This document shows positions 1 through 64,000 of a stretch of 64,000 nucleotides of DNA, in pieces. A program made the translations under genes and the position numbers. The DNA lies in NCBI GenBank assembly GCA_040878185.1, contig JBBDMS010000021.1, forward strand, positions 52,667 to 116,666, in the 5' to 3' direction. How positions within the stretch are numbered: position 1 is the stretch's first letter; each line of letters starts with the position of its first letter. The DNA comes from Dongiaceae bacterium (GTDB taxonomy: Bacteria; Pseudomonadota; Alphaproteobacteria; Dongiales; Dongiaceae). A model generated the notes under the pieces. It searched no databases. It saw nothing but the letters and a program-made list of their open reading frames with translations, and had not been told where the DNA came from.

Positions 1-2865
1 GGACGATGCCGGACGAAACGCGGTAGCCAGCAAATAAGCGCCCGCGCCCCATTCCTCATCGACCTCGATCGTGGTTTCGATGCCCTCGGGCCCAGCATCA
101 ACGATCCATGTGCGGTAGATGCGATCGCTGGCGAGCGCCAACTGCACGGGTCCTTCGAAGGGCGCCGTAATGAACGCACGCACGCTGTCGCCGGGTTCGA
201 ACAGATCGCCTTCGAGACTGATCTGCAGTGTGTCGGGTGAATCGCCCTCGCCCGGTCGTCCGTACCAGCCGGCCTGGAATCGGTAGCTCGCCGCCACGCC
301 CGCTTCCGGATCGTAAACCTCGAGCCGGTAGGAACCCCAGTCGAGCACCATGCTGACCAGACCGTTGCCGTCGGATGTCGTTTCGACGCTGCCGCCCGTT
401 TGTGGCATGTCGCGCACGGTCACGCTGTAGTCCCAGATGCCGCTGTCGTAGTACCACTGATAGTCCCATTCCTCGCGAATGAGATCGTAACGCAGGCCCA
501 CAGCGTCGACTGGTTTGCGTGTCGCGGTGTCGAGCCGGATCACGTCAAACTCGGCCGGCAGCGAATAGGGTGCGGAATCATCGGCGAAACGCGGCTTGAT
601 ACCGATCGCGGTCGCTTCATCGCGCACCGGCAGCAGCAACGTCTCGCTGACCGCCCTTCCGCCGGGTTCGAGCACATCGACATAGAGGGTCGCGCGCAGC
701 GGACTGGCCGTGTCGGGCAGTTGCGCCGCGTCGACACCGAACTGCGAAATGCCGGCGGCATCGGTGACCGGTGCATCGAGCGAGATACGAACCGGCTCGA
801 GCGCTTCGTCGGCGAGACCGAAACGATAGTCCGGATATTCCGGAAACGGATCCGGATCGCGATCGATCACGAGTTCGCCCATCACCACGAGATCGGCACC
901 CGGTGCGCCATAGAGATAAGCGGCATCGGCCGTCACATCGACCGGCGTACCCGGTACGAGCTCGGTCGCGGCGGTTTCGATCTCGACTTCGATACGGGCG
1001 GGAATGACGTCCTCGATCAGGAAGCCGACCGACCCGACCGGATCGCCCTCCGGATCGACAAAAGCCAGAACCTGCCACTGCCCGGTCGGGCTCGAAGTCG
1101 TGAAGTCGAGCGGAATGTGATGGCCACCGAGCGCGGATACCTCGGAATGAATTTCCTGGGCGAGCGTACCGTCGGGCCGCAACACATTGAAGAACAGCGG
1201 CAGATCGGGCAACGCCGCGCCCGCCGCATCGCGCAACAGGGCTACAAGCTCGACCCTTTCACCGGGCCGGTAGACGCCGCGATCGGTGTAGAGCAGCGCA
1301 TCGTAGATGCCGGTGACGTCGCGGCCACCGACGCCGCGATCGCTAAGATCGAAGGCCGGGCCCGAAAGATCGAGAAATGCGAAATCGGTATCGCCGTGAC
1401 TGGCGGTGAGCATCGTCGGCGCCAGACCCTGCGAACCGCGCAGCAGACCCGGTGCGAATGTCGCCTTGCCGTCCTGATCGGTCGTCGCGGTGGCGAGCTC
1501 TTCATTGTTGCGCGCATAGAGCCGCAATGTTGCGCCGGCCATTGGCTCGGCGCTGTCGAGCGAACGCGCGAACACGGTCAGGCCGTCGGTGCCGCTCATT
1601 GTCAGAAGGCCGATGTCGGTGACGATCAGCCATTGCGTTGCCTTCGCTTCCCAGTCAAAGGCTTCGCTCTCGCCTGTATCGGCCATCAGGATGTACGTGC
1701 CGGGTTCGATCTCCTCGATCATTTCCTGAACCGGGATCGATGTGACCACGCGTTCATTGCGCACCGACTCGATTTCAACGCTACCGGTCCAGATTTCCTC
1801 GCCAAGATCTTCGATGATGTAATCCCGGACCCAGGGGTCCAAGAGCTGGAGGACTCGACCATCGCGAATCTGCTGCACGAGATTGCGGTCGTTGATCCGC
1901 AGCAAGCTGAGCTGCGCCTCAGTCACATTGACGGTGGTGAGCGGCACACCGGTACTGCCGATGCGCGGCAGCACATAGGCGGTCGAACGGAACCCGAGCA
2001 CCGGATCGCGATCGGGCACCGCAACGTCGAGCGCCACATCGTCGCCGAGGCGCATGGCCAATTCGTCCGGCAGATCGGCAAGAAACTCGTAGGAATCCGT
2101 GCCGGGCAGGCCGGCGAGCAGCTCGACGGTGTAGCTCTGCCCGTAGGCAAAGCCGCCGATGCAGAGCGAATCGTACGAGACGTAGTATTGGAGTTCGGTC
2201 GTTGGTTCGACGCGAACATAGTCCGCGTAATTAACCTGCTGCGCATCTGGCAGATAGACGTCGAATTGCACGCAAAGTTCGGCTAGGTCGCCTTCGGTCC
2301 GCAACTCGCGGCCGACCATCGAGAATTCGCGCGCCTCGGCGAGGGTCTGTTTGGCGCCGGCACCCTTCTCGGGCGTGTCCCCCTGGCTCTGCTGATAGGC
2401 GGCAGCGGCCGCCGCCGGATCGCCCAGCCGGTCCAGCACGGCGCCGGCAATTCGCCAGGTGGCGGCGACATCGCCGTCATTGCCCGCCAACGCCCTGGCG
2501 GCGGTCGCCGCGGCCAGAGCCTCGTGGTCGCGCCCGCCCAGGCGATAGACCTGCGCGAGGCGCAGCCATGTCCGAAATTCGCCACCGTCGGCCGCGATCG
2601 CCCGCTCGTAATATGGCAGGGTTGCGTCCCAGTCCCGATCGGCCATCAGCGCCTCGGCCTGCTGTCGCAGTGCGGTCGCTTCGTACGTGTCGTCAGGTGC
2701 ATGCCGGTAGGCCGAGGCGATGCGGGCCCGTTCGTTCGCAAGAGCCAAAGCCGGATCGTTTGAGTCATCGATCGGCGTCTGGCCTGTCTGCTGGGCGTAA
2801 GCCAAGTTTGCGACAAAGACGAACAGGAGAAGCAGTTGAACCAGAACGGCGCGCCGCAACAGCAT
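1..2865 (-). CDS. alpha-2-macroglobulin family protein, N-terminal ~955 codons (3' end lies beyond the window start)
   Basis: Absent from the ORF track because it has no stop inside the window. The minus-strand frame is open from ATG (2865-2863) to position 1; I checked it triplet by triplet. N-terminus MLLRRAVLVQLLLLFVFVANLAYAQQ looks like a signal peptide. An Ala-rich TPR-like stretch follows, then beta-rich MG-domain-like segments (YLYGAPGADLVVMGELVIDRD, SYRLEVYDPEAGVAASYRFQAGWYG). G/C dominates third codon positions in this frame. Confidence 0.7.
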   Translation of the reverse strand, partial: MLLRRAVLVQLLLLFVFVANLAYAQQTGQTPIDDSNDPALALANERARIASAYRHAPDDTYEATALRQQAEALMADRDWDATLPYYERAIAADGGEFRTWLRLAQVYRLGGRDHEALAAATAARALAGNDGDVAATWRIAGAVLDRLGDPAAAAAAYQQSQGDTPEKGAGAKQTLAEAREFSMVGRELRTEGDLAELCVQFDVYLPDAQQVNYADYVRVEPTTELQYYVSYDSLCIGGFAYGQSYTVELLAGLPGTDSYEFLADLPDELAMRLGDDVALDVAVPDRDPVLGFRSTAYVLPRIGSTGVPLTTVNVTEAQLSLLRINDRNLVQQIRDGRVLQLLDPWVRDYIIEDLGEEIWTGSVEIESVRNERVVTSIPVQEMIEEIEPGTYILMADTGESEAFDWEAKATQWLIVTDIGLLTMSGTDGLTVFARSLDSAEPMAGATLRLYARNNEELATATTDQDGKATFAPGLLRGSQGLAPTMLTASHGDTDFAFLDLSGPAFDLSDRGVGGRDVTGIYDALLYTDRGVYRPGERVELVALLRDAAGAALPDLPLFFNVLRPDGTLAQEIHSEVSALGGHHIPLDFTTSSPTGQWQVLAFVDPEGDPVGSVGFLIEDVIPARIEVEIETAATELVPGTPVDVTADAAYLYGAPGADLVVMGELVIDRDPDPFPEYPDYRFGLADEALEPVRISLDAPVTDAAGISQFGVDAAQLPDTASPLRATLYVDVLEPGGRAVSETLLLPVRDEATAIGIKPRFADDSAPYSLPAEFDVIRLDTATRKPVDAVGLRYDLIREEWDYQWYYDSGIWDYSVTVRDMPQTGGSVETTSDGNGLVSMVLDWGSYRLEVYDPEAGVAASYRFQAGWYGRPGEGDSPDTLQISLEGDLFEPGDSVRAFITAPFEGPVQLALASDRIYRTWIVDAGPEGIETTIEVDEEWGAGAYLLATAFRPASS

Positions 2866-2908
2866 CGTTACCCCCAGCAGGATCGTCCGGAATCATTGCG
2901 ATTCCGGA

Positions 2909-4078
2909 ATGCGAATATCATCCCTGCAATATGGCCCGATTGGGGCAGGAATGGCTCATACGATGGACTATGATGCACCGGACACAGAGTGGATGACCAT
3001 CGTGACCGAGACGATACAGGAACAGGTCGGAACAGCCCTGCCGCGCGTCTGGCTGCTGCTCGGCAATCGCGCCGGCGACAATGCACAGATCGCAGCGCTG
3101 GGTGAAGCGCTCGGCTGGCCGGTCGAGATCAAGCACCTCACCTTCAACGCCTTGCACCACAACCGTAACCTGTTCCTCGGCGCCTCGCGCCGGACGCTGG
3201 ACCGCGCCAAGTCCGACAAACTGGACGCGCCCTGGCCGGATCTGGTCATCGCCGCGGGACGGCGCAGCGCACCGATCGCGCGATGGGTCCGGCGCCGTTC
3301 CGGCGGCAAGACCCGCCTTGTCCATATCGGGCGGCCCTGGGCGCCGGCGGGCTGGTTCGACCTCATCATCACGACCCCGCAATACGGCATGCGCTGGCGC
3401 CCGAACGTGCTGGTCAACGCAGCACCCCTGCACGCCATGACGCCCGAGCGCATGGAGGTGGCCGCCACGCTCTGGCAGTCGACGCTGGCCCACCTGCCCC
3501 GGCCCTGGACCGCGCTTTTGATCGGTGGCCCGAGCGCCCCCTACCGGTTCGGTCCGGCCGAAGTCCGCGCGCTGATCGACCAGGCGGTCGCCACGACACG
3601 GGCGAGCGGCGGCAGCCTGCTGGTGACCACCAGCGGACGGACCCCCGGCTCGGTCGGCCCGGCGCTCGAAGCCTGGCTCGGCGATGTCGCGCACCATCTC
3701 TTTTTGTGGCGCAAGGGCCAGGGCGACAATCCCTATTACGGTTACCTCGCTTTGGCCGACCGGTTCATCGTCACCGGCGACAGCGTGTCGATGATGACAG
3801 AGGCGACCGCGACCGGACGGCCGGTCGCGATCTATCGGCCGGCCGAGCGGCGGCGTCTGATCGGCAAGCGGGCGACGCGCGTGCCGCCGCTGCGCTGGCT
3901 GGTCGATGTCGGACTGTTGCCCCATCCGCGCGACATCGGCGCGTTCTGCGACCGCCTCGTCGCGTCGGGCCGCGCTTATTATCTCGGCGATCCGCTACCC
4001 GAGCGCAGCAGTCCCGCGCCCGAAGACATGAGCCGCGCCGTCGAGCATGTGCGCGCTTTGTTCAAGACGGAAGGTTGA
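2909..4078 (+). CDS. ELM1/DUF1022-family protein (predicted GT-B-like glycosyltransferase); start uncertain (2909, 2951, 2963 or 2993)
   Basis: LLLGNRAGDNAQIAALGEALGWP near the N-terminus and VTGDSVSMMTEA near the C-terminus are typical of bacterial 'mitochondrial fission ELM1' family proteins. Divergent from the a2M gene. Confidence 0.6.
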   Translation: MRISSLQYGPIGAGMAHTMDYDAPDTEWMTIVTETIQEQVGTALPRVWLLLGNRAGDNAQIAALGEALGWPVEIKHLTFNALHHNRNLFLGASRRTLDRAKSDKLDAPWPDLVIAAGRRSAPIARWVRRRSGGKTRLVHIGRPWAPAGWFDLIITTPQYGMRWRPNVLVNAAPLHAMTPERMEVAATLWQSTLAHLPRPWTALLIGGPSAPYRFGPAEVRALIDQAVATTRASGGSLLVTTSGRTPGSVGPALEAWLGDVAHHLFLWRKGQGDNPYYGYLALADRFIVTGDSVSMMTEATATGRPVAIYRPAERRRLIGKRATRVPPLRWLVDVGLLPHPRDIGAFCDRLVASGRAYYLGDPLPERSSPAPEDMSRAVEHVRALFKTEG

Positions 4079-4109
4079 CTGCGGCAGCGGCGATTCAGGC
4101 GGCGGCAAA

Positions 4110-5000
4110 TCAGGCAGCAGCCAAGGGCGGGGTGCGGCGCAACAGATCGAGGGCGTCGTGGCGCAGATGGTTCTGGGCCATTTCCTTGCGGATCAGATCC
4201 TCGCCGACGATCCCCTTCTCCAGGCACTCGCGCAGCAGGCCAAAGAAGAAGCGCTCCTGATTGGGATCGGGATGCGGACGATAGGACGTGACGGCCGGGA
4301 TCGGCACGATCCGCGTCAGCCAGTCGGCGGGCACGATGCCGAGCAGCCGCGCGCGTAGCGTGAAGTCGACCGGCAGGCCGGTCTTCCAGGGCTGGGTCCG
4401 ACGCTTGGTGTTGTGCAGCAGCCTTGTGTTCGCATCGAGATGATCGAAATCGTTCCACATCGGCTCCAGATCGCCGATCGACACGCGCGGCTCGTACTGA
4501 AGCTGGGTCCATTTCAGATAGTCGCGCTTGAATGCAAACAGCTCGTCGAACTGCTCGGCGCAGCGCCAGTGCCGCAGCTTCGCGCAATCGAGCAGCATCA
4601 CCGACGTCGCCTTATATTGTTCGCTGCCGTTATGGCCGGGCCGCGGCCGGGCCCAGATGGCCTTGTCCTGCATATCGCGATCGAGCAGTTCCCAGATATC
4701 GCCGACCGCGAAGATATCCGGGTCCATGATGACGGCGCGGCCTTCGTATCCCATCAGTTCGGGCGGCAAGAACCGCAGCGGCGTGAAGCTCTGCAGATCG
4801 TCCATCTCCCAGACGCGCTTTTCGTTGCCGCGCAGGAAGCGCTGGCCTTCGCGCGCCTTGAGAAAATCGAAATCCTCGGCATGCAGAATCCGGATCTCGA
4901 ACCGGTCGGCATGGCGTGAATTGCGCTCGAGCGAATAGGCCGAGGCGATGGCCCCGATCCGCTGGCGTCGATTGGTGTGGATGAAGACGCAGGATCGCAA
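4110..5000 (-). CDS. GT8-like nucleotide-diphospho-sugar glycosyltransferase (putative)
   Basis: TTG start. DxD-type motif VIMDPDIFAVGDIWELL and SVMLLDCAKL resemble GT8 (LYLDxDxxV ... GVMLINL). Family assignment made by eye only. Confidence 0.45.
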   Translation of the reverse strand: MRSCVFIHTNRRQRIGAIASAYSLERNSRHADRFEIRILHAEDFDFLKAREGQRFLRGNEKRVWEMDDLQSFTPLRFLPPELMGYEGRAVIMDPDIFAVGDIWELLDRDMQDKAIWARPRPGHNGSEQYKATSVMLLDCAKLRHWRCAEQFDELFAFKRDYLKWTQLQYEPRVSIGDLEPMWNDFDHLDANTRLLHNTKRRTQPWKTGLPVDFTLRARLLGIVPADWLTRIVPIPAVTSYRPHPDPNQERFFFGLLRECLEKGIVGEDLIRKEMAQNHLRHDALDLLRRTPPLAAA

Positions 5001-5111
5001 CCCGACTCTCCTTGGTTCTGGCCGAATGATCTAACCCCGCCGGCGGTTCCGACTCAACCCGGACGGACGCCCGGCCCGCCGGCGGGCCGCCCGCTCCGCG
5101 GGCTTGCGCGC

Positions 5112-6179
5112 CTAGCGGGTTCCCGCCGGCCTGCTGCCCAGCGGCGTCAGGGCAACCTGCTTCAGCGCATCGTACAGCCCTCCGCATTCCGCCTTCAGGC
5201 GCGCCATCTGAGCCGGATCGATATCGGGCTGCCGCGTGAGTACGCCGGAATCGACCTGGCCGATGCTCTTGTCGAAACTGCTGTTCGATTCGATCGGCGC
5301 GCTGTTGAAGGTCGGTATCGTCATCGCCGGATGGAAGTCGATGCCGATCTTCATGCAGAGCGCGCGCATCATGCCGGGCGTGTCGCGGACCAGTTCGTCG
5401 AGACCGATGCAGATCACTTTGTCGCCGTAAGTCCGTTTGTTGCGCAAGGTCGCCTCGGCGGACCGGCGCCACCAGGCGATCGCCGTTTCGAACTGGTCAT
5501 ATTGCCGCTTGCGCGCCTTGCCGCGATTTTTCGACAAAGCCGAGGCGAGCCAGCTCACCGGATCGCGCACAATCGAGACCAGATGCCCATCGGGATAGTC
5601 GCGGAAATATCGCGCGATGGAATCCGGATTCATCGCAAGGCCGGGGCAGAAGGCGCTGATACAGGCCGCCTCGTCATAGGATACGATCCTGTTGCCCCAG
5701 GACTTGAAGAACGCGTGGTAGAAGCAATCGAGCGCGCCGCGCTGCGTTGCCGGCCGCTTCGCCTCGATCAGGTTGCAGAAGATGCGATGGTGAAGCCCGA
5801 CATCGTAGTCGAACGCGTGCATCCGGGTCGGGTTCTTGGCCTTTGAATAACCCGTGCGCGCCCGTTCGATAAAACGCCCGTCGACAAGATAGCGAAACAA
5901 AGCGCGTGCGCCTTTCGTCGGATCGAGATCGGGCCAGTCGGCCTTGCCCCTGGCAATATGCATGTCACCGGGATAGGCGGCGATCTGCGGATGACCGTCG
6001 AGAAGCTGGCTGAGCAGTGTGCCGCCCGAGCGATGGATCTGCGAGATCAGAATGACATTGCGACCAACCGGGCCCAGATCGGAGGCGATATCCGGCACCG
6101 GCGATCGGGGCGATGGAATGAGCCAGCGGTCGCGCAGCCGCTTGAAGCGTCGAAGGCCGGAACTTACCGCGCGAACCAT
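5112..6179 (-). CDS. sulfotransferase family protein (1 of 3)
   Basis: PAPS 5'-phosphosulfate loop HRSGGTLLSQLL and 3'-phosphate motif VSIVRDPVSW. ATG start at 6179. Confidence 0.7.
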   Translation of the reverse strand: MVRAVSSGLRRFKRLRDRWLIPSPRSPVPDIASDLGPVGRNVILISQIHRSGGTLLSQLLDGHPQIAAYPGDMHIARGKADWPDLDPTKGARALFRYLVDGRFIERARTGYSKAKNPTRMHAFDYDVGLHHRIFCNLIEAKRPATQRGALDCFYHAFFKSWGNRIVSYDEAACISAFCPGLAMNPDSIARYFRDYPDGHLVSIVRDPVSWLASALSKNRGKARKRQYDQFETAIAWWRRSAEATLRNKRTYGDKVICIGLDELVRDTPGMMRALCMKIGIDFHPAMTIPTFNSAPIESNSSFDKSIGQVDSGVLTRQPDIDPAQMARLKAECGGLYDALKQVALTPLGSRPAGTR

Positions 6180-6488
6180 GTTCCGATGCCTGCTGCGATC
6201 GTGAAAGGGACCGGCGCCGCGTCCGGAATGCTATGCAACCGGTCCGGCGAGGCCCGGATGGAGTCGCAAGCCAGCCCTCTAAAGTCAACGGATTTGTCGG
6301 TTTTCGGGCCCGCCCGGGGGCCCGAAGCGCGTCCATTTGGCGCAGCTAGGACCGGCCACCCCACCGCATCCTAGGGCTGTAACCCGCCGGCAATTGCCAA
6401 TCCCATGGGCACGCTGGTACCACCAGCCCGCATTTCACGGCCATGCCGCCCGTTGTCACGGTGGGCCCGAACACGCTCCGGAGCATGG

Positions 6489-7595
6489 ATGCCCAGTATC
6501 AAGATCATCGGCGCCGGTTCGATCGGCAACCACCTCGCCCATGCCGCCCGTTCCTTTGGCTGGCAGGTGACGCTGACCGACATCGACCCCGCGGCGCTCG
6601 AACGTTCGCGCGAGAGCATCTATCCGCAGCGTTACGGCGCATGGGACGATGCGATCCGGCTCAAGGATACGCGCGAGGCAATGGGCGACGCGGCCGATGT
6701 GGTCTTCATCGGTACGCCGCCCGACAGCCATATGAAAATCGCATCGGCGGTGCTCGATGCCGCGGCGCCGCGCGCGCTGGTAATCGAGAAGCCGCTCTGC
6801 GGCCCCGATCTTGCCGGCTGCGAGGAACTCTGGCAGCGCACGCGCAAGGCCGGCATCTTCGCCGGCGTCGGATACAATCACACGCTCGGTGCCAATACGG
6901 TGCTTGCCGAGCAGGCGCTGGCGACCGGCACGATCGGCGAGGTCGCGACCTTGTCGGCGCGCACGCGCGAACATTGGGGCGGCATCTTCAAGGCGCACTC
7001 CTGGCTTGCCGGTCCGGCCGACAGCTATCTCGGCTATTGGGCGCGCGGCGGCGGCGCGACCGGCGAGCATTCGCACGGCATCAATATGTGGCAGCATTTC
7101 GCGCATCGCATCGGTGCGGGCAAGGTCGTCGAAGTCAGCGCGACGATGGACATGGTGCGCGACGGCAAGACCGAATATGACCGGCTCGCGCTGATATCGC
7201 TCAAGACCAGCGAAGGGCTGACAGGCGACGTGATCCAGGATGTCGTGACGGCGCCGGCCCAGAAATCGGTGCGCATCCAGGGGCGCGACGGTTTCATCGA
7301 ATGGCGCGTCAATTATGGCCCCAATGTCGATGCGGTGATTACCGGCAGCGGTGACAAGGCGAACGAGCCGACATTGCTGCCGAAGACCCGGGCCGACGAC
7401 TTCAAGGCCGAGATCGCCCATCTTGCCGGCGTTCTCGATGGTGCTTTCGGGGGCAAGGCCGAGGGCTCACCCATTGCGCTCGAACGCGGCCTTGATACGA
7501 TGATGGTCATCGCCGCGGCCTTCAAATCCCATCAGACCGGGCGGCGGGTCGCCATCGACTGGCGCACCGGCTATCGTCCCGACGCCCTGCGCTGA
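6489..7595 (+). CDS. Gfo/Idh/MocA-family NAD(P)-dependent oxidoreductase
   Basis: Rossmann N-terminus MPSIKIIGAGSIGNHLA, then VVFIGTPPDSH and EKPL motifs. I prefer the internal ATG at 6489 to the track start at 6405. Confidence 0.7.
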   Translation: MPSIKIIGAGSIGNHLAHAARSFGWQVTLTDIDPAALERSRESIYPQRYGAWDDAIRLKDTREAMGDAADVVFIGTPPDSHMKIASAVLDAAAPRALVIEKPLCGPDLAGCEELWQRTRKAGIFAGVGYNHTLGANTVLAEQALATGTIGEVATLSARTREHWGGIFKAHSWLAGPADSYLGYWARGGGATGEHSHGINMWQHFAHRIGAGKVVEVSATMDMVRDGKTEYDRLALISLKTSEGLTGDVIQDVVTAPAQKSVRIQGRDGFIEWRVNYGPNVDAVITGSGDKANEPTLLPKTRADDFKAEIAHLAGVLDGAFGGKAEGSPIALERGLDTMMVIAAAFKSHQTGRRVAIDWRTGYRPDALR

Positions 7596-7622
7596 GTCGC
7601 CTGGAGAACCGCCGAGAACCCA

Positions 7623-9155
7623 ATGCAGAAACCGTTCAAGTTCAACGACCTGTTCATCTACGACCTGGCCAATAATCACCAGGGCGATATCGAGCACGCA
7701 TCCAACATCATTCGCGGGATCGGCAAGGCGAACGCCGACGCCGGCGCGCGTGGCGCGTTCAAGTTCCAGTTTCGCCAGCTCGACACGTTCATTCATCCCG
7801 ACTACCAGACCCGGAACGATCTCAAGTTCATTAAACGGTTCAACGAAACCCGGATGTCGATGGACGATTTCCGGAAACTTGCCGACCTGATCCGCGCGCA
7901 GGGCATGCTCACCATGTGCACGCCGTTCGACGAGGAATCGGTCGACGTCATCTGCGACATGGGCCTCGACATCATCAAGGTGGCGAGCTGCTCGGCCGAC
8001 GATCGGCCGCTGCTCGAGAAGGTCGCGCGCGTCAATCGGCCGCTGGTCGTGTCAACGGCGGGCCTGCGGATCGAGGAGATCGACTGGCTGGTTAATTTCC
8101 TCGAAAGCGAGCGTGCGGATTTCGCGCTGATGCATTGCATCGCGGAGTACCCGACCGACGACGACAAGCTGCAGCTCAACCAGATCGAGTTTCTGCGTGA
8201 CCGCTATCGCACCGTTCCGATCGGCTGGTCGACGCATGAGGATCCGGACAACACGGACCCGATCAAGCTCGCCTACGCCAAGGGCGCACGGCTGTTCGAA
8301 CGGCATGTCGGCATCAAGACCGACAAGTATCCGCTGAACGCCTATTCCTCGACGCCCGAGCAGATCGCAAAATGGCTCGCCGCGCATAAATATGCGAAGG
8401 GCATGCTGGGCGCGGCCGAACGCGCGCCCTCCTCGCCGCTCGAACGCAAGACGCTCAAGGAACTGAAGCGCGGCGTCTATGCCAAGCGCACGCTCGCGAA
8501 GGGCAAGCCGATCAAGCGCGAGGATGTGTTCTTTGCGATGCCGGTCGAGGAGGATCAGCTTCTCAGCGGCCAGTGGCGCCCGGGCATGATCGCGCCCGCC
8601 GACATCGCCGCGAAGGCGGCGTTGCCCGAAAGCATGTCCAAGGAAGCGCTGACCGACGAACAACTCGTCTATCAGATCATGCTGCAGGTCCGCGCCATGC
8701 TGAACAAGGCGAACATCCATATCAATGAGGATGCATCGATCGAGATCTCGCATCATTACGGGTTGCGGCGTTTCCGCGAATATGGCGCGGTCATCGTCAC
8801 CTGCATCAACCGCAGTTACGCGAAGAAGCTGGTGATCCAGCTGCCGCGCCAGAAACATCCCTATCACCATCACAAGCAGAAGGAAGAAACCTTCCAGCTT
8901 CTGGATGGCGACATGGAGATCGTGAAGAACGGCGAGCGCATCTCGATGCGGCCGGGCGACACGTTCCTGGTCGAGCCCGACGCCTGGCACAAGTTCCATA
9001 CGTTGGACGGCGCCATCGTCGAGGAAGTCTCGACCACGCATTTCAACAACGATTCCTTCTACGAAGATCCGGAGATCGCCAAGAAGGAACGCCATGAGCG
9101 CAAGACCCAGGTCGACAACTGGCTGGCATATTTCCGGTCCAAGCATGCGCTTTAA
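7623..9155 (+). CDS. neuB: NeuB-family nonulosonate (sialic-acid-type) synthase fused to a C-terminal cupin domain
   Basis: NeuB-like TIM barrel (IIKVASCSADD, MHCIAEYPT, GWSTHE) and a SAF-like segment (GVYAKRTLAKGKPIKREDVFF). An extra ~150 aa forms a cupin: HPYHHHKQKEETF...GDTFLVEPDAWHKFH...EEVSTTHFNNDSFYED. Confidence 0.8.
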   Translation: MQKPFKFNDLFIYDLANNHQGDIEHASNIIRGIGKANADAGARGAFKFQFRQLDTFIHPDYQTRNDLKFIKRFNETRMSMDDFRKLADLIRAQGMLTMCTPFDEESVDVICDMGLDIIKVASCSADDRPLLEKVARVNRPLVVSTAGLRIEEIDWLVNFLESERADFALMHCIAEYPTDDDKLQLNQIEFLRDRYRTVPIGWSTHEDPDNTDPIKLAYAKGARLFERHVGIKTDKYPLNAYSSTPEQIAKWLAAHKYAKGMLGAAERAPSSPLERKTLKELKRGVYAKRTLAKGKPIKREDVFFAMPVEEDQLLSGQWRPGMIAPADIAAKAALPESMSKEALTDEQLVYQIMLQVRAMLNKANIHINEDASIEISHHYGLRRFREYGAVIVTCINRSYAKKLVIQLPRQKHPYHHHKQKEETFQLLDGDMEIVKNGERISMRPGDTFLVEPDAWHKFHTLDGAIVEEVSTTHFNNDSFYEDPEIAKKERHERKTQVDNWLAYFRSKHAL

Positions 9156-9762
9156 GGCGGTCGTCTTCGATTTCGACGGCACGCTTATCGATTCGGCCGA
9201 CGCCAAGCGCGATGCGTTCTTCCGCCTGTTTCCGGCGGCGGAGCCTTATCGCGCCATCGTCAATCGCGTACTGACCGCGGACCCGGACGGATCGCGCCAT
9301 GTCGTCATCCCGCGCATGATCGAAGCGATGACCGCTAAAAAGCTCGCCCTTCCGCACGGCCATAATGCGACCGACCGCATCGGTGCCTATGCGCAGGCAG
9401 TCTATGCGGCGCAGCGCGCGGCCGCGGAATGCCCCGGCGCCGAAACCCTGCTGCGCGCGCTCAAGGGTCACGCAGCCCTCTATATCAGCTCGAACACCCC
9501 CGAACCCGATCTCGGCACGCTGGTTGCCGCGCGAGGCTGGAGCGAACTGGTTGACGGTCTCTTCGGTCATCCGCGCGACAAGAGCGAAACGCTCGCGTTG
9601 CTGGTCGAGCGTCACGATGCGGCGAAGGACGAGATCGCCGTTGTAGGCGATGGCGAGAGCGACGAACGCGCGGCATACGCGATCGGCTGTCCGTTCTTCC
9701 GGGTCTGCGGCCCCAAGGCACTCGCCGATGTCGGGCGCAAGCTCGGGCTCGAACATGTTTGA
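9145..9762 (+). CDS. HAD-superfamily (subfamily IA-like) phosphatase
   Basis: Motif I VVFDFDGTLID, motif II ISSNTP, motif IV VVGDGESD. Its ATG at 9145 overlaps the neuB stop (9153-9155). Confidence 0.75.
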   Translation: MRFKAVVFDFDGTLIDSADAKRDAFFRLFPAAEPYRAIVNRVLTADPDGSRHVVIPRMIEAMTAKKLALPHGHNATDRIGAYAQAVYAAQRAAAECPGAETLLRALKGHAALYISSNTPEPDLGTLVAARGWSELVDGLFGHPRDKSETLALLVERHDAAKDEIAVVGDGESDERAAYAIGCPFFRVCGPKALADVGRKLGLEHV

Positions 9763-10474
9763 GGGCAAGCGCGTCCTGGTCGTCGTGCCGGCGCGCGGCG
9801 GCAGCCAGGGCGTCAAGCTGAAGAACCTGCGCGAGATCGGCGGGGTTCCGTTGGTCGTACAAGCCGGACGGATCGCGATCGCACTCGATTTTGCCGATCG
9901 CTGCATCGTCTCGACCGATCACGCCGAGATCGCCCGCGTCGCGACGGAAGCCGGGCTTGCCGCGCCGTTTGTCCGACCCGAGGCGCTTTCGGGCGCAGTC
10001 ATCAGCGATCTACAGGTTCTGACGCACGCGCTCGAGGAAATGGAGCGCATCGACGGCCGGCGCTACGACATCGTCGTGATGCTTCAGCCGACTTCGCCGA
10101 GCCGCACCGTGCAGCATGTGCGCGACACGGTTACCCTACTGGTTCGCGGCGCCTTCGATGCGGTCTGGACCGTCAGCGAGAGCGACAGCAAGGCCCATCC
10201 GCTGAAGCAACTGACCGTGGGCGAGGGCGGCGGGCTCGACTACTACGATTCCAAGGGTGCTGCGATCGTGGCCCGCCAGCAGCTTCAGCCGGTCTATCAC
10301 CGCAACGGCATTACCTATGCGTTCACGCGTGCCTGCCTGCTCGACCAGAAAACAATCAAAGGCGCGCGTACCGGCGCGCTCGTCGTCGAGGGTCCGGTCG
10401 TCAATATCGACACCGAACTCGACCTCGAATGGGCGAATTTCCTGCATCAGCGCGCCACCACCGCGCGGCCCTAG
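9755..10474 (+). CDS. neuA: acylneuraminate cytidylyltransferase family (CMP-nonulosonate synthetase)
   Basis: VVVPARGGSQGVKLKNL and MLQPTSPSR are canonical CMP-NeuAc/CMP-Kdo synthetase motifs. Its start overlaps the HAD stop (ATGTTTGA). Confidence 0.8.
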   Translation: MFEGKRVLVVVPARGGSQGVKLKNLREIGGVPLVVQAGRIAIALDFADRCIVSTDHAEIARVATEAGLAAPFVRPEALSGAVISDLQVLTHALEEMERIDGRRYDIVVMLQPTSPSRTVQHVRDTVTLLVRGAFDAVWTVSESDSKAHPLKQLTVGEGGGLDYYDSKGAAIVARQQLQPVYHRNGITYAFTRACLLDQKTIKGARTGALVVEGPVVNIDTELDLEWANFLHQRATTARP

Positions 10475-10484
10475 CCGCCGCGCC

Positions 10485-11786
10485 TCAGCCGCGCGCGGGC
10501 GCGTGGGGAAAGGCTTCGGCGAAACGCACCGGCCAGGTTTCGATCGGGAACGACTGGAACGAGCCGTCGTTCACGATGAGATCGTGCCGCGCCAGCCGGT
10601 CCGCATGGCGTTGGCAGAACGTGGCCCAGGAATCGTACCAGTCGTTCAGAAAAACGCCGCTTTCGTACTTCTTCAGAAGATCGCGGTCGCGCTTGCGCTG
10701 GCGGTTGGTGCGATCCGACCGGGCCATCTCGCCGGACTGGATATGAGCGCGGAGCCGTTCGCCCTGCGCCATCAAGGTCAGAACCGTCACGCGATCGGCA
10801 ACTCCCATCAAATGCAGCACCGGATCGCGATCGTAGGACCGGATGCCGGTGCGCGACGGGCGCAGGAAATCGTAATGCAACAGCACGCGCTCGTTGCGAC
10901 CGTTCGGCATCGAATCCGCTTCCGACGCCTGCAGGAGCTGCCAGTCTGAGCCGTCCAGACCGTATTGGGCGCGCAGCGACGCATCCGCCATCAGCCGGTC
11001 GATCAACGTGCTCTTCCCCACGCTCGTCGGCCCGGTGACAATCGCGAGATGCCCGATGCGGCGCTTGCGCGCTTCGACCAGCACACGGCCCTTGAACGGC
11101 GAGCGGCTGATCGTAACAGGCTCGAATGCGTTCGTGTGCACGTTGAGCACGATTTCGAGCGCACCTGGTGTGAAGAGATAGGTGCGCCCCGCCGCATCGC
11201 CGCGCTTCTTCGGGATTCCGAGAAACATCGCCGGCGAACCGATGCCGAAGACGCGAAGCGGGTTGATCCGGTCGCGCACGACATCGCGCCAGGTCGGCAC
11301 GGCGACTTCCAGAACCAGCCGGTCGCGCGTCATCCGCATCATCTTCTGCAACCCGCCAAGCGGATCGAACAGATGATGCAGCACGTTCAGACAGGCCACC
11401 GTATCGAACTGCCGTCCCCGATCGTCCCATTCCTCGAAATTGGCGCGGATATATTCAGGCCGGACCTCAAGTAATTCGGCGAACTCGCGGGCCTGACGCA
11501 GATTGCGCGGGTCGGTCTCGATACCGGTGGCCGTGGCGGCGCCGCGCTGCAGCGCCTCGACGCAGAAATAGCCGAGATAGCTGCCGATATCGAAGAACGT
11601 CTTGCCGTGAAAATCGTCGCCGAAGAGACGTGGCAGCAGATAACTGCGATCATAACCCGGCGTCGTGCCGCCATCGGGCAGGACGAACGCCTGATATTCC
11701 GGCGCCTCGTCGAGCAACCGCTGCAGACGCGCATGCCATTCGGGATCGCGATCCGGCTGCGGCACCGTCACTTTGCGGTCGTTCAT
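10485..11786 (-). CDS. fusion protein: class I SAM-dependent methyltransferase (N-terminal) + P-loop NTPase/kinase-like domain (C-terminal), paralog A
   Basis: MTase motif I FFDIGSYLGYF and CLNVLHHL. Walker A VTGPTSVGKST, Walker-B-like VLLHYD. ATG at 11786 (MNDRKV) avoids overlap with the upstream gene. Colinear with the 16834-18087 product. Confidence 0.65.
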   Translation of the reverse strand: MNDRKVTVPQPDRDPEWHARLQRLLDEAPEYQAFVLPDGGTTPGYDRSYLLPRLFGDDFHGKTFFDIGSYLGYFCVEALQRGAATATGIETDPRNLRQAREFAELLEVRPEYIRANFEEWDDRGRQFDTVACLNVLHHLFDPLGGLQKMMRMTRDRLVLEVAVPTWRDVVRDRINPLRVFGIGSPAMFLGIPKKRGDAAGRTYLFTPGALEIVLNVHTNAFEPVTISRSPFKGRVLVEARKRRIGHLAIVTGPTSVGKSTLIDRLMADASLRAQYGLDGSDWQLLQASEADSMPNGRNERVLLHYDFLRPSRTGIRSYDRDPVLHLMGVADRVTVLTLMAQGERLRAHIQSGEMARSDRTNRQRKRDRDLLKKYESGVFLNDWYDSWATFCQRHADRLARHDLIVNDGSFQSFPIETWPVRFAEAFPHAPARG

Positions 11787-11796
11787 GCGCGGCGGG

Positions 11797-12735
11797 TCAC
11801 AACGAAATTGCGAGGCGCTGGATCTCGTCCAGATCGAGCGCACGAGAGAGCGTGTCGACGGGCCAGTCGGCCGGGCTCAGCTCGGGTGCGTAGATATCGG
11901 TGTACTGGATCAGCAGCATGACCCGCGTTTTACTGTTCTGCCGCGAGCCATAATGCAGACAGCGCGACGTGTCGACCAGCATGCTTTGGCCCGGCTGGCC
12001 GGTCAGCTTCACTTCGCGGCTCGGACCCAGAAACCGGTCGACCTCTTCGATCGTCAGCCGCCCGCGGTCATAATTCAGCCCTTCGACCACGCGCTCGGAT
12101 TCGTCCGCCGGCAGGAAGGTGAACGGCCCGTGCTCGTCGGTCACGTCGTCGACGCACACGAACAACTTGACCTGACGGTCATCGGCGAAATCGAGATGAT
12201 AGAGCTGGCTGCCGATCTCGGAGAGATTCGGCAGGCTGACCATGACCGACACATCGCTCAGGATCGGCACCGCGCCGAGATAGCGGCTCACCGCATCGAG
12301 GACCGGGCGCGCCAACGCGAGGCGCATAATGTCGAGATACTGCGCAGTCGCGCGCTTCTGCGTGGCATAGACCAGGAATTCCTTGCGCGAGGCACCGTGA
12401 TCGTAACGCTGCAGCGCTCCGGTGCGTTCGCTCTCGCGAAAGACTTCCATGCCCTGTTTTACAGCCGGCGCGATCTCGGGCAGGCGGTTCGGTGCGACGG
12501 CGGCACAGGCACGCGCCCGATCGATCGCAACTGCATCGCTGGCAGCGACGCCCATTTGCCGCGCAAGCTCGGGACGATGCAGATAGGGAAACGGATTCAT
12601 CCCGATGCCGACCGCACGGCTGATACGGATCGCCGGCACGCGCGGCACCCCGAGACGCTTCGCCAGGAACAGATTGAGGTTCCGGCTGGTTGCGTAACGG
12701 GCCTTGGCATAAGACTGGCGAAGCGACTGGCTCAT
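11797..12735 (-). CDS. Fe(II)/2-oxoglutarate-dependent oxygenase-like protein (PhyH-like), putative
   Basis: HxD facial-triad candidate LYHLDFAD, distal CLHYGSRQNSKTR (His plus Arg), and GPFTFLP. Confidence 0.5.
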   Translation of the reverse strand: MSQSLRQSYAKARYATSRNLNLFLAKRLGVPRVPAIRISRAVGIGMNPFPYLHRPELARQMGVAASDAVAIDRARACAAVAPNRLPEIAPAVKQGMEVFRESERTGALQRYDHGASRKEFLVYATQKRATAQYLDIMRLALARPVLDAVSRYLGAVPILSDVSVMVSLPNLSEIGSQLYHLDFADDRQVKLFVCVDDVTDEHGPFTFLPADESERVVEGLNYDRGRLTIEEVDRFLGPSREVKLTGQPGQSMLVDTSRCLHYGSRQNSKTRVMLLIQYTDIYAPELSPADWPVDTLSRALDLDEIQRLAISL

Positions 12736-12979
12736 TCGGTCAGAAGACCTTCTGCGTTTGGGAGCCGCTGGCAGGGCGGCCGCATCGCGAAATACGCCAT
12801 CGTCCTGGCGGAGGCGAATCCCTTCATTTCGCGGCGAATTAGCTGGCCAGCCTCCATTCTTGTCAAGGCGACGCCCGACCGCAGCCTGCGATCCGCGGCT
12901 CGACAGTCATGAGGCTGCCGACTAGGCTTCGGCCTCCGCGCAACGCCCAACCTTCCGTTTCGAGACCGATCGCTGCGCC

Positions 12980-13873
12980 ATGCAAGACGCCCCGCCGCCC
13001 TGGACCGAACGCGCCGCTTTGGTCTACGGGCCCCGCAAAGCCGGTACCACCTTGTTGCTGAACCTGCTGGACGGGAGCGACGCGCTATTGGCGTTTCCGA
13101 GCGAAGTGAAGCTGAAAGCGCTGCATCGCATCCCCGCCGGCGCGCATTCGCGTGAGACCTATCTGGCGCGATCGCGCATCGCCGAGGTCGACGCGGCCCG
13201 CCTGTCGCAGGATCGCTACCAGGCGCTTTGGGCAGCGGTCGATCCTAAAGCCGCCGCCGGCAGGCTTTGCACGCTGCTGCGCCTCGACGCATGGCATGTG
13301 CACCAGACCGCGGCGACGGCGCCGCGCGAACCGCAACTCTGGTGCGCCAAAGAGGTCGGCGGCGATACCGATGCGATCCTCGATCTGTGGCGGCGCTGTT
13401 TCCCCGATGCGCCGGTCCTGTTCATTCTGCGCAATCCCCTCATGGTCACGCGGGCCGTGTTGCAGGACCGCCGGCGCAAGGATCGACGATTGAGCATCGC
13501 CGAGATCGTCCGCGAAACCGCCGACCCGATGCGCGTGGTGGCGGCGCAGAGCCGTCATCTCGGCGATCCGCGCCTGCTCGCGATTGCATACGAGGACATG
13601 GTGACCGACACGCCCGCGACGATGCGACGCATCGCAGCGTTCCTCGGCATCCCCTTCGATGCGATCCTGTTGCAACCGACATTGTTCGGCGAACCAATCG
13701 TGGTGCGAACCTCGTCGCGTTCGACCACCGAAGTGTTTCAGGCTTCGGAGGAATGGGAGGATGGGCTGACCCGTCGGGAGCAGTTCTGGGTCAGGCTCAC
13801 GGCCGCTGTGCTCGGCTGTCTGCCCGGCTATCGCGTCGATTATGCATGGCTGCGGCAACGCGTGGCCGATTAG
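12980..13873 (+). CDS. sulfotransferase family protein (2 of 3)
   Basis: GPRKAGTTLLLNLL (5'-PSB loop) and FILRNPLMVTRA (3'-PB). Confidence 0.7.
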   Translation: MQDAPPPWTERAALVYGPRKAGTTLLLNLLDGSDALLAFPSEVKLKALHRIPAGAHSRETYLARSRIAEVDAARLSQDRYQALWAAVDPKAAAGRLCTLLRLDAWHVHQTAATAPREPQLWCAKEVGGDTDAILDLWRRCFPDAPVLFILRNPLMVTRAVLQDRRRKDRRLSIAEIVRETADPMRVVAAQSRHLGDPRLLAIAYEDMVTDTPATMRRIAAFLGIPFDAILLQPTLFGEPIVVRTSSRSTTEVFQASEEWEDGLTRREQFWVRLTAAVLGCLPGYRVDYAWLRQRVAD

Positions 13874-14202
13874 GAAATGGCCTGCAACGAGCGGGTCAGC
13901 CCGATCCACCTCCGCGTTCCGGCGCGGTGTCACGATATTGACCCGCCAATTGCGGCGGGGTTCCCGTATTCCCGCTTTCCCAGACGCGCCATTCACCGTT
14001 AGTCTTTGGAGAGATTGACTGATTCTTCCCGATTTGATCTCGCGCAATCGGGTAACCTTGGGCGATCCGGCCGGCGATGTTCGCGGAGTTCGCCACTTTC
14101 GCCCCAAAAGAGACCGATGAACGCAACCCGGCAGACCGGAATCCTTTCTGAAAGCGCACGTCGAACCGCGCCTTGCCTTTCGGCTTTTGGTAAACCCCGA
14201 TC

Positions 14203-15222
14203 ATGAACCCCGATAGCGGCGTCTATCGCAACCCGCCGTTGGAGGATCCGGTTCGGGTCATCTATGTCTGCTGCCACGGGCGAAGCGGCTCGACATTGCT
14301 CGGTGCCATCGCCGGCTTGCTGCCTCAGCACAGCTTCGTCGGCGAAGTGCGTACGATCTGGGAGGATGGTGTCGACAACAACAGGAATTGCGGCTGCGGC
14401 GAACCGTTCCGGAGCTGCCGCTTCTGGAACGAAGTGTTTAAGCGCGCCTATGGCGGGTTCGACACGCCGGCGGCCATGAAAACGCGCGACCTGCTGACGC
14501 GGCTTATGAAGGTCAACAGCAGGCCCGCTCTGTGGTGGGCGCTGCTGCGCGAAAACCGCCGGCACGAGACAACTCGCGCGTTGGCCGATGCGCTCGCCCC
14601 GCTCTATCGCGCCATCCACGACGTATCCGGTGGGCAGATCATCGTCGACACCTCCAAGCATGCACGGTTTGGTTTCGTCATTGCCAACATTCCCGGTGTC
14701 GATATCCGCTTCGTCAATCTGATCCGCGATGTTCGCGGCGTCATCTTTTCCCGTGCGCGACCGGCGCTGATGCGCGACGGCAGCACGCGACATGCGCAAC
14801 GCTCGAAGCAGCCGCACTACAGAACGGGAACCGTGTTGGGGCGTTGGCTCTTCCGGAATGCCCTCGCGATGCGCCTCGTTCGTCGCCATGGCGGCATTCG
14901 CGTACTTTATGAAGACTTCGTGCATGACCAGAAGCCCGCGCTCGTCGCATTGAGCGACAACGATCGCGCGCGGATCGCGCTGGATCGGCTGGCGTACCCG
15001 GATGCGGCGGAGATCGTCCAGCATCAGTTGGCGGGCAACTGGATCCGCAACCTGAAGATCGACACCTCGGAGCGTTGGCCCGACGAGCTGCCTCGTCCCG
15101 TGCAGCGGATCGCGACATTCTTCTCGTGGCCACTTCGGCGACGCTATCGCTACGAAGTGCAACAGCCGAGCGGCTTCGCCGAGCGTCCCGACACGAGGCA
15201 GAGCGCAAGAGCGGCTCGCTAG
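14203..15222 (+). CDS. sulfotransferase family protein (3 of 3)
   Basis: CCHGRSGSTLLGAI (5'-PSB) and VNLIRDVRGVIFS (3'-PB). Contains a Cys cluster CGCGEPFRSC. Confidence 0.7.
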   Translation: MNPDSGVYRNPPLEDPVRVIYVCCHGRSGSTLLGAIAGLLPQHSFVGEVRTIWEDGVDNNRNCGCGEPFRSCRFWNEVFKRAYGGFDTPAAMKTRDLLTRLMKVNSRPALWWALLRENRRHETTRALADALAPLYRAIHDVSGGQIIVDTSKHARFGFVIANIPGVDIRFVNLIRDVRGVIFSRARPALMRDGSTRHAQRSKQPHYRTGTVLGRWLFRNALAMRLVRRHGGIRVLYEDFVHDQKPALVALSDNDRARIALDRLAYPDAAEIVQHQLAGNWIRNLKIDTSERWPDELPRPVQRIATFFSWPLRRRYRYEVQQPSGFAERPDTRQSARAAR

Positions 15223-15332
15223 GCTCGAAATCGCACAATCGCTGTGTTAGGTTCGCGCGGCCTGCGAACCTGTCCCACCACCGCGCTTCCGGCCGCGCCA
15301 CGCGGCCCGAACCCGATCGAGCCCGCCCATTA

Positions 15333-16700
15333 ATGTCCCGTATACCGCCCGAGACCCTGGTCATTCCGGTCGAGACCCTGAACCGGGAGTTCGACGGCAA
15401 GCTATTGCTCGCGTTGGCCGCTGCCGAACGCGGCTATCGGGCGATCGTCGGTGGACGAACCCGCCTCCATCGGCATCTGACCGACCTGCCGCCCTCGATC
15501 TATCTCAGCAAGGGCATCCGCACCGGCAATCGCGTGATCCTCTCGCTGCTCGAGAAGCTCGGCCATACCGTGGTCGCGCTCGAGGAGGAAGGGCTCGTGC
15601 GCTTTTCCGACGAAGCGTACCTGATGATGCTCGATGTAGAAACGTTCAACCGCGCGCAGATGCTGTTTGCCTGGGGCCATGACAATGCCGAGGTGTGGCG
15701 GCGGTTCGGCGGCTATCGCGGTACGCCCATCATCGAGGCCGGCAACCCGCGCATGGACATGCTGCGACCCGAAGTCCGTAATTTCTACACCGACGATGTG
15801 GCGGCGATCCGGCAACGCTACGGCCGCTTCGCGCTCTTCAACAGCAATTTCAGTTTCGTCAATCATTTCATTCCCGGCCATATCCGCTTCCGCATTCCGG
15901 CCAATGCACGCTCGGAACGCTACGACCAGATGCGCAGCGGCGTGTATCAGCACAAAAAAGCGTTGTTCGACAGTTTCTGCGCGCTGATCCCGTCGCTAAG
16001 CAAAGCCGTGCAGCCGCACAATCTGGTGATTCGCCCGCATCCATCCGAGAACCGGCAGACCTGGAGAGATGTCGCAGCGGGCCTGCCCAACGTGCATGTC
16101 GTGTATGAGGGTACTGTCGTGCCGTGGCTGCTGGCCGCCGACGTGTTGGTGCATAACAGCTGCACGAGCGGCGTGGAGGCAGCCATCCTCGGCACGCCCG
16201 CCTTGTCCTATCGTCCGGTTTGGTCGGCGGAGTTCGATCCGCCCTTGCCGAACGATGTCAGCAGTGAGTTCGACGATGCAGCGGCGCTGGGCGATGCGGC
16301 GCAGGCGATCCTCGCGCGCAATTCGGCGGAGCGCTCGCTCTCGCCGGCGAACTATGAGCGGTTGTCCCATCACGTCGCGGCGCTCGACGGTAAACTGAGT
16401 TGCGACCGGATTCTCGATGCGCTGGTCGAACAGCAGGACCGGTTTGCGTCGATGCCGGCCCCAGGCTTGCTCGACCGGGCCATCGGTCATGCCGGCGTCG
16501 CCGCCCGCAATGCGCGACGGGCGATCACGACCCGGATGATGGGCCGCAGCAGTGCGACCTATACCGCCTACAAATTTCCGGGACTGGACGAGGCCTATGT
16601 CGCCACCCGGATCGAACGGTTTTGCACCCTCCTCGGGCGGTTCGACGGCATCGGCGTCCGACGCCTTCGGGACGATATCTTTCTGCTGGAACGGCGCTGA
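15333..16700 (+). CDS. surface-carbohydrate biosynthesis protein, GT-B-like (candidate nonulosonate/glycosyl or phospho-glycosyl transferase)
   Basis: ATG at 15333 (MSRIPPETL). C-terminal Rossmann-like IRPHPSE ... VLVHNSCTSGVEAAILGTPAL is typical of GT-B enzymes. From memory it resembles the family annotated 'surface carbohydrate biosynthesis protein' that accompanies nonulosonate loci. Confidence 0.5.
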   Translation: MSRIPPETLVIPVETLNREFDGKLLLALAAAERGYRAIVGGRTRLHRHLTDLPPSIYLSKGIRTGNRVILSLLEKLGHTVVALEEEGLVRFSDEAYLMMLDVETFNRAQMLFAWGHDNAEVWRRFGGYRGTPIIEAGNPRMDMLRPEVRNFYTDDVAAIRQRYGRFALFNSNFSFVNHFIPGHIRFRIPANARSERYDQMRSGVYQHKKALFDSFCALIPSLSKAVQPHNLVIRPHPSENRQTWRDVAAGLPNVHVVYEGTVVPWLLAADVLVHNSCTSGVEAAILGTPALSYRPVWSAEFDPPLPNDVSSEFDDAAALGDAAQAILARNSAERSLSPANYERLSHHVAALDGKLSCDRILDALVEQQDRFASMPAPGLLDRAIGHAGVAARNARRAITTRMMGRSSATYTAYKFPGLDEAYVATRIERFCTLLGRFDGIGVRRLRDDIFLLERR

Positions 16701-16833
16701 ACCGCGCGCATCGAGACAATCGCCCGGCGTCGCCCGGATGGGGGCCGATTGTTGCGATCCGGCCCCGGCTGGCGTATCTCCTGCCGACGTTCCCGCCGCC
16801 CGTCCGACGCGGCCCTGACCGGAGGCTGACCCC

Positions 16834-18087
16834 TTGAACGAAACCGGCTGGACCGAAGCGCGCATCCGCGACCTGCTCGCCACGAACGCCTTTACCTATC
16901 AGAATGTGAAGCTGCCGCACGGGCTGTCGACCGGCGGGAAAGACCGCTCCAAGACGGCGCGCGCCATTTTTCCAGCCGCAATACCCGGACGCTCGGTTTT
17001 CGATATCGGTTGCATGTACGGTTTCTTCTGTTTCGAAGCCGAGGATCGCGGCGCGACGCAAGCTGTCGGCGCAGACATCGATCCGGAGAACGTGCGCAAA
17101 TGCCGCCTGCTGGCGGAAGTCCGCGGCTCGAATGCGCAGTTCGTCTATTTCGATATCGAAGGCGACGAGATTCCACAGCAGTACGACTATGTGCTGTGCC
17201 TGAACGTGTTGCACCATCTGCGCAATCCGATCGGCGCGCTGGAGAAGATGATCCGCGCCACGCGCGAGCGTCTTGTTCTCGAAATCGCCTCGTTTGGGCC
17301 CAACGACCGCCGGAAGAACGGCGTGTCGAGACTCGCCGCCGCCTTCCTGCGCCGCTTGCCTGTCATGTACGTGCCCGGCTCGTCTTCCTGGGGGCGCAGC
17401 ACGAGCCAGACGTTTTTCATCACGGAAAAGGCGATCGAAACGCTGCTGCTGGCGCATCGCGCGTCGTTCGCAAAGATCGACTTCATCGATACCGGGCATA
17501 AGGGTCGTTACATCGCGGTCGCGCACAAGCGCCGCATCGGACATCTCGTCGTCGTGGCGGGGCTGCAGGCATCCGGCAAATCGACGCTGATCGAAGAGAT
17601 TCTTTCGAAATCGGGATCGCTGATCGCGAAGTATATCGACCTTGATCCGTCGAAAGCCTGGTCGGTGCAGCGCTTCGGCAGTCTGGTCGAGAACCGGCAG
17701 GCCGAGCACCCGAACCTGATCCTGCATTACAACATCTCGAAGCATCTCATCGACGGCGATCTGTTCCATCACAGCCGGGCGCTGGCCGACGTGATGGCGA
17801 CGGCCGAGAAGGTCACCATTGTGACCGTCTGGTGCCCGCGCGAACGGCTACTGCAGCAGTTCCGCGAAGGCCGCACCGGCAAACATCGGAAGACGATGCT
17901 CTCCCGCCAGCATCGCAAGAAAATCAAGCAGCTCTCGGCGCTGTACGAAAGCGAGACCGCCCTGCAGACGATGTTCGACGAATGGTTCGCTTTCGTGAAA
18001 CGCCGGTCGGACCCCGGATTCGTGGTCGAATACGACAAGGACTACCGGGTTTCGACGCTGGCTGCGTGGAATCCGACCCCGCTTTGA
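16834..18087 (+). CDS. fusion protein: class I SAM-dependent methyltransferase + P-loop NTPase/kinase-like domain, paralog B
   Basis: TTG start 9 nt after GGAGG. VFDIGCMYGFF, CLNVLHHL; Walker A VAGLQASGKST; LILHYN. Colinear with the 10485-11786 product, including a shared KRRIGHL linker. Confidence 0.65.
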   Translation: MNETGWTEARIRDLLATNAFTYQNVKLPHGLSTGGKDRSKTARAIFPAAIPGRSVFDIGCMYGFFCFEAEDRGATQAVGADIDPENVRKCRLLAEVRGSNAQFVYFDIEGDEIPQQYDYVLCLNVLHHLRNPIGALEKMIRATRERLVLEIASFGPNDRRKNGVSRLAAAFLRRLPVMYVPGSSSWGRSTSQTFFITEKAIETLLLAHRASFAKIDFIDTGHKGRYIAVAHKRRIGHLVVVAGLQASGKSTLIEEILSKSGSLIAKYIDLDPSKAWSVQRFGSLVENRQAEHPNLILHYNISKHLIDGDLFHHSRALADVMATAEKVTIVTVWCPRERLLQQFREGRTGKHRKTMLSRQHRKKIKQLSALYESETALQTMFDEWFAFVKRRSDPGFVVEYDKDYRVSTLAAWNPTPL

Positions 18088-18154
18088 CCGCCGCCCGCCG
18101 CGGGCCGGCCCGCCATATTGCCGGGCCCGGCCGATTGGTCTATTCAGCGACCGG

Positions 18155-19933
18155 ATGACCGATCGAGACAAAATGAGCAATTCCGCGGAGAATCTCGAAT
18201 ACGGACCGAAATATTTCGGTGCCTTGCGCATCTTCGCGACGACTCCGCCACTCCGTCAGGTCACGGTGCTGGTCTGCCTTATCGCCGCGACCTTCGCGGA
18301 AGGATTTGGCATGGCCGCCATTCTGCCGCTGCTGTCGATCGCACAGGGCAACGCGGGCGGCGATTCGGCGCTGAACCAGTTGATCACCGGCCTGATCCAT
18401 TTCATGGGACTGCCGCTCGACCTCGGTGTGGTCGCCTGTCTCATGGTCGCCGGATTCGTGGTCAAGGCCGCGCTGACGATGTTCGCGATGGGTCATGTCG
18501 GATACACGGTGACCAAGGTGACGACGGGGCTGCGGCTCAAGCTGATCGGGCGTCTGCTCGAAGCGAAATGGAGCTATTTCGCGCATCAGCCGGTCGGCCG
18601 GTTCGGCAATGCGATCAGCGGCGAAGCGGCGCGCGCGGGCGACGCGTATCTCGCGGTCGCAACGCTGATCGCCCTCACCTTCCAGACCATCATGTATCTG
18701 ATCCTTGCCTATCTGATGTCGTGGAAGCTCGCGCTTGCCGCAATCGCCCTTGGCGCGGTCATCGTCGTATCGCTCAACTGGCTGATCCGGGTGACAAAGC
18801 GCGCCGGCCGGACCCAGACCGCGCGCACCCGAAGCCTGACCGCGGGCCTGACCGACGCGCTGATCGGATTGAAACCGCTCAAGGCGATGGCACGCAACCT
18901 GCGATTCACCACGTTGTTCGACCGCGACGTGAAGGAGCTGAAGCGAGCTCTGCGCCGTCAGGTGCTGGCACGGAACGCAACCCGCTCCATGCAGGAAGTG
19001 ATGATCGTCGTGGCGATCGCGGTCGGATTTTATGGCGCCGTCGAAGTCGCGCATTACCCGGTCGATCAGGTCATCGTCATCGCGCTGCTTCTCATCAAGA
19101 CCGTGCTCACCTTGGCGCAGTCCCAGCGCACCCTGCAATCGGTCAATCAATGCGAGAGCGCCTACTGGTCGCTGCACGAGACGATCAAGGAAGCGGAAGC
19201 CGCCAAGGAGATATTCGTCGGCACCCGTGAACCGACTCTCGAACGCAACATCGAGTTTCACAATGTTGCGTTCTCGTTCGGGACCAAGGATGTGTTGCGC
19301 GGCGTGTCGCTCGAGATTCCCGCAGGCCAGGTGACGACGGTGACCGGCGGTTCCGGTGCCGGCAAAACAACGACCGCCGATCTCGTGCTCGGCCTCTATA
19401 TGCCCAAATCCGGCGATATTACCGTCGACGGCGTGTCGCTCCGCAACATCGATCTCCATAAATGGCGGGCGATGACCGGCTATGTGCCGCAGGAAGTGAT
19501 CCTCTTTCACGACACGATTTACGCCAACATCGCGCTCGGCGATCCGGCCTTCGACCCCGAGACGGTGCGCAATGCACTGGAAGCGGCCGGCGCATGGGAG
19601 TTCGTCACGGAATTGCCCGATCGGATGGACAGCGTCGTCGGCGAGCGCGGTACGCTCCTCTCGGGCGGCCAGCGCCAGCGCATTGCGGTCGCCCGTGCGA
19701 TCGTGCATCGACCCAAGCTGGTCATCCTCGACGAGGCGACGAGTGCACTCGATCCCGAAACCGAGTTCGCGATCTGCAGCAATCTGAAGTCGCTATCGCG
19801 CCGCACGGGCCTCACCATTCTGGCGATCACGCATCAGCCGGCCTGGGTCGAGGCGGCGGACCGGCTCTATCGCATCGCCGACGGACGGGTCATCGAGCCC
19901 ACGCCGCAGAGCGCGGCGATGGCGGCTTCCTGA
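18155..19933 (+). CDS. ABC exporter, fused TMD-NBD (MsbA/lipid-flippase-like half transporter)
   Basis: Six-helix N-terminal domain. Walker A GGSGAGKTT, signature LSGGQRQRIAVARA, Walker B LVILDEATSALD. Confidence 0.85.
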   Translation: MTDRDKMSNSAENLEYGPKYFGALRIFATTPPLRQVTVLVCLIAATFAEGFGMAAILPLLSIAQGNAGGDSALNQLITGLIHFMGLPLDLGVVACLMVAGFVVKAALTMFAMGHVGYTVTKVTTGLRLKLIGRLLEAKWSYFAHQPVGRFGNAISGEAARAGDAYLAVATLIALTFQTIMYLILAYLMSWKLALAAIALGAVIVVSLNWLIRVTKRAGRTQTARTRSLTAGLTDALIGLKPLKAMARNLRFTTLFDRDVKELKRALRRQVLARNATRSMQEVMIVVAIAVGFYGAVEVAHYPVDQVIVIALLLIKTVLTLAQSQRTLQSVNQCESAYWSLHETIKEAEAAKEIFVGTREPTLERNIEFHNVAFSFGTKDVLRGVSLEIPAGQVTTVTGGSGAGKTTTADLVLGLYMPKSGDITVDGVSLRNIDLHKWRAMTGYVPQEVILFHDTIYANIALGDPAFDPETVRNALEAAGAWEFVTELPDRMDSVVGERGTLLSGGQRQRIAVARAIVHRPKLVILDEATSALDPETEFAICSNLKSLSRRTGLTILAITHQPAWVEAADRLYRIADGRVIEPTPQSAAMAAS

Positions 19934-20009
19934 GCCTCGCCTTGTCCCTCGGGAACTCATTTGCTATGAGGCGGCCCGCCTTCTTCCCCCTCATGGACCC
20001 CTGCCTGGC

Positions 20010-21779
20010 ATGACGGAACCGAAACCGACTCCGACAACCCGCGCCCGTTTGCCATACCGGTGTGCCAATTTCGCGACGCTCGCCGAGGGGCTCGACTACG
20101 CCGCGCAGGGCCAATGCGGATTCAATTTCTATTCGGCACGCGGGCAATTGCTGAGCGCGCTGCCTTATGCCGAGCTGCGCGACCGTGCGATAGCGCTCGC
20201 GCGCGGGCTGATCGCGGCGGGGCTCAATCGCGGCGACCGTGTGCTGATGATCGCCGACACCGACCCCGATTTTATGATCGCGTTCTTCGCCTGCCAGTAT
20301 GCGGGCCTGTTGCCGGCATCGGCCGCGATCCCGACCAGCCTCGGCGGTCGCGAGGCCTATATCGCCTCGCTGCGCCGGCTGCTGCAATCGACCGGCTCGC
20401 GGGCCGCGATGGCGCCCGACAGTCTGATCGAATATCTGCGCGAGGCCGCCGACGGTCTCGATCTGCCGCTGGTCGGCGGGCCGCAGGATTTCTACAACCT
20501 CGCCCCGCGCGACGCGGCGTTGCGAACCTGGCAGAAGGACGAGCGCTGCTATCTGCAGTTCTCGTCGGGCAGTACGCGCTTTCCCCTCGGGATCGACATT
20601 TCCCAGCGCGTGCTGATGGCGAATGCCTATGCGATCGCGACCTACGGGCTCGAGATCGGCGCCGAGGATCGCTGTACGAGCTGGCTGCCGCTGTATCACG
20701 ATATGGGACTGGTCGGTTTTGCGCTGGTGCCCATGCTGACACAGATGTCGGTCGACTACCTCGCTACGCGCGATTTCGCACGCCGGCCGCTGATGTGGCC
20801 GACGCTCATCACGATGAACGGCGGGACGCTCTCTTACAGCCCGAGCTTCGGCTACGACCTCGCCGCGCGGCGCCTCCATGACGGCAATCTGCGGGTCGAG
20901 GGTATCGATCTCAGCCGCTGGCGCGGTGCCGGGATCGGCGGCGACATGATCCAGCCGAAAGTGCTCGAACGCTTTGCCGATATTTTTGGTCCCTACGGCT
21001 TCCGCCGCGAGGCCTTCGTGCCGAGCTACGGCATGGCGGAAACCGCGCTTGCGATTTCGTTCGCGCCGCTCGACACCGGCGTCGAGATCGATCGCGTCGA
21101 CCGGCAGCGTCTTGCCGAGCGCGGCGAGGCGGTTACGGCACCGGCCGATGCCTCGAACGCGCGGGATTTCGTACTCTGCGGCAAGCCGCTCGGCGGCCAC
21201 AGGATCGAAGTGCGCGACGAGACCGGACGCGCCTTGCCTGAACGCAAGCTCGGCCGCGTGTTCGTCAGCGGCCCCAGCATCATGGTCGGTTATTTCGAGG
21301 AGCCCGAGGCGACGGCCGCGGTGCTGCAGCCCGATGGCTGGCTCGATACCGGCGATCTCGGATACCTGACCGGCGGCCAGATCGTGATCACCGGCCGCAG
21401 CAAGGATCTCATCATCATCAACGGTCGCAATATCTGGCCGCAGGATCTCGAATGGTCGGTCGAGGACGGGCTGGGCCTGCGCCGCGGCGATACGGCAGCG
21501 TTTGCGTTCGAGGGCGATGACGGCAGCGAGCGCGTGATGATGCTGGTGCAATGCCGCGTGCCCGACGACGAGCGCCGTCAGCAGCTTGCGCGCGACGTCG
21601 CCGCCATCCTGCAACGCAGCCACGCGGTCGAGGCGGGCGTTTCGCTGGTGCCGCCGCACGGACTGCCGCAGACCTCGTCGGGCAAACTGAGCCGCACCCG
21701 GGCCAAGGCGAACTGGCTGTCCGGCCTCTACCAGGCGGGCCCCGACGGGATGCGAAAGACCGCCTCCGGGGCAAGCTGA
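20010..21779 (+). CDS. fatty acyl-AMP ligase / acyl-ACP synthetase (sphingolipid-associated)
   Basis: Adenylate-forming motifs YLQFSSGSTRFP, GYGMAET-like SYGMAETAL, and TGDLGY...GRSKDLIIINGRN. Directly upstream of the SDR-ACP-Spt genes. Confidence 0.8.
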   Translation: MTEPKPTPTTRARLPYRCANFATLAEGLDYAAQGQCGFNFYSARGQLLSALPYAELRDRAIALARGLIAAGLNRGDRVLMIADTDPDFMIAFFACQYAGLLPASAAIPTSLGGREAYIASLRRLLQSTGSRAAMAPDSLIEYLREAADGLDLPLVGGPQDFYNLAPRDAALRTWQKDERCYLQFSSGSTRFPLGIDISQRVLMANAYAIATYGLEIGAEDRCTSWLPLYHDMGLVGFALVPMLTQMSVDYLATRDFARRPLMWPTLITMNGGTLSYSPSFGYDLAARRLHDGNLRVEGIDLSRWRGAGIGGDMIQPKVLERFADIFGPYGFRREAFVPSYGMAETALAISFAPLDTGVEIDRVDRQRLAERGEAVTAPADASNARDFVLCGKPLGGHRIEVRDETGRALPERKLGRVFVSGPSIMVGYFEEPEATAAVLQPDGWLDTGDLGYLTGGQIVITGRSKDLIIINGRNIWPQDLEWSVEDGLGLRRGDTAAFAFEGDDGSERVMMLVQCRVPDDERRQQLARDVAAILQRSHAVEAGVSLVPPHGLPQTSSGKLSRTRAKANWLSGLYQAGPDGMRKTASGAS

Positions 21780-21782
21780 TCC

Positions 21783-22733
21783 ATGGCCCGACTGGTCGCC
21801 GTAACGGGTGCGACCGGGTTTGTCGGCGGCCATGTCGCTCGTGCCTTCACCGATGCCGGCTGGCGTGTGCGTATTCTCGCGCGGCGCATTCCGCTCAGCC
21901 CGCAGCTCGCCGATCTGACCCCCGACCTCGTCCCCGGCTCGCTCGAAGACGAAGATGCGCTGCGGGCTCTGGTGCGCGGTGCCGATGCGATCGTCCACGC
22001 GGCGGGCTCGGTCAAGGCCCTCGATGCCGCCTCGTTCCATCGCGACAACGCGGACGGCACCGCGCGGATGGTTGCGGCGGCGCACGCTGCTGCGCCGGAA
22101 GCAAGATTCCTGCTGATCTCGTCGCTATCGGCGCGCGAACCGGCCTTGTCGCCCTATGCGGCGAGCAAGCGCGCGGGTGAACGGGCGCTCGAAACCGGCG
22201 GCGCCAGTCTCGACTGGACGATCCTGCGACCGCCCGTGGTGTACGGGCCGGGCGACCGGGAAATGCTGCCGTTCTTCCGCATGGCGGCCAACGGCATGTT
22301 GGCGGCACCGGACAATGGCGCCGCCCGTCTTTCGCTCATCCATGCCGCCGATCTGGCACGAGCCTGCGTCGCGATCGTCGAGCGCCGCGAGTGGCGGCAC
22401 GCAACGATCGAGATCGACGATGGCCATCCCCGCGGCTATGGCTGGCCGGACATTGCGGACGCTCTCGCCGCCGCTGTCGGCCGGCCGGTTCGGCTGCGGC
22501 GGTTACCGCGCTGGCTGTTCGACGCGGTCGCCACCGTGAGCGCCGGCTGGGCCGAAATGACAAAATTGCCGGCCATGGTGACGCCCGGCAAGGTTCGCGA
22601 GCTGTTTCATCCGGACTGGATTTCCCGCGTGCCCGAATTTCCGCAAAATCTGGGCTGGTTGCCGCAATTCACTGTTAACAAAGGTTTTTCTGTGACGGCG
22701 GCGGCGTATCGCGGGCTCGGTCTGCTGCGATGA
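21783..22733 (+). CDS. NAD-dependent epimerase/dehydratase-family SDR (ceramide reductase CerR candidate)
   Basis: VTGATGFVGGHV Rossmann motif. Its position between the acyl-ACP ligase and ACP/Spt matches the Caulobacter ceramide locus (from memory). Confidence 0.7.
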   Translation: MARLVAVTGATGFVGGHVARAFTDAGWRVRILARRIPLSPQLADLTPDLVPGSLEDEDALRALVRGADAIVHAAGSVKALDAASFHRDNADGTARMVAAAHAAAPEARFLLISSLSAREPALSPYAASKRAGERALETGGASLDWTILRPPVVYGPGDREMLPFFRMAANGMLAAPDNGAARLSLIHAADLARACVAIVERREWRHATIEIDDGHPRGYGWPDIADALAAAVGRPVRLRRLPRWLFDAVATVSAGWAEMTKLPAMVTPGKVRELFHPDWISRVPEFPQNLGWLPQFTVNKGFSVTAAAYRGLGLLR

Positions 22734-22739
22734 ATCGAG

Positions 22740-22769
22740 TTGTAACAAAGGGTTACAATTCTTTATTTC
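22740..22769 (+). promoter_or_regulatory. perfect 7-bp inverted repeat TTGTAAC-N5-GTTACAA followed by a T-rich run, in an AT-rich island upstream of the ACP gene
   Basis: Read directly: ttgtaacaaagggttacaa ttctttatttc. Lies 7 nt after the SDR stop (22733). Either an operator or a weak intrinsic attenuator. Confidence 0.4.
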
Positions 22770-22869
22770 ACTAAACCCCTGACCTAATTGGAATCTACGG
22801 CTGTCCAGGCCACGACGCGCGTCGCGGTATTTGGATTCGTGGAGCGATCGAGTCGAGGCAGCGTTGAGA

Positions 22870-23121
22870 ATGGAAGTGGCCGAGTCTGGAACGTTCGAGC
22901 GGGTCGTGGAAGTTTTGCGACCGTTCCGGAAGAACGAGACCCCGATCGGACGGGGCAGCGATCTGGCCGACGATCTTCGCCTCGACTCGCTGGCGGTGAT
23001 GGACCTGATGATGGAACTCGAGGAACGGTTCGACATCACCATCCCATTGAATGCCGTTCCGGAAATCCGGACGGTCGGCGATCTGGCCGATTTCGTCGCA
23101 AAGCAGAAGGCAGAGGGATAA
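22870..23121 (+). CDS. acyl carrier protein (dedicated, sphingolipid-associated)
   Basis: Phosphopantetheine site DDLRLDSLAVMDLMMELEE. ATG at 22870 gives an 83-aa protein; the track's TTG at 22831 is probably too long. Confidence 0.85.
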   Translation: MEVAESGTFERVVEVLRPFRKNETPIGRGSDLADDLRLDSLAVMDLMMELEERFDITIPLNAVPEIRTVGDLADFVAKQKAEG

Positions 23122-23125
23122 GACG

Positions 23126-24343
23126 ATGGGTTTGTTCGACCGGTTCAAGGGCCTGAAGGCCGCCCATAGCGCCGCAAAGTCCTGCGGCGACGATCCATTT
23201 GCCATTCGCATGGACGAAGTGCTCTCGCCGACCGAAGCGATGATCGAAGGCCGGCACACCATCCTCGCCGGCACCAACAATTACCTCGGCCTCACCTTCG
23301 AGCCGTCCTGCGTCGCCGCCTCGGCCGAGGCGGTGCGCACGCACGGCACCGGCACCACCGGTTCGCGCGTCGCCAACGGCTCCTATGCCGGGCACAAGGC
23401 GCTTGAGGATTCGATTGCCGATTTCTTCGGTCGCAAGCACGCCATGGTTTTCACCACGGGCTACCAGGCCAATCTCGGCATCATCGCCACATTGGCCGGC
23501 CCACAGGACTATCTGATCATCGATTCCGACTCGCATGCGAGCATCTACGATGCGACGCGGCTGAGCAGCGCCACCGTTCTGCGCTTCAAGCATAACGATC
23601 CGGACGATCTCGACCGCCGCCTCTCGAAGCTCGGCAACGAGGCGGTCAACAAAGTGATCGTCGTCGAGGGTATCTACAGCATGCGCGGCGATATCGCGCC
23701 GCTGGCCGAGTTCGCGGCGGTGAAGCGCAAGCATGGCGCCTATCTCGTCGTCGACGAGGCGCATTCGATGGGCGTCATGGGCGATACCGGTCGCGGTGCG
23801 GCAGAGTTCTACGGCGTCGAGGCCGATGTCGATTTCATCGTCGGCACGTTCTCTAAGAGCCTGGGCGCGATCGGCGGCTATTGCGTCTCCGATCATCCGG
23901 AGTTCGATATCCTGCGCGTCGCCTGCCGGCCCTACATGTTCACGGCCTCGCTGCCGCCGTCGATCGTGGCCTCGGTCGCGGCCTCGCTCGAAGTGATGAA
24001 GGAGCGGCCGACATTGCGCGACAATCTCTGGGCCAATGTGAACCAGCTTTACGGCACGCTGCAGCGGCGTGGGTTCGTGCTCGGGCCGCACAAGAGCCCC
24101 GTCGTGGCGGTGCATCTGCCCGATCCGGCCAGTGCGATCCAGGTCTGGCACGAGCTGCTGCTGGCCGGCGTCTATGTGAACCTGACATTGCCGCCGGCGA
24201 CGCCGAACAATATAGCGCTGCTTCGCTGTAGCGTCTGTGCGGCGCATACGAGCGAGCAGCTTGCCGTCGTTGCGGACCGTCTGACCGAGATCGCCGAACG
24301 GCATGGCGTGATCGGCAGCATGCGCATGGCCGCCGCCGGCTGA
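23126..24343 (+). CDS. spt: serine palmitoyltransferase (alpha-oxoamine synthase family, PLP-dependent)
   Basis: AOS-family motifs: GTGTTGSRVANG, DSDSHASI, VDEAHSMG, PLP-lysine GTFSKSLG. ATG at 23126 lies 4 nt after the ACP stop, preceded by GAGGGA. Confidence 0.85.
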   Translation: MGLFDRFKGLKAAHSAAKSCGDDPFAIRMDEVLSPTEAMIEGRHTILAGTNNYLGLTFEPSCVAASAEAVRTHGTGTTGSRVANGSYAGHKALEDSIADFFGRKHAMVFTTGYQANLGIIATLAGPQDYLIIDSDSHASIYDATRLSSATVLRFKHNDPDDLDRRLSKLGNEAVNKVIVVEGIYSMRGDIAPLAEFAAVKRKHGAYLVVDEAHSMGVMGDTGRGAAEFYGVEADVDFIVGTFSKSLGAIGGYCVSDHPEFDILRVACRPYMFTASLPPSIVASVAASLEVMKERPTLRDNLWANVNQLYGTLQRRGFVLGPHKSPVVAVHLPDPASAIQVWHELLLAGVYVNLTLPPATPNNIALLRCSVCAAHTSEQLAVVADRLTEIAERHGVIGSMRMAAAG

Positions 24344-24372
24344 CGGCACGCTCACCACTGTTCGATAAGCAG

Positions 24373-24420
24373 ACGGCCGCCTCCGGGCGGCCGTTTCGCG
24401 TTCCGCCCGCGTCGGAACGC
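24373..24420. terminator. two tandem GC-rich hairpins between convergent genes (spt and the Tam41-like gene)
   Basis: ACGGCCGCC-tccg-GGCGGCCGT followed by TTT (24373-24396), and GCGTTCCG-N7-CGGAACGC (24398-24420). Confidence 0.55.
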
Positions 24421-24425
24421 CGTGG

Positions 24426-25382
24426 TCAGCGGAAGGCGCCGGCGCGGTAGAAGCGCCACAGCAATATCGGCGCCGCGAGGATCGGGTGGCGTCGCTCCCA
24501 GGGGCTCACCGGCGGCCGCACGGCGGCATGGCGCTCGACCTTCCAGAGCGCGTAATCGACCGCGCCGTCGACCGTAAAGACCGCCTTGATGAGACGCAGC
24601 AGGTTCAGGCTCTTGCCCGCGACACGCCGGCGGATCCACGCGCGACGGCCGGCTTTGCGCGCCGATGCATCGAGCGGATTGCGATAGAATCCGACATCGT
24701 GGGCAAAGGCGGCGTCGCCTAACGTTGCCGCCGTCAGCGCCTCATAGCGGTCGCGATCCGCCGCGACGATCAGGATGGCACGATCGCGGCCCCGTTCGCT
24801 GCGCAACTCGGCGCCATAGGTCGCGCGAAATCCCGTCTCCCACAGCCGTTCAGCGGTGAAGCGGTCGCCGACCAGTGGAAGGCTCGCCGCCACAAACGTT
24901 TCCACCGCATCGGCACAGGCGGCTTCGAACGCCCTTCCCACGGCCTCGTCCCGTGTGACAACAAGCCGTGCCGGCTGTGCGAACCGGGCCCAGAGCGCGC
25001 TGGTCTTGCTTCGCGGCCCGCATCCGCGCGCGAACTGCGCCAGCGAGATCACGGCATATTTGGCGCGCAGAGGCACGCCATTGATGATCGTTTCGACAAA
25101 GAACACGTTCGGCGGCAGAAGGCGATTGAAACGCGCGATCCAGGGTCGGTCGGGATAGGCGCTGCGGTAATCGTCCACCAGCAGATAGAAGTCGAGCAGG
25201 CTGTCGGGACTCGAGAGTGCTGCTTCGCCGCTGCGCAGGCAGGAGCCGTAGAACAGAACGGCCGCACTGCCGCTTCCATGTCGCTGCATCACCTGCGTCG
25301 CGAGGTCGCGCACCAATGCCGGAACCGGAAGCGCCAGTTCGTCGCGTACGATGGCCGAAACCTGCTGCATCGCCTGCTGCAT
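24426..25382 (-). CDS. Tam41/Mmp37-like nucleotidyltransferase-fold protein (putative lipid-phosphate cytidylyltransferase)
   Basis: NTase-like VLFYGSCLRSGE...DFYLLVDDY. RAKYAVISLAQF and LWARFAQPARLV resemble the Tam41 KYGV..(L) and LY.AGR..KPV segments. By-eye call that needs HMM confirmation. Confidence 0.45.
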   Translation of the reverse strand: MQQAMQQVSAIVRDELALPVPALVRDLATQVMQRHGSGSAAVLFYGSCLRSGEAALSSPDSLLDFYLLVDDYRSAYPDRPWIARFNRLLPPNVFFVETIINGVPLRAKYAVISLAQFARGCGPRSKTSALWARFAQPARLVVTRDEAVGRAFEAACADAVETFVAASLPLVGDRFTAERLWETGFRATYGAELRSERGRDRAILIVAADRDRYEALTAATLGDAAFAHDVGFYRNPLDASARKAGRRAWIRRRVAGKSLNLLRLIKAVFTVDGAVDYALWKVERHAAVRPPVSPWERRHPILAAPILLWRFYRAGAFR

Positions 25383-25405
25383 CGAAGGTCTTTCCGACGG
25401 GTCGG

Positions 25406-26365
25406 TCAGAGCCGCGCGAAGGTCAACGCATGCCCGCTTTCAACGATGATCGGCTCGCCCGGCACCGGATCGATCCGCTCACCGTCGAACAACAAAGGCG
25501 CGTCGGCCTCGATGGCGAGGCGAACGACGCGGCCGCTACGATAGCCTGCATCCTTCATCCAGTCGCGCGGCGTCCCGCGGATCAGCGGCAAAAGGGCCGA
25601 AAGGAAGCGGCGCGGCGGGCTCTGAACCCATGTCCATCGAATCGGCGCCTCGCCGGCGCCCCAGAACGGATCGGCCCCGAGAATGAGGCCCGGCAAGGTT
25701 GTCGCGAGAAAGAGATAGCACTCACCGCTGGCTATCTCCGCATTGTCACCGACCAACCGAATGCGTGTTCCCTGTTTTCGCCCGGCAAAAACGGTGTGCA
25801 CGATCAGCATGAACGCCGCCGCTGCAGCCGCGGTCGACTGGGCAAAACCGACCGGGTGAACGCGCCGGCGCGCCAGCTGCGTCGTATTGTAAAACGCAGC
25901 GCCGCCGAGCAGCAGACCGTACTGGATATCGGCATTCGCCCCGGCCCGAACCGACAGGACCGGATGCGTCAGCAGATCGAGCGGACGCCCTGCATCGCGC
26001 CGCTGCAACAGCGCCGTGAGCCCGAAATCGGGCTTGCCTGGAATACCGAGCCGATGACCGGTGACGTTCGTCATGCCGCCGGCCAGCACGGCGAGAGGCG
26101 GCGTGATGGCAAAGGGATTACGGCCGATCAGTGCCGTCATCGTTGCCTGCACGGTGCCATCGCCACCGGAAACCGCCAGCAAGGTCGCGCCAGCCGCGGC
26201 GAATTCGTCCAGCACCGCCGGAATGTCTCCAATATGCTCGATCTCGCGCGTCAGCACGCGCTGCGCCGGGCGATAGACCGCGCGCACGCGCTCGAGCCGC
26301 TCGCGGTTGCGCCGGCTGCGCGGGTTGACGATCAGCCCGATCGGACCGCTGAAGACGCCGTTCAT
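25406..26365 (-). CDS. diacylglycerol/sphingosine-kinase-family lipid kinase (ceramide kinase candidate)
   Basis: DAGK catalytic motif LLAVSGGDGTV and LAVLAGGMTN. ATG at 26365 forms an ATGA overlap with the upstream gene's stop. The 533-aa track ORF is an upstream over-extension. Confidence 0.75.
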   Translation of the reverse strand: MNGVFSGPIGLIVNPRSRRNRERLERVRAVYRPAQRVLTREIEHIGDIPAVLDEFAAAGATLLAVSGGDGTVQATMTALIGRNPFAITPPLAVLAGGMTNVTGHRLGIPGKPDFGLTALLQRRDAGRPLDLLTHPVLSVRAGANADIQYGLLLGGAAFYNTTQLARRRVHPVGFAQSTAAAAAAFMLIVHTVFAGRKQGTRIRLVGDNAEIASGECYLFLATTLPGLILGADPFWGAGEAPIRWTWVQSPPRRFLSALLPLIRGTPRDWMKDAGYRSGRVVRLAIEADAPLLFDGERIDPVPGEPIIVESGHALTFARL

Positions 26366-27522
26366 GCCGTCTCCGTCAGCCAGGATCGCAACGCGCCGTT
26401 GCGCCGCTTCGCGAGCACCGCCTGCCCGATCCGCACCAGATGGAACAGCAGCGAAAGGATCGTCCAAATCGCAACGGCGATGAATCCTTCCGCCGGCCGG
26501 TCGAACAGGATCGCGAGCGTCAGGATGGCGAGGTTGGGATTGCGCCGCGCGGTGATCGTGCGGAACCAGTAATCGACCGGCCGCCAGATATGAATTTCGA
26601 TACCGAAGCGCGCCATGAAGAATCCTTCTTCGGCGCGTCCGAGCACATAGCCGGCGACGATTACCCAGAGCGCGGGCAATAGCCATTCGCCCAGTTCGGG
26701 CGATACCGGCACAGTCGCCAGCCCGACATACCAGGCCCAGTACCAGAAAGGTGGATGGATAAGATCGATGCCATGATCGAACACCTCGCCCATTTTGGTC
26801 GAGGTGAGCGTAACGCGGGCGAGCTTGCCATCGACCGTGTCGAGGAACGTCATTCCCCAGGCGGCGACCAGACCGAGCGCGAACTGCCCGGTCCAGAACA
26901 GCCAGAATGCGGCGATCACCAGCAACAGGCTGACGAACGTCACCGCGTTGGGCGAAATGCCGAGCGCGCTGCACCAGCGCGTCACCTGGCGCGCCGGCCA
27001 AGGCCATAGATATTTGGTTACGAAATCGGTCGCGCCTTTGTACGCGCCCGAGAAACTCGCGCGTTCGAGAACGTCGCGCGGCGTGCCGTCGAGCGGCAGC
27101 AGATATGGCGTCGCGCGCTTGCGCAGGGTCGCATCGTAGGAGCCGGCCAGTTCCACCGGTCCAAGCCGTTCGAGCCCGGCCCCGCGCACGACCCCGTCCA
27201 GGTCGATCTCGCCGGAAGCACCAGCGGCGGCGGCTCCGGCCCTCACATGCGCGGCAACGAGTTTTGAACGGTCCGCCGGATCGACCAGCGCCCGGCCCGG
27301 TTGCCCGATCAGCGCCCGGATGATGGATTCGTCATAGAGATAGTCCGTGCGAAGCAGGAGCAGGCCGCCCGCCGACGCCGCGCCAACGGTCGAATCGATC
27401 CCCGCGCGCAGCAAGGCGCGGCGCAGCCGCTCGGCCCCGGTTAACCCCCAGAGCCGTCGTCCGGCGGAACCGAGCAACCGAACTGCGGGTTTATCCGCGT
27501 TGCGGGGGTGTGAATCTGTCAT
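26362..27522 (-). CDS. CDP-alcohol phosphatidyltransferase-family membrane protein with an N-terminal ~170-aa soluble extension
   Basis: Signature DTVDGKLARVTLTSTKMGEVFDHGIDLI (D-x2-DG-x2-AR-x8-G-x3-D-x3-D) and multiple TM helices. ATG at 27522, or TTG at 27540. Confidence 0.8.
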   Translation of the reverse strand: MTDSHPRNADKPAVRLLGSAGRRLWGLTGAERLRRALLRAGIDSTVGAASAGGLLLLRTDYLYDESIIRALIGQPGRALVDPADRSKLVAAHVRAGAAAAGASGEIDLDGVVRGAGLERLGPVELAGSYDATLRKRATPYLLPLDGTPRDVLERASFSGAYKGATDFVTKYLWPWPARQVTRWCSALGISPNAVTFVSLLLVIAAFWLFWTGQFALGLVAAWGMTFLDTVDGKLARVTLTSTKMGEVFDHGIDLIHPPFWYWAWYVGLATVPVSPELGEWLLPALWVIVAGYVLGRAEEGFFMARFGIEIHIWRPVDYWFRTITARRNPNLAILTLAILFDRPAEGFIAVAIWTILSLLFHLVRIGQAVLAKRRNGALRSWLTETA

Positions 27523-27595
27523 GAGAGAATCTGGCCGCAATCCGGGGATGAGTTTGAAGGCCGCATGGGCCGCCGCTTGACCGAACCGGCCGGCC

Positions 27596-28579
27596 TTGGG
27601 ACAAGACCAGCCGACCCGCTCTTATAACCGCCCACTGGACTCCCGCCAATTGTTCACCCTGGCCCATCTTTCCGATCCGCATTTGGCCGGCTGGCCCCTG
27701 CCCGGCCTGCGCGCGATCGCCAACAAGCGGGCCTTCGGCCTTCTGTCCTGGCAATTGCGCCGGCGGCGCATCCATCTGTCGAGCGTGCTCGCCGCTCTTT
27801 GCGCGGATCTTCGGAAGGCGGCCCCCGATCACACGGTCATTACCGGCGATATCGTCAATATCTCGCTGCCCGAAGAGTTCGCGCGCGCGACCCAATGGCT
27901 GGGCGCGTTCGGGACACCCGAGGCGTTGACGGTGATCCCGGGCAATCACGATGCGTATATCGACCTGCCCTGGGACGAGACGATCGGCCACTGGCGATGT
28001 TACATGCGCGACGAACCGGCAGCGAGCGCGATCGGGAAGCCGTTCGAGGGGCCCGACGACTTCCCGTTCGTGCGGCGTCGCGGCCGGATCGCTCTCGTGG
28101 GCACGTCGAGCGCCTGCGCGATGCCGATCGGCAGCGCGGCCGGCCGCCTCGGTGCCCCGCAGATCGAACGACTGCGCCATCGGCTCGACGAACTCGGCAA
28201 GGAAAATCTGTTCCGGGTCGTGCTGATCCATCATCCGCCGTTCGAGGATCGCCATCATCGCCGCAAGGAACTCGAAGATATCGTCGAGCTGCGCGCCGCG
28301 ATTGCCGCGAGCGGCGCCGAACTGGTCCTGCATGGGCACACACACCGTTCGAGCCTGAACCGCATCGCCGTGCCGGATGGCACGGCGCCCGTCATCGGCG
28401 TCGCTTCAGCATCGGCTCGTGCCTGGGCCAACAAGGATCCGGCGCGCTATCATCTTTACCGCATCGAACCCGCCGGCGATGGCTGGCGGGTGGAAGTTGA
28501 GGTCCGCACCGTCACCGTCACGCTCGATCGATTCGAACGGACCGGTGGTTTCCGACTGGATGTCCCGCTGGCCGCATAA
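27596..28579 (+). CDS. calcineurin-like metallophosphoesterase
   Basis: LSDPHL, ITGDIVN, GNHD, IHHPP, LHGHTHR motifs. TTG start (uncertain). Confidence 0.75.
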   Translation: MGQDQPTRSYNRPLDSRQLFTLAHLSDPHLAGWPLPGLRAIANKRAFGLLSWQLRRRRIHLSSVLAALCADLRKAAPDHTVITGDIVNISLPEEFARATQWLGAFGTPEALTVIPGNHDAYIDLPWDETIGHWRCYMRDEPAASAIGKPFEGPDDFPFVRRRGRIALVGTSSACAMPIGSAAGRLGAPQIERLRHRLDELGKENLFRVVLIHHPPFEDRHHRRKELEDIVELRAAIAASGAELVLHGHTHRSSLNRIAVPDGTAPVIGVASASARAWANKDPARYHLYRIEPAGDGWRVEVEVRTVTVTLDRFERTGGFRLDVPLAA

Positions 28580-28649
28580 AATCGGCAGGCCGGGCGGAAC
28601 GCGTCAACCTTCCGGCCCGTGCTAGGTTGCGGTCGAACCAAGGAATGAG

Positions 28650-29099
28650 ATGGCCGACGCCGGCATCAACGCGACCATGAAGACATTCGGCCATCCGGAT
28701 ACGGTTCTGGCCGAATATCCCCATTGGGTGGTCCTGCTTCGCCCGCAGCAGGCGACGCTTGGTGCACTGGTGCTCGCCGCGCGCGGCCCGGCGACGCGCT
28801 TTTCCGATCTCGACGCGGCCGCCATGGCGGGATTACACAATGCAATCGCCGACATCGAGCGGACGCTCATGTCCTTGTTCACCTACGACAAGATCAACTA
28901 TCTGATGCTGATGATGGTCGATCCGCATGTGCATATGCATGTGATTCCCCGCTATGCCGCGAAACGCGCGTTCGAAAGCGTCGAGTTTCTGGATCCGGGC
29001 TGGCCGCGCACGCCCGATCTCGCGCATGCGACCACTGTCGACGATGCGTTGCGGCAACGCCTGGCGACCATGCTGCGCGATGCATGGCCGCGGCGCTGA
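28650..29099 (+). CDS. HIT-family (histidine triad) nucleotide hydrolase/transferase
   Basis: Histidine triad DPHVHMHVIPR. AAGGAA RBS upstream of the ATG. Confidence 0.7.
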   Translation: MADAGINATMKTFGHPDTVLAEYPHWVVLLRPQQATLGALVLAARGPATRFSDLDAAAMAGLHNAIADIERTLMSLFTYDKINYLMLMMVDPHVHMHVIPRYAAKRAFESVEFLDPGWPRTPDLAHATTVDDALRQRLATMLRDAWPRR

Positions 29100-29105
29100 T
29101 CGACG

Positions 29106-30296
29106 ATGACCCTGCTCGATCGCTATATCCTCAGCCGCATCATGTGGCCGCTGTTCGGCACGGTGGCGATCGCGCTGATGGCGCTGCTGCTGGAGCGGAT
29201 GGTGCGGCTGCTCGACTTCGTCGTCGCAAAGGGCGGCCCGATCATCTTCGTGCTGCGGATGCTGGCCAATCTCATCCCGCATTATCTCGGCCTCGCACTG
29301 CCGCTCGCCTTCTTCATCGGCATCATTCTGGCGATCAGCCGCCTCAGCGCCGACAGCGAGATCGACGCGATGAACGCGACCGGCGTCTCGTTGCATCGGC
29401 TGGTGGCGCCGATCATGCTGGTCGCGATCATGCTGGTCGCCTGCGGCAGCATCATCTTCGGGTTCCTTCAACCCTATACCCGCTACGCCTATCGCGCGCT
29501 GGTCTATGTGGTGACCGAAACCGCGTGGGAATCGGCCCTCGAACGCGGCTCATTCTTCACCGGGTTCGGCAATTTCACGATCATGGCCAACGACATCGCG
29601 GATGGCGGCCGAGTGCTGAGTGGGATTTTCGTGCATGAGGAACGCCCGTCTGGCGGTTCGATCACGACGACCGCGGAGACGGGTCGCGTGTTTCGCTCGA
29701 CCGACGATCTTGCGTTGGTGCTCCGCCTCGAGAACGGGATTCGTGTCGATGCCGGTCTGATCGGCAGTGAGGCGACGGTTCTGTCCTTTGACTCACTCAC
29801 GCTGCCGCTTGACGATTCGCTCGGGCCGAGTCCGTTCCGCATGCGCGGCGATTCCGATCGCGAGATGACTATTCCCGAATTGTGGAACGCGATCGAGAAC
29901 CCGCCACCCGATATCGACAAAGTGCGCTTCGAGACGGAACTGCATGCCCGCGTCGTGCGAACCCTGTCGTTTATTTTCCTGCCGCTGCTGGCAGCCCCGC
30001 TGGCGATGACGACGCGGCGCAGCCGGCGCGGCGTCAGCCTCGGCAGCGGCATCGTCATATTGCTGATCTACCACTACCTGCTGCAGCTCGGCGAAGGGCT
30101 GAGCGATCAGGGCCGCCTCTCGCCCTGGATCGCGCTCTGGACGCCGTTCTTCGTTTTCCTGACTCTCAGCACTTGGTGTTTCTGGGTAACCAGCGTGCGG
30201 CCAGGTTCGAACCCGCTCAATTGGCTGCTCAGCGGCCTCGACGATGTTTACGGAAGCATCATCTCGTTCGGCCAACGCCGGCGGGAGGCGACATGA
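29106..30296 (+). CDS. lptF: LPS export ABC transporter permease LptF
   Basis: YjgP/YjgQ family: MTLLDRYILSRI..., six TM segments and a periplasmic beta-jellyroll region. Confidence 0.8.
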   Translation: MTLLDRYILSRIMWPLFGTVAIALMALLLERMVRLLDFVVAKGGPIIFVLRMLANLIPHYLGLALPLAFFIGIILAISRLSADSEIDAMNATGVSLHRLVAPIMLVAIMLVACGSIIFGFLQPYTRYAYRALVYVVTETAWESALERGSFFTGFGNFTIMANDIADGGRVLSGIFVHEERPSGGSITTTAETGRVFRSTDDLALVLRLENGIRVDAGLIGSEATVLSFDSLTLPLDDSLGPSPFRMRGDSDREMTIPELWNAIENPPPDIDKVRFETELHARVVRTLSFIFLPLLAAPLAMTTRRSRRGVSLGSGIVILLIYHYLLQLGEGLSDQGRLSPWIALWTPFFVFLTLSTWCFWVTSVRPGSNPLNWLLSGLDDVYGSIISFGQRRREAT

Positions 30297-31387
30297 CCTG
30301 GACGCTGACGCGCTACATATCGCGCCTCTTTCTCGGGAACCTGACCGCCATCGTGATCGGCTTTGCCGGGTTGCTGCAGCTGCTCGATCTGCTGAACAAC
30401 GCCGACCGGCTGTTCGCCCGGCACGGCGACAGCCTCTGGGTGCTCGCACGCTATGCGATGCTGCGCATGCCGGAAGTGTTCGGTTTCATACTGCCCTTCG
30501 CGACCCTGATCGCAACATTGCTGACGCTGGCACGCCTCGCGCAGAACAGCGAGATCCTCGCCGCCAAGGCGGCGGGACTTTCCTTTTACCGGATCCTGCT
30601 CTGCTTCCTGCCGGCGGCCGCTCTGGTGGCGGTGGTGAATTTCTACGTCGTCGATCGGGCGACGCCGCTCACCCAGCGCACGCTGATCGACTGGGATGCG
30701 GAAGCAGATTCTCTGTCCGACCAGCCGGCCGCGGACACCAGCGAAGGCGTATGGATCCGCGACGGGCTGTCGCTGGTTCGGGTTTCCCTGGTTCTCAATC
30801 AGGGCCGCGAGCTGCATGACGTCACGTTTTTCGTCCGCGACGAAGACGGCAATCTCGCCAAGCGCATCACCGCCGACGTCGCACTCTATCTCGAGAACGG
30901 CCGCTGGCAGCTCTACGACGTGGAAACACTGGTTATGGAGCGGCATGCCGGCGGCGAGTTCACGCGTCAGGCGACCGATGTGTGGGAGGGCACGCTGGTG
31001 CCCGGTCACTACGCCGATATCGTCGCCCCACCCACGAGCCTGACGCTGGATCAGCTTGAAGCCTTCACGCAAGCCGAAGGCGAAATCGGCAACCGGCCGG
31101 ACTATTACTATGAGACCTGGCTGCACAAGCGATACGCCGTGCCGGTCGCGGTGTTCATCATGGTGATCCTCGCAGCCCCCATGGCCCAGACGCTGCGGCG
31201 GAACCAGCGCATGGCGATGGGCCTCGCCGCCGGTGTCGGCATGGGGTTCCTCTATTTCGTCACCGACGGGGTGTGTCAGGCGCTTGGCGAGACGGGGGCC
31301 ATTCCGGCAGCCGTAGCGGCCTGGAGCCCGGGGCTCCTGTTTCTCAGCTTCGGGCTGGCGGGGTTGATCCGGATCGAAGGCTACTAG
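30293..31387 (+). CDS. lptG: LPS export ABC transporter permease LptG
   Basis: MTWTLTRYISRLFLGN.... ATGA overlap with the lptF stop. The track ORF from 29882 is over-extended. Confidence 0.8.
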   Translation: MTWTLTRYISRLFLGNLTAIVIGFAGLLQLLDLLNNADRLFARHGDSLWVLARYAMLRMPEVFGFILPFATLIATLLTLARLAQNSEILAAKAAGLSFYRILLCFLPAAALVAVVNFYVVDRATPLTQRTLIDWDAEADSLSDQPAADTSEGVWIRDGLSLVRVSLVLNQGRELHDVTFFVRDEDGNLAKRITADVALYLENGRWQLYDVETLVMERHAGGEFTRQATDVWEGTLVPGHYADIVAPPTSLTLDQLEAFTQAEGEIGNRPDYYYETWLHKRYAVPVAVFIMVILAAPMAQTLRRNQRMAMGLAAGVGMGFLYFVTDGVCQALGETGAIPAAVAAWSPGLLFLSFGLAGLIRIEGY

Positions 31388-31479
31388 CGGGCCGGTCGAA
31401 GGGCGAAAACCGCGACATTACAACGCGTTGTCGGTAGGGTGCCTTGCCGGAACCCCGGTCGAGAGCTAGATTGGGCGGC

Positions 31480-32259
31480 ATGAGCTTCTGGACTCGCACC
31501 CACAATCTTTCGCGCATGTCGCTCGGCGATCTGCTGCGCGTCTTCTTCACCTATCCGGCGGTCATCGCCTACCTGCTGTTCGGCATCGCCGCAGCAGCGG
31601 CCGCTGCCTATTTCTATCGGGCCGGCGACTGGCTCGGCGTCCTGGTCGCAATCGGCCTTGCGGTCGTCATCTATCCGCTGGTCTGGTACGTCCTGCATCG
31701 CTGGGTGCTGCACAGCCGCTATCTCTATCGTAGCCCGCTGACGGCCAAGACCTGGAAGCGTATCCATTTCGACCATCATCAGGATCCGTACGATCTACGC
31801 GTGCTGTTTGGCGCGCTGCATACAACGCTGCCGACGATCGCAATCGCAACGGCGCCGATCGGCTGGCTTGTCGGTGGCTGGAGCGGCGCCGCGGCCGCGC
31901 TGTCGACCGGATTGCTGACCACCTGCTTCTACGAGTTCTGCCATTGCGTGCAGCACCTCAATACGAAGCCCCGCACGACCTTCCTGCAGCACATCAAGCG
32001 CCTGCATCTCGCGCATCACTTCCACAACGAGCAGGGCAATTTCGGTATCACCAATTTCCTCTGGGACCGCTGGCTCGGCACTTTCTATGAATCGCCGCGC
32101 CAGGTGACGAAGAGCCCGACCGTGTTCAATCTCGGTTACACCGAGGAACAGGCCGCCATTTATCCGTGGGTGGCCGCACTCTCCGGCGGCACGCGCGGCG
32201 ACCAGAACCCGCGCCGCTTCCGTGTCGATCCCGACGTTCGGGGCGACCGTGCCGCCTGA
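31480..32259 (+). CDS. fatty acid hydroxylase superfamily (sterol desaturase-like) membrane di-iron enzyme; candidate sphingolipid/acyl hydroxylase
   Basis: His boxes HRWVLH, HFDHH, HLAHHFH. ATG at 31480. Confidence 0.7.
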   Translation: MSFWTRTHNLSRMSLGDLLRVFFTYPAVIAYLLFGIAAAAAAAYFYRAGDWLGVLVAIGLAVVIYPLVWYVLHRWVLHSRYLYRSPLTAKTWKRIHFDHHQDPYDLRVLFGALHTTLPTIAIATAPIGWLVGGWSGAAAALSTGLLTTCFYEFCHCVQHLNTKPRTTFLQHIKRLHLAHHFHNEQGNFGITNFLWDRWLGTFYESPRQVTKSPTVFNLGYTEEQAAIYPWVAALSGGTRGDQNPRRFRVDPDVRGDRAA

Positions 32260-32271
32260 GCGACACGCCGC

Positions 32272-33429
32272 TTGCCCACGTCTGCCGACATCCGCATCGT
32301 TCCGGCACAATCGAATCCGGCCCGTCGCGATTTCCTGAAACTGCCGCTGACGCTCTATGCCTGTGCTCCGGGCTATGCGCCCGGCCTGCTGATGGAGCGC
32401 AGGGCTGCGATCGACCCCGCCCGCAATCCCTTTTTCGAGCATGCCGAGGCGGCATTCTGGGTCGCCTATCGCGGCGACAAACCGGTCGGCCGCATCAGCG
32501 CGCAGGTCGATCGTCTCGCGCGCGAGCGATACGGCGCCGATCTCGGCCATTTCGGCTATCTCGATGCGATCGACGATCCGGCGGTGTTCGCGGCCTTGTT
32601 CGCAACGGCCGAGGATTGGCTGCGCGCGCGCGGCACGAAGCGCGTCCAGGGTCCGTTCAGCCTTTCTATCAATGAGGAAACCGGCCTGCTGGTCGACGGC
32701 TTCGATACCCGGCCGATGCTGATGATGAGCTATCACCCGTCGTTCGCGCGCGCCCATGTCGAAGCGAGGGGCTATGCCAAGGCGAAGGACGTCATCGCCT
32801 ATGACTATGACGTGACGCAGACGCTGCCGATCGACAGTATGCGTTTGATCGAGCGCGCGAAGGCCGATCTCGACATCCGGCTGCGGCCGCTCGACATGCG
32901 CCGCTATAACGAGGATCTGAGGATCATCCTCGACATCTTCAACGACGCGTGGGCGGACAATTGGGGCTTCATCCCGATGACCGAGGCGGAGGTCGCCCAC
33001 ACCGCGCACGAGATGCGGCAGATCATCGTGCCGGATCTGGTCTGGATCGCCGAAATCGACGGCGAACCGGTCAGCATGATCGTCTGCCTGCCCAACCTGC
33101 TCGAGGCGACGGCAGATCTCCGCGGCAGCCTGCTACCGTTCGGCTGGGCGAAACTGCTCTGGCGGCTCAAGGTCCGGGGGCTGCATACCGGGCGCGTGCC
33201 GCTGTTCGGCCTGCGCCGGCGCTATCACCGCTCGCCCTATGGCGCGGCCGTGATCTTCATGCTGCTCGATGCACTGCGACGAAGCGGCGTCGCACGCGGC
33301 ATCCGCAGCGCGGAGCTGTCCTGGATTCTCGAAGATAATTGGGCGATCCGATCGATCATCGAGCGTCTTGGCGGCCGACCGTACAAGACCTACCGCGTCT
33401 TTGAAAATACGCTCGCACCGCCATCATGA
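32272..33429 (+). CDS. large GNAT-fold N-acyltransferase (bacterial ceramide synthase bCerS candidate)
   Basis: TTG start. ~385 aa with tandem acyl-CoA N-acyltransferase-like halves (FWVAYRGDKPVGRISA..., LVWIAEIDGEPVSMIVCLPN...). Size and genomic context match the GNAT-type ceramide synthase of Caulobacter (from memory). Confidence 0.5.
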   Translation: MPTSADIRIVPAQSNPARRDFLKLPLTLYACAPGYAPGLLMERRAAIDPARNPFFEHAEAAFWVAYRGDKPVGRISAQVDRLARERYGADLGHFGYLDAIDDPAVFAALFATAEDWLRARGTKRVQGPFSLSINEETGLLVDGFDTRPMLMMSYHPSFARAHVEARGYAKAKDVIAYDYDVTQTLPIDSMRLIERAKADLDIRLRPLDMRRYNEDLRIILDIFNDAWADNWGFIPMTEAEVAHTAHEMRQIIVPDLVWIAEIDGEPVSMIVCLPNLLEATADLRGSLLPFGWAKLLWRLKVRGLHTGRVPLFGLRRRYHRSPYGAAVIFMLLDALRRSGVARGIRSAELSWILEDNWAIRSIIERLGGRPYKTYRVFENTLAPPS

Positions 33430-34223
33430 ACGAGCGGCTCACGGTGCTGCTGCTGGCGGGGTCGCGCGGGCCCGCCGATCCCGTTGCGCAAGCGGCCGAG
33501 GTGCCGGTCAAGGCTCTCGCCCCGGTGCGCGGGCGCGCCATGATCGAGCGCGTGGTCGATACGCTGCAGCGTTATGAGCGGATCGGCCGCATCGTCATCG
33601 CAACAGACGACCGGCCGGAAGCCGCGGCGCAGTTCGAGCGGCTGGCCCGCCGCGCCGGCGTCGAGCTGATGGCGCAGGCGCAGTCGCCGGCCGCAACCGT
33701 AAGCGCCGCCCTTGCGCATATCGGGGATGCTGGCTTTCCGATTCTGGTTACCACGGCGGATCATCCGCTGCTGACCGCCGACATGATCGAAACGCTGCTG
33801 AACGCCAGCCTGGCCGATGCCGACATCGCCGTTGCGCTCGCCGATGCGGACAATGTCGCCGCCGCATATCCCAACTCGATCCGCACGGTGCTGAAACTCG
33901 GATCGGGGCGATATTGCGGCTGCAATCTCTTCCTGCTGCAGCATCCGCGCGCCGGCGGCGCGATCGCGTTCTGGCGCAGGATGGAACGCAACCGGAAAAA
34001 GCCCTGGCGGCTCGCTGCGGCGATCGGCCCGAAGACGCTGATGCTCTATTTGCTGGGGCGTCTCGATCTAACGGCGGCCTTCGCGCGGCTCTCGGCGCTC
34101 AGCGCCAGCAATATCCAGCCGGTGATCCTGCCGCAGCCGGAAGCGGCGATCGATGTCGACAAACCGGCCGACCTCGCTTTGGCCGAGCGCATTCTCGCCG
34201 CACGCGAGCGACCCGAAAGCTAG
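33426..34223 (+). CDS. MobA-like NTP-transferase-fold nucleotidyltransferase
   Basis: LLLAGSRG...KAL, VTTADHPLL. ATGA overlap with the upstream GNAT stop. Confidence 0.55.
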   Translation: MNERLTVLLLAGSRGPADPVAQAAEVPVKALAPVRGRAMIERVVDTLQRYERIGRIVIATDDRPEAAAQFERLARRAGVELMAQAQSPAATVSAALAHIGDAGFPILVTTADHPLLTADMIETLLNASLADADIAVALADADNVAAAYPNSIRTVLKLGSGRYCGCNLFLLQHPRAGGAIAFWRRMERNRKKPWRLAAAIGPKTLMLYLLGRLDLTAAFARLSALSASNIQPVILPQPEAAIDVDKPADLALAERILAARERPES

Positions 34224-34244
34224 GTCGTCGCGAACGAGTCTCGG

Positions 34245-34970
34245 CTACCAGCCGCGCACCATCCGTTCGGCCTGTTGCAGATCTTCGTGGAAGTCAATCT
34301 CGCCCCATTGCAGGCCTTCGATCGAGGCGGTCTCGACCGTGCCCTCGCGCGCAAGGATGTCGATGACCTTGAGATACCACCATTTGAGGCCGTCGGGCGT
34401 GTGCATGGTGCGATCGATCGCCTCGGCGAAAAGACGTGGCCCTGCGCCGCGAAAGAGGAGCATGCCGATCGATTCCCCGTTGACCCGATCGAGCAGCAGC
34501 GTCTTGCCGATCTCACGCAACCGCGTGCCCTCGGTGCGGACCTTCATATCGTCGGCATCGTACTCGGCCTTGCGATCGATCGTGACGGTGATCGGTGCCG
34601 CCGGGCTTGCGAGCAGGCGCGCCAGCACCGCCGGCTCGAACAATGTGTCGCCGTTCAGGATGATGAAATCGCGATCCATCTCACCGCGCGCGAGCCAGCA
34701 GCTTCCGAGATTGTCGGCGACGTTGAAGAACGGATTGAAAATCGTCCGGATCCGGAGCGACGGGCCGGCGAGCGTCGCGAGATGCGCCTCGACCAGAGCC
34801 GCCTGGAAACCGAGCACGACCGCGATCTCGTCGACGCCGCCGGCGGCGAGCTGCTTCACCTGCCACTCGATGACCGTGCGCGGGCCGACCGGCAGCATGC
34901 ATTTCGGTCGGTCCTTGGTCAGCGGCAGCAGGCGCGAGCCCTGGCCGGCACTGAGGATGAGGGCGCGCAT
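34245..34970 (-). CDS. LicC/sugar-phosphate-type nucleotidyl(cytidylyl)transferase
   Basis: MRALILSAGQGSRLLPLTKDRPKCML (G-x-G-x-R-L signature) and ILNGDTLF. Confidence 0.7.
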   Translation of the reverse strand: MRALILSAGQGSRLLPLTKDRPKCMLPVGPRTVIEWQVKQLAAGGVDEIAVVLGFQAALVEAHLATLAGPSLRIRTIFNPFFNVADNLGSCWLARGEMDRDFIILNGDTLFEPAVLARLLASPAAPITVTIDRKAEYDADDMKVRTEGTRLREIGKTLLLDRVNGESIGMLLFRGAGPRLFAEAIDRTMHTPDGLKWWYLKVIDILAREGTVETASIEGLQWGEIDFHEDLQQAERMVRGW

Positions 34971-35220
34971 GAGCGGGAGCGTGGAGCCTTTCGCTATCGT
35001 CGCCGGGCAGGGATTTCCGGGACCGGATCGGCCGAAGGCCGGGTGGCGGCGGCGAAGATGGCCAATGGGCCAGGACCCGTCAACCCGAGGCGCCGCACAA
35101 GCCTCACGCGAGACCGCAGACCGCCCGGAACGGCCGCTGGAAGCGCCACGGTTGGCAGCCTTGGCAGGCCCAAACCGGGTTGCTATAACGCGCCGCGCCT
35201 CCTGATATGGAAGCTACTGT

Positions 35221-35295
35221 TCCCCGGTAGCTCAGCGGTAGAGCAACCGGCTGTTAACCGGTTGGTCGCTGGTTCGAATCCGGCCCGGGGAGCCA
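35221..35295 (+). tRNA. tRNA-Asn: tRNA-Asn (anticodon GTT), CCA encoded
   Basis: Cloverleaf folded by hand: acceptor TCCCCGG/CCGGGGA, D stem GCTC/GAGC, anticodon stem ACCGG/CCGGT with loop CTGTTAA, T arm GCTGG-TTCGAAT-CCGGC, discriminator G, then CCA. Confidence 0.9.
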
Positions 35296-35304
35296 ATATC
35301 CATC

Positions 35305-35341
35305 AAAGGGCTTAGGTCGAAGCGACCTAAGCCCTTTTGCT
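35305..35341. terminator. bidirectional intrinsic terminator hairpin
   Basis: AAAGGGCTTAGGTC-gaagc-GACCTAAGCCCTTT followed by TGCTTT. Sits between the tRNA-Asn and the convergent minus-strand gene ending at 35379. Confidence 0.7.
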
Positions 35342-35378
35342 TTGGCGGTACGCGAATCGCGCAGGCGCTCGTCCATCG

Positions 35379-36245
35379 TCACGGTTTCCTGTGCTGCTGT
35401 AGATGGAGCAACCAGCCGAGCAGCGCGAGAATGAGGCCAGCGATCGCCGCGATGACGCCGGTGATGGCCATCAGCAACGGCAGCATGCCGGCTTCGACGT
35501 CGAGCGCTTCGAGGCCGAATCCGATCGCCGCGACGACGGCGGAAACAAGGAAGGCGATCAGACCCCAGCGGATTCTCTTGCGCCAGATATCAGGCTGCAC
35601 GACGATCTCGCGCCGCTCCACTTTCTGGAAATGCGCGAGAACCTTCTCCGCGTCGGCCGTCGCCGTTGGTGCGATCGGGACGCGAATAACGCCGGCATGC
35701 TGATGCACCATGATGACGGTCACGTTCGACATGGTGGTCATGCGTGTACCGAATTCGATGCTCGCAGGACTGCCGGGTATTATCTGGACGCCCGCGAAGC
35801 GGTACATGCCGGTGGTCACGATCGGGAAGTAACTGCCGTCGATCAGGACACCGTCGGTCGTGAAAATGACCTCGACCCCGTCTGGCCGCGATTTCCGCGA
35901 CGGTTTGTAGTCATTCCCATAGCCGGCACCGAGCGCGTTTCGTTCCTTGTTGTACGCGCGAAACGCATCGAAACGATCCGCCGGCACGATCCAGCGCGCG
36001 AGGCGATTGTCTCCGCGGCGCACCGACTGGGCCATCTTCATCCCCTTGAGGGAGAGGACGAACATGGCGAGGGAAATGATCCCGACGACAAGGCCGGCGC
36101 CGATCGCGGCGCCGGTGGCGCCGGTCTCATGCCCGAGCGCGTTCATCTCGGCAATGCCCCAGAGAACGCTAACGGTCGAGGCAACAACCAAAATGACGCA
36201 GATGATGGCATTCCGCCCGGGATTGCTCAGACCGCTGTTTTTCAT
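35379..36245 (-). CDS. hypothetical membrane protein (2 N-terminal + 2 C-terminal TM helices around a soluble beta-rich domain)
   Basis: Hydrophobic segments IICVILVVASTVSVLWGI, AIGAGLVVGIISLAMFVL, WGLIAFLVSAVVAAIGF, LLMAITGVIAAIAGLILALLGWL. No recognisable catalytic motif. Confidence 0.5.
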   Translation of the reverse strand: MKNSGLSNPGRNAIICVILVVASTVSVLWGIAEMNALGHETGATGAAIGAGLVVGIISLAMFVLSLKGMKMAQSVRRGDNRLARWIVPADRFDAFRAYNKERNALGAGYGNDYKPSRKSRPDGVEVIFTTDGVLIDGSYFPIVTTGMYRFAGVQIIPGSPASIEFGTRMTTMSNVTVIMVHQHAGVIRVPIAPTATADAEKVLAHFQKVERREIVVQPDIWRKRIRWGLIAFLVSAVVAAIGFGLEALDVEAGMLPLLMAITGVIAAIAGLILALLGWLLHLQQHRKP

Positions 36246-36267
36246 GCCGTCCTCTCAAGATCTGTGT

Positions 36268-38055
36268 CTAATGATCGAAGCGCATATGCAACGCCTGTTT
36301 GCCGTCCGGCGTCGCCCGCGCGGTCACCTTGCGGGCCCACCGCCGGATCAGCACCGCGCGCAGGCGCGATTCGACCTGATCCATGTCGATATCCGCCAGT
36401 TCTTCTTCGCGAATCGGCGCCGCATTGTCGAGCCGGATCGGCAGGCCGGCATAGGTCAGGCGCAGATCGACGTGATACTCGTCGAACGCCAGATCGATCC
36501 GCACCGGCACACCGGTTTCCATCAATGACCGGCGCGCATCGGCGAACTCCAGCAATGCGCGCGTGACGTCGCGCATCACGTCCACGCGTGCCCCCCAATG
36601 GCTCCCCTGCTCGCGCACCCAGGTTTCGAGCGCGTCATACTGAAGCTCGCTCGCGGGCAGGGTCAACGTCGCGCTTCGCGACACCCCGATTCGGAACAGC
36701 AGGTTCAATAGCAGGGCGCTTATGATGACAACGGTAAGGTCGGATCCGGAAATCGCCAGCAGCTCCGGCGGCAGCTTGTCGTAGATGTGCGGCACGATAT
36801 TGCGGCTGAGGCCAAGGATCAGCGGAATACCGAGCATCAGGATGTGGCGTGAGTCCAGAAGCCGGCTCATGATCACCTGGACTCCGTTGAAGATGATGAA
36901 GGCCGCGGCAAAGATCAGAACGCCGCCCAGAATGGGTCGCGGCAATGCCAGGAAGAACGACGATACGCCCGGCAACAGCGCGATCAGGAACAGCCATCCC
37001 GCGATCGCATAGCCGATCCGGCGCGCCGTCAACCCCGTCGCGGCCGCAATACCGATACTGCCGGAGAAGGTATTCATGCCGATCGGACCGCCGATGACGC
37101 CGGCAAGCGCAGTTCCCATTCCGTCGGCAAAGATGCCGCCGCGAATGCTGCGCATCTCCGGCCGTACCCAGTCGCTGTCTTCGACCTTCTGCAGGGTGAT
37201 GATATCGCCCATCGCGCGCAGACTGCAGGTGAGCGCACTGATCGCAAATTCGACCGCCAGCAGCGGCTCGAAACTCGGCGTCAGCAAAGGCGGGATCGGG
37301 ATGGCCACGCCCTGCTCGATGACGGTATCGAAGAGGGTCGACAGATCCATCATGCCGCTCGTCATCGCAATCAGGCAGCCGGCCGTGATACCGAGCAGCG
37401 TGCCGTAGATCCGGAGGTTCCCTTTCGCCCACACGTTGAGCGCGACGACGGTCGCCAGCGTAATGACGCCGAGCCACGGCAAACGGCTGTCGCCGTCGAA
37501 ACTCAGTCCCCCGACACCCCCATCGGCGATGAGGCGGACGCCGAGTATGCCGAGAATGATGCCGATCATCAGGACGGCAAGACCGCCGATCTCCGGCGGT
37601 AAATAGGGCCGCAGCCACCGCAGCGCCGGCGCGAGCGCCATCTGGAAGAGGCCGGCAAAAATCAGCATACCCATGACCAGCGAGGGTCCGCCCTGCTCCA
37701 TCGCGATGAGACAGGGCGGCAGATAGGCCGCCGTGAACGTCGTCGGCGCGAGATAGCCCGAGCCCACGAATCTGCCCCGCTGGATCTGGAAAATCGTGCC
37801 GAGACCGAGGCCGATCAGCGCAAGGCTGAGCAGACGCTGGGTCATCTCGGTGTCGAGATTGCCCTTGCTGAGAACGAGGAGCGGCATGGCGATGCCGACG
37901 CCCAGGATGACCGCGCTGTGCTGCAGACCGGCCAGCAACAGGGTGCGGGTCGGAACCGGATCGTCGCGCGACGGTGCGCGGGTCGAGGGCGGCGTCATCG
38001 GCAACCGGTGGTCATGGGATGAACTTTCGTCGAAATCGCCGCGCCATGTGCTCAC
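36268..38055 (-). CDS. NCS2/SLC23-type (xanthine/uracil-permease-family) transporter with a ~140-aa C-terminal cytoplasmic domain
   Basis: More than 10 TM helices; LPRPILGGVLIFAAAFIIFNGVQ resembles the NCS2 signature. GTG at 38055, or ATG at 37998. Confidence 0.6.
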   Translation of the reverse strand: MSTWRGDFDESSSHDHRLPMTPPSTRAPSRDDPVPTRTLLLAGLQHSAVILGVGIAMPLLVLSKGNLDTEMTQRLLSLALIGLGLGTIFQIQRGRFVGSGYLAPTTFTAAYLPPCLIAMEQGGPSLVMGMLIFAGLFQMALAPALRWLRPYLPPEIGGLAVLMIGIILGILGVRLIADGGVGGLSFDGDSRLPWLGVITLATVVALNVWAKGNLRIYGTLLGITAGCLIAMTSGMMDLSTLFDTVIEQGVAIPIPPLLTPSFEPLLAVEFAISALTCSLRAMGDIITLQKVEDSDWVRPEMRSIRGGIFADGMGTALAGVIGGPIGMNTFSGSIGIAAATGLTARRIGYAIAGWLFLIALLPGVSSFFLALPRPILGGVLIFAAAFIIFNGVQVIMSRLLDSRHILMLGIPLILGLSRNIVPHIYDKLPPELLAISGSDLTVVIISALLLNLLFRIGVSRSATLTLPASELQYDALETWVREQGSHWGARVDVMRDVTRALLEFADARRSLMETGVPVRIDLAFDEYHVDLRLTYAGLPIRLDNAAPIREEELADIDMDQVESRLRAVLIRRWARKVTARATPDGKQALHMRFDH

Positions 38056-38081
38056 AACGCTGGCACAGGCCCTTCAAACAC

Positions 38082-38930
38082 TCATGCCTTGCGCCAATGC
38101 CAGCCGCTCCCCGTCAGGAGCGGTCGCAGTGCGCCGGCCGCAGCGATTGTCAGACATATGGCGAGAACAAACCAGACCGGCCGGATGGTCGGATCGAACA
38201 TGAGATTGGCCTGCAGCACGCGTAGCGGCGAAACGCCCACCTTGATCCAGTAATAGATCGATTCGCCGATCGCGGTTGCGGCGGCGGCGAAGAGCGCGAG
38301 AAGCGTCGGCCACCAGGCAGCGAGCCTTCCGTCGATCCCACCGCTCCACGACACCAGCCGGTAACCCATCAGCCAGACGAAGAGACCGGCCATGACAAAG
38401 GGCTCGTCCACTTTGAGTTTCGATTGCATGAAAAAATGTACGACCGCGAGCAGTCCTGCAAGATAAACCAGCCGATGCAGCCGGCGCCAACGCTTGCCCC
38501 CGAGGCGCCGGATCATGCCGTTCGTCGACGTCGATGCCATGATCGTCAGGATCAGCAGCGCTGCAAATCCGATTGTCAGATAGATCCGGATCAGGATTTC
38601 GGTCGCGACCTTGCGAAGATCGAAAGCCTCATCGGTGATGTAGAGGGAGAGATGCATGGCGGCATAGGCGAAGGCTGCGACGCCGATCATGCGACGCACC
38701 TGCATCAGCCGCGGCCATTGCAGAACTCGCCGGGCGGGGGTGATGAAAAGCGAAATCAGGATGAGCCGCAGAGCCCAGGTGCCGATCTGGTGGAGTGCCT
38801 CGTTGAGCGGCCGCGGACCCAGCAGCCCGTTGTCGTAGCGGAACGCGATCACGATGGCCGGAACGAAGAGCAGGATGAAAACGGCCAGCTTGAAGGCCGA
38901 GAACCGCCCCGCGGGGTCACGCCATGGCAT
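38082..38930 (-). CDS. MsrQ/YedZ-like ferric-reductase-type heme-b membrane protein (orphan, with a C-terminal extension)
   Basis: GTWALRLILISLFITPARR, His-containing helices (AMHLSLY, LAVVHFF). No msrP gene is adjacent. Confidence 0.6.
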   Translation of the reverse strand: MPWRDPAGRFSAFKLAVFILLFVPAIVIAFRYDNGLLGPRPLNEALHQIGTWALRLILISLFITPARRVLQWPRLMQVRRMIGVAAFAYAAMHLSLYITDEAFDLRKVATEILIRIYLTIGFAALLILTIMASTSTNGMIRRLGGKRWRRLHRLVYLAGLLAVVHFFMQSKLKVDEPFVMAGLFVWLMGYRLVSWSGGIDGRLAAWWPTLLALFAAAATAIGESIYYWIKVGVSPLRVLQANLMFDPTIRPVWFVLAICLTIAAAGALRPLLTGSGWHWRKA

Positions 38931-38981
38931 TCGATCGTGCGCCTGTGCCGGAGTTTCGCTGGCTGCCGTCCCGATAGTGTG

Positions 38982-39965
38982 TCATCGGCCGATATCCCCG
39001 GCAAGCAAGGGAAGCGTTGGTGATATCGGCATGAGGTTCTTCCAGTCCCGCCACTCCGCCGGTTCACTCATCACCCGAACGGCAAGACGGTCGGCGAAGC
39101 TCTGCGCGATGACGGCAACACGTTCACGCAGCGTTCCCGCGGAGGGTGCAGCAATTTCGCTTTCGACGATCACGCGAATGTCGGGGCCGGCTCCGCGTAC
39201 CGTGAAGACCGGCAGCAATGTGGCGCCGTTGAAAAGCGCAAGCCCTGCCGCCCCGGCTGCGAGTTTCAGCCCGCCCCCGAGCAGATCGACATCGACCGGT
39301 TTGCGCCCTTCCCAGGCACCGGCCGTTATCGAAACAATTCCATTCCCGGCCAGTATCTGCCGCGCCTGCAGCATCGCGCTGCCCGGTCTCGTGCGGTCGA
39401 TCTCGATGCGCCCGGCGAGGAACGGGGTCTCCGCACCGATGCGGATCGGGTTGAAGCAGGCCATGCCGAACCGTGACTTCGAGAAGCCGTGTTCCGGCCG
39501 GCTGACGTGCCAGAGCGCATAGCCGGCACGATGCAAGGTCATCTTGGTTGCGAGCGAATTGAAGCAAAAATGTCCGATCCAGAGCACACAACCCCGTCCC
39601 CCGCCCAGCGCCCGATCGATGTGTTCGTATCCCTCCAGTATCAGCGCCGGTTTCCATCCACCGGGCCGACAGCAGCGGAGCACTTGCAAATGGCACTCGC
39701 TGCGCCCGGCTGCGGATTCGATCGCGAACTTGCGCGACGGCGACGTATTGAACACGCGGGCCGCGGCAACGGCCACCGGTTGGGGATCGAACAACCCGAT
39801 CCTCGCCTTGATAGCTTCGAAAATTCGGCACGCCGCGAACCAACCGCGTTGCGGCAAAAGCCAGGAAAGCGCCAGCAGAAGCGGCAACTCGAACAGAATC
39901 CGAACATCGGATGCATGAATCCATGCTCGGGCGAAAGAGCCGGATGCGCGCGGCGGCTCCCTCAT
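38982..39965 (-). CDS. LpxL/HtrB-like acyltransferase-family protein with an atypical active-site motif
   Basis: N-terminal TM helix. VLWIGHFCFNS occupies the place of the H-x4-D/E motif (HxGNWE). LLGGGLKLAAGAAGLALFNGATLLPVF resembles the acceptor-binding segment. ATGA overlap with the upstream GT gene. Confidence 0.45.
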   Translation of the reverse strand: MREPPRASGSFARAWIHASDVRILFELPLLLALSWLLPQRGWFAACRIFEAIKARIGLFDPQPVAVAAARVFNTSPSRKFAIESAAGRSECHLQVLRCCRPGGWKPALILEGYEHIDRALGGGRGCVLWIGHFCFNSLATKMTLHRAGYALWHVSRPEHGFSKSRFGMACFNPIRIGAETPFLAGRIEIDRTRPGSAMLQARQILAGNGIVSITAGAWEGRKPVDVDLLGGGLKLAAGAAGLALFNGATLLPVFTVRGAGPDIRVIVESEIAAPSAGTLRERVAVIAQSFADRLAVRVMSEPAEWRDWKNLMPISPTLPLLAGDIGR

Positions 39966-41005
39966 CCTGCCGAATCCGCCGCCGGTTTCTGCCCCCGATC
40001 GACGGATATACCGGAAAGCTGTGCGATGTGACGATCGAGCGGAAGAAACTCGGCGATCGACCCCAGGAACGGAGCGAAATCGGGAATCAGGTCGTCCCGG
40101 TCCAGCACCCGTTTCGTCAGCTTCCTCGCATTCATCAGAAAATTATGACGATCAAAAGCCAGCAGGTTTCCGACATGGCCGCGAATGCGGCGACGATCGA
40201 TGCGCTGCCCTGCCAGATCCCTTACGGCGGCTGCAATCGCATCGGGGTCGTCACGAACAATCCGGCAATACGCATTCTCTAGATAGCGATCGCGCCCGCC
40301 GATGCTCCGGGTCGAAACGACCGGCAATCCGCAAAGGAGATACTCCATCGAGACGCGCATGCACCCTTCGGCAGCGCTCAGACAAAGGCCGGTCGCGGCA
40401 TGGGCAAACAGGCGTATGACGTCCACGGGATCGAGCAGTTTGTAGGAACCATCACCGAACGAATGATTGGCATAGTACGCCTTCGGCAGGATCGATAATG
40501 CACGGCGATAGGCGGCGTCATTTTCGATCTCGATGGTATGGGGATACACCAGAATCAGCCGCGGCACGCCGGTAGCAAGATTGTGCCGCTTGCTGATGGC
40601 AAGCCGCGCGGAGTAGACCGCATCGAACAACCCGATCCTGGGAAAGCTCGCTTCGACAATCCGCCAAACCCGCTCGTCGGTAAAGATCAGCCCACTGCCC
40701 AGCAGGCTGGGGCGGCCCTTCTCGGCAAGCAGATACATCTCCATTTCGCTGGCCGCGAGCGGCACGAAGGCATGCCCCGGCATCCCACATTCCGCCACAT
40801 CAAAGGCGGCGGCGATCCTATCGATGTAAGGTTCCATCGTGTGCGTCATGTGCACGAAATGAAGGCCGCGCGGCCGACCGAAGATATCGGGCAACGCCGC
40901 CGCGAGACGGAGCAGCGGAACCGCATCAAGGCCGCTGCTGCTGAAGGTCAGCAGCGGATCCCAGCTGAGAATCCGGACGGCGAACCAGGGCGTGTCGTTG
41001 CTCAT
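39962..41005 (-). CDS. GT-B glycosyltransferase (family 1/4-like)
   Basis: SAAEGCMRVSMEYLLCGLPVVSTRSIGG matches the E-x7-E region of GT4. ATG at 41005 (MSNDTPW); the track ORF is over-extended. Confidence 0.6.
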   Translation of the reverse strand: MSNDTPWFAVRILSWDPLLTFSSSGLDAVPLLRLAAALPDIFGRPRGLHFVHMTHTMEPYIDRIAAAFDVAECGMPGHAFVPLAASEMEMYLLAEKGRPSLLGSGLIFTDERVWRIVEASFPRIGLFDAVYSARLAISKRHNLATGVPRLILVYPHTIEIENDAAYRRALSILPKAYYANHSFGDGSYKLLDPVDVIRLFAHAATGLCLSAAEGCMRVSMEYLLCGLPVVSTRSIGGRDRYLENAYCRIVRDDPDAIAAAVRDLAGQRIDRRRIRGHVGNLLAFDRHNFLMNARKLTKRVLDRDDLIPDFAPFLGSIAEFLPLDRHIAQLSGISVDRGQKPAADSAG

Positions 41006-41225
41006 TCTCGCGTCCCCATATCCTGCACCGGCTCGGCCAGGAACAGGCGGGTGCCGCCGTTCGACCGGCCGGCGTCGGGCCGCCACCCGGCAAGCAAGCC
41101 GGTTCGGCCCCACCCGGCTTGCCGTTCTGGCCGGTCTAATAGGCCCGGCTCGGCCCCTTTCGCAACCGGTCCGGACGCGGCACAATACGGTTCAGAACAA
41201 GTCAGGTCCCGAGGAGGCCCGTTCG

Positions 41226-42008
41226 ATGGCGCAGTCCGGCTTTTCACCGCGAATCGTCAAGTCAGGGTACAGCTACAGCGAAGCCGACGAACGACGGCTG
41301 CGCGAGGAGCTGGCCGCCTGTTATCGGCTGATCGCCCATTTCCGGATGACCGACCTTATCTACACCCACATCTCCGCCCGCCTGCCCGGTCCGGAGAACC
41401 ACTATCTGTTTAATCCCTACGGGCTCATGTACGACGAGATCAGCGCCTCGAACCTGATCAAGCTAGATCTCGAGGGCAATCTCGTCGAACCCAGCGAATG
41501 GGGCTTCAACGACGCCGGCTACACCATTCATTCGGCGATACTCGCGGGGCGACCGGATGTCGTTTGCGCGCTGCATACCCACACCAAGGCTGGCTTTGCC
41601 GTTTCCTGCCAGAAGGTTGGATTGCTGCCGCTCAATCAGATCGCCCTGCAATTCTACGGGCAGGTCGCCTATCACAGTTACGAGGGCATCGCCCTCGATC
41701 ACGATGAATGCCCGCGCCTCGTCGCCGATCTCGGCAACAAGCCGACGATGATCCTGCGCAATCACGGGCTCTTGACCGTCGGGCGCACCGTGCCCGAAGC
41801 CTTCATGCTGATGTACTACCTCGAAAAATCCTGTGAAATTCAGATCTCGGCACAGATGACCGGTGCCGAGCTGATCATTCCTTCGCCGGAAGTATGCGCA
41901 CATACGCAGTCGCAATACGGCATGAACGAAGGATCGGAATGGGCCAACCAGCCTTGGGACGCGCTGATCCGGATGATCGACCGGATCGATCCGAGCTATC
42001 GAAACTGA
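41226..42008 (+). CDS. class II aldolase/adducin-family protein
   Basis: HSAILAGRPDVVCALHTHT and ILRNHGLLTVG motifs. ATG at 41226 preceded by GAGGAGG. Confidence 0.75.
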   Translation: MAQSGFSPRIVKSGYSYSEADERRLREELAACYRLIAHFRMTDLIYTHISARLPGPENHYLFNPYGLMYDEISASNLIKLDLEGNLVEPSEWGFNDAGYTIHSAILAGRPDVVCALHTHTKAGFAVSCQKVGLLPLNQIALQFYGQVAYHSYEGIALDHDECPRLVADLGNKPTMILRNHGLLTVGRTVPEAFMLMYYLEKSCEIQISAQMTGAELIIPSPEVCAHTQSQYGMNEGSEWANQPWDALIRMIDRIDPSYRN

Positions 42009-42014
42009 TGCTGC

Positions 42015-43526
42015 TCAGCCGGCCGACGGCAGGGTGAAGCGGACGGTCAGTCCGCGATCGCTGTTGTTGTCGGCATAAACCCACCCGCCCATCGCCGAGA
42101 TATTCCGGCGCACAACCCAGAGCCCGATGCCGGCATGCCAGCTCGTGCCGCTTTCAGGCGTCGAATCGTCCGGCTGCGCGCGCTGCTGACGGGTGGAGAA
42201 ATTTCGGTCGAAGATGCGATCGAGAAACTCCGGAGGGACGCCCGGTCCTTCGTCGGAGAGCAGGAACTCGACCGTGTCGTCGGCCGGTTTGGTCAGCACA
42301 ACGGTAATGCGCCCGCCGCGTGGCGACACGCTGATGGCATTGTCGACGATGTTCTCCAGAACGTTCTCGACCAGCTCCTCACCGCCGCGAATCTGAATGC
42401 CCGGTGCCACGAACGCTTCGAGTTCGAGATTCTGCCGCTCCAGCAAGGGGCTGTAACCTTCCAGCGTACGCTCGACCAGGGCCGACAGATCGATGCGCCG
42501 CCGCGGCGGATCGAGCAGCTCGGCCGTCGTTTCATCGACCCGGCGCGCCGTCGCAACCAGATGGTCGAGCCGTTCGACCGCGCCTTCCATCACCGACAGG
42601 GCGCGCTGCCCGCGCGGCTCGCCTTCGGAAAGGATCCGTCGCAGCGGCTCGAGCGATTGTCGGATGATGGCAAGCGGCGTTTTGAACGCATGCGCGTTAT
42701 CCTGCGCCGCCGCCCGAATGCTGTCCGAGGCGCGCTGGAGCGAACCGACCAGACGGTCGAGCTCGCCGGCAACGCCGGAGAGTTCCGACAGACGATTGGT
42801 TTCGGTGAAGCTGGCGGTCGCCGCCTCGCCGCGATTCTTCGCTTGCGCGAGGCGATGGACGCGCAGTAGCGCGGAGCGCACCGTACCGAAGACCACGAAG
42901 ACCAACCCGGCGAGCGCCAGATAGATCGCCGCCGCCACCTGCATCTCGGGCCGCGCCCAGTACGGCTTTCCCAAGATCGCGCCGATCTCCCCGGCGAGCG
43001 GGTGAGAAACGACCAAAGCCCAGCAACCCCAGCTCGACTGCACCGGCGTGATCGAGGTCCAGATTTCTTCCTTCCCCTCGGGATCGCTGTAGCGCTCGGC
43101 CAGCGGAAGGTCGCCGCTGCAACTGGTGGCGAGCTGGTCGAGCACGCCGAGCTTCCGCAGCGCCTCGCGCTCGTCCGACAGGGTCTCGTCGGTTGCCGGC
43201 GGCGCGGCGGCGACAAAGTAGAAATCCTGCTCGCCGGCCGAATCGGCCGGACGGAACAGCATTTTCAGCTTGGTTTCGCGGGTGGCGAAGGGCTCGAGCG
43301 AGACCTGAAGATCGGTCAGCGGCGAGACTTCCGTGCGACTGAGCAATGGCGACAGCGCGACCGCCGCCAGATGCCCCTGGTCGCGCACGCTCTCCAGCAG
43401 AAGGGTCTGCCGCTCGCTATCGGCCTGGGCGAGCGTCAGATAGATGGCAACCGGCACGGCAATGAACCATACCGCCAGCAGGAAGAGCCATGCCGTCAGT
43501 GACCGTTTGCGTTCCTCGTTCGCCAT
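42015..43526 (-). CDS. sensor histidine kinase (2 TM, HisKA + HATPase_c)
   Basis: H-box NAHAFKTPLAIIRQS, N-box ENIVDNAISV, G-boxes SDEGPGV and GIGLWVV. Confidence 0.85.
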   Translation of the reverse strand: MANEERKRSLTAWLFLLAVWFIAVPVAIYLTLAQADSERQTLLLESVRDQGHLAAVALSPLLSRTEVSPLTDLQVSLEPFATRETKLKMLFRPADSAGEQDFYFVAAAPPATDETLSDEREALRKLGVLDQLATSCSGDLPLAERYSDPEGKEEIWTSITPVQSSWGCWALVVSHPLAGEIGAILGKPYWARPEMQVAAAIYLALAGLVFVVFGTVRSALLRVHRLAQAKNRGEAATASFTETNRLSELSGVAGELDRLVGSLQRASDSIRAAAQDNAHAFKTPLAIIRQSLEPLRRILSEGEPRGQRALSVMEGAVERLDHLVATARRVDETTAELLDPPRRRIDLSALVERTLEGYSPLLERQNLELEAFVAPGIQIRGGEELVENVLENIVDNAISVSPRGGRITVVLTKPADDTVEFLLSDEGPGVPPEFLDRIFDRNFSTRQQRAQPDDSTPESGTSWHAGIGLWVVRRNISAMGGWVYADNNSDRGLTVRFTLPSAG

Positions 43527-43541
43527 GGCGATCGACGACGA

Positions 43542-44138
43542 TCAGTTCTCGACCAGCGCGCTGCGCAGCGTATCGCGATAGGCCGCAACGTCGCGAACAT
43601 AGGAGACGGTATGCATGCCATGCATCAGGCGCATTGCCTCTTCGACGCCGCCGCGCCAGCGATTGGCGTCGAGCCCGTGCGCCGCCGCCCATTGGCGCGC
43701 CTGCTCGATGTTCATCGGACCCGCCTGATAGGCGGCGATGGCGAACAGCACGCGCTCGGCCGGATCGATCGCCGGATCGGCGAAGCTGATGTCAATCATG
43801 GCCCGGAGATAGCGTACGCCGGCATGTATATTGCCGTCGGCATCGTAGATCGCGGTCAGGGATACGACCGCGCTGGCGGCCGTCGCCGGCGCGATCTGCA
43901 TGATGCCGATATGGCCGCCCGGTCCGCGCGCGCCCTGATCGAACCCGGATTCCTGAAACGCGATTCCGGCAATCCAGGTCCAGTCCAGATCGTAGAGCGC
44001 GGCATAACGCTCCATGATGTCCCGCAACGTTTCGAGACGAGCCTGGGGCCCTGCGGCCAACGGGTCGCGCGCATTGTCGGCAAATGCCGGACCGGCGGCG
44101 ACAAGCAACATCGCCGCAGCCACCAGAAGCCGGCGCAC
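43542..44138 (-). CDS. secreted lytic transglycosylase (SLT domain)
   Basis: GTG start. Signal peptide MRRLLVAAAMLLVAAGPAFA. Catalytic IAFQESGF, GIMQI, AAYQAGP. Confidence 0.75.
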   Translation of the reverse strand: MRRLLVAAAMLLVAAGPAFADNARDPLAAGPQARLETLRDIMERYAALYDLDWTWIAGIAFQESGFDQGARGPGGHIGIMQIAPATAASAVVSLTAIYDADGNIHAGVRYLRAMIDISFADPAIDPAERVLFAIAAYQAGPMNIEQARQWAAAHGLDANRWRGGVEEAMRLMHGMHTVSYVRDVAAYRDTLRSALVEN

Positions 44139-44896
44139 TAGGCACTATCCTTCCAGCGATAGCCGTAGCCCGGATAATTGACGATCGAATCGAACTCGGG
44201 ATCGACGGCCCGGAATTTCTGGCGAATCCGTTTGATGAACGATCGTACGTTGACCTTGTATCCTTCGTCGCCATAGCCGGCGACGAAATCGGTACCGCGC
44301 GCAAGGTCGTAGATCTGGCGATAGGTCACGTCGCGATCGGTGACGGCCGCGAGTGCCGACACGATATTGAATTCGGTCAATGTCAGATCGACCAGTTTGC
44401 TCTTCCATGTCGCGCGGCTGGTATCGGTCAGGAGTTCGAGATCGCCGCGCCGAACCTGGTCCGGTTGCGCGGGCCCGCCGCTTGCGGGTCCCGCCCGCCG
44501 CTCTTCCGCCAGCATTTCGAGCCGCAACCGAAGGCGCTGCATGATGATCGAGAAGCTGCGCGACTTCTCGATGAAGTCGACCGCGCCATAGCGCAGGCCC
44601 GCTTCTTCATAGATCTCATCAGACAGTGAGGTAAGAAAGAGAACCGGCGTCCGGACGCCCGCCTCGCGCAGCGCTTTCAGCACCGCCAGTCCGTCCATTC
44701 GCGGCATTCGCCAATCGAGCAGAATGGCATCGGCCGTGCCCTTCTCCTCGAGAAGATATTTCAGAAAGCTCGGGCCGTCGCTGAACTCGACGATGCGGAA
44801 GCCGCTATCCTCAAGATTGAGCGAGATCGATTCCCGGAACATATCGTCGTCGTCGACGATGGCGATGCAGGGGGCATTTTCAGCTGGCATGGGCAC
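44138..44896 (-). CDS. OmpR/PhoB-family response regulator
   Basis: Receiver IAIVDDDD ... LLDWRMPRMDG and winged helix ...GYGYRW. Its stop shares one nucleotide with the SLT start. Confidence 0.85.
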   Translation of the reverse strand: MPMPAENAPCIAIVDDDDMFRESISLNLEDSGFRIVEFSDGPSFLKYLLEEKGTADAILLDWRMPRMDGLAVLKALREAGVRTPVLFLTSLSDEIYEEAGLRYGAVDFIEKSRSFSIIMQRLRLRLEMLAEERRAGPASGGPAQPDQVRRGDLELLTDTSRATWKSKLVDLTLTEFNIVSALAAVTDRDVTYRQIYDLARGTDFVAGYGDEGYKVNVRSFIKRIRQKFRAVDPEFDSIVNYPGYGYRWKDSA

Positions 44897-45350
44897 GTCT
44901 CACTGCGGTGACGCAGGCATGTTCGCCGGCGCTGTCGGTTGCCGGCTCGATCGCATAGGTCAATGCCAGGAAGCGCGTTCCATCGAGTTCCGGATAGAAG
45001 AACAGTCGGAGCGTACAAAGATTCGGCACTTCGTAAACCCAGATCAGTGCCGGTGCCTGATCTTCGGTACGATCGGGGGCACCGAGAATGCTGGCAGTCT
45101 CCGCGGTGTCGAGCTTGAGCAGATCGTCGGGATCGCCCTCGGGCAACGCCGCCATGGATTCGGGCATCGCATCCGGCTTGGGCGGGGGCGCATCGGCCGG
45201 CGGCAGCGCCTCGGGTTCAGCGGCCGGCTCGGGGTCGGCCGCGACCGCTTCCTGGGGCCCTCGTTCCGCGGACCCGGTCTGCTGGGCGGTACTGCAGCCC
45301 GCCAGAAGCGCGCACAAACTCAACCCAACGATATAGCGCAAGTCGACCAT
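44880..45350 (-). CDS. lipoprotein, Pro/Ala/Glu-rich linker, unknown function
   Basis: Lipobox LLAGC after a hydrophobic leader. The 3' end overlaps the response-regulator start by 17 nt. Confidence 0.6.
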   Translation of the reverse strand: MVDLRYIVGLSLCALLAGCSTAQQTGSAERGPQEAVAADPEPAAEPEALPPADAPPPKPDAMPESMAALPEGDPDDLLKLDTAETASILGAPDRTEDQAPALIWVYEVPNLCTLRLFFYPELDGTRFLALTYAIEPATDSAGEHACVTAVRRAHAS

Positions 45351-45439
45351 GCCACCCTGTCCTGCGAATTTCCCGGCGATCTTATCAGCCCCGACCCGGC
45401 ACCCTCAATCAGTCGCCGGCCAATCAGGCGCCGGCCGCG

Positions 45440-46279
45440 CTATTTCTTTTTCGGCCGAAGCGACTCCCAGTCGTCCTCGGTCATGGCGCGAAGAAAATTG
45501 AACTGCCCCGCCCCTTCGAGCCATTCACCGCCATCGATCGTCACGACCTCGCCGTTAATGAAGCCGGCTCCGTCCGACATGAGGTAGCTGGCCAGGTTGG
45601 CCAATTCCTCATGACGACCCGGCCGCCCCATCGGGTTACGTGTCTCGAATTCACGCGCCAGTTCGGGGCGCGGCACGAGCCGTTCCCAAGCGCCCGGCGT
45701 CGGAAACGGCCCCGGCGCGATCGCATTGGTTCTGATGCCACGGCCCCCCCATTCCACCGCCAGGCTCCGGGTCAGCGCGAGCACACCGCCTTTGGCCATT
45801 GCCGACGGAACGACATAGGCCGACCCGGTCCACGCGTAGGTGGTTACGATATTCAGGATCGAGCCACGTTGATTTGCCGCAAGCCAGCGCCGGCCGCATC
45901 CGATCGAACAATAGGCGGCGCCGTGCAGCACGATATTCAGGACCGCATCCACGGCACGCGGCGACAAGGTCTCGGTCTTGGCGATGAAATTGCCGGCCGC
46001 ATTGTTGACGAGCCCGTCGAGCGGCTCCTCCTGCCAGATCGCCTCCAGCATCGCCTCGACCGCGTCGGCATCGCGAATGTCGCAGCGATACCCGTGTACC
46101 TTGCCGCCGGTCTCTCTCGCAAGCGATGCAACGGCCTCGTCGATAACTTCCTGACGACGGCCGCAGATGACCAACGATGCCCCGAGCTCGAGGAAACGCC
46201 GGCCCATACTGAGGCCGAGCCCGGTCCCGCCGCCGGTCACGAGCACGCGCTTGCCGGAAAGGAGAGTCTTCTCGAACAT
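45440..46279 (-). CDS. SDR-family oxidoreductase (2,4-dienoyl-CoA-reductase-like)
   Basis: VTGGGTGLG, NNAAGNF, and the YVVPSAMAK catalytic Y-x3-K region. Confidence 0.75.
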   Translation of the reverse strand: MFEKTLLSGKRVLVTGGGTGLGLSMGRRFLELGASLVICGRRQEVIDEAVASLARETGGKVHGYRCDIRDADAVEAMLEAIWQEEPLDGLVNNAAGNFIAKTETLSPRAVDAVLNIVLHGAAYCSIGCGRRWLAANQRGSILNIVTTYAWTGSAYVVPSAMAKGGVLALTRSLAVEWGGRGIRTNAIAPGPFPTPGAWERLVPRPELAREFETRNPMGRPGRHEELANLASYLMSDGAGFINGEVVTIDGGEWLEGAGQFNFLRAMTEDDWESLRPKKK

Positions 46280-46316
46280 CGTTCCTGCCTCGTGACGTCG
46301 CGTCTATTTCGGCGGA

Positions 46317-47108
46317 CTATTCGCCGCGAAAGACGGGCGCGCGGCGTTCGACGGACGCAGCCATCGCTTCCTCGAAGTCTTTGCTTTCGGCGCAGCGCTG
46401 GCCCGCGGCCCGCTCGAGATGGAGCTGCGCGTCGAGCGATCGCGACTGCGCGCCGTCGATCAGCCGCTTCGCTTCGATCTGCGCCAGGGTTGGGCCCTGC
46501 GCGAGCATCCCGGCAAAGGCGAGCGCCTTCGGCAGCAACTCGTCCGCCGGATATATTTCCGATACGAGGCCGCGCGCCTTCGCCTCCGGCGCCAGCCATG
46601 TCTCGCCGGTAAAAACAAAACGCTTCGCTGCCTCGATGCCGACAGCCCGCGGCAACAACCAGCTGCCGCCGGCATCAGGTGGATACGCCATCTTCGTGTA
46701 GGCGCAGATAAACTTCGCGCTGTCGGCCGCGAAGCGAAAATCGCAGGCCAGTGCCAGATCGAGCCCGGACCCCACGGCTGCACCGTTCAGGACGGCGATC
46801 GACGGCTTCTGATAGGCGGCAACATCGCGAATCAGTCCGTGCATCTCGTCCATCCAGGGCGATTCTTCGGCCTTGCCCGATGCTTCCGCCTCGGCCCATT
46901 CCGCGACATCGGCCCCGGCGCAGAAGCCTTTGCCGGCTCCGGTCAGAACGAGACAGCGAACGGACGCCGCACTAGCGTCCGCTACCGCGGCGCGCAGCCT
47001 GCGCAATAACGGGGTGCTGAGCGCGTTGCGAACGTCGGACCGGTTCATCGTAAGCAGGCGAACCGGGCCTTGATCCTCGATCTGCAGAATGTCGTCCGCA
47101 TGGCCCAT
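46317..47108 (-). CDS. enoyl-CoA hydratase/isomerase (crotonase) family
   Basis: LTGAGKGFCAGADV oxyanion-hole motif and VLNGAAVGSGLDLALACD. Confidence 0.8.
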   Translation of the reverse strand: MGHADDILQIEDQGPVRLLTMNRSDVRNALSTPLLRRLRAAVADASAASVRCLVLTGAGKGFCAGADVAEWAEAEASGKAEESPWMDEMHGLIRDVAAYQKPSIAVLNGAAVGSGLDLALACDFRFAADSAKFICAYTKMAYPPDAGGSWLLPRAVGIEAAKRFVFTGETWLAPEAKARGLVSEIYPADELLPKALAFAGMLAQGPTLAQIEAKRLIDGAQSRSLDAQLHLERAAGQRCAESKDFEEAMAASVERRAPVFRGE

Positions 47109-47576
47109 GATGATCTCCGGCCGGTTGCTGACCGCCAGCGATGGCGAGGGATGCTTGCGTTGATGCCATGGAACACCGGTCGCTGCCTAGCGATTACCCG
47201 GATGGGCTTCAACGGGTGCGGGCGGTCGGTTTCGCGGTGCCGTGTCGTTCCACGCCCCGGGAACGCGGGGGATTCCCTGCAAACCGGCCCTCGGTGGTGG
47301 CCGATTCCGGATGATCCGGCTCCCTGTCCAAAGTTCGGCAGAAGCAATTTTTTGACCACAAATCATGGTGTTAGATGGGTTTGTAACGCACAACCGCTGC
47401 GATCGGGGTGTCAGGGGTAGTCCGCCTCATTTCAGCCCCCTTATACTGTTGCTATCCGTCAAACCCGCACCGGTCCGGCCCTGGGCTTGGACGCCGGACC
47501 GGCAAGGCGGGGGCAATGCACTCGCAATTGCGATGCATCAGCGAAAAAAGATGAGGCATCCAAGGAGACGTATCGC

Positions 47577-48704
47577 ATGACAAAGATCAATCCCGATCGC
47601 CTGCTCAAGGATCTGCGCAGCAACAAGTTCGACCGGCGGACGTTCATGCAGGGCGTGGCGGCCGCGGGTCTCAGCACCGTGCTGATTCCGACCGCCCCAA
47701 ATCTCGTTCGCGCCGACACGACCATCACCTATTTCACCTGGTCGGGCTACGATTTGCCGGAGATGTTCCCGGAATATATCTCGAAATATGGAACGCCGCC
47801 GACCTTCGCCATTTTCGGCGAAGAGGAAGAGGCACTGCAGAAATTGCGCGGCGGATTCACGGCCGACATTTCGCATCCCTGCACCTCAAATGTTCGCCGC
47901 TGGCGTGACGCCGAAGTTATTACGGCGATCGACGTGTCGCGGATCGAGCGCTGGGACGAGATCATGCCGGCGCTGAAGAAGCCCAAGGGCGTCGAGATCG
48001 ACGGACAGAACTACTTCATGCCGTGGGACTGGGGTAATACGTCGCTGCTCTATCGCGCAGACCTCGTGGATATGACGCCCGAGGATGAAACCTATGCGAT
48101 CCTTCTCGACGAGCGCTATGCCGGAAAGATGTCTGTTTTCGACTCTGCGGAAACGGTTGCGGCCATCGCCGGCCTGCTGACCGGTGCAAAGGATCCCTTC
48201 GACCAGACACCCGAAGAAATCACGGCAACGTTCGAACTCTGGAAGCAGATTCACGCGAACCTGCGTTTCTACTGGACCGATACGACACAATTTGAGCAGG
48301 CCCTTGCGACCGGCGAGATTGTCGTGGCATCGGCGTGGAACGAATCCGTCGGCAAGCTGCAGGCCGAAGGTGTCGATGTGCGCTACATGGTCCCGAAGGA
48401 AGGAATTCTTACCTGGGTCTGCGGACTTGCCGCCAATCTAAATGCCGACGGCGACGACCAGGAAGTGTACGACATGATGAATGCCATGCTCGACCCCGAG
48501 GTCGGGAAATGGCTGATCGAGTACTATAATTACGGTCATTCGAACGCGAAGTCGTATGACATCGCGGATCCGGAAATTCTCGCAAGCATGGGCCTGACGG
48601 ACCCGGTCGCGATGATCGAGAACACAGTCTTCTTCGATGAAATGCCGACGGAGATGCGCGAAACCATCAACGCCGAGCTCGAGCGGGTGAAGGCCGGGCT
48701 GTAA
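47577..48704 (+). CDS. PotD/PotF-like periplasmic solute-binding protein with Tat-type signal (orphan; no cognate permease or ATPase adjacent)
   Basis: ATG at 47577 after AAGGAGA. Twin-arginine DRRTFMQGVAAAGL. Fold call made by eye. Confidence 0.65.
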   Translation: MTKINPDRLLKDLRSNKFDRRTFMQGVAAAGLSTVLIPTAPNLVRADTTITYFTWSGYDLPEMFPEYISKYGTPPTFAIFGEEEEALQKLRGGFTADISHPCTSNVRRWRDAEVITAIDVSRIERWDEIMPALKKPKGVEIDGQNYFMPWDWGNTSLLYRADLVDMTPEDETYAILLDERYAGKMSVFDSAETVAAIAGLLTGAKDPFDQTPEEITATFELWKQIHANLRFYWTDTTQFEQALATGEIVVASAWNESVGKLQAEGVDVRYMVPKEGILTWVCGLAANLNADGDDQEVYDMMNAMLDPEVGKWLIEYYNYGHSNAKSYDIADPEILASMGLTDPVAMIENTVFFDEMPTEMRETINAELERVKAGL

Positions 48705-48732
48705 CCGCCCGACTTTGTCTTCCCTCGGTTCA

Positions 48733-48769
48733 AAGCCCCCGCCCCTCCTGGGCGGGGGCTTTTCTGTTT
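48733..48769 (+). terminator. rho-independent terminator
   Basis: 12-bp stem AAGCCCCCGCCC-ctcct-GGGCGGGGGCTT followed by TTCTGTTT, 29 nt after the SBP stop. Confidence 0.8.
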
Positions 48770-48869
48770 CCGGATTGTCTCGCCATCGGCCTTATCGCCA
48801 GGCCTGCGGCGTCGCGCCGCGAGACCCCGAATTCGCCCGGGATTTCAAGAGGATATTGGCTGTATAGCC

Positions 48870-48894
48870 ATTCAATAAGTTTAGATTATTGAAT
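48870..48894. promoter_or_regulatory. perfect 9-bp inverted repeat ATTCAATAA-N7-TTATTGAAT (candidate TetR/BetI-type operator)
   Basis: Read directly in the AT-rich island 48840-48940, just upstream of the -35 element of the TetR gene. Confidence 0.5.
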
Positions 48895-48902
48895 ATATAC
48901 CA

Positions 48903-48931
48903 TTGACTTAAAGGAATTTCTAACATATAAA
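48903..48931 (+). promoter_or_regulatory. sigma-70-like promoter TTGACT-N17-TATAAA
   Basis: The -10 ends 7 nt before the ATG at 48939 and no RBS is visible. This predicts a leaderless or near-leaderless TetR mRNA. Confidence 0.5.
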
Positions 48932-48938
48932 TTTTCTC

Positions 48939-49580
48939 ATGGGACGGCGTGAAATCAAGGAGTTCCGGCGGATCCAGCTCATCGAGGCGACCATCGATAC
49001 GGTCGCCCGCAAGGGCTTCACCGACCTCACTTTGGCCGATGTGGCGGACGCAGCGCGGCTGTCCCGCGGCATCGTGAATTTCTATTTCCACAGCAAGGAA
49101 GAGTTGCTGGCGGAGACGCTGCGTTACATGACGCAGGAATATGAAGAGGCCTGGCGCGAAGCCACCTCTCGTGCCGGCTCCGATCCCGTCACACGGCTCC
49201 GTGCGATGGTCGACGGCGATTTCGGACCGCGGACCAGCAGCCGCAAGCGGGTTGCCGTCTGGTACGCGTTCTGGGGCGAGGCGCGTTGGCGGCCGGAATA
49301 TTTGCGCATCTGCCAGGAAGTCTCGGCACAGTACTTCGCAGAGACTCGGCTTCTGGTCGAGGCGATCGCAACCGCCGGCGGTTACACCGGTCTCGACGCC
49401 GGCCTCGTTGCGCGCGGCCTCAATGCGATGATCGACGGCCTGTGGCTCGACCTGCTGATCGAACCGAAGGATGTCGACCGCAACAGCGGGAAACGCTGCT
49501 GCTATCAGTTTCTTGCCGCCCATTTCCCGCGCGAGTTCGCCGGGCTCGTACCGTTGCCCGGCGCCATCGCTGCGGCCTGA
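48939..49580 (+). CDS. TetR/AcrR-family transcriptional regulator (BetI-like)
   Basis: HTH RRIQLIEATIDTVARKGFTDLTLADVADAARLSRGIVNFYFHSKEELL. Confidence 0.85.
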   Translation: MGRREIKEFRRIQLIEATIDTVARKGFTDLTLADVADAARLSRGIVNFYFHSKEELLAETLRYMTQEYEEAWREATSRAGSDPVTRLRAMVDGDFGPRTSSRKRVAVWYAFWGEARWRPEYLRICQEVSAQYFAETRLLVEAIATAGGYTGLDAGLVARGLNAMIDGLWLDLLIEPKDVDRNSGKRCCYQFLAAHFPREFAGLVPLPGAIAAA

Positions 49581-49632
49581 CCAATAACATCACGACCGAA
49601 CGATCGGATCGAACGCCAAGGAGACCGGATCC

Positions 49633-50829
49633 ATGAACATGCCACTCACGACCGCCGACCTCGCCTGGACGCCGAAGCAGACATTGCCCGGCTGGTCCTA
49701 TTCGAACGCCGAGTTTTTCGCGCTCGAGAAGGAACATCTCTTTCTCTCGACCTGGCAGATCGTCTGCCATGTCGGCGAGCTGCCGAATCCCGGCGCCTAT
49801 GTGACCCTCAACCTGCTTGGCGAGCGGGCAGTCGTGGTGCGCGGCGAGGATGGCCAGATCCGCGCCTTCTACAATGTGTGCCGGCACCGCGCGTCGGCGG
49901 TCGTAAAAGGCCGCAGCGGGAGTTGCCGCCATGCGTTGCGCTGCCCCTATCATGGCTGGACTTATGGTCTCGACGGCGCACTCAAGGCCGTGCCGGGCGA
50001 GAAAACCTTCCCGGGTCTCGACAAACCGGAATTCGGCCTGACCCCGATCGAAGCCGAAGTCTGGATGGGTTTCGTGTTCGTGCGGTTCCGCGAAGGCGGG
50101 CCGAGCGTTGCCGAACGGATGGCGCCCTATGCGGCCGAACTCGCGCCGTACCGCTTCGCGGACATGGTCCCCGCCGGCGACATCTGGAAGGGCGAGCCGG
50201 GCGTCGACTGGAAGAACGTGATGGACAATTACCTTGAGGGCTATCATGTGCCGGTCGGTCATCCCGGTCTCTATCGCCTGTTCGGCGTCGACTACGAAAC
50301 CGACGTAAAGCCCAGCCATGTTTCGCGTGCCATGCACTGGCTGCGCGACACGCCCTCGAACAACTGGAGCGAGCGGCGCTACCAGACGCTGCTGCCGGAG
50401 ATCGATCATCTGCCGACCGAACGCCGCCGCGCCTGGGCTTATTATACGCTGCTGCCGAACATCGCGTTCGATGTGTATCCCGACCAGATCGATTTTTTCC
50501 ATGTCGTACCGACGGCACCGGGCAAATGCCGCATTCGCAGCCGCGCCTACCGGCTGCCAAACCCCTCGCCCGCGCTCAAGGCGGTGCAATATTTGAACTG
50601 GCGGATCAACGCGCAGGTGCAGAGCGAGGACGAAGAGCTGATCCGCTCGGTGCAGGAAGGTCTCGGTTCCGAGAGTTATGGCAGCGGCATTCTTTCCGAA
50701 AAGGAAATGTGCCTCGCACAGATGCACGATCATGTGCGTTCGGTGCTGCCGGTCGCCAACTTGCCCGAGCCGCCCGCGCCCGGCACCATGGCCGCCACCA
50801 ATGCGGCCATGACCGGCGCCGTATCCTGA
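49633..50829 (+). CDS. Rieske [2Fe-2S] non-heme-iron oxygenase, alpha-subunit type (GbcA/CntA-like)
   Basis: Rieske CRHR...CPYHGW. Mononuclear iron site NYLEGYHVPVGH. Confidence 0.8.
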   Translation: MNMPLTTADLAWTPKQTLPGWSYSNAEFFALEKEHLFLSTWQIVCHVGELPNPGAYVTLNLLGERAVVVRGEDGQIRAFYNVCRHRASAVVKGRSGSCRHALRCPYHGWTYGLDGALKAVPGEKTFPGLDKPEFGLTPIEAEVWMGFVFVRFREGGPSVAERMAPYAAELAPYRFADMVPAGDIWKGEPGVDWKNVMDNYLEGYHVPVGHPGLYRLFGVDYETDVKPSHVSRAMHWLRDTPSNNWSERRYQTLLPEIDHLPTERRRAWAYYTLLPNIAFDVYPDQIDFFHVVPTAPGKCRIRSRAYRLPNPSPALKAVQYLNWRINAQVQSEDEELIRSVQEGLGSESYGSGILSEKEMCLAQMHDHVRSVLPVANLPEPPAPGTMAATNAAMTGAVS

Positions 50830-50863
50830 TCGACCGTTCAACCTCTAACCGACGGGTTTTCCC

Positions 50864-52039
50864 ATGACCTATCCCCTGCCCGCGCATCTGCGCGCGTTGA
50901 AGCAGAAGCTGCGCACGTTCCTCGCCGAGGATGTCATTCCGTGGGAAACCCATGCCGAGATGAATGGCGGCGAGATTCCCGAGGACGTGCGTGCCGAGCA
51001 TTATCGTCGCGCAAAGGAACTCGGGCTGCACGGCATCTCGGTGCCGAAGGAGTATGGCGGTGTCGGGATGAGCGCGCTCGAGCAGGCCGCCGTGCAGGAA
51101 GAGATCGGCCGCGTCACCAACGGGCTCGGCTGGTGCTTCCACTCGACGCCACCCTGGATGATCGGCCCCTGCTCCGATTATCAGATGGAAACCTGGGTGA
51201 AGCCGAACATTCGCGGCGAGCGCAACGAGTGCTACGCGATTACCGAGGAACATGCCGGGTCGGATGTCGAGGCGATACGCTCAACCGCCCGGCGCGAAGG
51301 CGACGAGTACGTGCTCAACGGCGAAAAGTGGCACGTCACCAGCGCTAACAAGGCCGACCATTTCATTTTCCAGGCGAAGCTCGAGGGCGGGCCCAATGCG
51401 GGCAAACACGCCCTTTTCTTCGTCGACATCGATACGCCGGGCGTCGTGCTGGTGCGCACGCCCGCTTACATGCACACCTACTCTTCGCACCATCCGATCT
51501 TTCGCTTCGAGAACGTGCGCGTTCCGGCGCGCAATCTGATCGGCAAGGAAGGCGAAGGGATGGAGTTCACCTATGACTGGTTCCGCTACGAGCGTCTTGG
51601 CATCGCGGCGCGCTGCTGCGGCGCTGCGGGCCGGCTCATCGACGAGGCGACCGCCTTCGCCAAACAGCGCATCGCCTTCGGCGAGCCGATCGCCAATTAT
51701 CAGTCGATCCAGTTCATGCTGGCCGACAGCGCGACCGAGCTCTGGGCCGCGCGCCTCATCACCTACCGGACTGCGGAAGAGATCGATGCCGGCGCCGATC
51801 GCAAGGTGAGCCATGCGCAATGTTCGATGGCCAAACTCTATGCCTCGGAGATGGCAAACCGTGTCGCCGACCGCGCGGTGCAGATCTTCGGCGGACGCGG
51901 CTACATGCGCGAGAACGTGGCGGAACGGTTCTTTCGCGAGCTGCGGGTCGACCGCATCTGGGAAGGCACCAGCGAGATCCAGCGGCTGATCGTCGCCAAC
52001 GGTCTCTACAAGCGCGGGCTCGATACGCTGATCGACTAG
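50864..52039 (+). CDS. acyl-CoA dehydrogenase family protein
   Basis: AITEEHAGSD, QIFGGRGYMRE, IWEGTSEIQR. Confidence 0.85.
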   Translation: MTYPLPAHLRALKQKLRTFLAEDVIPWETHAEMNGGEIPEDVRAEHYRRAKELGLHGISVPKEYGGVGMSALEQAAVQEEIGRVTNGLGWCFHSTPPWMIGPCSDYQMETWVKPNIRGERNECYAITEEHAGSDVEAIRSTARREGDEYVLNGEKWHVTSANKADHFIFQAKLEGGPNAGKHALFFVDIDTPGVVLVRTPAYMHTYSSHHPIFRFENVRVPARNLIGKEGEGMEFTYDWFRYERLGIAARCCGAAGRLIDEATAFAKQRIAFGEPIANYQSIQFMLADSATELWAARLITYRTAEEIDAGADRKVSHAQCSMAKLYASEMANRVADRAVQIFGGRGYMRENVAERFFRELRVDRIWEGTSEIQRLIVANGLYKRGLDTLID

Positions 52040-52100
52040 GGGCTCTTGCCAGCCCGGCCAGCGGCAGCGGATGCTGGCGGGCGGAGAAGGGGGTGGGGCC

Positions 52101-53378
52101 ATGCGCAAGACCGTTCCGGCCGTCATCCAGGTATTGCTGGCGGTTATCCTGCTGGATGCCGCCCTCGCCATCCTGTCACCCCTGATCGGCCTCCAGCTCG
52201 CCCGCCGCGGCGTCGCGCCGGAAGTCATCGGCCTCATCAGTTCGGCTTATTACGGCGGGTTCCTGGTCGGCACCCTCACCTGCCACAAGATCATCGATCG
52301 GGTCGGCCATATCCGGGCCTTCGGCGTGTTCGCCGTGGTCGCCGCCAACTCGACCCTGCTGCACATCCTGTTCACGGATGCCTATTTCTGGATCGGCCTG
52401 CGCATCGTCGTCGGCTATGGCGTCGCCGGCCTCGTTGTCATCGTCGAAAGCTGGTTGAACGACAAGGCGACCACCGAAAATCGCGGTCGCGTTTTCGCGC
52501 TCTACATGGCGGTCACCTGGGCGGCCAGCGGGCTCGGTCCGCTCGCACTCAACATCGATGATCCGACGGGTCAGATCCTGTTCGTGATGATCACGATGCT
52601 GATCGCCTTCTCGCTGGTACCGATGTCGCTGACGAAAATCCGCAACCCCGAAATTTCGCAGCGCCAGCATTTCGGTATCAGCCGGCTCTACTCGATTTCA
52701 CCGACCGGCACGATCGTTTCGTTCGCTTCGGGGCTGGTGCCGACATCGATTTATGCGCTGCTCCCGTTCTATACGGAGGAAAAAGGCTATTCGACGGCGC
52801 AGCTCTCGATCGTATTCAGCCTCGCCGTCATCGCCGGGCTCGTCATCCAGTTTCCGATCGGCCATCTCGCCGACCGGCTCGGCCGTCGGCCGCTGATGCT
52901 GGCAAGCGCGCTGGGCGCCGCTGTCACCAGCGTTGCGTTAGTTTTTCTCGGCGACCGATCGTTCTGGTGGCTGCTCGCGCTCTACTTCCTGCTCGAAGGA
53001 TTGCTCGCACCGCTCTACGCGCTCGCGGTCGGACAGGCGAGCGACTATGTCGAGAAGAAGGATTTCGTCGCGACCAGCGCCGGGCTGCTGTTCGCCTGGG
53101 GCGTCGGCGCCAGCCTCGGGCCGACCGTGGGCGGCATTCTGATCCGGCCGCTCGGCGCCGAGGGGCTGTTCATGTTCACCGCCGCCAGCCTTTTATTGAT
53201 CGCCATCTTCGTTGCGTATCGAATGATGCGCCGACAGGCGAAGTCGGTCCTCGAGCAAAGCAACTATGTCGCGGTGCCGCAGACCGCCGCTACCTGGGGC
53301 GCGCCGGAACTCGATCCGCGCGGCGAGCCCGAAAGCGAAGAACGCCCGAAGGTTCCCAAGACCGAAGATATCGCCTGA
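52101..53378 (+). CDS. MFS transporter (12 TM)
   Basis: Loop GHLADRLGRRPLM (MFS motif A). ATG at 52101 after GGAG; alternative ATG at 52071. Confidence 0.75.
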   Translation: MRKTVPAVIQVLLAVILLDAALAILSPLIGLQLARRGVAPEVIGLISSAYYGGFLVGTLTCHKIIDRVGHIRAFGVFAVVAANSTLLHILFTDAYFWIGLRIVVGYGVAGLVVIVESWLNDKATTENRGRVFALYMAVTWAASGLGPLALNIDDPTGQILFVMITMLIAFSLVPMSLTKIRNPEISQRQHFGISRLYSISPTGTIVSFASGLVPTSIYALLPFYTEEKGYSTAQLSIVFSLAVIAGLVIQFPIGHLADRLGRRPLMLASALGAAVTSVALVFLGDRSFWWLLALYFLLEGLLAPLYALAVGQASDYVEKKDFVATSAGLLFAWGVGASLGPTVGGILIRPLGAEGLFMFTAASLLLIAIFVAYRMMRRQAKSVLEQSNYVAVPQTAATWGAPELDPRGEPESEERPKVPKTEDIA

Positions 53379-53400
53379 TCGCCGGAGCAACCAACGCATC

Positions 53401-54405
53401 ATGAACGAGACCCATCGCAGGATCCTGCTGCGCCGACGCCCGGCCGGCTGGGTCACCGAAGACTGTTTCGAGCTCGTCGAAAGCCCGCTGCCGAAGCCGG
53501 GACCCGGCGAAGCGCTGGTGCGCATGCATTATCTTTCGGTCGATCCCTATATGCGCGGCCAGATGGACGATGCGCGCTCCTATGTCGAACCGACCGCGCT
53601 GAACGATGTGATGCCCGGCGACACGGTCGGCGAGATCGTTCATTCCAACGATCCGAAGCTCCGGCCGGGACAGTTCGTGCATGGCTATCTCGGCTGGCAG
53701 ACCCATGCGGTTGCGCCCGTGCGCGAACTGGCGCCGATCGACCCTGCAGCGGGATCGATCACGCTCGCAATCGGGCCGCTCGGGATGATCGGTGCGACGG
53801 CGTGGATCGGGCTCATGCATATCGGTCAGCCGAAGCCCGGCGAGACGGTTGTCGTATCGGCCGCCGCCGGCGCCGTCGGCTCGCTGGTCGGGCAGCTCGC
53901 GCGCGAGGCGGGCTGCAGGACGATCGGCATCGCAGGCGGGCCCGAAAAATACCGGTTCGTGACCGACGCGCTCGGCTTCGACCAATGCGTCGACTACAAG
54001 TCTGCGGGCTTTACCGACGCGCTGGCCGCCGCGACGCCGGATGGCATCGACATCTATTTCGAGAATGTCGGTGGCGCCATCTTCGATGCCGTGCTGCCGC
54101 GGCTGCGGCGGTTCGCCCGGGTGCCGGTCTGCGGACTGATCTCGCGCTACAATTCGCCCCACCCGCATCCGATCCGCGATGCGCGTCCATTCCTCGTGAA
54201 CCGCATTCGGTATGAGGGGTTCATCTGCACCGACCGGATGGACCTCTGGCCGAAGGCCCATGCGGACTTCGCCCGGCTCTTGAAGGAAGGCCGGCTGGTC
54301 TGGCGCGAATCCGTCGCGCAGGGTATCGAGAACGCCCCCGCCGCCTTCATTTCGATGCTCAAGGGCGGCAATATCGGCAAGCAACTCGTGAAGCTCATCC
54401 CATGA
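53401..54405 (+). CDS. NADP-dependent medium-chain reductase (YncB/PTGR-type alkenal/one oxidoreductase)
   Basis: YLSVDPYMRG and VVSAAAGAVGSLVGQLA. ATG at 53401. Confidence 0.75.
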   Translation: MNETHRRILLRRRPAGWVTEDCFELVESPLPKPGPGEALVRMHYLSVDPYMRGQMDDARSYVEPTALNDVMPGDTVGEIVHSNDPKLRPGQFVHGYLGWQTHAVAPVRELAPIDPAAGSITLAIGPLGMIGATAWIGLMHIGQPKPGETVVVSAAAGAVGSLVGQLAREAGCRTIGIAGGPEKYRFVTDALGFDQCVDYKSAGFTDALAAATPDGIDIYFENVGGAIFDAVLPRLRRFARVPVCGLISRYNSPHPHPIRDARPFLVNRIRYEGFICTDRMDLWPKAHADFARLLKEGRLVWRESVAQGIENAPAAFISMLKGGNIGKQLVKLIP

Positions 54406-55697
54406 CCGTCGACCATATCGACAGCTATTACGCCCGTACCCGTACACTTGGGGCCGACCGCCCGCCGCTCGAGGGCGACCGTGAAACCGATATCGCTATC
54501 ATTGGCGGGGGACTGGCGGGCCTGTCGGCGGCGCTGAGCCTCATCGAGCGCGGCCACAAGAACGTGACGGTGATCGAGGCGCGCAAGGTCGGCTGGGGCG
54601 CTTCGGGCCGCAACGGCGGGTTCGTCTCGCCCGGCTTTGCCAAGGGCATGAATGCCCTGATCAGAAGCGTGGGCCGCGACAAGGCGCTCGCCCTTTATGG
54701 GCTCACCCGCGATGCGATCGCCCTCGTGCGCCGCCGCGTCGACCGCTATGCCATCCCCTGCGAGCCGGTCGATACCGGCATGATCCAGGGCTGGTGGACC
54801 GACGATGCCGAAGGCGCAAAGCACGACCGCGAAGAACTGAATCGCGTGCTCGGTGAAACCTGGGAGTTCTGGCCGCGCGAGCGGATGCGCGAAGCCCTCG
54901 TCACGCACCGTTACTATGACGGACTCTTTCGCAAGGAAGGCTTTCACTTCCACTGTCTCAACTATGCGCGCGGCGTTGCACAGGCGATCGAGGCCGGCGG
55001 CGGCCGCATCTTCGAGCAAACGCCGGCGCGCCGCATCGAGCGGGACAACAAAGGCTGGTCGATCCAGACCGAAGACGGCCGGCTGCGGGCGCGTCAGGCC
55101 ATCGTCGCTTGCGGCGGTTACATTCGGGATCTGCATCCGGCGATGTCGGCGGCGATCCAGCCGGTCGCAACTTATGTGATCGCGACCGAACCGCTCGGCG
55201 AGCGGCTCAAAACGGCGATCCGCGGCAACTGGATGATCGCGGATTCGCGCTTCGATTTCGACTATTACCGCGCGCTACCCGATACGCGCATCCTGTTCGG
55301 CGGTGGTATCGCGATCTGGGGCGAGAATCCGCCCGGCATGCGCGCGCGCATGCGGCGGCGGTTGCTCGCGGTCTATCCGCAACTGGCCGACGTCAAAATC
55401 GAAACCGCCTGGGGCGGCACGATGGGCTATCCGATCCACAAGATGCCGATGGTCGGCGAGGCGGAGCCCGGTCTCTGGTACACGCTCGGCTATGGCGGGC
55501 ACGGCATGGGCACGACCGCCATGACCGGCGAACTGGTCGCCGGCGCGATCGCCGAGCGCGACGACCGTTACAGGATGCTCGCCTCGTTCTCGCTGCGCGG
55601 CGCCGGCGGTAAGCTCGGCCTGCTCGGCGCGCAGGCGCTCTACTGGTACTATCAGGGCCGCGACCGCCTCAGCGATCGAGGACCAGCTCGCGCCTGA
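54402..55697 (+). CDS. FAD-dependent oxidoreductase (DAO family, PuuB/gamma-glutamylputrescine-oxidase-like)
   Basis: IAIIGGGLAGLSAAL, GASGRNGG. 4-nt overlap with the upstream gene. Confidence 0.75.
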   Translation: MTVDHIDSYYARTRTLGADRPPLEGDRETDIAIIGGGLAGLSAALSLIERGHKNVTVIEARKVGWGASGRNGGFVSPGFAKGMNALIRSVGRDKALALYGLTRDAIALVRRRVDRYAIPCEPVDTGMIQGWWTDDAEGAKHDREELNRVLGETWEFWPRERMREALVTHRYYDGLFRKEGFHFHCLNYARGVAQAIEAGGGRIFEQTPARRIERDNKGWSIQTEDGRLRARQAIVACGGYIRDLHPAMSAAIQPVATYVIATEPLGERLKTAIRGNWMIADSRFDFDYYRALPDTRILFGGGIAIWGENPPGMRARMRRRLLAVYPQLADVKIETAWGGTMGYPIHKMPMVGEAEPGLWYTLGYGGHGMGTTAMTGELVAGAIAERDDRYRMLASFSLRGAGGKLGLLGAQALYWYYQGRDRLSDRGPARA

Positions 55698-57729
55698 ACG
55701 CCACCTCGCCGTCGCGCGGCGCATCGAGCTCGCGCGCATAGCGGTGTCCGGCGTAGACGGCGGCGGCAATCGTCGCCGGCGCAAGACAGTCGCCGATCGC
55801 CGTCACCGATTTGATCCCCGCCCGCCCGAGCGCCGCCTGATCGGCATTCAACGCAAGCGCCAGCAATTCATCCGGCAGCCGCATGGTGACGCTGACAAGC
55901 GACGCGCAGGCGCGCTCGGTTCGTTTTCCCGTATAGATACATTGCAGCACGGCCTGGCCGCCCGCAAATCCGACGAGATTGTGTTTGCATACCAGCTCGA
56001 CGCCGATTTTCATCAGGCGCTTCTGGATATGCTCCATCTCGAGCGTGTTTCGCGTCCAGCTCGAGGCGACGTCGGCCGGCGTCACCAGCGTGACCTCGCG
56101 GCCGGCCGCGCGAATTTTTTCGGCCAGAACACCGCCCATGTAATAATGGTCGTCGTCGAACACGATGACCGGCCCTTCCGGAAGCATGCCCGCCATGATG
56201 TCGTCGGGCGTATGGACATTCGCCTCGTCCAGTCCCGCGATCGGAAAGCGGTTGGCACGACCGATCCCGTCGCGGCGCCAGTGTGACCCGGTCGCGACGA
56301 CGACGCGGTCGGCGCCGAATTCGAGTACGTTCTCCGGCGTCAGACGGCTGTCGAGATAGATGTCGACCTGCGGATACTTATGAAGCTGCTGGATCCGCCA
56401 GTCGCGCACCCGCGCCCATTCCGACAGACCGGGAAGCCGGGACTCGCGCGAGACGCGGCCGCCGAGCTCTTTCCCCGCTTCGGCGAGGATGACCTTGTAG
56501 CCGCGCTGGCCCAGCGCCCGCGCCGCTTCGAGCCCGGACGGTCCGCCGCCGACCACCAGAACGCTGTCGCCCGATTGCTTCGCCGGAATGATCTCCGGGT
56601 GCCAGCCCTTGCGCCATTCCTCGCCCATCGTCGGGTTCTGCGTGCACCGCATATGGGTGATGGTAAAATCGCCCGAGACACACATGTTGCAGCCGATGCA
56701 CTCGCGGATATCCTCGAGACGACCCTCCTCGATCTTCACCGGCAGGAACGGATCGGCAATCGACGGGCGCGCCGCGCCGATCATGTCCATCACGCCCTTG
56801 CGGATCAGCGACACCATCGTATCCGGCGAGGTGAACCGCCCGACACCGACCACCGGCTTGGTCGTGAGTTTCTTGACGAACTCGATATAGGGAAGCTGGC
56901 AACCTTCCTTCTCGAACCGGGAGGTCGTGGAATCGTTGTACCAGGCGCTGACATTCACATCCCAGAGATCAGGCAGTTCCGCCAGCATCTCGACCACCTC
57001 GCGGCCTTCGACCGCGCTGGTGATGCCATGTTCGCCCAGCAGTTCCTCGACTGCAAAGCGCACGACGACGCCACATGTATCGCCGACGGCGTCCTTTGTG
57101 TCCTCGATCACCTCGCGGAACAGCCGCACCCGGTTCTCGAGACTGCCGCCATATTCGTCGGTACGGAAGTTTCGCCAGCGCTGAATGAAATGCATCGGCA
57201 GCGACAGGTCGTGCCCGGCATAGACATAGATGAGATCAAAGCCGGCGCGCTTCGCCCGTAGCGCCGCCTCGCGATGCCAGCGGCGATAGTCGCGGATATC
57301 CTGCCGGTCCATCGCGCGTGCCTGATAGGGCCAGTAACCGGCAAGCGGCTGATGCGAAGGCGCGATCGCGACCTCGCGGCTGTAGCTGTTGCTGGAGGTC
57401 GGGCCGTTATGGACGAGCTCGATGCCGGCGAGCGAGCCGTGCCGGTGCACCTGATCGGCCATCATGGCGAGCGCCGGGATATCGTCGTCGTCCCAGAGCC
57501 GGGCTTCGCGATAGGGCGACACATCGCCGCTCGGATGGATTTCGCATTCCTCGGTGCAGACCACGGCCCAGCCGCCCTCGGCCTTGATGCCGCGCATCGC
57601 CGACATCGCGCGCGGCTGGTCGGTGCCCATGCCGTTGCAATGCGGAACCTGATAGAAGCGGTTCCGAGCCGTTACCGGTCCGATCCGGACCGGTTCGAAA
57701 AGAATGTCGTAGCGCGGATCGCGTGCCAT
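55669..57729 (-). CDS. trimethylamine/dimethylamine/histamine-dehydrogenase-family FMN + [4Fe-4S] + ADP-binding flavoprotein
   Basis: ARDPRYDILFEPVRIGPVTARNRFYQVPHCNG (the Cys aligns with the 6-S-cysteinyl-FMN site of TMADH). Cluster motif CIGCNMC-x11-C. VLVVGGGPSGLEAA. Confidence 0.8.
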   Translation of the reverse strand: MARDPRYDILFEPVRIGPVTARNRFYQVPHCNGMGTDQPRAMSAMRGIKAEGGWAVVCTEECEIHPSGDVSPYREARLWDDDDIPALAMMADQVHRHGSLAGIELVHNGPTSSNSYSREVAIAPSHQPLAGYWPYQARAMDRQDIRDYRRWHREAALRAKRAGFDLIYVYAGHDLSLPMHFIQRWRNFRTDEYGGSLENRVRLFREVIEDTKDAVGDTCGVVVRFAVEELLGEHGITSAVEGREVVEMLAELPDLWDVNVSAWYNDSTTSRFEKEGCQLPYIEFVKKLTTKPVVGVGRFTSPDTMVSLIRKGVMDMIGAARPSIADPFLPVKIEEGRLEDIRECIGCNMCVSGDFTITHMRCTQNPTMGEEWRKGWHPEIIPAKQSGDSVLVVGGGPSGLEAARALGQRGYKVILAEAGKELGGRVSRESRLPGLSEWARVRDWRIQQLHKYPQVDIYLDSRLTPENVLEFGADRVVVATGSHWRRDGIGRANRFPIAGLDEANVHTPDDIMAGMLPEGPVIVFDDDHYYMGGVLAEKIRAAGREVTLVTPADVASSWTRNTLEMEHIQKRLMKIGVELVCKHNLVGFAGGQAVLQCIYTGKRTERACASLVSVTMRLPDELLALALNADQAALGRAGIKSVTAIGDCLAPATIAAAVYAGHRYARELDAPRDGEVAFRRELVLDR

Positions 57730-57767
57730 CGATCTCCCCCTGACGCTAATGCCGCGCTACTGTAGGG

Positions 57768-58445
57768 ATGACCATGCGCACTCACAAGACGATGCGGCTT
57801 TTCGGAATCGGGGCGCTCGCTGTTGCGATTTTGCTGGCGATGGAGAACGCCCGGGCAGCCGATGACGACGCGGCACTGGCCGCTGCGCGCGCGGCATCCG
57901 ATGCTGTGATCGTCGTGAAGGAACAATACGAGGCAACCAGCGCGTTCAGCGGCACCGAGCGGCAACAGGACTTGCCCTATATCGCACAGCCTTTCGCCGA
58001 CCTCGCCGCCCGCCTGTTGGGACTTGCCGGTATTGCTGTCACTTCGAGCGCCGACGGTGGCATGACGATGACGATCGATGCGACGGGGCGCACGGAGGCG
58101 GTGCTGTACGACACGTCGATCGATGGAACCCGGATCCGCGATACGACCTATCGGTCCGCCATCGTGAGCGGGACGATCCGGATCGAAACGACCGGCGGCA
58201 CGATCGAGCGATCCTTCACCGGCACGATCCCCGCCCCCTTCGATTTCATGGTGACGTTCGGCTACGACCCTTATCGCGATCCGAACAACGCACCGTTCCG
58301 CGAGGCGTTCGAGGCGGATGACGGCTATGCCGAGGCGATCGCGCGACTGCTCGGCGAGATCTATGGGCCGGAACTGCTGGACCGGGCCGCCGGCGACCGC
58401 GATCCGCTGATCCGGCGTGCCGCGGAACTGGCGCTCAGCGACTGA
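57768..58445 (+). CDS. secreted hypothetical protein with a C-terminal HEAT-like repeat
   Basis: Signal peptide LFGIGALAVAILLAMENARA. C-terminal DRDPLIRRAAELAL. Confidence 0.5.
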   Translation: MTMRTHKTMRLFGIGALAVAILLAMENARAADDDAALAAARAASDAVIVVKEQYEATSAFSGTERQQDLPYIAQPFADLAARLLGLAGIAVTSSADGGMTMTIDATGRTEAVLYDTSIDGTRIRDTTYRSAIVSGTIRIETTGGTIERSFTGTIPAPFDFMVTFGYDPYRDPNNAPFREAFEADDGYAEAIARLLGEIYGPELLDRAAGDRDPLIRRAAELALSD

Positions 58446-58474
58446 GCGCCCCGCAACGGCGGTCGTTGCCCGGG

Positions 58475-60538
58475 TTACTCGGCGGCGCTCGGCCGCTGGA
58501 ACACCGGCTCGACCAGCGCAAGCTCTTCGAGCGGGATATGGCAGAGAATGCGATGACCCTTGGCGTCCCGGCGTTCGGGCGGCGGCACGTTGTCGCAAAT
58601 TTCGCCGAGATGGCGCGGACAGCGGGTCGAGAACGGACAACCGAGCGGCACGTTCGTCGGGCTCGGAATGGAGCCCTCGAGCACGATGCGCTTCTGCTGC
58701 AGATCGGGATCGGCGACGGGCACCGCCGAGAGCAGCGCCTCGGTATAGGGATGATAGGGCGGCGAAAATACTTCCTCGACCGTTCCGAATTCGACAATGC
58801 GGCCGAGATACATGACCGCCACGCGGTCGGCGAGATAACGCACCACCGACAAATCGTGCGAAATGAAAACCAGCGTCGCCTGGCGTCCCGCCTGAATTTC
58901 GAGCAGCAGGTTGATGATCGCGGCTTGAACCGACACGTCGAGCGCCGAGACCGGTTCGTCGGCGACGATCAGATCGGGATCGCCGGCCAGTGCGCGCGCA
59001 ATGGCAACGCGCTGCTTCTGACCGCCGGAAAGCTGGCGCGGCTTGCGGCCGACGAAGTCGGGCGGAAGCTGCACGGTCGCCATCAGATCGCGGGTCTGCT
59101 GCCGCAGTTTCGAGCCGCCGATCCGCTTCAACCGTCGGATCGTGCGACCGACCGTATAGCCCACCGAATGGGACGGATTGAGCGTACTGTCGGGATTCTG
59201 AAATACCATCTGCAGCTTGCGCTTGATCTCGCGCGGCCGCCGCTCGACCGCGGTCATCCCGATATCGACGCTATCGAGCTTGACGGTCCCGTCGGTGGCC
59301 AGCTCGAGACCCGTCAGCACCTTGGCGAATGTCGACTTGCCGCAACCGGATTCCCCAACGATCGCCAACGTCATGCCGCGGGTCGCGTCCATCGTGATGT
59401 CGTTGCAGGCCTTCACGTCGTAGCCACGCGCGCCGAACATGCCCGATGTCTGGTGATAGAACTTCTTCATACTCTCGACTTCGAGCACCGGCTCGTTCGA
59501 CATGACCGCATCGGCAGCCGCGACCGACCCGGTCGGGCGCCGATGCCGCGGCAGCTCTTCGCTGCGTACGCACTGGACCCGATGCGGCGTTGCGTCCGGC
59601 ACCTCGAAAGTCGGAATGCGATCCGTCGTGCAGCGCCCGATCTCCACGTACTCGCAGCGCGGCGCGAAGATACAACCCCGCGGCCGGTTCAATGCCGGCG
59701 GCACCTGACCCGGAATCGGAACCAGCGGCGCCGAATGCTTATCGCTGCCGAGCACCGGAATGCAGTTGAGCAGCCCGCGCGTATAGGGATGGCGCGGGTT
59801 GCGGAACACCGTGCCGATTTCGCCTTCCTCGATCAGTTCGCCCGAATACATGACACCGATCCGGTCGCAGATCCGAACCACGGTACCGAGATTGTGGCTA
59901 ATGAACACGATCGCCGAATTATGCTTGCGCCGCAGATTGCGAACGAGATCGAGCACCGCCGCTTCGACTGTCACATCGAGACCGGTCGTCGGCTCGTCCA
60001 TGATCAGCAGCGACGGCTCCGCCATCAGGGCCATCGCGATTACGACACGCTGCTGCTGGCCGCCTGAAATCTGATGGGGGTAGCGGTCGAACACCGCCTC
60101 CGGATCGGGCAGGTTCACTTCGCCAAGCATCTGCAGCGCCCGTTCGCGCGCTTCCTTTTCGCCGGCGCCGCGATGGATGATCGGCACTTCCATGAGCTGC
60201 TTGCCGATCGTCAGCACCGGATTGAGGCTGGACATCGGGTCCTGATAGACCATGGCCATCTTGCCGCCGCGGATCTTGCGCAGCTCCTGCGGGCTCATTG
60301 TGGCCATGTCCCGGCCTTCGAACAGGATTCGGCCGCCGGTAATCCGTCCCGCGCCACCCAGATAGCTCATGATCGAAAATGCCACAGTCGACTTGCCGCA
60401 ACCGGATTCGCCGACCAGCCCGATCGCCTCGCCCTGCTCCAGCGCAAAGCTGATCCCGGGGACGACGTTGATCTCGCCCGCGCGGGTAAAATAGGAAATG
60501 CGAACGTTATCGAGCTCCAGAACCGGTGTCGCCATCAT
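58475..60538 (-). CDS. peptide/nickel-type ABC transporter ATP-binding protein, duplicated NBD (DppD-DppF fusion)
   Basis: Two Walker A motifs GESGCGKST. Signatures ISGGQQQRV and LSGGQKQRV. C-terminal oligopeptide-type extensions. Confidence 0.9.
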   Translation of the reverse strand: MMATPVLELDNVRISYFTRAGEINVVPGISFALEQGEAIGLVGESGCGKSTVAFSIMSYLGGAGRITGGRILFEGRDMATMSPQELRKIRGGKMAMVYQDPMSSLNPVLTIGKQLMEVPIIHRGAGEKEARERALQMLGEVNLPDPEAVFDRYPHQISGGQQQRVVIAMALMAEPSLLIMDEPTTGLDVTVEAAVLDLVRNLRRKHNSAIVFISHNLGTVVRICDRIGVMYSGELIEEGEIGTVFRNPRHPYTRGLLNCIPVLGSDKHSAPLVPIPGQVPPALNRPRGCIFAPRCEYVEIGRCTTDRIPTFEVPDATPHRVQCVRSEELPRHRRPTGSVAAADAVMSNEPVLEVESMKKFYHQTSGMFGARGYDVKACNDITMDATRGMTLAIVGESGCGKSTFAKVLTGLELATDGTVKLDSVDIGMTAVERRPREIKRKLQMVFQNPDSTLNPSHSVGYTVGRTIRRLKRIGGSKLRQQTRDLMATVQLPPDFVGRKPRQLSGGQKQRVAIARALAGDPDLIVADEPVSALDVSVQAAIINLLLEIQAGRQATLVFISHDLSVVRYLADRVAVMYLGRIVEFGTVEEVFSPPYHPYTEALLSAVPVADPDLQQKRIVLEGSIPSPTNVPLGCPFSTRCPRHLGEICDNVPPPERRDAKGHRILCHIPLEELALVEPVFQRPSAAE

Positions 60539-60547
60539 GTCTCCCTT

Positions 60548-60595
60548 CTACTTGAACAACCCGATCCCGCGCATACCATCCGCGAAAAAACCGAT
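60548..60595 (-). repeat. 48-bp in-frame tandem copy of the permease 3' end, including its own stop codon (vestigial terminus)
   Basis: Immediately after the permease TAG (60596-60598), the same frame reads IGFFADGMRGIGLFK-TAG. The live terminus reads FNFLADGMREIGLRD-TAG. The best-aligned 32-nt core is 28/32 identical. The vestigial stop is followed by AAGGGAG and the ATPase ATG. Confidence 0.7.
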
Positions 60596-61465
60596 CTAGT
60601 CGCGCAAGCCGATCTCGCGCATGCCATCCGCGAGAAAGTTGAACCCGATAACCAATGAGGATATCGCAATGCAAGGAAATATCGCCATGTGCGGGTACGA
60701 GGAAAGCAGGGCATAGCCCTGATTGACCATGCCGCCCCAGTCCGGGGTGGGTGGCGGCAGCCCCAGCCCGAGAAAGCCCAGGACGCCGATCTGGATGATC
60801 GTATAGCCGGTTCTCAGGCACAAATCGACAATAAGGGGACCCCGGGCGTTCGGTAGAATCTCCACAACCATGATGTAAAGGGCGCCCTCGCCGCGCATCT
60901 TCGCGGCCGCGACGAAATCCCGCTCGCGGAGTTCGAGCGTGATGCCACGGACCAGCCGCGCGACCTGAGGCGCCGCAATCAGGGTGACCGCGATGATCAC
61001 GTTGGTGACCGACGGGCCGAACAATGTGATGATGATGATGAACAGCACGATCGGCGGGATCGAGAGGATGATGTTCGTGATCCGGCTCATCATTACGTCG
61101 ACCCAGCCGATATAGTAGCCGGCCAGAAGGCCGAGCGTGCAGCCGACGAAATAGGCGACGGCGACCGCGAGCGGCGCGACGATGAGAACCGTGCGAGAGC
61201 CCCAGATGATGCGCGAAAGCACGTCGCGGCCGCTGCTGTCGAGTCCCAGCCAGTGTTGGGCCGACGGATCGAGGAACGCCAACATCTCGTAATGGGTTTC
61301 GTTCGGGTCGTAGGGCGAAAGAATCGGCGCGAAGATCGCGACCACAATCCAGAACAGGATGATGAACGCGCCGATCATGCCCACCGGCGATTCGCGCAGC
61401 AGCGAAATCCGATGAACCCAGGCGGAGAACGCCGATCCGGCGGCCCTCGATGTGGTTGCCGTCAT
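60596..61465 (-). CDS. ABC transporter permease (DppC/OppC-like)
   Basis: Binding-protein-dependent transport signature AAKMRGEGALYIMVVEILPNARGPL. Confidence 0.85.
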   Translation of the reverse strand: MTATTSRAAGSAFSAWVHRISLLRESPVGMIGAFIILFWIVVAIFAPILSPYDPNETHYEMLAFLDPSAQHWLGLDSSGRDVLSRIIWGSRTVLIVAPLAVAVAYFVGCTLGLLAGYYIGWVDVMMSRITNIILSIPPIVLFIIIITLFGPSVTNVIIAVTLIAAPQVARLVRGITLELRERDFVAAAKMRGEGALYIMVVEILPNARGPLIVDLCLRTGYTIIQIGVLGFLGLGLPPPTPDWGGMVNQGYALLSSYPHMAIFPCIAISSLVIGFNFLADGMREIGLRD

Positions 61466-61472
61466 CGATGCC

Positions 61473-62414
61473 TCATTTGAAACGGATCCGCGGATTGAGA
61501 ATCATGTAGCCGAGATCGCCAACCACCTGCGTTGCGACCGCCACGAACACCGCGATCAGCGCGCCGGCCTCGATGACCGCATAATCTTTCGTCAGCGCCG
61601 CCTCGAGGATCATCCGGCCGAACCCCGGATAGGCGAACACGATCTCGACGACGACGAGGCTTGTGATCAGAAAATTGATCTGAAGCAGGAAGACGGTCAC
61701 CGGCGTGATCATCGCGTTGCGGAACGCGTGTTTCCAGATGACAGACCGGAAATCCAGGCCCTTCAGGATCGCGGTCCGGATATAGGGTCTGGTCATCACT
61801 TCGACCATCGACGCGCGCACCATACGCACCAGGTAGCCGACGTAGTAGAGCAGCACCACCGAGACCGGCAGCACATACTGGGTCCAGATCGGCCAGCCGC
61901 CTGCGGTCGACAGGGTCGAGGTGCCGGGCAGCCAGCCGAGCAGGATCACGAAGATTGTGGCGAGGAACACACCCGAGGCGAATTCCGGGATCGAGGTGGT
62001 GGCGATCGAGACAACCGAAATCGTCCGATCGAGCTTGCCGCCCTCGCGCATGCCGGCGAGTACGCCAAGCAGGGTTGAGAGCGGGACCATGATGACGAAG
62101 GCAATCGCGGCGAGCCGCAACGTGCTGCCCAGCCGGTCCCAGATGATATCGGAAACCGGCACCTTGAACGTCGTGGAGAAACCAAGATCGCCGGTCAGGA
62201 GCTGGCCGACCCACTCGAAATAGCGAATCCAGACTGGTCGGTTGAGGCCGAGCTCTTCGGTCAGCAGAGCAACCTGCTCGACGGTGGCAAAGGGTCCCAG
62301 GATCTTCCGCGCGACGTCGCCCGGCGTGAACTCAAGCAGAAGGAAGATGATGACCGAGACGGCCACCATCGTTATCAGCAGATCAAGCAATCGCTTCGCA
62401 AAGAACCGCAGCAT
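61473..62414 (-). CDS. ABC transporter permease (DppB/OppB-like)
   Basis: MLRFFAKRLLDLLITMVAVSVIIF N-terminus and RTAILKGLDFRSVIWKHAFRNA EAA loop. Confidence 0.85.
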   Translation of the reverse strand: MLRFFAKRLLDLLITMVAVSVIIFLLLEFTPGDVARKILGPFATVEQVALLTEELGLNRPVWIRYFEWVGQLLTGDLGFSTTFKVPVSDIIWDRLGSTLRLAAIAFVIMVPLSTLLGVLAGMREGGKLDRTISVVSIATTSIPEFASGVFLATIFVILLGWLPGTSTLSTAGGWPIWTQYVLPVSVVLLYYVGYLVRMVRASMVEVMTRPYIRTAILKGLDFRSVIWKHAFRNAMITPVTVFLLQINFLITSLVVVEIVFAYPGFGRMILEAALTKDYAVIEAGALIAVFVAVATQVVGDLGYMILNPRIRFK

Positions 62415-62535
62415 GGCCGCCGCTCGTCCCCCAGACGTTATCGTTCTTACGGAGAAGCGGCAGAGGGCGGGCGCCGCTCCCCGGAAGCACCCGCCCTCGG
62501 CATAGAGATATGGTCCTTATACGGACCTTGTAACC

Positions 62536-64000
62536 TTACGCAGTAACGTCCCACTCCTCGGCGAACATGTAGTAAGTGGGATGGATTTCAAAGCCCGTGA
62601 CGCGCTTCGCCATGACGGTGAACACGGCGCGCCACAAAGGCTGGCAAGCCGGACCCACTTCCTGCATCAGGGTCTCGATATCGACCATGATCGCCCGGCG
62701 CGCTTCCACATCGAGGGTACCCTCCGCCTTCGCGAGCAGCGCATCGAACTCCGCATTCGACCAATGTGCCTCGTTCCAGGGAACGTTGGACCGGTAGGCG
62801 AGGCCGAGCACCATCACGCCGAGCGGACGATGCGTCCACGAGGTGAAGGCGAACGGCGCCGTCGGCGCGTTCCAGATGTCCCAATACTGGGACGACGGCA
62901 GAACGTTGATCTTGATGTTGGCACCGGCCTGTTTCCACATCTCGGCCATCGCCTGCACCGTGATCGGTTCCCAGTCCGGATCGCTCTTGCAGAAGATCTC
63001 GGCATTGAAGCCGTTGGGATAGCCGGCTTCCGCCAACAGTGCCTTGGCTCCCTCGATGTCCTGCTTCATGAAGTCGAGCTTCGCGTACTCGGGATGGATC
63101 GGGCAGACATGGTGATGTTCGCCCGGCAGACCGAGGCCGAGATGGCCGACCTGAAGCAGCTTTTCCGTATCGAGCGCGAGGCGCATTGCCTTGCATACCC
63201 GCGGATCGGCGAAAGCTGCCGCCTGGTTTGCCGGATCGGTCATGTCCACGTGGATCGGCTGCATGCGCGCGATGGCCGTCTGGCCGGTCGCGACCTGGTG
63301 AACCTGCACATGCTCGATCTTTTGCAGCGCCGCGTACTGGGTCGTCTGCGCCTCGTACATACCGTCGACCTGCTGCGATGCGATGGCCTGCACCGCGGCC
63401 GCCGCATCGTCGCCATGATCGATGAACTCGACCGCATCGAGCTTGACCGGATTGCCCCAGTAACCATCGCGACGGCGCAGGACTGCCTTCTTCCCGACTT
63501 CGAGTTCGGTCAGCGAGAACGCGCCGGTACCGATCGAGTCGACGCCGAATACACCGTTTTCGCTCGGATGCAGGATTAGGGCCGGATAGTGGAAGAGATG
63601 TTCCGGCACCGCGAGCTGCGGTTCCTGACAATTGAGGCGGACCGTGTAGTCATCGACCTTCTCGATCGCGTTGTCCGCCCACAGACGGGTGGCCATCTTC
63701 TGGCTGCCGTCTTCGTTGGTCTCGCCGGTGTCGAATTCGACGAGCATGTAGCCCTTCATGAGACCGAGCACCGAAGATCCGACGCTTTCGTCGAGCCACC
63801 GGGTCAGGTTCCAGATCACATGATCGGCATTGAACTCGTCGCCGTTCGACCATTTGATCCCCTGCTTCAGATGAAGCGTCCAGGTCTTGAGGTCGTCGCT
63901 CGCTTCCCAGCTCTCGAGCAGCCACGGCCGCGTGACATTGTCGGTACCGGTACGCGTCAGATAATCGCAAACTTGGCGCGTGATGTTCGAATCATAGACC
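62536..64000 (-). CDS. family-5 (peptide/opine/nickel) ABC substrate-binding protein, 5' end beyond the window end
   Basis: The frame stays open upstream of the track's GTG (63819) to 64000: VYDSNITRQVCDYLTRTGTDNVTRPWLLESWEASDDLKTWTLHLKQGIKWSNGDEFNADHV.... This is a typical SBP_bac_5 core. Confidence 0.8.
   Translation of the reverse strand, partial: VYDSNITRQVCDYLTRTGTDNVTRPWLLESWEASDDLKTWTLHLKQGIKWSNGDEFNADHVIWNLTRWLDESVGSSVLGLMKGYMLVEFDTGETNEDGSQKMATRLWADNAIEKVDDYTVRLNCQEPQLAVPEHLFHYPALILHPSENGVFGVDSIGTGAFSLTELEVGKKAVLRRRDGYWGNPVKLDAVEFIDHGDDAAAAVQAIASQQVDGMYEAQTTQYAALQKIEHVQVHQVATGQTAIARMQPIHVDMTDPANQAAAFADPRVCKAMRLALDTEKLLQVGHLGLGLPGEHHHVCPIHPEYAKLDFMKQDIEGAKALLAEAGYPNGFNAEIFCKSDPDWEPITVQAMAEMWKQAGANIKINVLPSSQYWDIWNAPTAPFAFTSWTHRPLGVMVLGLAYRSNVPWNEAHWSNAEFDALLAKAEGTLDVEARRAIMVDIETLMQEVGPACQPLWRAVFTVMAKRVTGFEIHPTYYMFAEEWDVTA

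Follow-up and report, generated by a model that had tools for sequence, protein, structure and literature searches.

What does a protein do that joins a methyltransferase to a P-loop domain of no named family, in a Dongiaceae locus where sphingolipid genes lie beside ulosonic-acid and sulfation genes? We addressed this question for paralog A and its neighbors in the window, which is the whole 64,000-nucleotide stretch of DNA analyzed here, and for the family to which its P-loop domain belongs. Paralog A is a genuine, conserved two-domain protein, and the fusion probably serves, in a way not described before, to decorate glycolipids of the cell surface. Literature searches found the domain and the fusion nowhere described, and a tblastn search of 72,556 plasmids with the protein gave zero matches. 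A first-pass annotation of the sequence had read the protein as a methyltransferase coupled to a possible kinase that caps or decorates a glycolipid in the manner of WbdD, an interpretation that is partly supported by our results.

Paralog A, a two-domain protein

The gene and the elements within it are as follows.

10485..11786 (stop codon included), minus strand: paralog A, methyltransferase and P-loop fusion, 433 aa (open reading frame, start codon, translation)
11061..11714, minus strand: class I SAM-dependent methyltransferase domain, aa 25-242 (Pfam, conserved columns, Foldseek)
11646-11696, minus strand: N-terminal conserved element Y31-Q32...G39..T42.G44.D46-R47 (conserved alignment columns)
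11565-11597, minus strand: methyltransferase motif I, FFDIGSYLGYF, aa 64-74
11370-11393, minus strand: methyltransferase motif CLNVLHHL, aa 132-139
11085-11096, minus strand: methyltransferase motif FKGR
11046..11066, minus strand: KRRIGHL junction, aa 241-247 (DSSP of the full-length model; conservation)
10512..11060, minus strand: P-loop kinase-fold domain, aa 243-425, of an unnamed family (AF2, Foldseek, profile search)
11007..11033, minus strand: Walker A, GPTSVGKST, aa 252-260 (conservation in 147 domains)
10857..10877, minus strand: H-Y-D-F-L-R-P, aa 304-310, at the end of strand 3, with the Walker-B-like Asp and Arg-Pro (147-domain conservation)
10665..10763, minus strand: LID-like helix-loop-helix of variable length, aa 342-374 (DSSP; alignment insertions)

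The open reading frame containing the gene spans 10485..11843 on the minus strand. Because the TGA stop of the upstream gene (11797-11799) lies 10 nt before the paralog A ATG and the homolog P0001, 91% identical, is likewise 433 aa long, the start first assigned at 11786 is correct. The codon-position GC of 0.66/0.46/0.78 is typical of coding sequence in this window of 64% GC, and the homologs (n = 93) are mostly 405-475 aa long. A homolog from a cultured strain is WP_161957343.1 of Aestuariivirga litoralis, and Taklimakanibacter albus is a further carrier that may be tractable. In the full-length AF2 model (pLDDT 91.5, pTM 0.89), the chain ends at aa 433, just past the P-loop domain. All motifs quoted in the first-pass annotation are present, VLLHYD ending at D306, and the open reading frame, Pfam, and the model agree with its central observation that one polypeptide holds a class I SAM methyltransferase and a Walker A domain of ~190 aa.

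The KRRIGHL motif had been described as a conserved linker. It is conserved, but DSSP of the full-length model places the last methyltransferase strand at 235-241 and the first P-loop strand at 243-252, almost directly continuous, which makes the motif a structural junction of two strands and excludes a flexible linker. As modeled, the two domains are rigidly packed together.

The methyltransferase half

Three Pfam families match this half above their gathering scores, with E values of about 1e-10: Methyltransf_23 (40.9 bits, cutoff 27), Methyltransf_25 (39.8, cutoff 27), and Methyltransf_11 (39.0, cutoff 21.2). The glycine-rich motif I of class I methyltransferases (D-I-G-x-x-x-G) is present, Foldseek matches ChlM, CmoB, ToxA, EvdMO1, and NodS at E of about 1e-10, and the AF2 model has the seven-stranded Rossmann-like fold with the reversed beta6-beta7 hairpin, at pLDDT > 90 over aa 40-165 and 205-242. 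The N-terminal domain is most likely an O-methyltransferase. The match to TIGR04290, at 52.9 bits against a cutoff of 300, reflects generic methyltransferase similarity. Membership of the CmoB family can likewise be set aside, with PF08003 (Methyltransf_9) at 21.2 bits against 23.8, NF011650 at 37 against 209, and TIGR00452 at 37 against 275.

The similarity to CmoB nonetheless raises the idea that the protein modifies RNA, as a CmoB-like tRNA methyltransferase with a P-loop resembling polynucleotide kinase or PSTK, comparable to Hen1/Pnkp-type systems. Among the Foldseek alignments to the methyltransferase half, those with CmoB are the longest, the Methyltransf_9 matches point the same way from below threshold, PSTK and Clp1/Grc3 occur among the weak P-loop matches, and some orphan copies lie in housekeeping contexts. 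However, every such match is below its family cutoff, and the genomic context is dominated by glycan, sulfotransferase, and ABC exporter genes, with no RNA-related genes seen among the neighbors, so that we consider a role in RNA modification highly improbable.

The P-loop domain: fold and motifs

The AF2 model of the C-terminal domain (pLDDT 93.9, pTM 0.90) retrieves adenylate, guanylate, UMP/CMP, and shikimate kinases as the leading Foldseek matches. All of the best-scoring matches and most of the top 50 are P-loop kinases, including uridine-cytidine, thymidylate, and PSTK-type enzymes, rather than GTPases, AAA+ or RecA-like proteins, or sulfotransferases. The resemblance is one of architecture: a strand leads through Walker A into a helix, the sheet is parallel, one strand ends on a Walker-B-like acidic residue with an Arg after it, and strand 4 is followed by a LID-like insert of helices. 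With TM-scores of 0.36-0.46, identities of 8-14%, and E values no better than 3e-5, the model places the domain in the nucleotide-kinase fold class at the level of fold only; profiles of the known kinases align over the P-loop alone, and the domain has a signature of its own (W282, HYDxLRP, RD, T337, KR, Y374, Y384, and W387). Adenylate or NMP kinase membership is rejected (hhalign probability of 1.5% against Escherichia coli Adk, TM no higher than 0.46, and no ADK Pfam match), and at these values the domain does not model as any one known enzyme.

The view that this half belongs to no named family also stands. Pfam returned only sub-threshold P-loop matches and NCBIfam none; scans of 32 aligned C-terminal domains gave the generic AAA_16/33/29/18 models alone, all sub-threshold; and a PDB profile search gave Walker A matches alone (RecA, designed P-loop proteins, and guanylate kinase P-loops), which are uninformative.

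The nucleotide-binding site is strongly conserved across 147 representative domains. The Walker A motif, GxxxxGK[ST], sits between strand 1 and helix 1, with G257 in 99%, K258 in 97%, and S/T259 in 91% of them. In the H-Y-D-F-L-R-P motif, His is found in 84%, Tyr in 93%, Asp in 74%, Arg in 70%, and Pro in 71%; the Walker-B-like Asp is replaced by Asn in 21%, all permuted forms among them. The helix-loop-helix at aa 342-374, which from the model we take to be a LID, ends with a conserved K365-R366 and Y374 (R/K366 in 78%). Further conserved positions are H304, Y305, R309, P310, D321, T337, R366, Y374, Y384, and W387, and the HYDxLRP/RD/T/KR signature is near-constant over very different glycan loci and phyla. 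A special active-site subtype in members adjacent to sulfotransferases was considered and rejected, as the same signature occurs in sulfotransferase-free loci.

That Walker A is kept while the Walker-B-like Asp can be replaced by Asn is what one might expect of a non-kinase module that binds phosphate or nucleotide, which might tether the methyltransferase to a carrier or acceptor that bears phosphate (polyprenyl-PP, lipid A or ceramide phosphate, an NDP- or CMP-sugar) or else serve as an ATP-gated regulatory or assembly domain. The rigid packing on the methyltransferase, the specificity of the coupling to one methyltransferase in either order, and the CDP-hexose and CMP-ulosonic-acid genes that are frequent around the module fit such a role. 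The domain nevertheless conserves about a dozen more residues, which resemble a catalytic pocket, standalone copies exist without a methyltransferase, and a precedent was not retrieved. We therefore regard a binding module as rather unlikely.

Sulfotransferases share a related superfold with the domain, occur in the same loci, and are at times part of the same polypeptide, and their fold is itself derived from that of the P-loop kinases (Leipe et al. 2003, cited in PMC2938197). The domain might then be a new PAPS-using sulfotransferase that has retained a kinase-type Walker A, the whole protein being a bifunctional O-methyl/O-sulfo enzyme. Such an enzyme would account for the grouping with other PAPS users, for the presence of several paralogs, for the fusions to GT2 and methyltransferases, for the loci without other sulfotransferases, and for a constant cofactor-side motif; the HH-suite alignment is colinear, with LLHYD falling on the strand of the catalytic His ("fTH"). 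The alignment is, however, insignificant, at a probability of 3-4% compared with 96.5% for a sulfotransferase-versus-sulfotransferase control. The 5'-PSB (PKxGTT) and 3'-PB (R...S) motifs are missing, no sulfotransferase appears within the Foldseek top 50, and at ~190 aa the domain is far smaller than the scanned sulfotransferases (249-355 aa). It also retains GK[ST], a pattern that together with its conserved Thr typically marks an Mg-NTP binder. No sulfotransferase Pfam model matches, and a sulfotransferase HMM built from the loci matched 0 fusion proteins. Membership of the family as a diverged sulfotransferase is rejected on these grounds, in keeping with the first reading of the domain as not an obvious sulfotransferase, and a new kind of sulfotransferase seems to us quite improbable.

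Family extent and architectures

An exhaustive profile search with the C-terminal domain recovered about 1,300 clusters at 50% identity from at least nine phyla, a large family that is unnamed, is covered by neither a Pfam nor an NCBIfam model, and is without a solved structure. Fusions in the order methyltransferase to P-loop account for 84 of 150 representatives. Permuted P-loop to methyltransferase fusions are found in Planctomycetaceae, Gammaproteobacteria, and Thermoanaerobaculia, and the two occur as adjacent separate genes in Verrucomicrobia. The coupling is thus independent of domain order, and the halves are not split into unrelated loci. Loci carry two to three divergent paralogs, tandem (MT-P)x2 proteins exist, and the module is further fused to GT2, to a second methyltransferase, and to sulfotransferases, the last in P0118 (Sulfotransfer_1) and P0136 (Sulfotransfer_3).

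Of the standalone P-loop copies that exist without any methyltransferase, some adjoin sulfotransferases with no glycan genes nearby; sulfotransferases flank such copies in three of six contexts, including an A-PCP-ST NRPS cluster. MCH8950757.1 is one of the standalone proteins. Some members of the family are orphans, adjoining PhoX/MotA or aspartate kinase. What looks like a split of the two halves in L086-L088 (P0120) probably reflects a frameshift within a fusion gene: the two genes are in different reading frames with an overlap of 58 nt, and the last methyltransferase strand is still present in the P-loop open reading frame. Family members are annotated merely as "class I SAM-dependent methyltransferase."

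The Dongiaceae locus

Around paralog A, the window contains the following genes and motifs.

2909..4078, plus strand: ELM1-like/KdoT-like GT-B, probable CMP-ulosonic-acid transferase (Pfam Mito_fiss_Elm1, E 4e-67)
5112..6179, minus strand: sulfotransferase (Sulfotransfer_3; Pfam E 7e-15)
7623..10474, plus strand: whole CMP-ulosonic-acid pathway (Pfam; NCBIfam NeuB/PseI/PseF-like, below cutoffs)
7623-9155, plus strand: NeuB-like synthase and cupin
9094-9762, plus strand: HAD phosphatase
9650-10474, plus strand: cytidylyltransferase
11797..12735, minus strand: 312-aa operon partner, encoded upstream of paralog A and assigned to no family, 10-nt gap to the paralog A ATG
12980..13873, plus strand: sulfotransferase (Sulfotransfer_3; Pfam E 7e-17)
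14203..15222, plus strand: sulfotransferase (Sulfotransfer_3; Pfam E 1.5e-6, 29.1 bits against a cutoff of 27)
16834..18087, plus strand: paralog B, methyltransferase and P-loop fusion, 417 aa (tblastn, Pfam methyltransferase, exact match to MEX0808001.1)
17560-17583, plus strand: paralog B Walker A, GLQASGKS
17725-17760, plus strand: paralog B variant motif, HYNISKHLIDGD
18155..19933, plus strand: MsbA/PglK/HepA-like ABC exporter, fused TMD-NBD (Pfam ABC_membrane and ABC_tran; NCBIfam below equivalog cutoffs)

The existence of a second paralog, implied when the first was labeled A, is confirmed by tblastn (34% identity over aa 7-396). Paralog B lies directly upstream of the ABC exporter gene, and alignment shows its putative active site to be altered. 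The KdoT-like family function of the ELM1-like GT-B is taken from PMC12856342.

Across loci, the neighbors are mostly glycan genes: sulfotransferases, KdoT-like and GT4 glycosyltransferases, CDP-hexose genes, a carbamoyltransferase, and ABC exporters. Both the MsbA/PglK/HepA-like exporter and the KdoT-like GT-B recur near the module in 12-15 loci.

Sulfotransferase neighbors and a possible supply of PAPS

Sulfotransferases are the commonest neighbors, in 17 of the 30 long loci at strict thresholds and about 20 at relaxed ones, and 15 fusion genes have one as the neighboring gene within 252 bp. No other contextual signal for the P-loop module is as strong as this association, which the first-pass annotation missed, and it makes PAPS supply or a PAPS-related function a serious rival. 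In the main form of that rival, the P-loop domain would act as a non-canonical APS kinase, or would otherwise make or handle PAPS, and so feed the neighboring sulfotransferases; the methyltransferase fusion would join two enzymes of one pathway instead of two steps on one site. The direct sulfotransferase fusions (P0118 and P0136) and the standalone copies beside sulfotransferases, the NRPS cluster included, agree with it. So do the size and fold class of the domain and the conservation of its non-Walker motifs as if for one common substrate. Sulfotransferase clusters often carry a dedicated APS kinase, for example SxtO or CyrN (PMC2885083), and neither the window nor any of the 78 loci contains cysC, cysN, or cysD. 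Although that absence can be counted in favor of a local substitute, it proves or disproves nothing on PAPS supply, as the loci were selected for the fusion.

The domain was first described as not an obvious APS kinase beyond the P-loop, and this holds: hhalign aligns 23-26 Walker A columns only, no APS_kinase Pfam match is found, and APS kinases are absent from the Foldseek top 50. Compared with CysC, the C-terminal domain of NodQ, SxtO, and CyrN, the domain is a P-loop kinase-fold unit of similar size and sulfotransferase association, but unlike those enzymes it is coupled to a methyltransferase, and its spacing from Walker A to the acidic motif is 48-60 aa versus about 24 aa in CysC. The paralog-B-type sequence L-I-D-G-D-x-x-R-H resembles the L-D-G-D-N-V-R-H of APS kinases, a motif that in those enzymes comes directly after strand 2; its IDGD, however, is separated from the Lys of Walker A by about 60 aa rather than about 24 aa, and with the B-type subset as with the whole family HH-suite aligns CysC over Walker A alone, so this equivalence is rejected. 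About 30% of the well-sampled loci are without any sulfotransferase, which together with the orphan copies beside PhoX/MotA or aspartate kinase indicates that the enzyme can act on its own. PAPS supply also leaves the two to three paralogs, the tandems, the GT2 fusion, and the order-independent coupling to one specific methyltransferase unexplained, and the putative active site is altered in paralog B. On balance we consider an APS kinase or PAPS-handling role unlikely, though it is the main rival.

A possible tailoring module for anionic glycolipids

The explanation that we favor, if tentatively, is that the module combines an ATP-dependent kinase with an O-methyltransferase to tailor an anionic glycolipid, as an analog of WbdD that shares no homology with it. 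The domain identities, the fold class, the conserved nucleotide-binding site, the coupling of methyltransferase and P-loop, and the genomic context are observations, whereas the kinase activity, the acceptor, and the order of reaction are inferred. Paralogs A and B would be soluble bifunctional enzymes at the cytoplasmic face, modifying a glycolipid or glycan intermediate before its export via the adjacent MsbA-like ABC transporter. The N-terminal domain would methylate using SAM, while the C-terminal domain would bind Mg-ATP via its canonical Walker A and phosphorylate a hydroxyl of the same acceptor, the two active sites installing a phosphate and a methyl group or a methyl-phosphate. Together with PAPS-dependent sulfotransferases, the module could yield a surface glycoconjugate that is polyanionic and in part methylated; the product of this window would probably be a ulosonic-acid-bearing glycosphingolipid or LPS-like lipid.

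A kinase is suggested by the Foldseek leaders, all small-molecule or nucleotide P-loop kinases, by the 91-99% conservation of the Walker A Gly, Lys, and Ser/Thr, and by the presence of a Walker-B-like Asp or Asn, an Arg-Pro, and a LID-like basic pair; the divergent paralogs, the tandem proteins, and the GT2, methyltransferase, and sulfotransferase fusions fit site-specific tailoring. Against it, the fold similarity to kinases is weak and the Walker-B-like Asp is Asn in 21% of the domains. The near-constant acceptor-side signature better matches a common small substrate than diverse glycan acceptors, which counts against a glycan kinase, and the standalone copies beside sulfotransferases without glycan genes, one of them in an NRPS cluster, are not predicted by such a role.

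Among known systems, a close one in organization is WbdD, the chain terminator of the E. coli O9a O-antigen. WbdD has an N-terminal methyltransferase followed by a kinase, two sites that cooperate to produce methyl phosphate, and its substrate is a glycan whose pathway depends on an ABC exporter (PMC3482155). Paralog A likewise has, in one polypeptide, a class I methyltransferase directly abutting a kinase-type domain, but the WbdD kinase has the eukaryotic (Hanks) protein-kinase fold whereas that of paralog A is a P-loop fold with no Pkinase or APH match in Pfam. WbdD is also absent from the sequence matches and the Foldseek top 50 for the methyltransferase half. The analogy raised in the first-pass annotation is legitimate in that the order of methyltransferase and kinase is the same with a different kinase fold. 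Its extension to methyl-phosphate capping fares less well: the WbdD chain extends into a long coiled coil at its C terminus and has WbdA and Wzm/Wzt as its partners, whereas this locus has no WbdA, no Wzm/Wzt system, and no coiled-coil ruler, its sole exporter being the fused TMD-NBD protein, so that chain-length capping of the WbdD type is not indicated.

CysC and Campylobacter Cj1415 provide precedents for kinases that phosphorylate a donor. An alternative built on these, which we judge improbable, is that the sulfotransferase, P-loop domain, and methyltransferase form one undescribed group-transfer system, with the P-loop domain as a non-homologous lineage of donor-activating kinases. The target of phosphorylation might be the 3'-OH of APS or of some other donor of the adenosine- or cytidine-5'-X type. 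The methyltransferase would act either on this donor or on the transferred group, and delivery would fall to partners with the sulfotransferase fold, giving a modified sulfate or phosphate decoration, for example a methylated phospho- or sulfo-ester, on glycolipids and on non-ribosomal peptides too.

The order-independent coupling and the recurrent sulfotransferase neighbors point to a coherent, uncharacterized module that tailors bacterial surface glycoconjugates and, in at least one case, an NRPS product. If the preferred acceptor kinase proves true, it would be a second, independent invention of a WbdD-type methyltransferase-kinase enzyme; an APS kinase analog would instead fill a gap in how bacteria without a local CysC feed dedicated sulfotransferases. 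Either outcome would improve the annotation of sulfated and methylated glycolipid loci and give a handle on the chemistry of this unusual Dongiaceae locus.

Methylation, sulfation, and the operon partner

Neighborhoods that combine a dioxygenase, a methyltransferase, and a sulfotransferase, sometimes with PAPS synthetases, were described by Iyer, Aravind, and coworkers (2010; PMC2938197). They have in common with the present loci that hydroxyl groups are tailored through methylation and sulfation. They differ in involving PhyH-methyltransferase fusions and peptide or collagen-like substrates, and the passages of that paper on P-loop and sulfotransferase proteins contain no P-loop kinase-fold module fused to a methyltransferase. 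The operon partner of paralog A, which has no Pfam, NCBIfam, or PDB sequence match, carries an H-x-D...H pattern suggestive of a dioxygenase, and with sulfotransferases alongside, it recalls that theme. The partner is kept beside a sulfotransferase in L001-L003, L056, and L058.

The fusion gene and its paralog

10485-11786, minus strand: paralog A, 433 aa, methyltransferase/P-loop fusion (ORF as called, 10485..11843; ATG start at 11786)
16834-18087, plus strand: paralog B, 34% identical to paralog A across the full length

The start proposed for paralog A in the first-pass annotation, the ATG at 11786, is supported by the upstream gene's TGA (11797-11799), 10 nt before it, and by the closest homologue, P0001 (91% identical), which likewise has 433 aa. 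Third-position GC of 0.78 in a window of 64% GC indicates that the ORF is coding. All motifs quoted in that annotation are found in the translation: FFDIGSYLGYF (aa 64-74), CLNVLHHL (132-139), KRRIGHL (241-247), the Walker A GPTSVGKST (252-260) and VLLHYD (301-306). At aa 50-173 Pfam recognizes a class I SAM methyltransferase (MT), above gathering scores; in the C-terminal half it gives only sub-threshold P-loop matches, and NCBIfam adds nothing further. The public protein MEX0808001.1, from a MAG of Dongiaceae, matches paralog B exactly; the contig that encodes it also encodes MEX0807996.1, a member of the paralog-A cluster. The original observation is confirmed, and this is no ordinary protein.

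A P-loop domain in an unnamed branch of the kinase fold

Alignment of 51 full-length homologues revealed a C-terminal signature beyond Walker A, comprising W282, H304-Y305-D306-x-x-R309-P310, R320-D321, T337, L345, K365-R366, Y374, Y384 and W387. The isolated domain was modeled with high scores (AlphaFold2; mean pLDDT 93.9, pTM 0.90), and its best PDB matches in Foldseek were, at fold level only, P-loop nucleotide and small-molecule kinases: adenylate (3cm0, 6ln3), guanylate, UMP/CMP, uridine-cytidine and shikimate kinases and PSTK (best E 3.4e-5, TM 0.36-0.46, identity 8-14%). Against PDB sequences, the domain profile aligned at the P-loop alone. HH-suite comparisons with CysC and Adk of Escherichia coli, and with profiles made from the sulfotransferases of the loci, were insignificant outside Walker A; a sulfotransferase-to-sulfotransferase positive control gave 96.5%. 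On these fold-level matches and insignificant comparisons, the domain is a branch of the P-loop kinase fold class that has no name, with no recognizable membership in any described kinase or sulfotransferase family. The Foldseek top 50 against the PDB contained no sulfotransferase or APS kinase, and we consider it improbable that the domain is a new PAPS-using sulfotransferase-like enzyme.

Across 147 representative domains, Walker A is strongly kept (G257 99%, K258 97%, S/T259 91%), as are H304 (84%), Y305 (93%) and T337 (93%), with position 306 being Asp in 74% and Asn in a further 21%. Such a pattern indicates a nucleotide-binding site under selection. That the domain is instead a phosphate- or nucleotide-binding module for anchoring or regulation is rather unlikely.

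When 1.84 billion representative proteins were searched exhaustively with an HMM, 1,300 clusters fell in the domain family at E <= 1e-3, and 893 did so at E <= 1e-10. Among the best 150 clusters, 84 have the MT-to-P-loop order at 360-500 aa and 39 are short; other architectures also occur.

Further architectures in the domain family (cluster representatives)
P0118: Sulfotransfer_1, degenerate MT, P-loop
P0136: MT, P-loop, Sulfotransfer_3
P0178: GT2, MT, P-loop
P0108: MT, P-loop, MT
P0094, P0095: tandem (MT-P)x2
P0182: P-loop x2

The 78 related loci span Alphaproteobacteria, Myxococcota, Planctomycetota, Verrucomicrobia, Nitrospirae, Cyanobacteria, Omnitrophota, Elusimicrobia and Patescibacteria. 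The family is large and phylogenetically broad, without a name or solved structure, and is masked by generic methyltransferase annotation; the literature searched yielded no description of the domain or the fusion. Paralog A carries a P-loop kinase-fold domain and would be an MT plus kinase-type bifunctional enzyme.

Coupling of the P-loop domain to METHYLTRANSFERASE

The full-length model (pLDDT 91.5, pTM 0.89) implies that the two domains are oriented rigidly relative to each other; no PDB entry has this two-domain architecture. KRRIGHL, previously called a linker, is instead a structural junction, because the last MT strand (235-241) passes almost directly into P-loop strand 1 (243-252). 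The MT half looks like a generic methyltransferase of small molecules and sugars (ChlM, CmoB, ToxA, NodS and D-fucose-bound EvdMO1), with no particular affinity for WbdD. That the fusion modifies RNA is very improbable.

Thirteen loci in the genome scan matched the MT half only, yet nine of them have the P-loop domain directly upstream. It is encoded by its own gene beside the MT in Verrucomicrobia and Solirubrobacterales (loci L064, L067, L069, L070 and L072), and in Planctomycetaceae, Thermoanaerobaculia and Gammaproteobacteria the fusion is permuted, always with HYN-x-[LI]-RP in place of HYD-x-x-RP.

Permuted P-loop-to-MT fusions, each ~425 aa
L073:9365-10651
L076:9359-10660
L077:44-1315
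L078:9368-10651

Just four loci have the MT and no P-loop domain; of these, the two inspected closely (Zavarzinia, Aestuariivirga) lie in unrelated contexts. Coupling of the P-loop domain to one particular methyltransferase is independent of order. Fusion in both orders, together with conserved adjacency, is strong evidence that the modules work together, and the two halves are clearly not scattered to unrelated loci, the outcome named at first pass as fatal to the proposal.

Association with sulfotransferases

Neighboring ORFs were clustered over 63 fusion loci among the 78. A locus commonly contains two or three fusion paralogs.

Recurrent partners of the fusion
Sulfotransfer_1: 15 loci
ELM1-like: 12 loci
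MsbA-like ABC exporter: 12 loci
GT4: 10 loci
CDP-hexose dehydratase: 10 loci
Cytidylyltransferase: 7 loci
Family of the 4110-5000 protein: 9 loci
Carbamoyltransferase, Sulfotransfer_3, DegT: 5 loci each

Thirty loci have 20 kb of sequence or more. Under strict thresholds, 17 of them have a sulfotransferase within 10 kb, and about 20 do after a relaxed scan and joining of same-contig loci; in 15 cases the sulfotransferase is the adjacent gene, at most 252 bp away. It is absent from about nine well-sampled loci, and where it is missing the fusion sometimes stands as an orphan next to PhoX/MotA, aspartate kinase or histidine kinase. Members with and without an adjacent sulfotransferase have the same active-site signature. 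The association is strong, not universal, and extends outside glycan loci.

The link persists for P-loop domains without a methyltransferase. Standalone P0143 and P0208 each adjoin a Sulfotransfer_1 gene, and P0161 (MCH8950757.1, 206 aa, found on 13 contigs) has an A-PCP-Sulfotransfer_3 NRPS module on one side and a standalone Sulfotransfer_3 on the other.

L081:5001-5621 (GCA_022573605.1, JACZTQ010000011.1): MCH8950757.1, in an NRPS-type cluster

This cluster encodes TubC_N-C-PCP-TE, TubC_N-TauD, A-PCP-Sulfotransfer_3, an Asp/Glu racemase, Sulfotransfer_3 and a P450, and its product may be a sulfated or ST-TE-offloaded natural product. Dioxygenase/methyltransferase/sulfotransferase neighborhoods have been noted in a comparative-genomics study, whose relevant passages describe no MT plus P-loop module like that of paralog A (PMC2938197). 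The sulfotransferase association of the P-loop module is new.

The main rival, itself doubtful, is that the P-loop domain is a noncanonical APS kinase. Clusters with sulfotransferases often include a dedicated APS kinase, SxtO and CyrN being examples (PMC2885083), and one common small substrate would be consistent both with the near-constant motif outside Walker A and with standalone copies lying next to sulfotransferases. However, the domain has no specific similarity to CysC, and an APS kinase leaves unexplained the methyltransferase coupling, the paralog multiplicity and the loci without a sulfotransferase. Homologues of cysC, cysN and cysD are found neither in the window nor in any of the 78 loci.

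A proposed kinase and O-methyltransferase module

Three facts need reconciliation: a kinase-type fold with an intact Mg-NTP-type Walker A, the MT coupling and the sulfotransferase association. The most likely explanation, which we put forward tentatively, is a tailoring module in which the ATP-dependent kinase and O-methyltransferase domains of one fusion would decorate an acceptor that sulfotransferases also target. Rigid packing of two sites, the presence of multiple, divergent paralogs, duplication in tandem, fusion to GT2 and the existence of orphans that are autonomous are all consistent with this kinase and O-methyltransferase reading. WbdD, in which an N-terminal methyltransferase abuts a kinase of different fold and which makes methyl phosphate (PMC3482155), would be a functional analogue; a methyl-phosphate product is one conceivable outcome for paralog A. 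Membership in the WbdD family is excluded, as paralog A has neither a Hanks kinase nor a coiled coil and the locus is without Wzm/Wzt.

Gene neighborhood

2909-4078: ELM1-like protein (KdoT family)
4110-5000, minus strand: unnamed recurrent partner, 296 aa
5112-6179, 12980-13873, 14203-15222: three Sulfotransfer_3 genes
7623-9155: NeuB-like synthase fused to cupin
9094-9762: HAD phosphatase
9650-10474: CMP-sugar-type cytidylyltransferase
11797-12735, minus strand: operon partner of paralog A (10-nt gap), 312 aa, H-x-D...H
15075-16700: TIGR04396 "surface carbohydrate biosynthesis" protein (332 bits vs cut-off 125)
18155-19933: MsbA/PglK/HepA-like ABC exporter, directly after paralog B
20010-21779: acyl-AMP ligase
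22831-23121: small ACP-like ORF
23051-24343: serine palmitoyltransferase (NF047599, 653 bits vs cut-off 500)
26362-27540: CDP-alcohol phosphatidyltransferase
27596-28579: metallophosphoesterase
29106-31387: LptF/LptG permeases
31444-32259: fatty-acid hydroxylase
32272-33429: GNAT-like protein
Within the locus: GFO/IDH/MocA oxidoreductase

Recent work established that ELM1-like proteins of bacteria are KdoT, a CMP-Kdo transferase of the GT-B type (PMC10936431, PMC12856342). Given this and the gene assignments, the locus reads as one for synthesis of an ulosonic-acid-bearing, sulfated, methylated glycolipid exported by an ABC flippase. The lipid is plausibly a glycosphingolipid, since a bacterial sphingolipid gene set (20010-24343, 31444-33429) adjoins the glycan-tailoring locus; the GNAT-like protein could be a bacterial ceramide synthase. 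The CDP-alcohol phosphatidyltransferase, metallophosphoesterase and LptF/LptG genes flank the sphingolipid genes. In L025, L032 and L062 the fusion is again accompanied by the CDP-OH transferase and by the unassigned gene at 24426-25382.

In the ELM1-like protein, TTSGRTP replaces the conserved SRRT donor-carboxylate motif of KdoT, with one Arg kept, which may reflect a different ulosonic-acid donor. The 4110-5000 protein has no Pfam or NCBIfam family, is among the most faithful fusion partners (9-14 loci), usually adjoins the ELM1-like gene and, with a D-P-D motif, looks like a GT-A glycosyltransferase. The NeuB-like protein is an unusual synthase-isomerase fusion, with a C-terminal cupin/D-lyxose-isomerase-like domain (aa 404-480), kept at 68-71% identity in L003, L004, L054, L056 and L058. 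The phosphatase and cytidylyltransferase ORFs as listed overlap by 113 nt; the cytidylyltransferase probably starts downstream of 9650, as its Pfam match begins at residue 44. The TIGR04396 protein, a candidate second ulosonic-acid transferase or polymerase, has a weak BFO_1060 glycosyltransferase match and in 5-7 loci accompanies the NeuB/HAD/cytidylyltransferase genes. For the operon partner of paralog A, neither Pfam, NCBIfam nor PDB sequences give a match; its "YHLDF...CLHYGS" H-x-D...H pattern recalls Fe(II)/2-oxoglutarate dioxygenases, and it co-travels with a sulfotransferase in L003, L056 and L058.

Follow-up and report, generated by a model that had tools for sequence, protein, structure and literature searches.

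A methyltransferase/P-loop fusion protein with an Asn-type P-loop domain encoded beside an ABC exporter gene in a Dongiaceae bacterium

Within a 64,000-nucleotide stretch of a Dongiaceae bacterium genome (contig JBBDMS010000021.1; hereafter the window), an ABC exporter gene directly follows a gene whose product, paralog B, combines a predicted SAM-dependent methyltransferase with a predicted P-loop domain, while a second gene of the same kind, paralog A, lies on the opposite strand (Table 1). Tree and alignment data indicated that A and B are ancient paralogs from different old orthologous groups, not recent duplicates, and that the Asn found in B at the position of the Walker-B-like Asp of A is the signature of an old subfamily and not a mark of decay. 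The best overall explanation, and in our judgment a fairly likely one, is that B belongs, as a functional enzyme, to the HYN (B-type) orthologous group of a two-domain enzyme family.

Table 1. Features of paralog B and neighboring elements in the window (aa, residues of B)
Feature	Position	Strand	Basis or remarks
Paralog A (Asp-type)	10485..11843	-	Maximal ORF of 452 aa; probable start near 11768, judged from homologue N-termini
GGAGG, Shine-Dalgarno-like	16821..16825	+	8 nt upstream of the TTG of B; read from the sequence
Paralog B CDS	16834..18087	+	417 aa, TTG start, TGA stop; open ORF
Predicted class I SAM-dependent methyltransferase domain (aa 1-227)	16834..17514	+	Pfam, Foldseek; includes the N-terminal YQ..LP.GL.TGG.DRS hairpin and lid segment
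SAM-binding motif I, D57-I-G-C-M-Y-G63	17002..17022	+	D57, G59 and G63 invariant or nearly so in 107 sequences
His127-His128 of the CLNVLHH motif	17212..17217	+	Invariant in 107 sequences; on WbdD H132/H133 by profile alignment
Predicted divergent P-loop kinase-like domain (aa 228-417)	17515..18084	+	AlphaFold2 pLDDT 90.2; outside every Pfam family
Walker A, G243-LQAS-G248-K249-S250-T251	17560..17586	+	Alignments; agrees with GxxxxGK[ST]
H298-Y299-N300, Walker-B-like position, end of strand β3	17725..17733	+	DSSP strand 291-300; Asn in B, Asp in A
Intergenic gap between B and ABC exporter	18088..18154	+	67 nt, without terminator-like site
MsbA/PglK/HepA-like fused ABC exporter	18155..19933	+	592 aa, directly downstream of B; Pfam ABC_membrane and ABC_tran

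Gene start and domain architecture of paralog B

The TTG assigned to B is the earliest start possible past the upstream stop of its reading frame. In an alignment with B, the N-termini of the homologues lay 5-6 residues ahead of the conserved Trp6, so the TTG is well placed, and together with the spacing of the GGAGG this agrees with the preliminary description of the locus, which had read a TTG start with a good ribosome-binding site. The distance of 67 nt to the exporter gene given there is likewise correct, since the stop codon of B occupies 18085-18087 and the exporter begins with the ATG at 18155. No terminator-like site was found in this gap, and across positions 12800-20100 the count of such sites was not above the shuffled expectation.

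Five Pfam methyltransferase models matched B at residues of about 45-160 above their gathering cut-offs, and both D57-IGCMY-G63, for motif I (D/E-x-G-x-G-x-G), and D81, for the acidic residue that closes strand 2, were present as expected of a class I SAM methyltransferase. When conservation was scored on a 107-sequence alignment of the family, the methyltransferase half proved highly conserved, its invariant residues being R38, G59, G63, G73, A74, D118, L123, N124, H127, H128, P132, L147, E150, and R225. The AlphaFold2 model of full-length B, also based on a 107-sequence alignment, had a pLDDT of 92.4 and a pTM of 0.91, and a Foldseek search with the whole model returned methyltransferases only (ChlM, ToxA, XrdM, EvdMO1, CmoB, MePCE, NodS), with a Foldseek probability of 1.0 for ChlM, ToxA, EvdMO1, and CmoB. 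As judged from this model, the N-terminal half of B is a class I SAM methyltransferase.

The NCBIfam and Pfam-related families closest to this half were TIGR04290 (meth_Rta_06860) and the CmoB/DUF1698-type families, and CmoB covered the longest stretch of the B model (about 280 columns). B is not a member of TIGR04290, with 67.1 bits against a curated cut-off of 300, and the CmoB/DUF1698-type score of 41 bits compares with cut-offs of 209-275 bits. Unlike B, neither TIGR04290 nor the CmoB/DUF1698-type families contain a P-loop domain.

Since the methyltransferase half swamped the search with the whole model, the C-terminal 190 residues were modelled alone, from 53 domain sequences of the window and the fetched loci, and searched separately. 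The best Foldseek matches in the PDB were NMP-kinase-like P-loop kinases, namely UMP/CMP kinase (1UKE), AbmG (8J5H), adenylate kinases, guanylate kinase, and PPK2, and all of them were weak (best E 8.8e-4, TM 0.40-0.49, 11-17% identity). These kinases resemble the B domain in where Walker A lies, in the order of strands deduced from DSSP and in a basic segment at the place of the LID, but they have an Asp on strand 3 where B has Asn. Cytosolic sulfotransferases (SULT1C2, mSULT2A8) stood below the NMP kinases in the same list, with E of about 1e-2. At the sequence level, Pfam gave only sub-threshold matches to AAA_33 and AAA_16 near residue 240, and in a PDB sequence profile search with the domain the matches were confined to the P-loop motif. 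By its predicted fold, the C-terminal half of B appears to belong, as a divergent representative, to the P-loop kinase/sulfotransferase fold class and to lie nearer to the kinases.

The preliminary description had called the Asn/Asp site of the two paralogs a Walker B position. This naming fits the predicted topology and is reasonable, as in the model this site closes the third strand of the P-loop kinase fold. The acidic residue that A and the other subfamilies carry at the end of strand 3 is absent from B, which has N300. An Asn at a Walker-B-like position could mean that ATP is bound without being transferred.

A profile search with the C-terminal domain of B found 1261 clusters at the 50% identity level, 935 of them at E ≤ 1e-10, among 1.84 billion representatives. 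It therefore constitutes a large family (about 1,260 clusters) without a Pfam model or a characterised member, whose genes are repeatedly found, across many phyla, next to those for exporters, sulfotransferases, and sphingolipid synthesis.

Divergence of paralogs A and B and conservation of the Asn-type clade

A tblastn search of the 64-kb window with B recovered one further copy, at about 10599-11732 of the minus strand and inside the ORF of A, and A and B are the sole two copies in the genome (a MAG of an uncultured organism, 3.68 Mb, 97.6% complete). BLASTP aligned the two proteins in one colinear HSP covering residues 9-393 of B and 38-415 of A (386 aa, E 3e-64), with 34% identity, 52% positives, and 9 gaps. 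Identity was 47% in the methyltransferase core, 54% around the P-loop and 22-33% elsewhere, and it was lowest, at 14-16%, in residues 259-322. The resemblance extends beyond the generic methyltransferase and P-loop motifs: the B segment after Walker A alone matched A with E 7e-11 and the interdomain segment alone with E 6e-7. The colinearity over the whole length and the clear divergence that had been described were both recovered by this alignment, and the four motif pairs quoted there are all present as written, among them LILHYN of B and VLLHYD of A, which contain the exchange of Asp in A for N300 in B.

A phylogeny with database homologs had been recommended along with the pairwise alignment. 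We retrieved 128 full-length relatives of B (about 410-440 aa), and a genome scan gave 55 loci of the family in Alphaproteobacteria, Myxococcota, Desulfobacterota, Nitrospirota, Planctomycetota, Verrucomicrobiota, and other groups. A maximum-likelihood tree of 135 non-redundant members was built by a quick search with SH-aLRT as the only support measure. B fell into a clade of 39 rows (SH-aLRT 100), 38 of which have Asn at the position of B residue 300, and the lone non-Asn row carries a wrecked P-loop. A belonged to a separate clade of 8 rows (SH-aLRT 100), several starred branches away from that of B. When the Asn/Asp label was mapped on the tree, it changed 5 times, versus about 37 times when shuffled.

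The two types also differed in the state of Walker A, which had an intact GxxxxGK[ST] in 43 of the 45 Asn-type members versus 49 of the 94 Asp-type members. The remaining Asp-type forms were GK[KR][ST] (21/94) and fully degenerate (24/94). The GK[KR][ST] variant resembles the GKGT of NMP kinases and could still be functional. About a quarter of the Asp-type members have lost the P-loop, which implies that kinase chemistry is not universally required in the family.

The distribution of the Asn on the tree identifies it, at the level of sequence, as a subfamily signature. As an alternative to two acceptor positions, it had earlier been proposed that one copy is catalytic and the other degenerate or regulatory; a B that is degenerate by virtue of its Asn does not agree with these data, as the Asn is fixed in the clade and Walker A is almost always intact, and the regulatory variant is weighed below. 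The segment after strand β3 is where A and B differ most, reading HYNISKHLIDGDL..H.RAL in B-type members, HYDFLRP..RS in Asp-type members, and HYD.LRP.RR.IRSY.RDP in the A clade.

Two close orthologs were available for an estimate of selection. The dN/dS of B was 0.046 against the 94%-identical ortholog (locus L003) and 0.069 against the 78%-identical one (locus L001), and it was alike in the methyltransferase and P-loop halves, with a value of 0.06 in the P-loop domain. Both orthologs keep the length and the motifs of B, and all family-invariant motifs are present in both domains of B. The low dN/dS, equal in both halves, shows strong purifying selection on a conserved gene, and on this evidence B is very probably functional and not degenerate.

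Genomic context and complementary domain loss

Upstream of B, the window contains two sulfotransferase genes and a gene for a TIGR04396 surface-carbohydrate protein, and downstream lie the ABC exporter gene and the FAAL, SDR, and Spt genes of a Caulobacter-type ceramide core. The NCBIfam matches of the exporter to MsbA, PglK, and HepA were below their cut-offs and denote similarity only. The synteny of the window is retained at L001 and L003, with an ACP gene in the syntenic L001 only, and the adjacency of B and the exporter recurs at L001, L003, and L006. Because only 3 of the 24 sampled genomes of the taxonomic family to which the window belongs carry the gene, B is part of an accessory island.

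Elsewhere, family members frequently lie beside MsbA-like exporters (L006, L008, L011, L031, L032, L037, L040), ELM1-like proteins, sulfotransferases (L002, L069), or ceramide genes (L008, L011, L016). Cultured carriers include Aestuariivirga litoralis KCTC 52945 (L027), whose single Asp-type copy is close to an ABC exporter and an ELM1-like gene, and Sphingomonas daechungensis JCM 17887 (L046), whose copy belongs to the A clade. The context is not uniform, as the neighbors at two of the three extra loci inspected (L068, L070) are unrelated. The domain also occurs in fusions of a sulfotransferase with a P-loop (P0142), of a methyltransferase with a P-loop and a sulfotransferase (P0138), and of a GT2 with a methyltransferase and a P-loop (P0251), as well as in 701-aa forms with a P-loop between two methyltransferases. 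Tandem copies were found too, and so were P-loop proteins of about 200 aa that seem to stand alone, though some may be fragments. The fusions link the P-loop domain to glycan tailoring. A literature search for a methyltransferase/P-loop fusion in sphingolipid or sulfated-glycan loci found nothing.

Copies of both types, A and B, are found in the window, at no fewer than four further loci (L001, L003, L004, L006) and in two congeners of the genome from which the window derives. Loci with several copies are common, with a maximum of five (L022). As distinct groups that are retained together, the A-type and B-type proteins point to residues and partners worth testing.

Four loci (L022, L028, L033, L035) each contain a divergently transcribed pair of family copies with complementary losses. 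One member of each pair has lost the SAM-binding and HH motifs and keeps an intact Asn-type P-loop, and the other keeps all methyltransferase motifs while its P-loop is destroyed; at L035, for example, the pair consists of the copies at 8601-9746 and at 10001. In a tree of the P-loop domain alone, likewise a quick search with SH-aLRT support, the four methyltransferase-dead proteins grouped together within the B-type clade (SH-aLRT 96), and their partners also formed one clade in the 135-member tree, so that the pairs look like the legacy of a single ancient event, preserved ever since. The pattern suggests that the copies work together. It further argues that neither activity suffices without the other, that two separate polypeptides can provide them, and that the Asn-type P-loop domain serves a purpose by itself; among relatives in which one domain has gone, it is the Asn-type P-loop that survives.

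Predicted function and alternative readings

From its neighbors and domains, B probably decorates a surface glycolipid before export, and we hold with moderate confidence that it tailors a glycolipid or glycan and differs from A in specificity. In the mechanism that we propose, A and B would act on separate positions of the lipid-linked glycan or glycosphingolipid head group of the island, on the cytoplasmic face and before the product is flipped by the adjacent ABC exporter. The P-loop domain would phosphorylate the acceptor using ATP, and the methyltransferase, whose invariant His-His and Arg would form a WbdD-like pocket, would then methylate either the phosphate so formed or some other anionic group. 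The copies would probably dimerise or catalyse successive steps. Two distinct acceptor positions, as the preliminary description had put forward, are a prediction that fits the old, co-occurring orthologous groups and the divergent segment after strand β3, a region that, we infer, usually contacts the acceptor in P-loop kinases.

The model for this chemistry is WbdD of E. coli O9a and K. pneumoniae O3 (PDB 4AZS), which phosphorylates the terminal mannose of the O9a chain and then methylates the phosphate, the methylated phosphate being the signal for ABC export (PMC3482155). Like B, WbdD has an N-terminal class I SAM methyltransferase and a kinase-type domain in a single chain, and both genes adjoin the ABC exporter of an envelope glycoconjugate. 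The WbdD methyltransferase was among the best PDB sequence matches of the B-family profile (E 2.6e-12), and H132/H133 of WbdD aligned with the invariant H127/H128 of B, the numbering having been checked via D82 of WbdD, which aligned with D81 of B. In WbdD, phosphate methylation depends on H132/H133, R203, and Y16 (PMC3482155). The invariant R225, which ends the methyltransferase domain, and the near-invariant Y22 of B are plausibly placed to correspond to R203 and Y16, but the local alignment stops short of both, and the His-His pair is not diagnostic, as NodS and RebM, neither of which methylates phosphate, have it as well.

The differences between the two systems are considerable. The kinase of WbdD has the eukaryotic protein-kinase fold, whereas the C-terminal domain of B has a predicted P-loop fold; WbdD has a C-terminal coiled-coil ruler, whereas B ends at residue 417 with two short strands and has none; and WbdD is served by the Wzm/Wzt exporter with its carbohydrate-binding module, whereas the neighbor of B is a fused MsbA-like half-transporter. 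WbdD was absent from the 50 best structural matches of the whole B model. By this analogy, kinase-then-phosphate-methyl chemistry of the WbdD type in B is possible but doubtful.

A precedent for assembling such enzymes more than once is ORF6 of the K. pneumoniae O7 locus, a methyltransferase-kinase terminator with an unrelated kinase domain (PMC11231755), which indicates that methyl-phosphate cappers have been built more than one time from a methyltransferase and an unrelated kinase. Its kinase is aminoglycoside-kinase-like and it has coiled-coil and glycosyltransferase modules, and no sequence relationship between ORF6 and B was found. A bolder extension of the analogy, which we consider unlikely as it stands, is that the family represents a third, independently assembled kinase and phosphate-methyltransferase capper, based on a P-loop kinase and acting on bacterial glycosphingolipid or lipid-linked glycan head groups, with A-type and B-type copies as obligate partners and with the cap licensing MsbA-like export. 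Obligate partnership would explain the complementary domain loss seen in some lineages. If kinase-then-methyl chemistry were true of B, the WbdD principle of capping before ABC export would extend to bacterial glycosphingolipids and would give a handle on their finishing and export.

The first alternative concerns the P-loop domain, which might bind a nucleotide without phosphotransfer and serve as a sensor, a regulator, or a dimerisation scaffold, so that B would be the regulatory and A the catalytic copy. In P-loop NTPases, a Walker B exchange of Asp to Asn usually keeps binding and slows the chemistry, and it is just this acidic residue that is replaced in the B-type members. The persistence of the domain after loss of Walker A in 24 of the 94 Asp-type members further argues for a role besides catalysis, and the complementary-loss pairs suggest a physical partnership. 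However, the B-type Walker A is the most conserved of the family, the P-loop domain is under purifying constraint at the dN/dS given above, and many P-loop kinases are independent of the canonical Walker B Asp. The copies that have lost the methyltransferase yet keep the Asn-type P-loop also show that the domain is not a mere accessory to its own methyltransferase. We therefore regard a purely binding role as rather unlikely, and a tailoring activity of B remains the preferred reading.

A second alternative would place the P-loop domain in the service of sulfation, either by binding PAPS or APS, as a non-canonical sulfotransferase or an APS-kinase-like supplier, or by handing the donor over to the neighboring sulfotransferases. 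Sulfotransferases are frequent neighbors of the family, they are fused to the domain in P0142 and P0138, and they share the P-loop kinase fold, with SULT1C2 and mSULT2A8 in the Foldseek list. Against this, the NMP kinases outrank the sulfotransferases in that list, Pfam gave no match of B to APS kinase (PF01583) and, at E ≤ 0.01, none to the sulfotransferase models (PF00685/PF13469), and B has a true GxxxxGK[ST] in place of the PKxGTT-type 5'-PSB loop, which is absent. Several family members are also without a nearby sulfotransferase. A canonical CysN/CysC (APS kinase, E 5.6e-67) is encoded on another contig of the same genome, so a P-loop domain standing in for a missing APS kinase is unnecessary. 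A role in sulfation consequently appears improbable, and more so than a binding-only domain.

Finally, the TTG start and the Asn at the motif position could be read as decay of a redundant recent duplicate or a pseudogene of A, but this reading is ruled out by the tree and the dN/dS values and retains a negligible probability, since A and B are merely 34% identical and lie in different old clades, dN/dS is about 0.05 and equal in both domains, the 94% and 78% orthologs retain length and motifs, the invariant residues are all present, and the TTG agrees with the homologue N-termini and follows a GGAGG at a distance of 8 nt.

Distribution and decay of the family

Among relatives of the window's own genome, the search sampled 24 genomes from its taxonomic family and recovered the gene in just three: two congeners that each carry both paralog A and paralog B, and a member of another genus whose one copy is 46% identical. 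This marks the island as accessory, with a patchy distribution among these 24 genomes. Some lineages do show decay of family copies, since members at two loci in other genomes (L002 and L028) contain internal stops, in contrast to the window's B; the L002 copy is split in the gene calls into products of 359 aa and 56 aa.

Domain architectures and complementary pairs

The P-loop domain was also found outside the methyltransferase (MTase) and P-loop layout, in three proteins and at two loci (table). At L022, L028, L033, and L035, divergent pairs of adjacent family genes show complementary decay, with one member retaining an intact Asn-type P-loop beside a dead methyltransferase, and the other an intact methyltransferase beside a destroyed P-loop. 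This looks like a single ancient subfunctionalisation retained in four genomes.

Features within and outside the window
Feature	Location	Strand
Antisense ORF overlapping B, 415 aa	window 16525-17772	-
B-type member, internal stop	L002:9294-10592	+
Member, internal stop	L028:3875-5095	-
Sulfotransferase + P-loop	P0142	
MTase + P-loop + sulfotransferase	P0138	
GT2 + MTase + P-loop	P0251	
MTase + P-loop + second MTase, 701 aa	L017:2282-4384	+
Two tandem copies in one ORF	L022:7533-9926	+
Divergent pair, complementary decay	L022:11261-12367; L022:12519..	-; +
Divergent pair, complementary decay	L028:1176-2615; L028:2648..	-; +
Divergent pair, complementary decay	L033:3979-5076; L033:5279..	-; +
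Divergent pair, complementary decay	L035:8601-9746; L035:10001..	-; +
Canonical CysN/CysC (sulfate adenylyltransferase subunit fused to APS kinase), outside window	G000 (window's genome) contig C52:2-1600	+

Reading frames and PAPS supply

The antisense ORF is most probably a spurious frame produced by a G+C content of 63%, because homology and purifying selection belong to the frame of B. The maximal ORF of A (window 10485-11843, minus strand) encodes 452 aa from a GTG start, and its homologues begin about 25 residues inside it; a start near 11768 (MNDRKV...) appears to fit the family better. A divergent ORF starting at 11773 would overlap A if the long ORF were used. PAPS for the island's three sulfotransferases would be supplied by the genome's CysN/CysC, whose reading frame enters from the start of its contig.

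Follow-up and report, generated by a model that had tools for sequence, protein, structure and literature searches.

A 64,000-nucleotide stretch of DNA from a Dongiaceae bacterium (the window) carries five successive plus-strand genes encoding an ABC half-transporter, a fatty acyl-AMP ligase, an SDR-type reductase, an acyl carrier protein (ACP) and a serine palmitoyltransferase (SPT; Table 1). The initial annotation gave this order and gaps of 76, 3, 136 and 4 nt, with a fused TMD-NBD exporter lying 76 nt upstream of the ligase on the same strand; these values are exact if the ACP starts at ATG 22870 and SPT at ATG 23126. Longer options exist (TTG 22831 for the ACP, and ATG 23051 for SPT, which would then overlap the ACP gene). 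Homologue lengths (ACP, 81–87 aa; SPT, 405–407 aa) favour 22870 and 23126, and the alignment to the NCBIfam SPT model begins at residue 1 of the protein starting at 23126. The domain content also agreed with that annotation: PF00664 and PF00005 in the exporter, PF00501 in the ligase, PF01370 in the reductase, acyl-carrier models in the ACP and NF047599 in SPT.

Table 1 Features of the sphingolipid cluster and its border in the window
Feature	Coordinates	Strand	Details
ELM1-family glycosyltransferase (GT)	2909-4078		
GT8-like protein	4110-5000	-	
Sulfotransferase	5112-6179	-	
GFO/IDH/MocA oxidoreductase	6405-7595		
NeuB-cupin	7623-9155		
CMP-sugar synthetase	9650-10474		
Methyltransferase	10485-11843	-	
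ORF without assigned family	11797-12735	-	
Sulfotransferase	12980-13873		
Sulfotransferase	14203-15222		
TIGR04396 protein	15075-16700		
Methyltransferase	16834-18087		
ABC half-transporter, fused TMD-NBD	18155-19933	+	592 aa; PF00664 + PF00005
AasR-type fatty acyl-AMP ligase/acyl-ACP synthetase	20010-21779	+	589 aa; PF00501; CC_1165 position
CerR-type NAD(P)-dependent reductase (SDR)	21783-22733	+	316 aa; PF01370/PF13460; CC_1164 position
Conserved palindrome	22741-22757	+	cerR-acpR spacer
AcpR-type dedicated acyl carrier protein	22870-23121	+	83 aa; DSL motif
Spt, serine palmitoyltransferase	23126-24343	+	405 aa; NF047599
CC_1161-position protein	24426-25382	-	318 aa; headgroup-synthesis role by position only (PMC11324152 S1 Text)
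Ceramide/lipid kinase, DAGK_cat (CC_1160/CpgB position)	25406-26365	-	PF00781, 5e-14
CDP-alcohol phosphatidyltransferase-family protein (CC_1159/CpgA position)	26362-27540	-	PF01066 + synteny
Metallophosphoesterase (CC_1158 position)	27596-28579	+	PF00149
HIT protein (CC_1157 position)	28650-29099	+	PF01230
LptF2	29106-30296	+	PF03739, 245 bits
LptG2	30296-31387	+	PF03739, 243 bits
Fatty-acid/sphingolipid hydroxylase	31444-32259	+	PF04116
Putative bCerS-type N-acyltransferase (CC_1154 position)	32272-33429	+	385 aa; weak PF00583, 3.5e-4
Nucleotidyltransferase (CC_1153 position)	33426-34223	+	PF12804
Nucleotidyltransferase (CC_1152 position)	34245-34970	-	PF00483/PF12804
tRNA-Asn	35221-35295		marks cluster end

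The five genes are the core of a sphingolipid cluster of ~32 kb (about 2909–34970). Their order is identical in six sampled loci (L001, L012, L013, L014, L015 and L017) and, since it recurs with ABC proteins that are 52–96% identical and with differing upstream neighbours, is not a product of chance.

Family-specific tests support the assignment of the four core enzymes as AasR, CerR, AcpR and Spt. The Spt sequence scores 653.2 bits against the serine palmitoyltransferase equivalog NF047599 (cut-off 500), more than against the models for ALAS, BioF (326.8 bits, cut-off 426) and Kbl (302.3 bits, cut-off 460), failing both of the latter cut-offs. Its closest solved structure is SPT from S. wittichii (2x8u, 2e-140), with S. 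paucimobilis SPT entries at about 1e-129, as against 1e-65 for the best Kbl and about 1e-54 for BioF; the PLP motifs DEAHSMG and GTFSKSLG are visible. A closer relationship of Spt to BioF or Kbl, which the initial annotation had named as grounds for abandoning its proposal, is thus not what we find. The ligase scores 801 bits against NF006624, 'fatty acyl-AMP ligase' (cut-off 600), its best PDB match is the fatty acyl-adenylate ligase (FAAL) 3pbk (3e-152), and in related loci AasR is always followed by SDR, ACP and SPT. PDB matches of CerR include NDUFA9 subunits of complex I (1e-9 to 1e-8), a homology already reported for CerR (PMC11087976). AcpR matches ACP models at E = 1e-14, yet falls under the housekeeping-ACP cut-offs; it contains the sequence LRLDSLAVMDL, with the phosphopantetheine serine in DSL, and PF00550 is present at this position in homologous loci.

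The spacer between cerR and acpR holds a conserved palindrome, TGTAAC-N5-GTTACA, which occurs once in the window and has counterparts in the corresponding spacer of L001, L012, L013, L014 and L099; arm-swapped variants are found in Dongia and other loci. When up to two mismatches are allowed, 18 of 32 matches in 1.34 Mb fall in this spacer. The palindrome is a candidate operator or hairpin ahead of acpR–spt.

Equating the ligase–SDR–ACP–SPT run with the Caulobacter aasR-cerR-acpR-spt block is borne out by the Spt equivalog match and by the published gene order (PMC11324152 S1 Text), which continues after spt: 14 consecutive positions, from aasR through the two nucleotidyltransferases, match CC_1165 to CC_1152, with a hydroxylase gene inserted. 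The CC_1161-position protein gave no Pfam family at E up to 1 and is conserved beside spt in L001, L003, L011–L014, L017, L020 and others. The ATG of the kinase gene overlaps the stop of its upstream neighbour (ATGA), homologues of 318–328 aa occupying the same position. Adjacent PF03739 permeases, LptF2 and LptG2, lie 9 kb downstream of the ABC gene; these sphingolipid-locus paralogues of the LPS extraction permease were absent from the initial annotation. The window ORFs that were scanned include no identifiable LptC2 gene, and lptC2 is reported only in Caulobacter (bioRxiv 10.64898/2026.04.12.717747). The protein in the bCerS position has no NCBIfam match besides its weak PF00583 hit; its place after LptG2 fits bCerS, and homologues at 330–400 bits occur in many AasR-anchored sphingolipid loci. 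The hydroxylase also adjoins bCerS-like genes in L016, L100 and L101.

Upstream of the ABC gene, a glycan/modification module occupies 2909–18087 on both strands. Judging by domain content, a glycan is probably attached by the products of its ELM1, NeuB, CMP-sugar and sulfotransferase genes. ELM1 and/or NeuB accompany 19 of 23 loci with the ABC gene, compared with none of six Wzx-type and three of 39 other sphingolipid loci.

The ABC protein is a type IV exporter half-transporter by domains, motifs and fold. Walker A, Q-loop, LSGGQ, Walker B-E and H-loop are all intact, and the transporter is probably a homodimer that these motifs predict to be catalytically intact. In the inner membrane, MsbA, the lipid A-core flippase, transfers its substrate from the cytoplasmic leaflet to the periplasmic one. 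Foldseek searches with an AF2 model (pLDDT 85) matched MsbA, TmrAB, PCAT1 and ABCB8 (E about 1e-28, TM 0.64–0.77), the top match being P. aeruginosa MsbA (27% identity, TM 0.75). The earlier label 'MsbA-like' therefore stands for the fold and the ATPase domain. It falls for the rest: the protein scores 254.7 bits against TIGR02203 (cut-off 602) and 206.6 against NF008381 (cut-off 867), and its membrane domain alone (residues 24–352) aligns to E. coli MsbA with 22 bits (E = 7e-4). Identity to MsbA structures is 25–27%, no better than to TmrAB, ABCB8 or PCAT1, and members of the ABC subfamily are 35–96% identical to each other but ~25% to MsbA and 24% to a generic neighbouring ABC exporter. Having failed both equivalog cut-offs, with 22 bits for its membrane domain and a separate subfamily of its own, the protein was rejected as an MsbA orthologue. 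The broader idea that it is the housekeeping MsbA, or an unrelated drug or peptide exporter adjoining the cluster by chance, draws on the structural match, on MsbA being the second-best NCBIfam model and on a Kdo-transferase-like gene (weak or faint PF04413) near the ABC gene in L016 and L101, with a homologue in L100. Besides the scores above, domain scans of the larger window ORFs found no lipid A or Kdo genes (lpx or kdt, including lpxK and kdtA), and the ABC gene stays linked to sphingolipid genes in four different arrangements, which makes this idea highly improbable.

Of 20 evaluable ABC-anchored contexts, 19 have sphingolipid genes within 10 kb of the family member; such locus counts overstate the number of independent events because phylogenetic relatives are numerous in the sample (L001 and L002 lie near the window, and L005–L011 all come from Dongia). 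The ABC gene is found directly upstream of aasR, behind unrelated upstream neighbours (L001, L012–L015 and L017); 4.6–6.4 kb upstream of aasR (Dongia loci L003–L011, and L099); beside bCerS and the hydroxylase (L016, L100 and L101); and directly downstream of spt (L026, L030, L037, L050 and L058, from an independent AasR-anchored metagenome sample). In L098, the exception among the 20 contexts, its neighbours are sulfotransferase, methyltransferase and GDSL genes, and a sphingolipid core is missing from the surrounding 10 kb. This linkage, both conserved and rearranged, supports the candidacy of the exporter as a sphingolipid flippase put forward in the initial annotation.

That annotation had also set the exporter apart from the Caulobacter locus, but the position is not vacant there. 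It is filled by the Wzx-like CC_1166 (CCNA_01224; IPR002797/PF01943), already put forward as a putative phosphosphingolipid flippase (Olea-Ozuna et al., PLoS Pathog 2024, PMC11324152), a proposal based on moderate cofitness only. Hence, the ABC gene is a positional substitute and not an addition. Wzx-like PF01943 proteins take its position in Caulobacteraceae-type loci (L023, L043, L044 and L054, the last of them Phenylobacterium-like), and the two types of gene never share a sampled locus (six against six). Among 13 AasR-anchored sphingolipid loci flanked on each side by 2.5 kb or more, three carry the ABC gene, three a Wzx-like gene and seven neither. An HMM of the locus-linked Wzx-like family detected no such ORF in the window, and the ABC protein has no PF01943 or PF13440 match.

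The exporter might instead serve the glycan module, flipping or exporting an oligo- or polysaccharide on a non-sphingolipid carrier and lying beside spt only through clustering of surface-glycolipid genes. HepA-family and PglK-type ABC exporters flip or export glycan-bearing lipids, and although the protein is below every NCBIfam cut-off, its best model is HepA (287 bits, cut-off 725), with PglK matched too (188 against 1000). Moreover, the family is tied to the ELM1/NeuB/sulfotransferase module no less closely than to the spt core, as the frequencies given above illustrate; L098 combines the ABC gene with modification genes and no spt core, and in L099 it lies within the glycan module, at a distance of 6.4 kb from aasR. 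Several observations are hard to square with this. Scans of these modules turned up neither an initiating phosphoglycosyltransferase nor a Wzy, Wzz, KpsMT or Wzm/Wzt-type gene, and the module itself sits inside sphingolipid loci, with extra ceramide-phosphate-type CDP-alcohol transferase paralogues. In L012–L017 the aasR–spt side of the ABC gene is constant and its upstream neighbours differ, and in L058 the gene follows spt with no ELM1 or NeuB match in the part of the contig that ends inside it. We consider a dedicated glycan exporter unlikely.

Which sphingolipid would be carried depends on the order of export and synthesis. In C. crescentus, CerR was localised to the periplasmic face, which in the Caulobacter model would put flipping ahead of reduction; its authors likewise have export come first (PMC11087976). 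Following this topology from the Klein laboratory, the ABC protein could flip early, undecorated 3-oxo-dihydroceramide to a periplasmic CerR, and not the mature lipid. The ABC gene, aasR and cerR do form one co-directional run, and its 76- and 3-nt gaps contain no convincing terminator. CerR here, though, begins straight with its Rossmann motif (GxxGxxG from residue 8), and reading its N-terminus by eye revealed no obvious signal peptide. From the enzyme families, headgroup assembly is expected before flipping because the kinase, CDP-alcohol transferase and nucleotidyltransferases need cytoplasmic nucleotides. The ABC family also correlates with glycan genes and not with the universally present CerR, most sphingolipid loci carrying CerR without an ABC gene. 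Transport of the early intermediate is accordingly a rather improbable reading, more so than glycan export.

The reading we prefer, at a probability of about 0.6, is that the region is the central part of a Caulobacter-type locus through which a Dongiaceae-like alphaproteobacterium would make and export sphingolipids, with the ABC protein acting as a flippase for headgroup-bearing sphingolipid. For the homologous enzymes of Caulobacter and Sphingomonas it is established that AcpR receives a fatty acid from AasR and that Spt joins the acyl-AcpR to serine; the condensation product is N-acylated by bCerS and reduced by CerR, while kinase, CDP-alcohol transferase and nucleotidyltransferase homologues make an anionic phospho-headgroup. 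By analogy, the same acylation, condensation, N-acylation and reduction would take place here, followed by addition of the anionic phospho group and probably, from the domains encoded upstream, by decoration with a glycan. Genomic context indicates that the ABC protein most likely then flips the decorated lipid across the inner membrane, upstream of LptB–LptF2G2: driven by ATP, it would bring the headgroup-bearing sphingolipid, or else a late intermediate, over to the periplasmic leaflet from the cytoplasmic one, a step parallel to that of MsbA for lipid A-core and to that proposed for CC_1166 in Caulobacter. LptF2 and LptG2, powered by LptB, would next extract the lipid towards the outer membrane, as homology to the proteins studied experimentally in Caulobacter suggests. 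In that organism, extraction by LptF2/G2 downstream of synthesis is experimentally supported (Uchendu, Isom and Klein, bioRxiv 2026, 10.64898/2026.04.12.717747). For the step before extraction the preprint does not name a flippase, and no sphingolipid flippase has been identified according to PMC11087976. The ABC family is a candidate for this missing step, the movement of bacterial sphingolipids across the inner membrane.

A more tentative extension, which we regard as possible but doubtful, is that the product is a ceramide-anchored surface glycolipid resembling LPS, exported by a complete private pathway that mirrors each step of the LPS route, with the ABC protein as the MsbA-analogous flippase ahead of LptF2/LptG2. 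On the cytoplasmic side, ceramide or ceramide phosphate would be extended with a sugar of the nonulosonic-acid or Kdo-like kind, as well as with additional glycosyl, sulfate and methyl groups. Candidate enzymes are NeuB, the CMP-sugar synthetase, the ELM1 and GT8-like transferases and the three sulfotransferases, along with WaaA-like and KdoO-like proteins in sister loci. If this is correct, Caulobacter-type lineages, with small phospho-headgroups only, use the Wzx-like flippase instead.

Among the closest known systems is the C. crescentus locus CC_1152–CC_1168 (CCNA_01212–01226), which from aasR onwards has the same families in the same order. Both encode a dedicated ACP, an NDUFA9-like reductase, a DAGK-type ceramide kinase, a CDP-alcohol transferase, a phosphoesterase, a HIT protein, LptF2/LptG2 and a GNAT-type ceramide synthase (putative here). 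They differ in host, which is Dongiaceae-like here and not from the Caulobacterales, in the hydroxylase before bCerS, absent from the published Caulobacter cluster gene list, in the 15-kb upstream module of ELM1, NeuB, CMP-sugar, sulfotransferase and methyltransferase genes, and in the ABC exporter that stands in place of CC_1166. Like the ABC gene, CC_1166 directly precedes aasR and shares its strand, and the transfer proposed for it is also that between the inner and outer leaflets, in the outward direction, within the inner membrane; the protein belongs, however, to the unrelated MOP superfamily, has no ATPase and draws on another energy source, so the ABC protein is its positional analogue only. 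MsbA, likewise a fused TMD-NBD half-transporter of type IV fold and the best structural match (TM 0.75–0.77), is analogous in its proposed place upstream of an LptFG-type extractor, but the ABC gene here has sphingolipid surroundings and not lpx/kdt ones. The glycan-bearing lipid substrates of HepA-family and PglK exporters fit the neighbouring glycan genes, whereas the locus lacks a heterocyst or N-glycosylation context and the scores are far under the respective cut-offs. Finally, the LptB2–LptF2G2 complex, with its permeases encoded in the same locus, is likewise an ABC-type, sphingolipid-dedicated lipid transporter, but one that has a type VI fold and a separate ATPase and performs a different step, drawing its substrate out of the periplasmic leaflet in the direction of the outer membrane.

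Five ORFs were reported by the initial annotation as a ceramide-synthesis core behind an exporter: a fused TMD-NBD half-transporter (the ABC protein), a fatty acyl-AMP ligase (AasR), an SDR reductase (CerR), a dedicated acyl carrier protein (AcpR) and a serine palmitoyltransferase (Spt). All five are present at the coordinates it gave, and its gaps of 76, 3, 136 and 4 nt are reproduced exactly when acpR starts at ATG 22870 and spt starts at ATG 23126. These starts are favoured over the earlier ones of a mechanical ORF list because homologues are 81–87 aa (ACP) and 405–407 aa (SPT) long and, for Spt, because the SPT model matches its full length from residue 1. Third-position G+C is high in all five ORFs (0.76–0.82), as in the window's other real genes; the G+C of the window is 60–67% (2-kb windows). 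A scan for terminators or promoters that might separate the ABC gene from aasR was at chance level (8 terminator-like sites against 7.7 expected) and uninformative, with the 76-nt gap empty, and an Rfam scan of the window returned only a tRNA-Asn.

Table. Features of the sphingolipid locus and its upstream glycan module (window coordinates).
Feature	Coordinates	Strand	Remarks
Glycan module	2909–18087		Upstream of the ABC gene
Module: ELM1-family glycosyltransferase			
Module: GT8-like protein			~300 aa
Module: three sulfotransferases, two methyltransferases			
Module: GFO/IDH/MocA oxidoreductase			
Module: NeuB-cupin fusion			Related to NeuB and PseI, below cut-off
Module: PseF/KdsB-like CMP-sugar synthetase			
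Module: TIGR04396 'surface carbohydrate' protein	15075–16700		
ABC exporter	18155–19933	+	ORF as in the initial annotation
Acyl-AMP ligase (aasR)	20010–21779	+	ORF as in the initial annotation
SDR (cerR)	21783–22733	+	ORF as in the initial annotation
ACP (acpR)	22870–23121	+	ATG; mechanical ORF list has TTG 22831
SPT (spt)	23126–24343	+	ATG; mechanical ORF list has ATG 23051, overlapping ACP
318-aa protein	24426–25382	minus	No Pfam match
DAGK-type lipid kinase	25406–26365	minus	ATG overlaps preceding gene's stop
CDP-alcohol phosphatidyltransferase	26362–27540	minus	
Metallophosphoesterase, then HIT protein			Downstream of CDP-alcohol phosphatidyltransferase
LptF/LptG-family permease	29106–30296		
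LptF/LptG-family permease	30296–31387		
Fatty-acid/sphingolipid hydroxylase	31444–32259		PF04116; between lptG2 and bCerS-like gene
GNAT-like protein			385 aa; after hydroxylase
NTP_transf_3 protein, then NTP_transferase (minus strand)			After GNAT-like protein
tRNA-Asn	35221–35295		End of array

The identity of Spt, which the initial annotation would have given up had the protein proved closer to BioF or Kbl, holds. It scores 653 bits on the NCBI serine palmitoyltransferase equivalog (cut-off 500), with 327 bits on the BioF and 302 on the Kbl model, both under those models' cut-offs. Among solved structures it matches the S. wittichii SPT 2x8u best (2e-140) and the S. paucimobilis SPTs next (~1e-129), against 1e-65 for the best Kbl, and the translation shows the PLP motifs DEAHSMG and GTFSKSLG. 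Assignment as BioF, Kbl or a cysteate acyltransferase of the sulfonolipid pathway was rejected on 471 bits for SPT against at most 225 for Kbl, at most 187 for BioF and 181 for cysteate acyltransferase. The ligase scores 801 bits on the 'fatty acyl-AMP ligase' model (cut-off 600), its best structural relative being the FAAL 3pbk. The SDR matches NDUFA9-type complex-I subunits, a homology reported for CerR (PMC11087976). The ACP carries the DSL phosphopantetheine site and scores under housekeeping-ACP cut-offs, as expected of a specialised AcpR.

The spacer between cerR and acpR contains a palindrome, TGTAAC-N5-GTTACA (22741–22757; with flanking sequence to 22770, TTCTTTATTTCAC), just past the cerR stop and ahead of acpR-spt. 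It recurs in the same spacer of loci from other genomes and metagenomes (L001, L003–L014, L017, L036, L038, L040 and L099), where the palindrome is conserved and the remainder of the spacer is not. The arms are swapped in Dongia loci (TGTTAC-N5-GTAACA), so that the symmetry is kept. Across 1.34 Mb of loci, 18 of the 32 matches with at most two mismatches fall in this spacer of ~150 nt. Judged from sequence, the palindrome could be a candidate operator for a regulator or a weak hairpin/attenuator.

The ABC protein has Walker A (GGSGAGKTT), Q-loop, LSGGQ, Walker B with the catalytic Glu (ILDE) and H-loop (ITHQ) motifs. An AlphaFold2 model built with 46 family members (mean pLDDT 85) contains six long transmembrane helices and an NBD. 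By Foldseek it belongs with type IV exporters, with P. aeruginosa and E. coli MsbA first (25–27% identity, TM 0.75–0.77) and TmrAB, PCAT1 and ABCB8 nearly as good. The protein falls under every curated NCBIfam cut-off (HepA family 287/725, MsbA 255/602 and 207/867, PglK 188/1000), and its membrane domain alone reaches only 22–31 bits to any solved structure. The protein is a canonical half-transporter, presumably active, of an uncurated subfamily. That it is a true MsbA was rejected on the failed equivalog cut-offs, a membrane-domain similarity of 22 bits and genomic context; a search for basic residues equivalent to those with which MsbA binds lipid A was dropped on account of too poor an alignment between the membrane domains.

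Close relatives of the ABC protein occur in Dongiaceae and 'Rhodospirillaceae' MAGs and in Dongia species. We examined 12 relatives from a species-representative genome collection and 9 further members (49–70% identity, long contigs chosen). All 12 lie in loci with sphingolipid genes, bar one whose contig ends at the ABC gene. In L001 and L012, aasR directly follows the ABC gene; in nine Dongia-type loci (37–42% identity) the ABC gene and a divergently transcribed paralogue lie ~4.6 kb upstream of aasR. Among the further members, L013, L014, L015 and L017 have aasR-cerR-acpR-spt directly downstream of the ABC gene, L099 has this block 6.4 kb downstream, and L016, L100 and L101 have the ABC gene 6–7 kb from hydroxylase, bCerS (N-acyltransferase) and nucleotidyltransferase genes, not near the spt core. 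L098 has no sphingolipid gene within 10 kb of the ABC gene. Linkage to sphingolipid genes therefore holds in 19 of the 20 evaluable contexts. A rival reading is that the ABC gene belongs to its upstream genes only and exports a glycan on another carrier. L098 and L099 speak for it; it is weakened by L012–L017, where the upstream neighbours vary while the aasR-spt side is constant.

The two Dongia paralogues (L003–L011, ~9900–13700 in each) are divergently transcribed and 36–42% identical to the window protein, and a 660–670-aa protein conserved in Dongia lies between them and aasR. A degenerate ATP site, the signature of a heterodimer, was rejected since the ATPase motifs of the two are canonical; the pair could be a heterodimer, or each could form its own homodimer. 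In L098 (10001–21806), the sole exception to linkage, a member 56% identical to the window protein accompanies sulfotransferase, methyltransferase, 2OG-oxygenase-like and GDSL-lipase genes and adjoins the housekeeping genes purL and rpsD, with spt, aasR and bCerS absent within 10 kb. L016 (11732–21719), L100 (11738–21719) and L101 (7830–21710) form a third locus type, ordered ABC gene, 2OG-Fe oxygenase (in all three), ELM1 glycosyltransferase, then histidine phosphatase, fatty-acid hydroxylase, bCerS-like gene and two nucleotidyltransferases. L016 and L100 also have a Methyltransf_21 gene, L016 and L101 a Kdo-transferase/WaaA-like protein (PF04413, weak or faint match) with a homologue in L100, and L101 alone a faintly matching KdoO-like protein. 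By its predicted gene content this type is an LPS-core-like toolkit beside ceramide synthase.

The initial annotation named no counterpart at the ABC position in Caulobacter crescentus. The literature in fact places CC_1166 (CCNA_01224), a nine-helix Wzx-like protein (IPR002797), directly upstream of aasR, and this only published flippase candidate rests on moderate cofitness (PMC11324152). The ABC gene is therefore a positional substitute for the suspected flippase. We compared the two transporters in an independent anchor, 80 metagenomic loci retrieved with a profile of diverse AasR representatives, 50 of which have an SDR and/or SPT beside the ligase. Six of these loci contain an ABC-family member (at least 250 bits, 35–43% identity): upstream of aasR in L018, directly downstream of spt and co-directional in L026, L030, L037 and L058, and directly downstream but convergent in L050. 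A neighbour-joining tree groups all sphingolipid-linked ABCs and leaves outside a generic ABC exporter encoded in a different sphingolipid locus (L041, 24% identity), weak support because it is the single outgroup. Six other loci have a Wzx-like gene of one homologous family (PF01943/PF13440), directly upstream of aasR in L023, L043, L044 and L054, 1.1 kb upstream in L033 and just downstream of spt in L062; in L054 the gene order is exactly that of Caulobacter, and the Wzx-like protein there shares 68–83% identity with annotated Phenylobacterium proteins.

No sampled locus has both transporter types, and no Wzx-like ORF was found in the window. The 13 loci with 2.5 kb or more on each side divide into three with ABC, three with Wzx-like and seven with neither, so that neither family is universal; the crude GC3/ORF filter and hydropathy count used for gene calls may have overlooked small or atypical transporters in these seven. 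The same position, linkage that persists across several rearrangements and non-co-occurrence are the pattern expected if both families fill one required role, which strengthens the flippase assignment for both. L036 (7187–8413) and L038 (7763–8998), sphingolipid loci with neither an ABC nor a Wzx-like gene, have an MFS_3 ('transmembrane secretion effector') transporter directly after the bCerS-like gene, which may be a third alternative.

What distinguishes the ABC-bearing loci is a glycan module. ELM1 and/or NeuB homologues occur in 19/23 ABC-bearing loci, against 0/6 Wzx-type and 3/39 other sphingolipid loci; since related genomes are included, these counts overstate independence and represent an estimated ten or so distinct lineages. 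The association is also seen where the ABC gene follows spt, the GT8-like protein recurs with ELM1/NeuB, and module-carrying ABC loci include L013, L014, L017, L026, L030, L037, L050 and L099. This suggests that sphingolipids with a larger glycan headgroup are the ones that use the ABC family. The same correlation is compatible with a glycan on another carrier as the cargo, a rival we retain. Against that reading, no gene for an initiating phosphoglycosyltransferase, a polymerase or a Wzm/Wzt/KpsMT-type transporter turned up in the scans run, and CDP-alcohol transferase paralogues of the ceramide-phosphate type are among the extra genes. The module genes, among them one for a NeuB-type nonulosonic-acid synthase and up to three for sulfotransferases, hint at sulfated or acidic-sugar glycosphingolipids, which to our knowledge have not been described in bacteria; the co-occurrence of NeuB, ELM1 and sulfotransferases suggests unexplored sphingolipid headgroups.

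Enzyme families, intact ATPase motifs, exporter fold and conserved linkage are evident from sequence comparison; function is established for homologues of AasR, AcpR, Spt, bCerS, CerR, ceramide kinase and the CPG2 headgroup genes, as is the requirement for LptF2/G2, whose loss in Caulobacter causes lethality or sickness that deletion of spt relieves. That the ABC protein is a flippase we infer from its genomic context. As the kinase and the CDP-alcohol, nucleotidyl and CMP-sugar enzymes depend on nucleotides of the cytoplasm, the headgroup would be assembled on the sphingolipid at the cytoplasmic leaflet. The charged, bulky headgroup-bearing lipid would then need a flippase; an ABC homodimer would flip it with ATP, in the way that MsbA flips Kdo2-lipid A, and LptB-LptF2G2 would extract it. 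Alternatively, oxidised ceramide might be flipped early for a periplasmic CerR (PMC11087976), which fits the glycan correlation less well than flipping of the finished lipid.

The passage of bacterial sphingolipids across the inner membrane is a recognised gap in knowledge: according to the Klein laboratory in 2024, flippases or lipid transporters for them had not been identified to date (PMC11087976). The laboratory's 2026 preprint, confined to the LptF2/G2 extraction step, finds LptF2/LptG2 (with LptB) necessary downstream of synthesis and proposes no sphingolipid flippase, citing MsbA solely as the LPS precedent (bioRxiv 10.64898/2026.04.12.717747). The literature searched, which excluded subscription-only papers, contained no ABC exporter in a bacterial sphingolipid locus; nor did we find there a distinct exporter subfamily embedded in such loci, its positional and mutually exclusive relation to the Wzx-like candidate, or its association with a nonulosonic-acid/ELM1/sulfotransferase module. 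The question becomes directly testable: the ABC protein is an ATP-driven candidate suited to proteoliposome assays, and Dongia mobilis CGMCC 1.7660 is a cultured carrier for genetics.

The ceramide core and overall locus architecture are, by comparison, known biology. The mechanical ORF of the DAGK-type kinase (25406–27007) continues deep into the CDP-alcohol transferase gene in a different frame; its true start is likely ATG 26365–26363, which forms an ATGA overlap with the stop codon of the upstream gene. This overlap suggests translational coupling of the two predicted headgroup enzymes. Pfam at E up to 1 gave no match that would make the TIGR04396 protein the equivalent of CC_1167 (IPR007554). 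In C. crescentus, CC_1161 to CC_1152 encode a Tam41-like protein, ceramide kinase, CDP-OH transferase, phosphoesterase, HIT protein, LptF2, LptG2, bCerS and two nucleotidyltransferases (PMC11324152 S1 Text). The hydroxylase/bCerS-like pairing of the window also occurs in L016, L100 and L101. The downstream array of the window follows the Caulobacter order throughout, the sole difference being the inserted hydroxylase, whose position between lptG2 and the bCerS-like gene is without counterpart in the published Caulobacter order.
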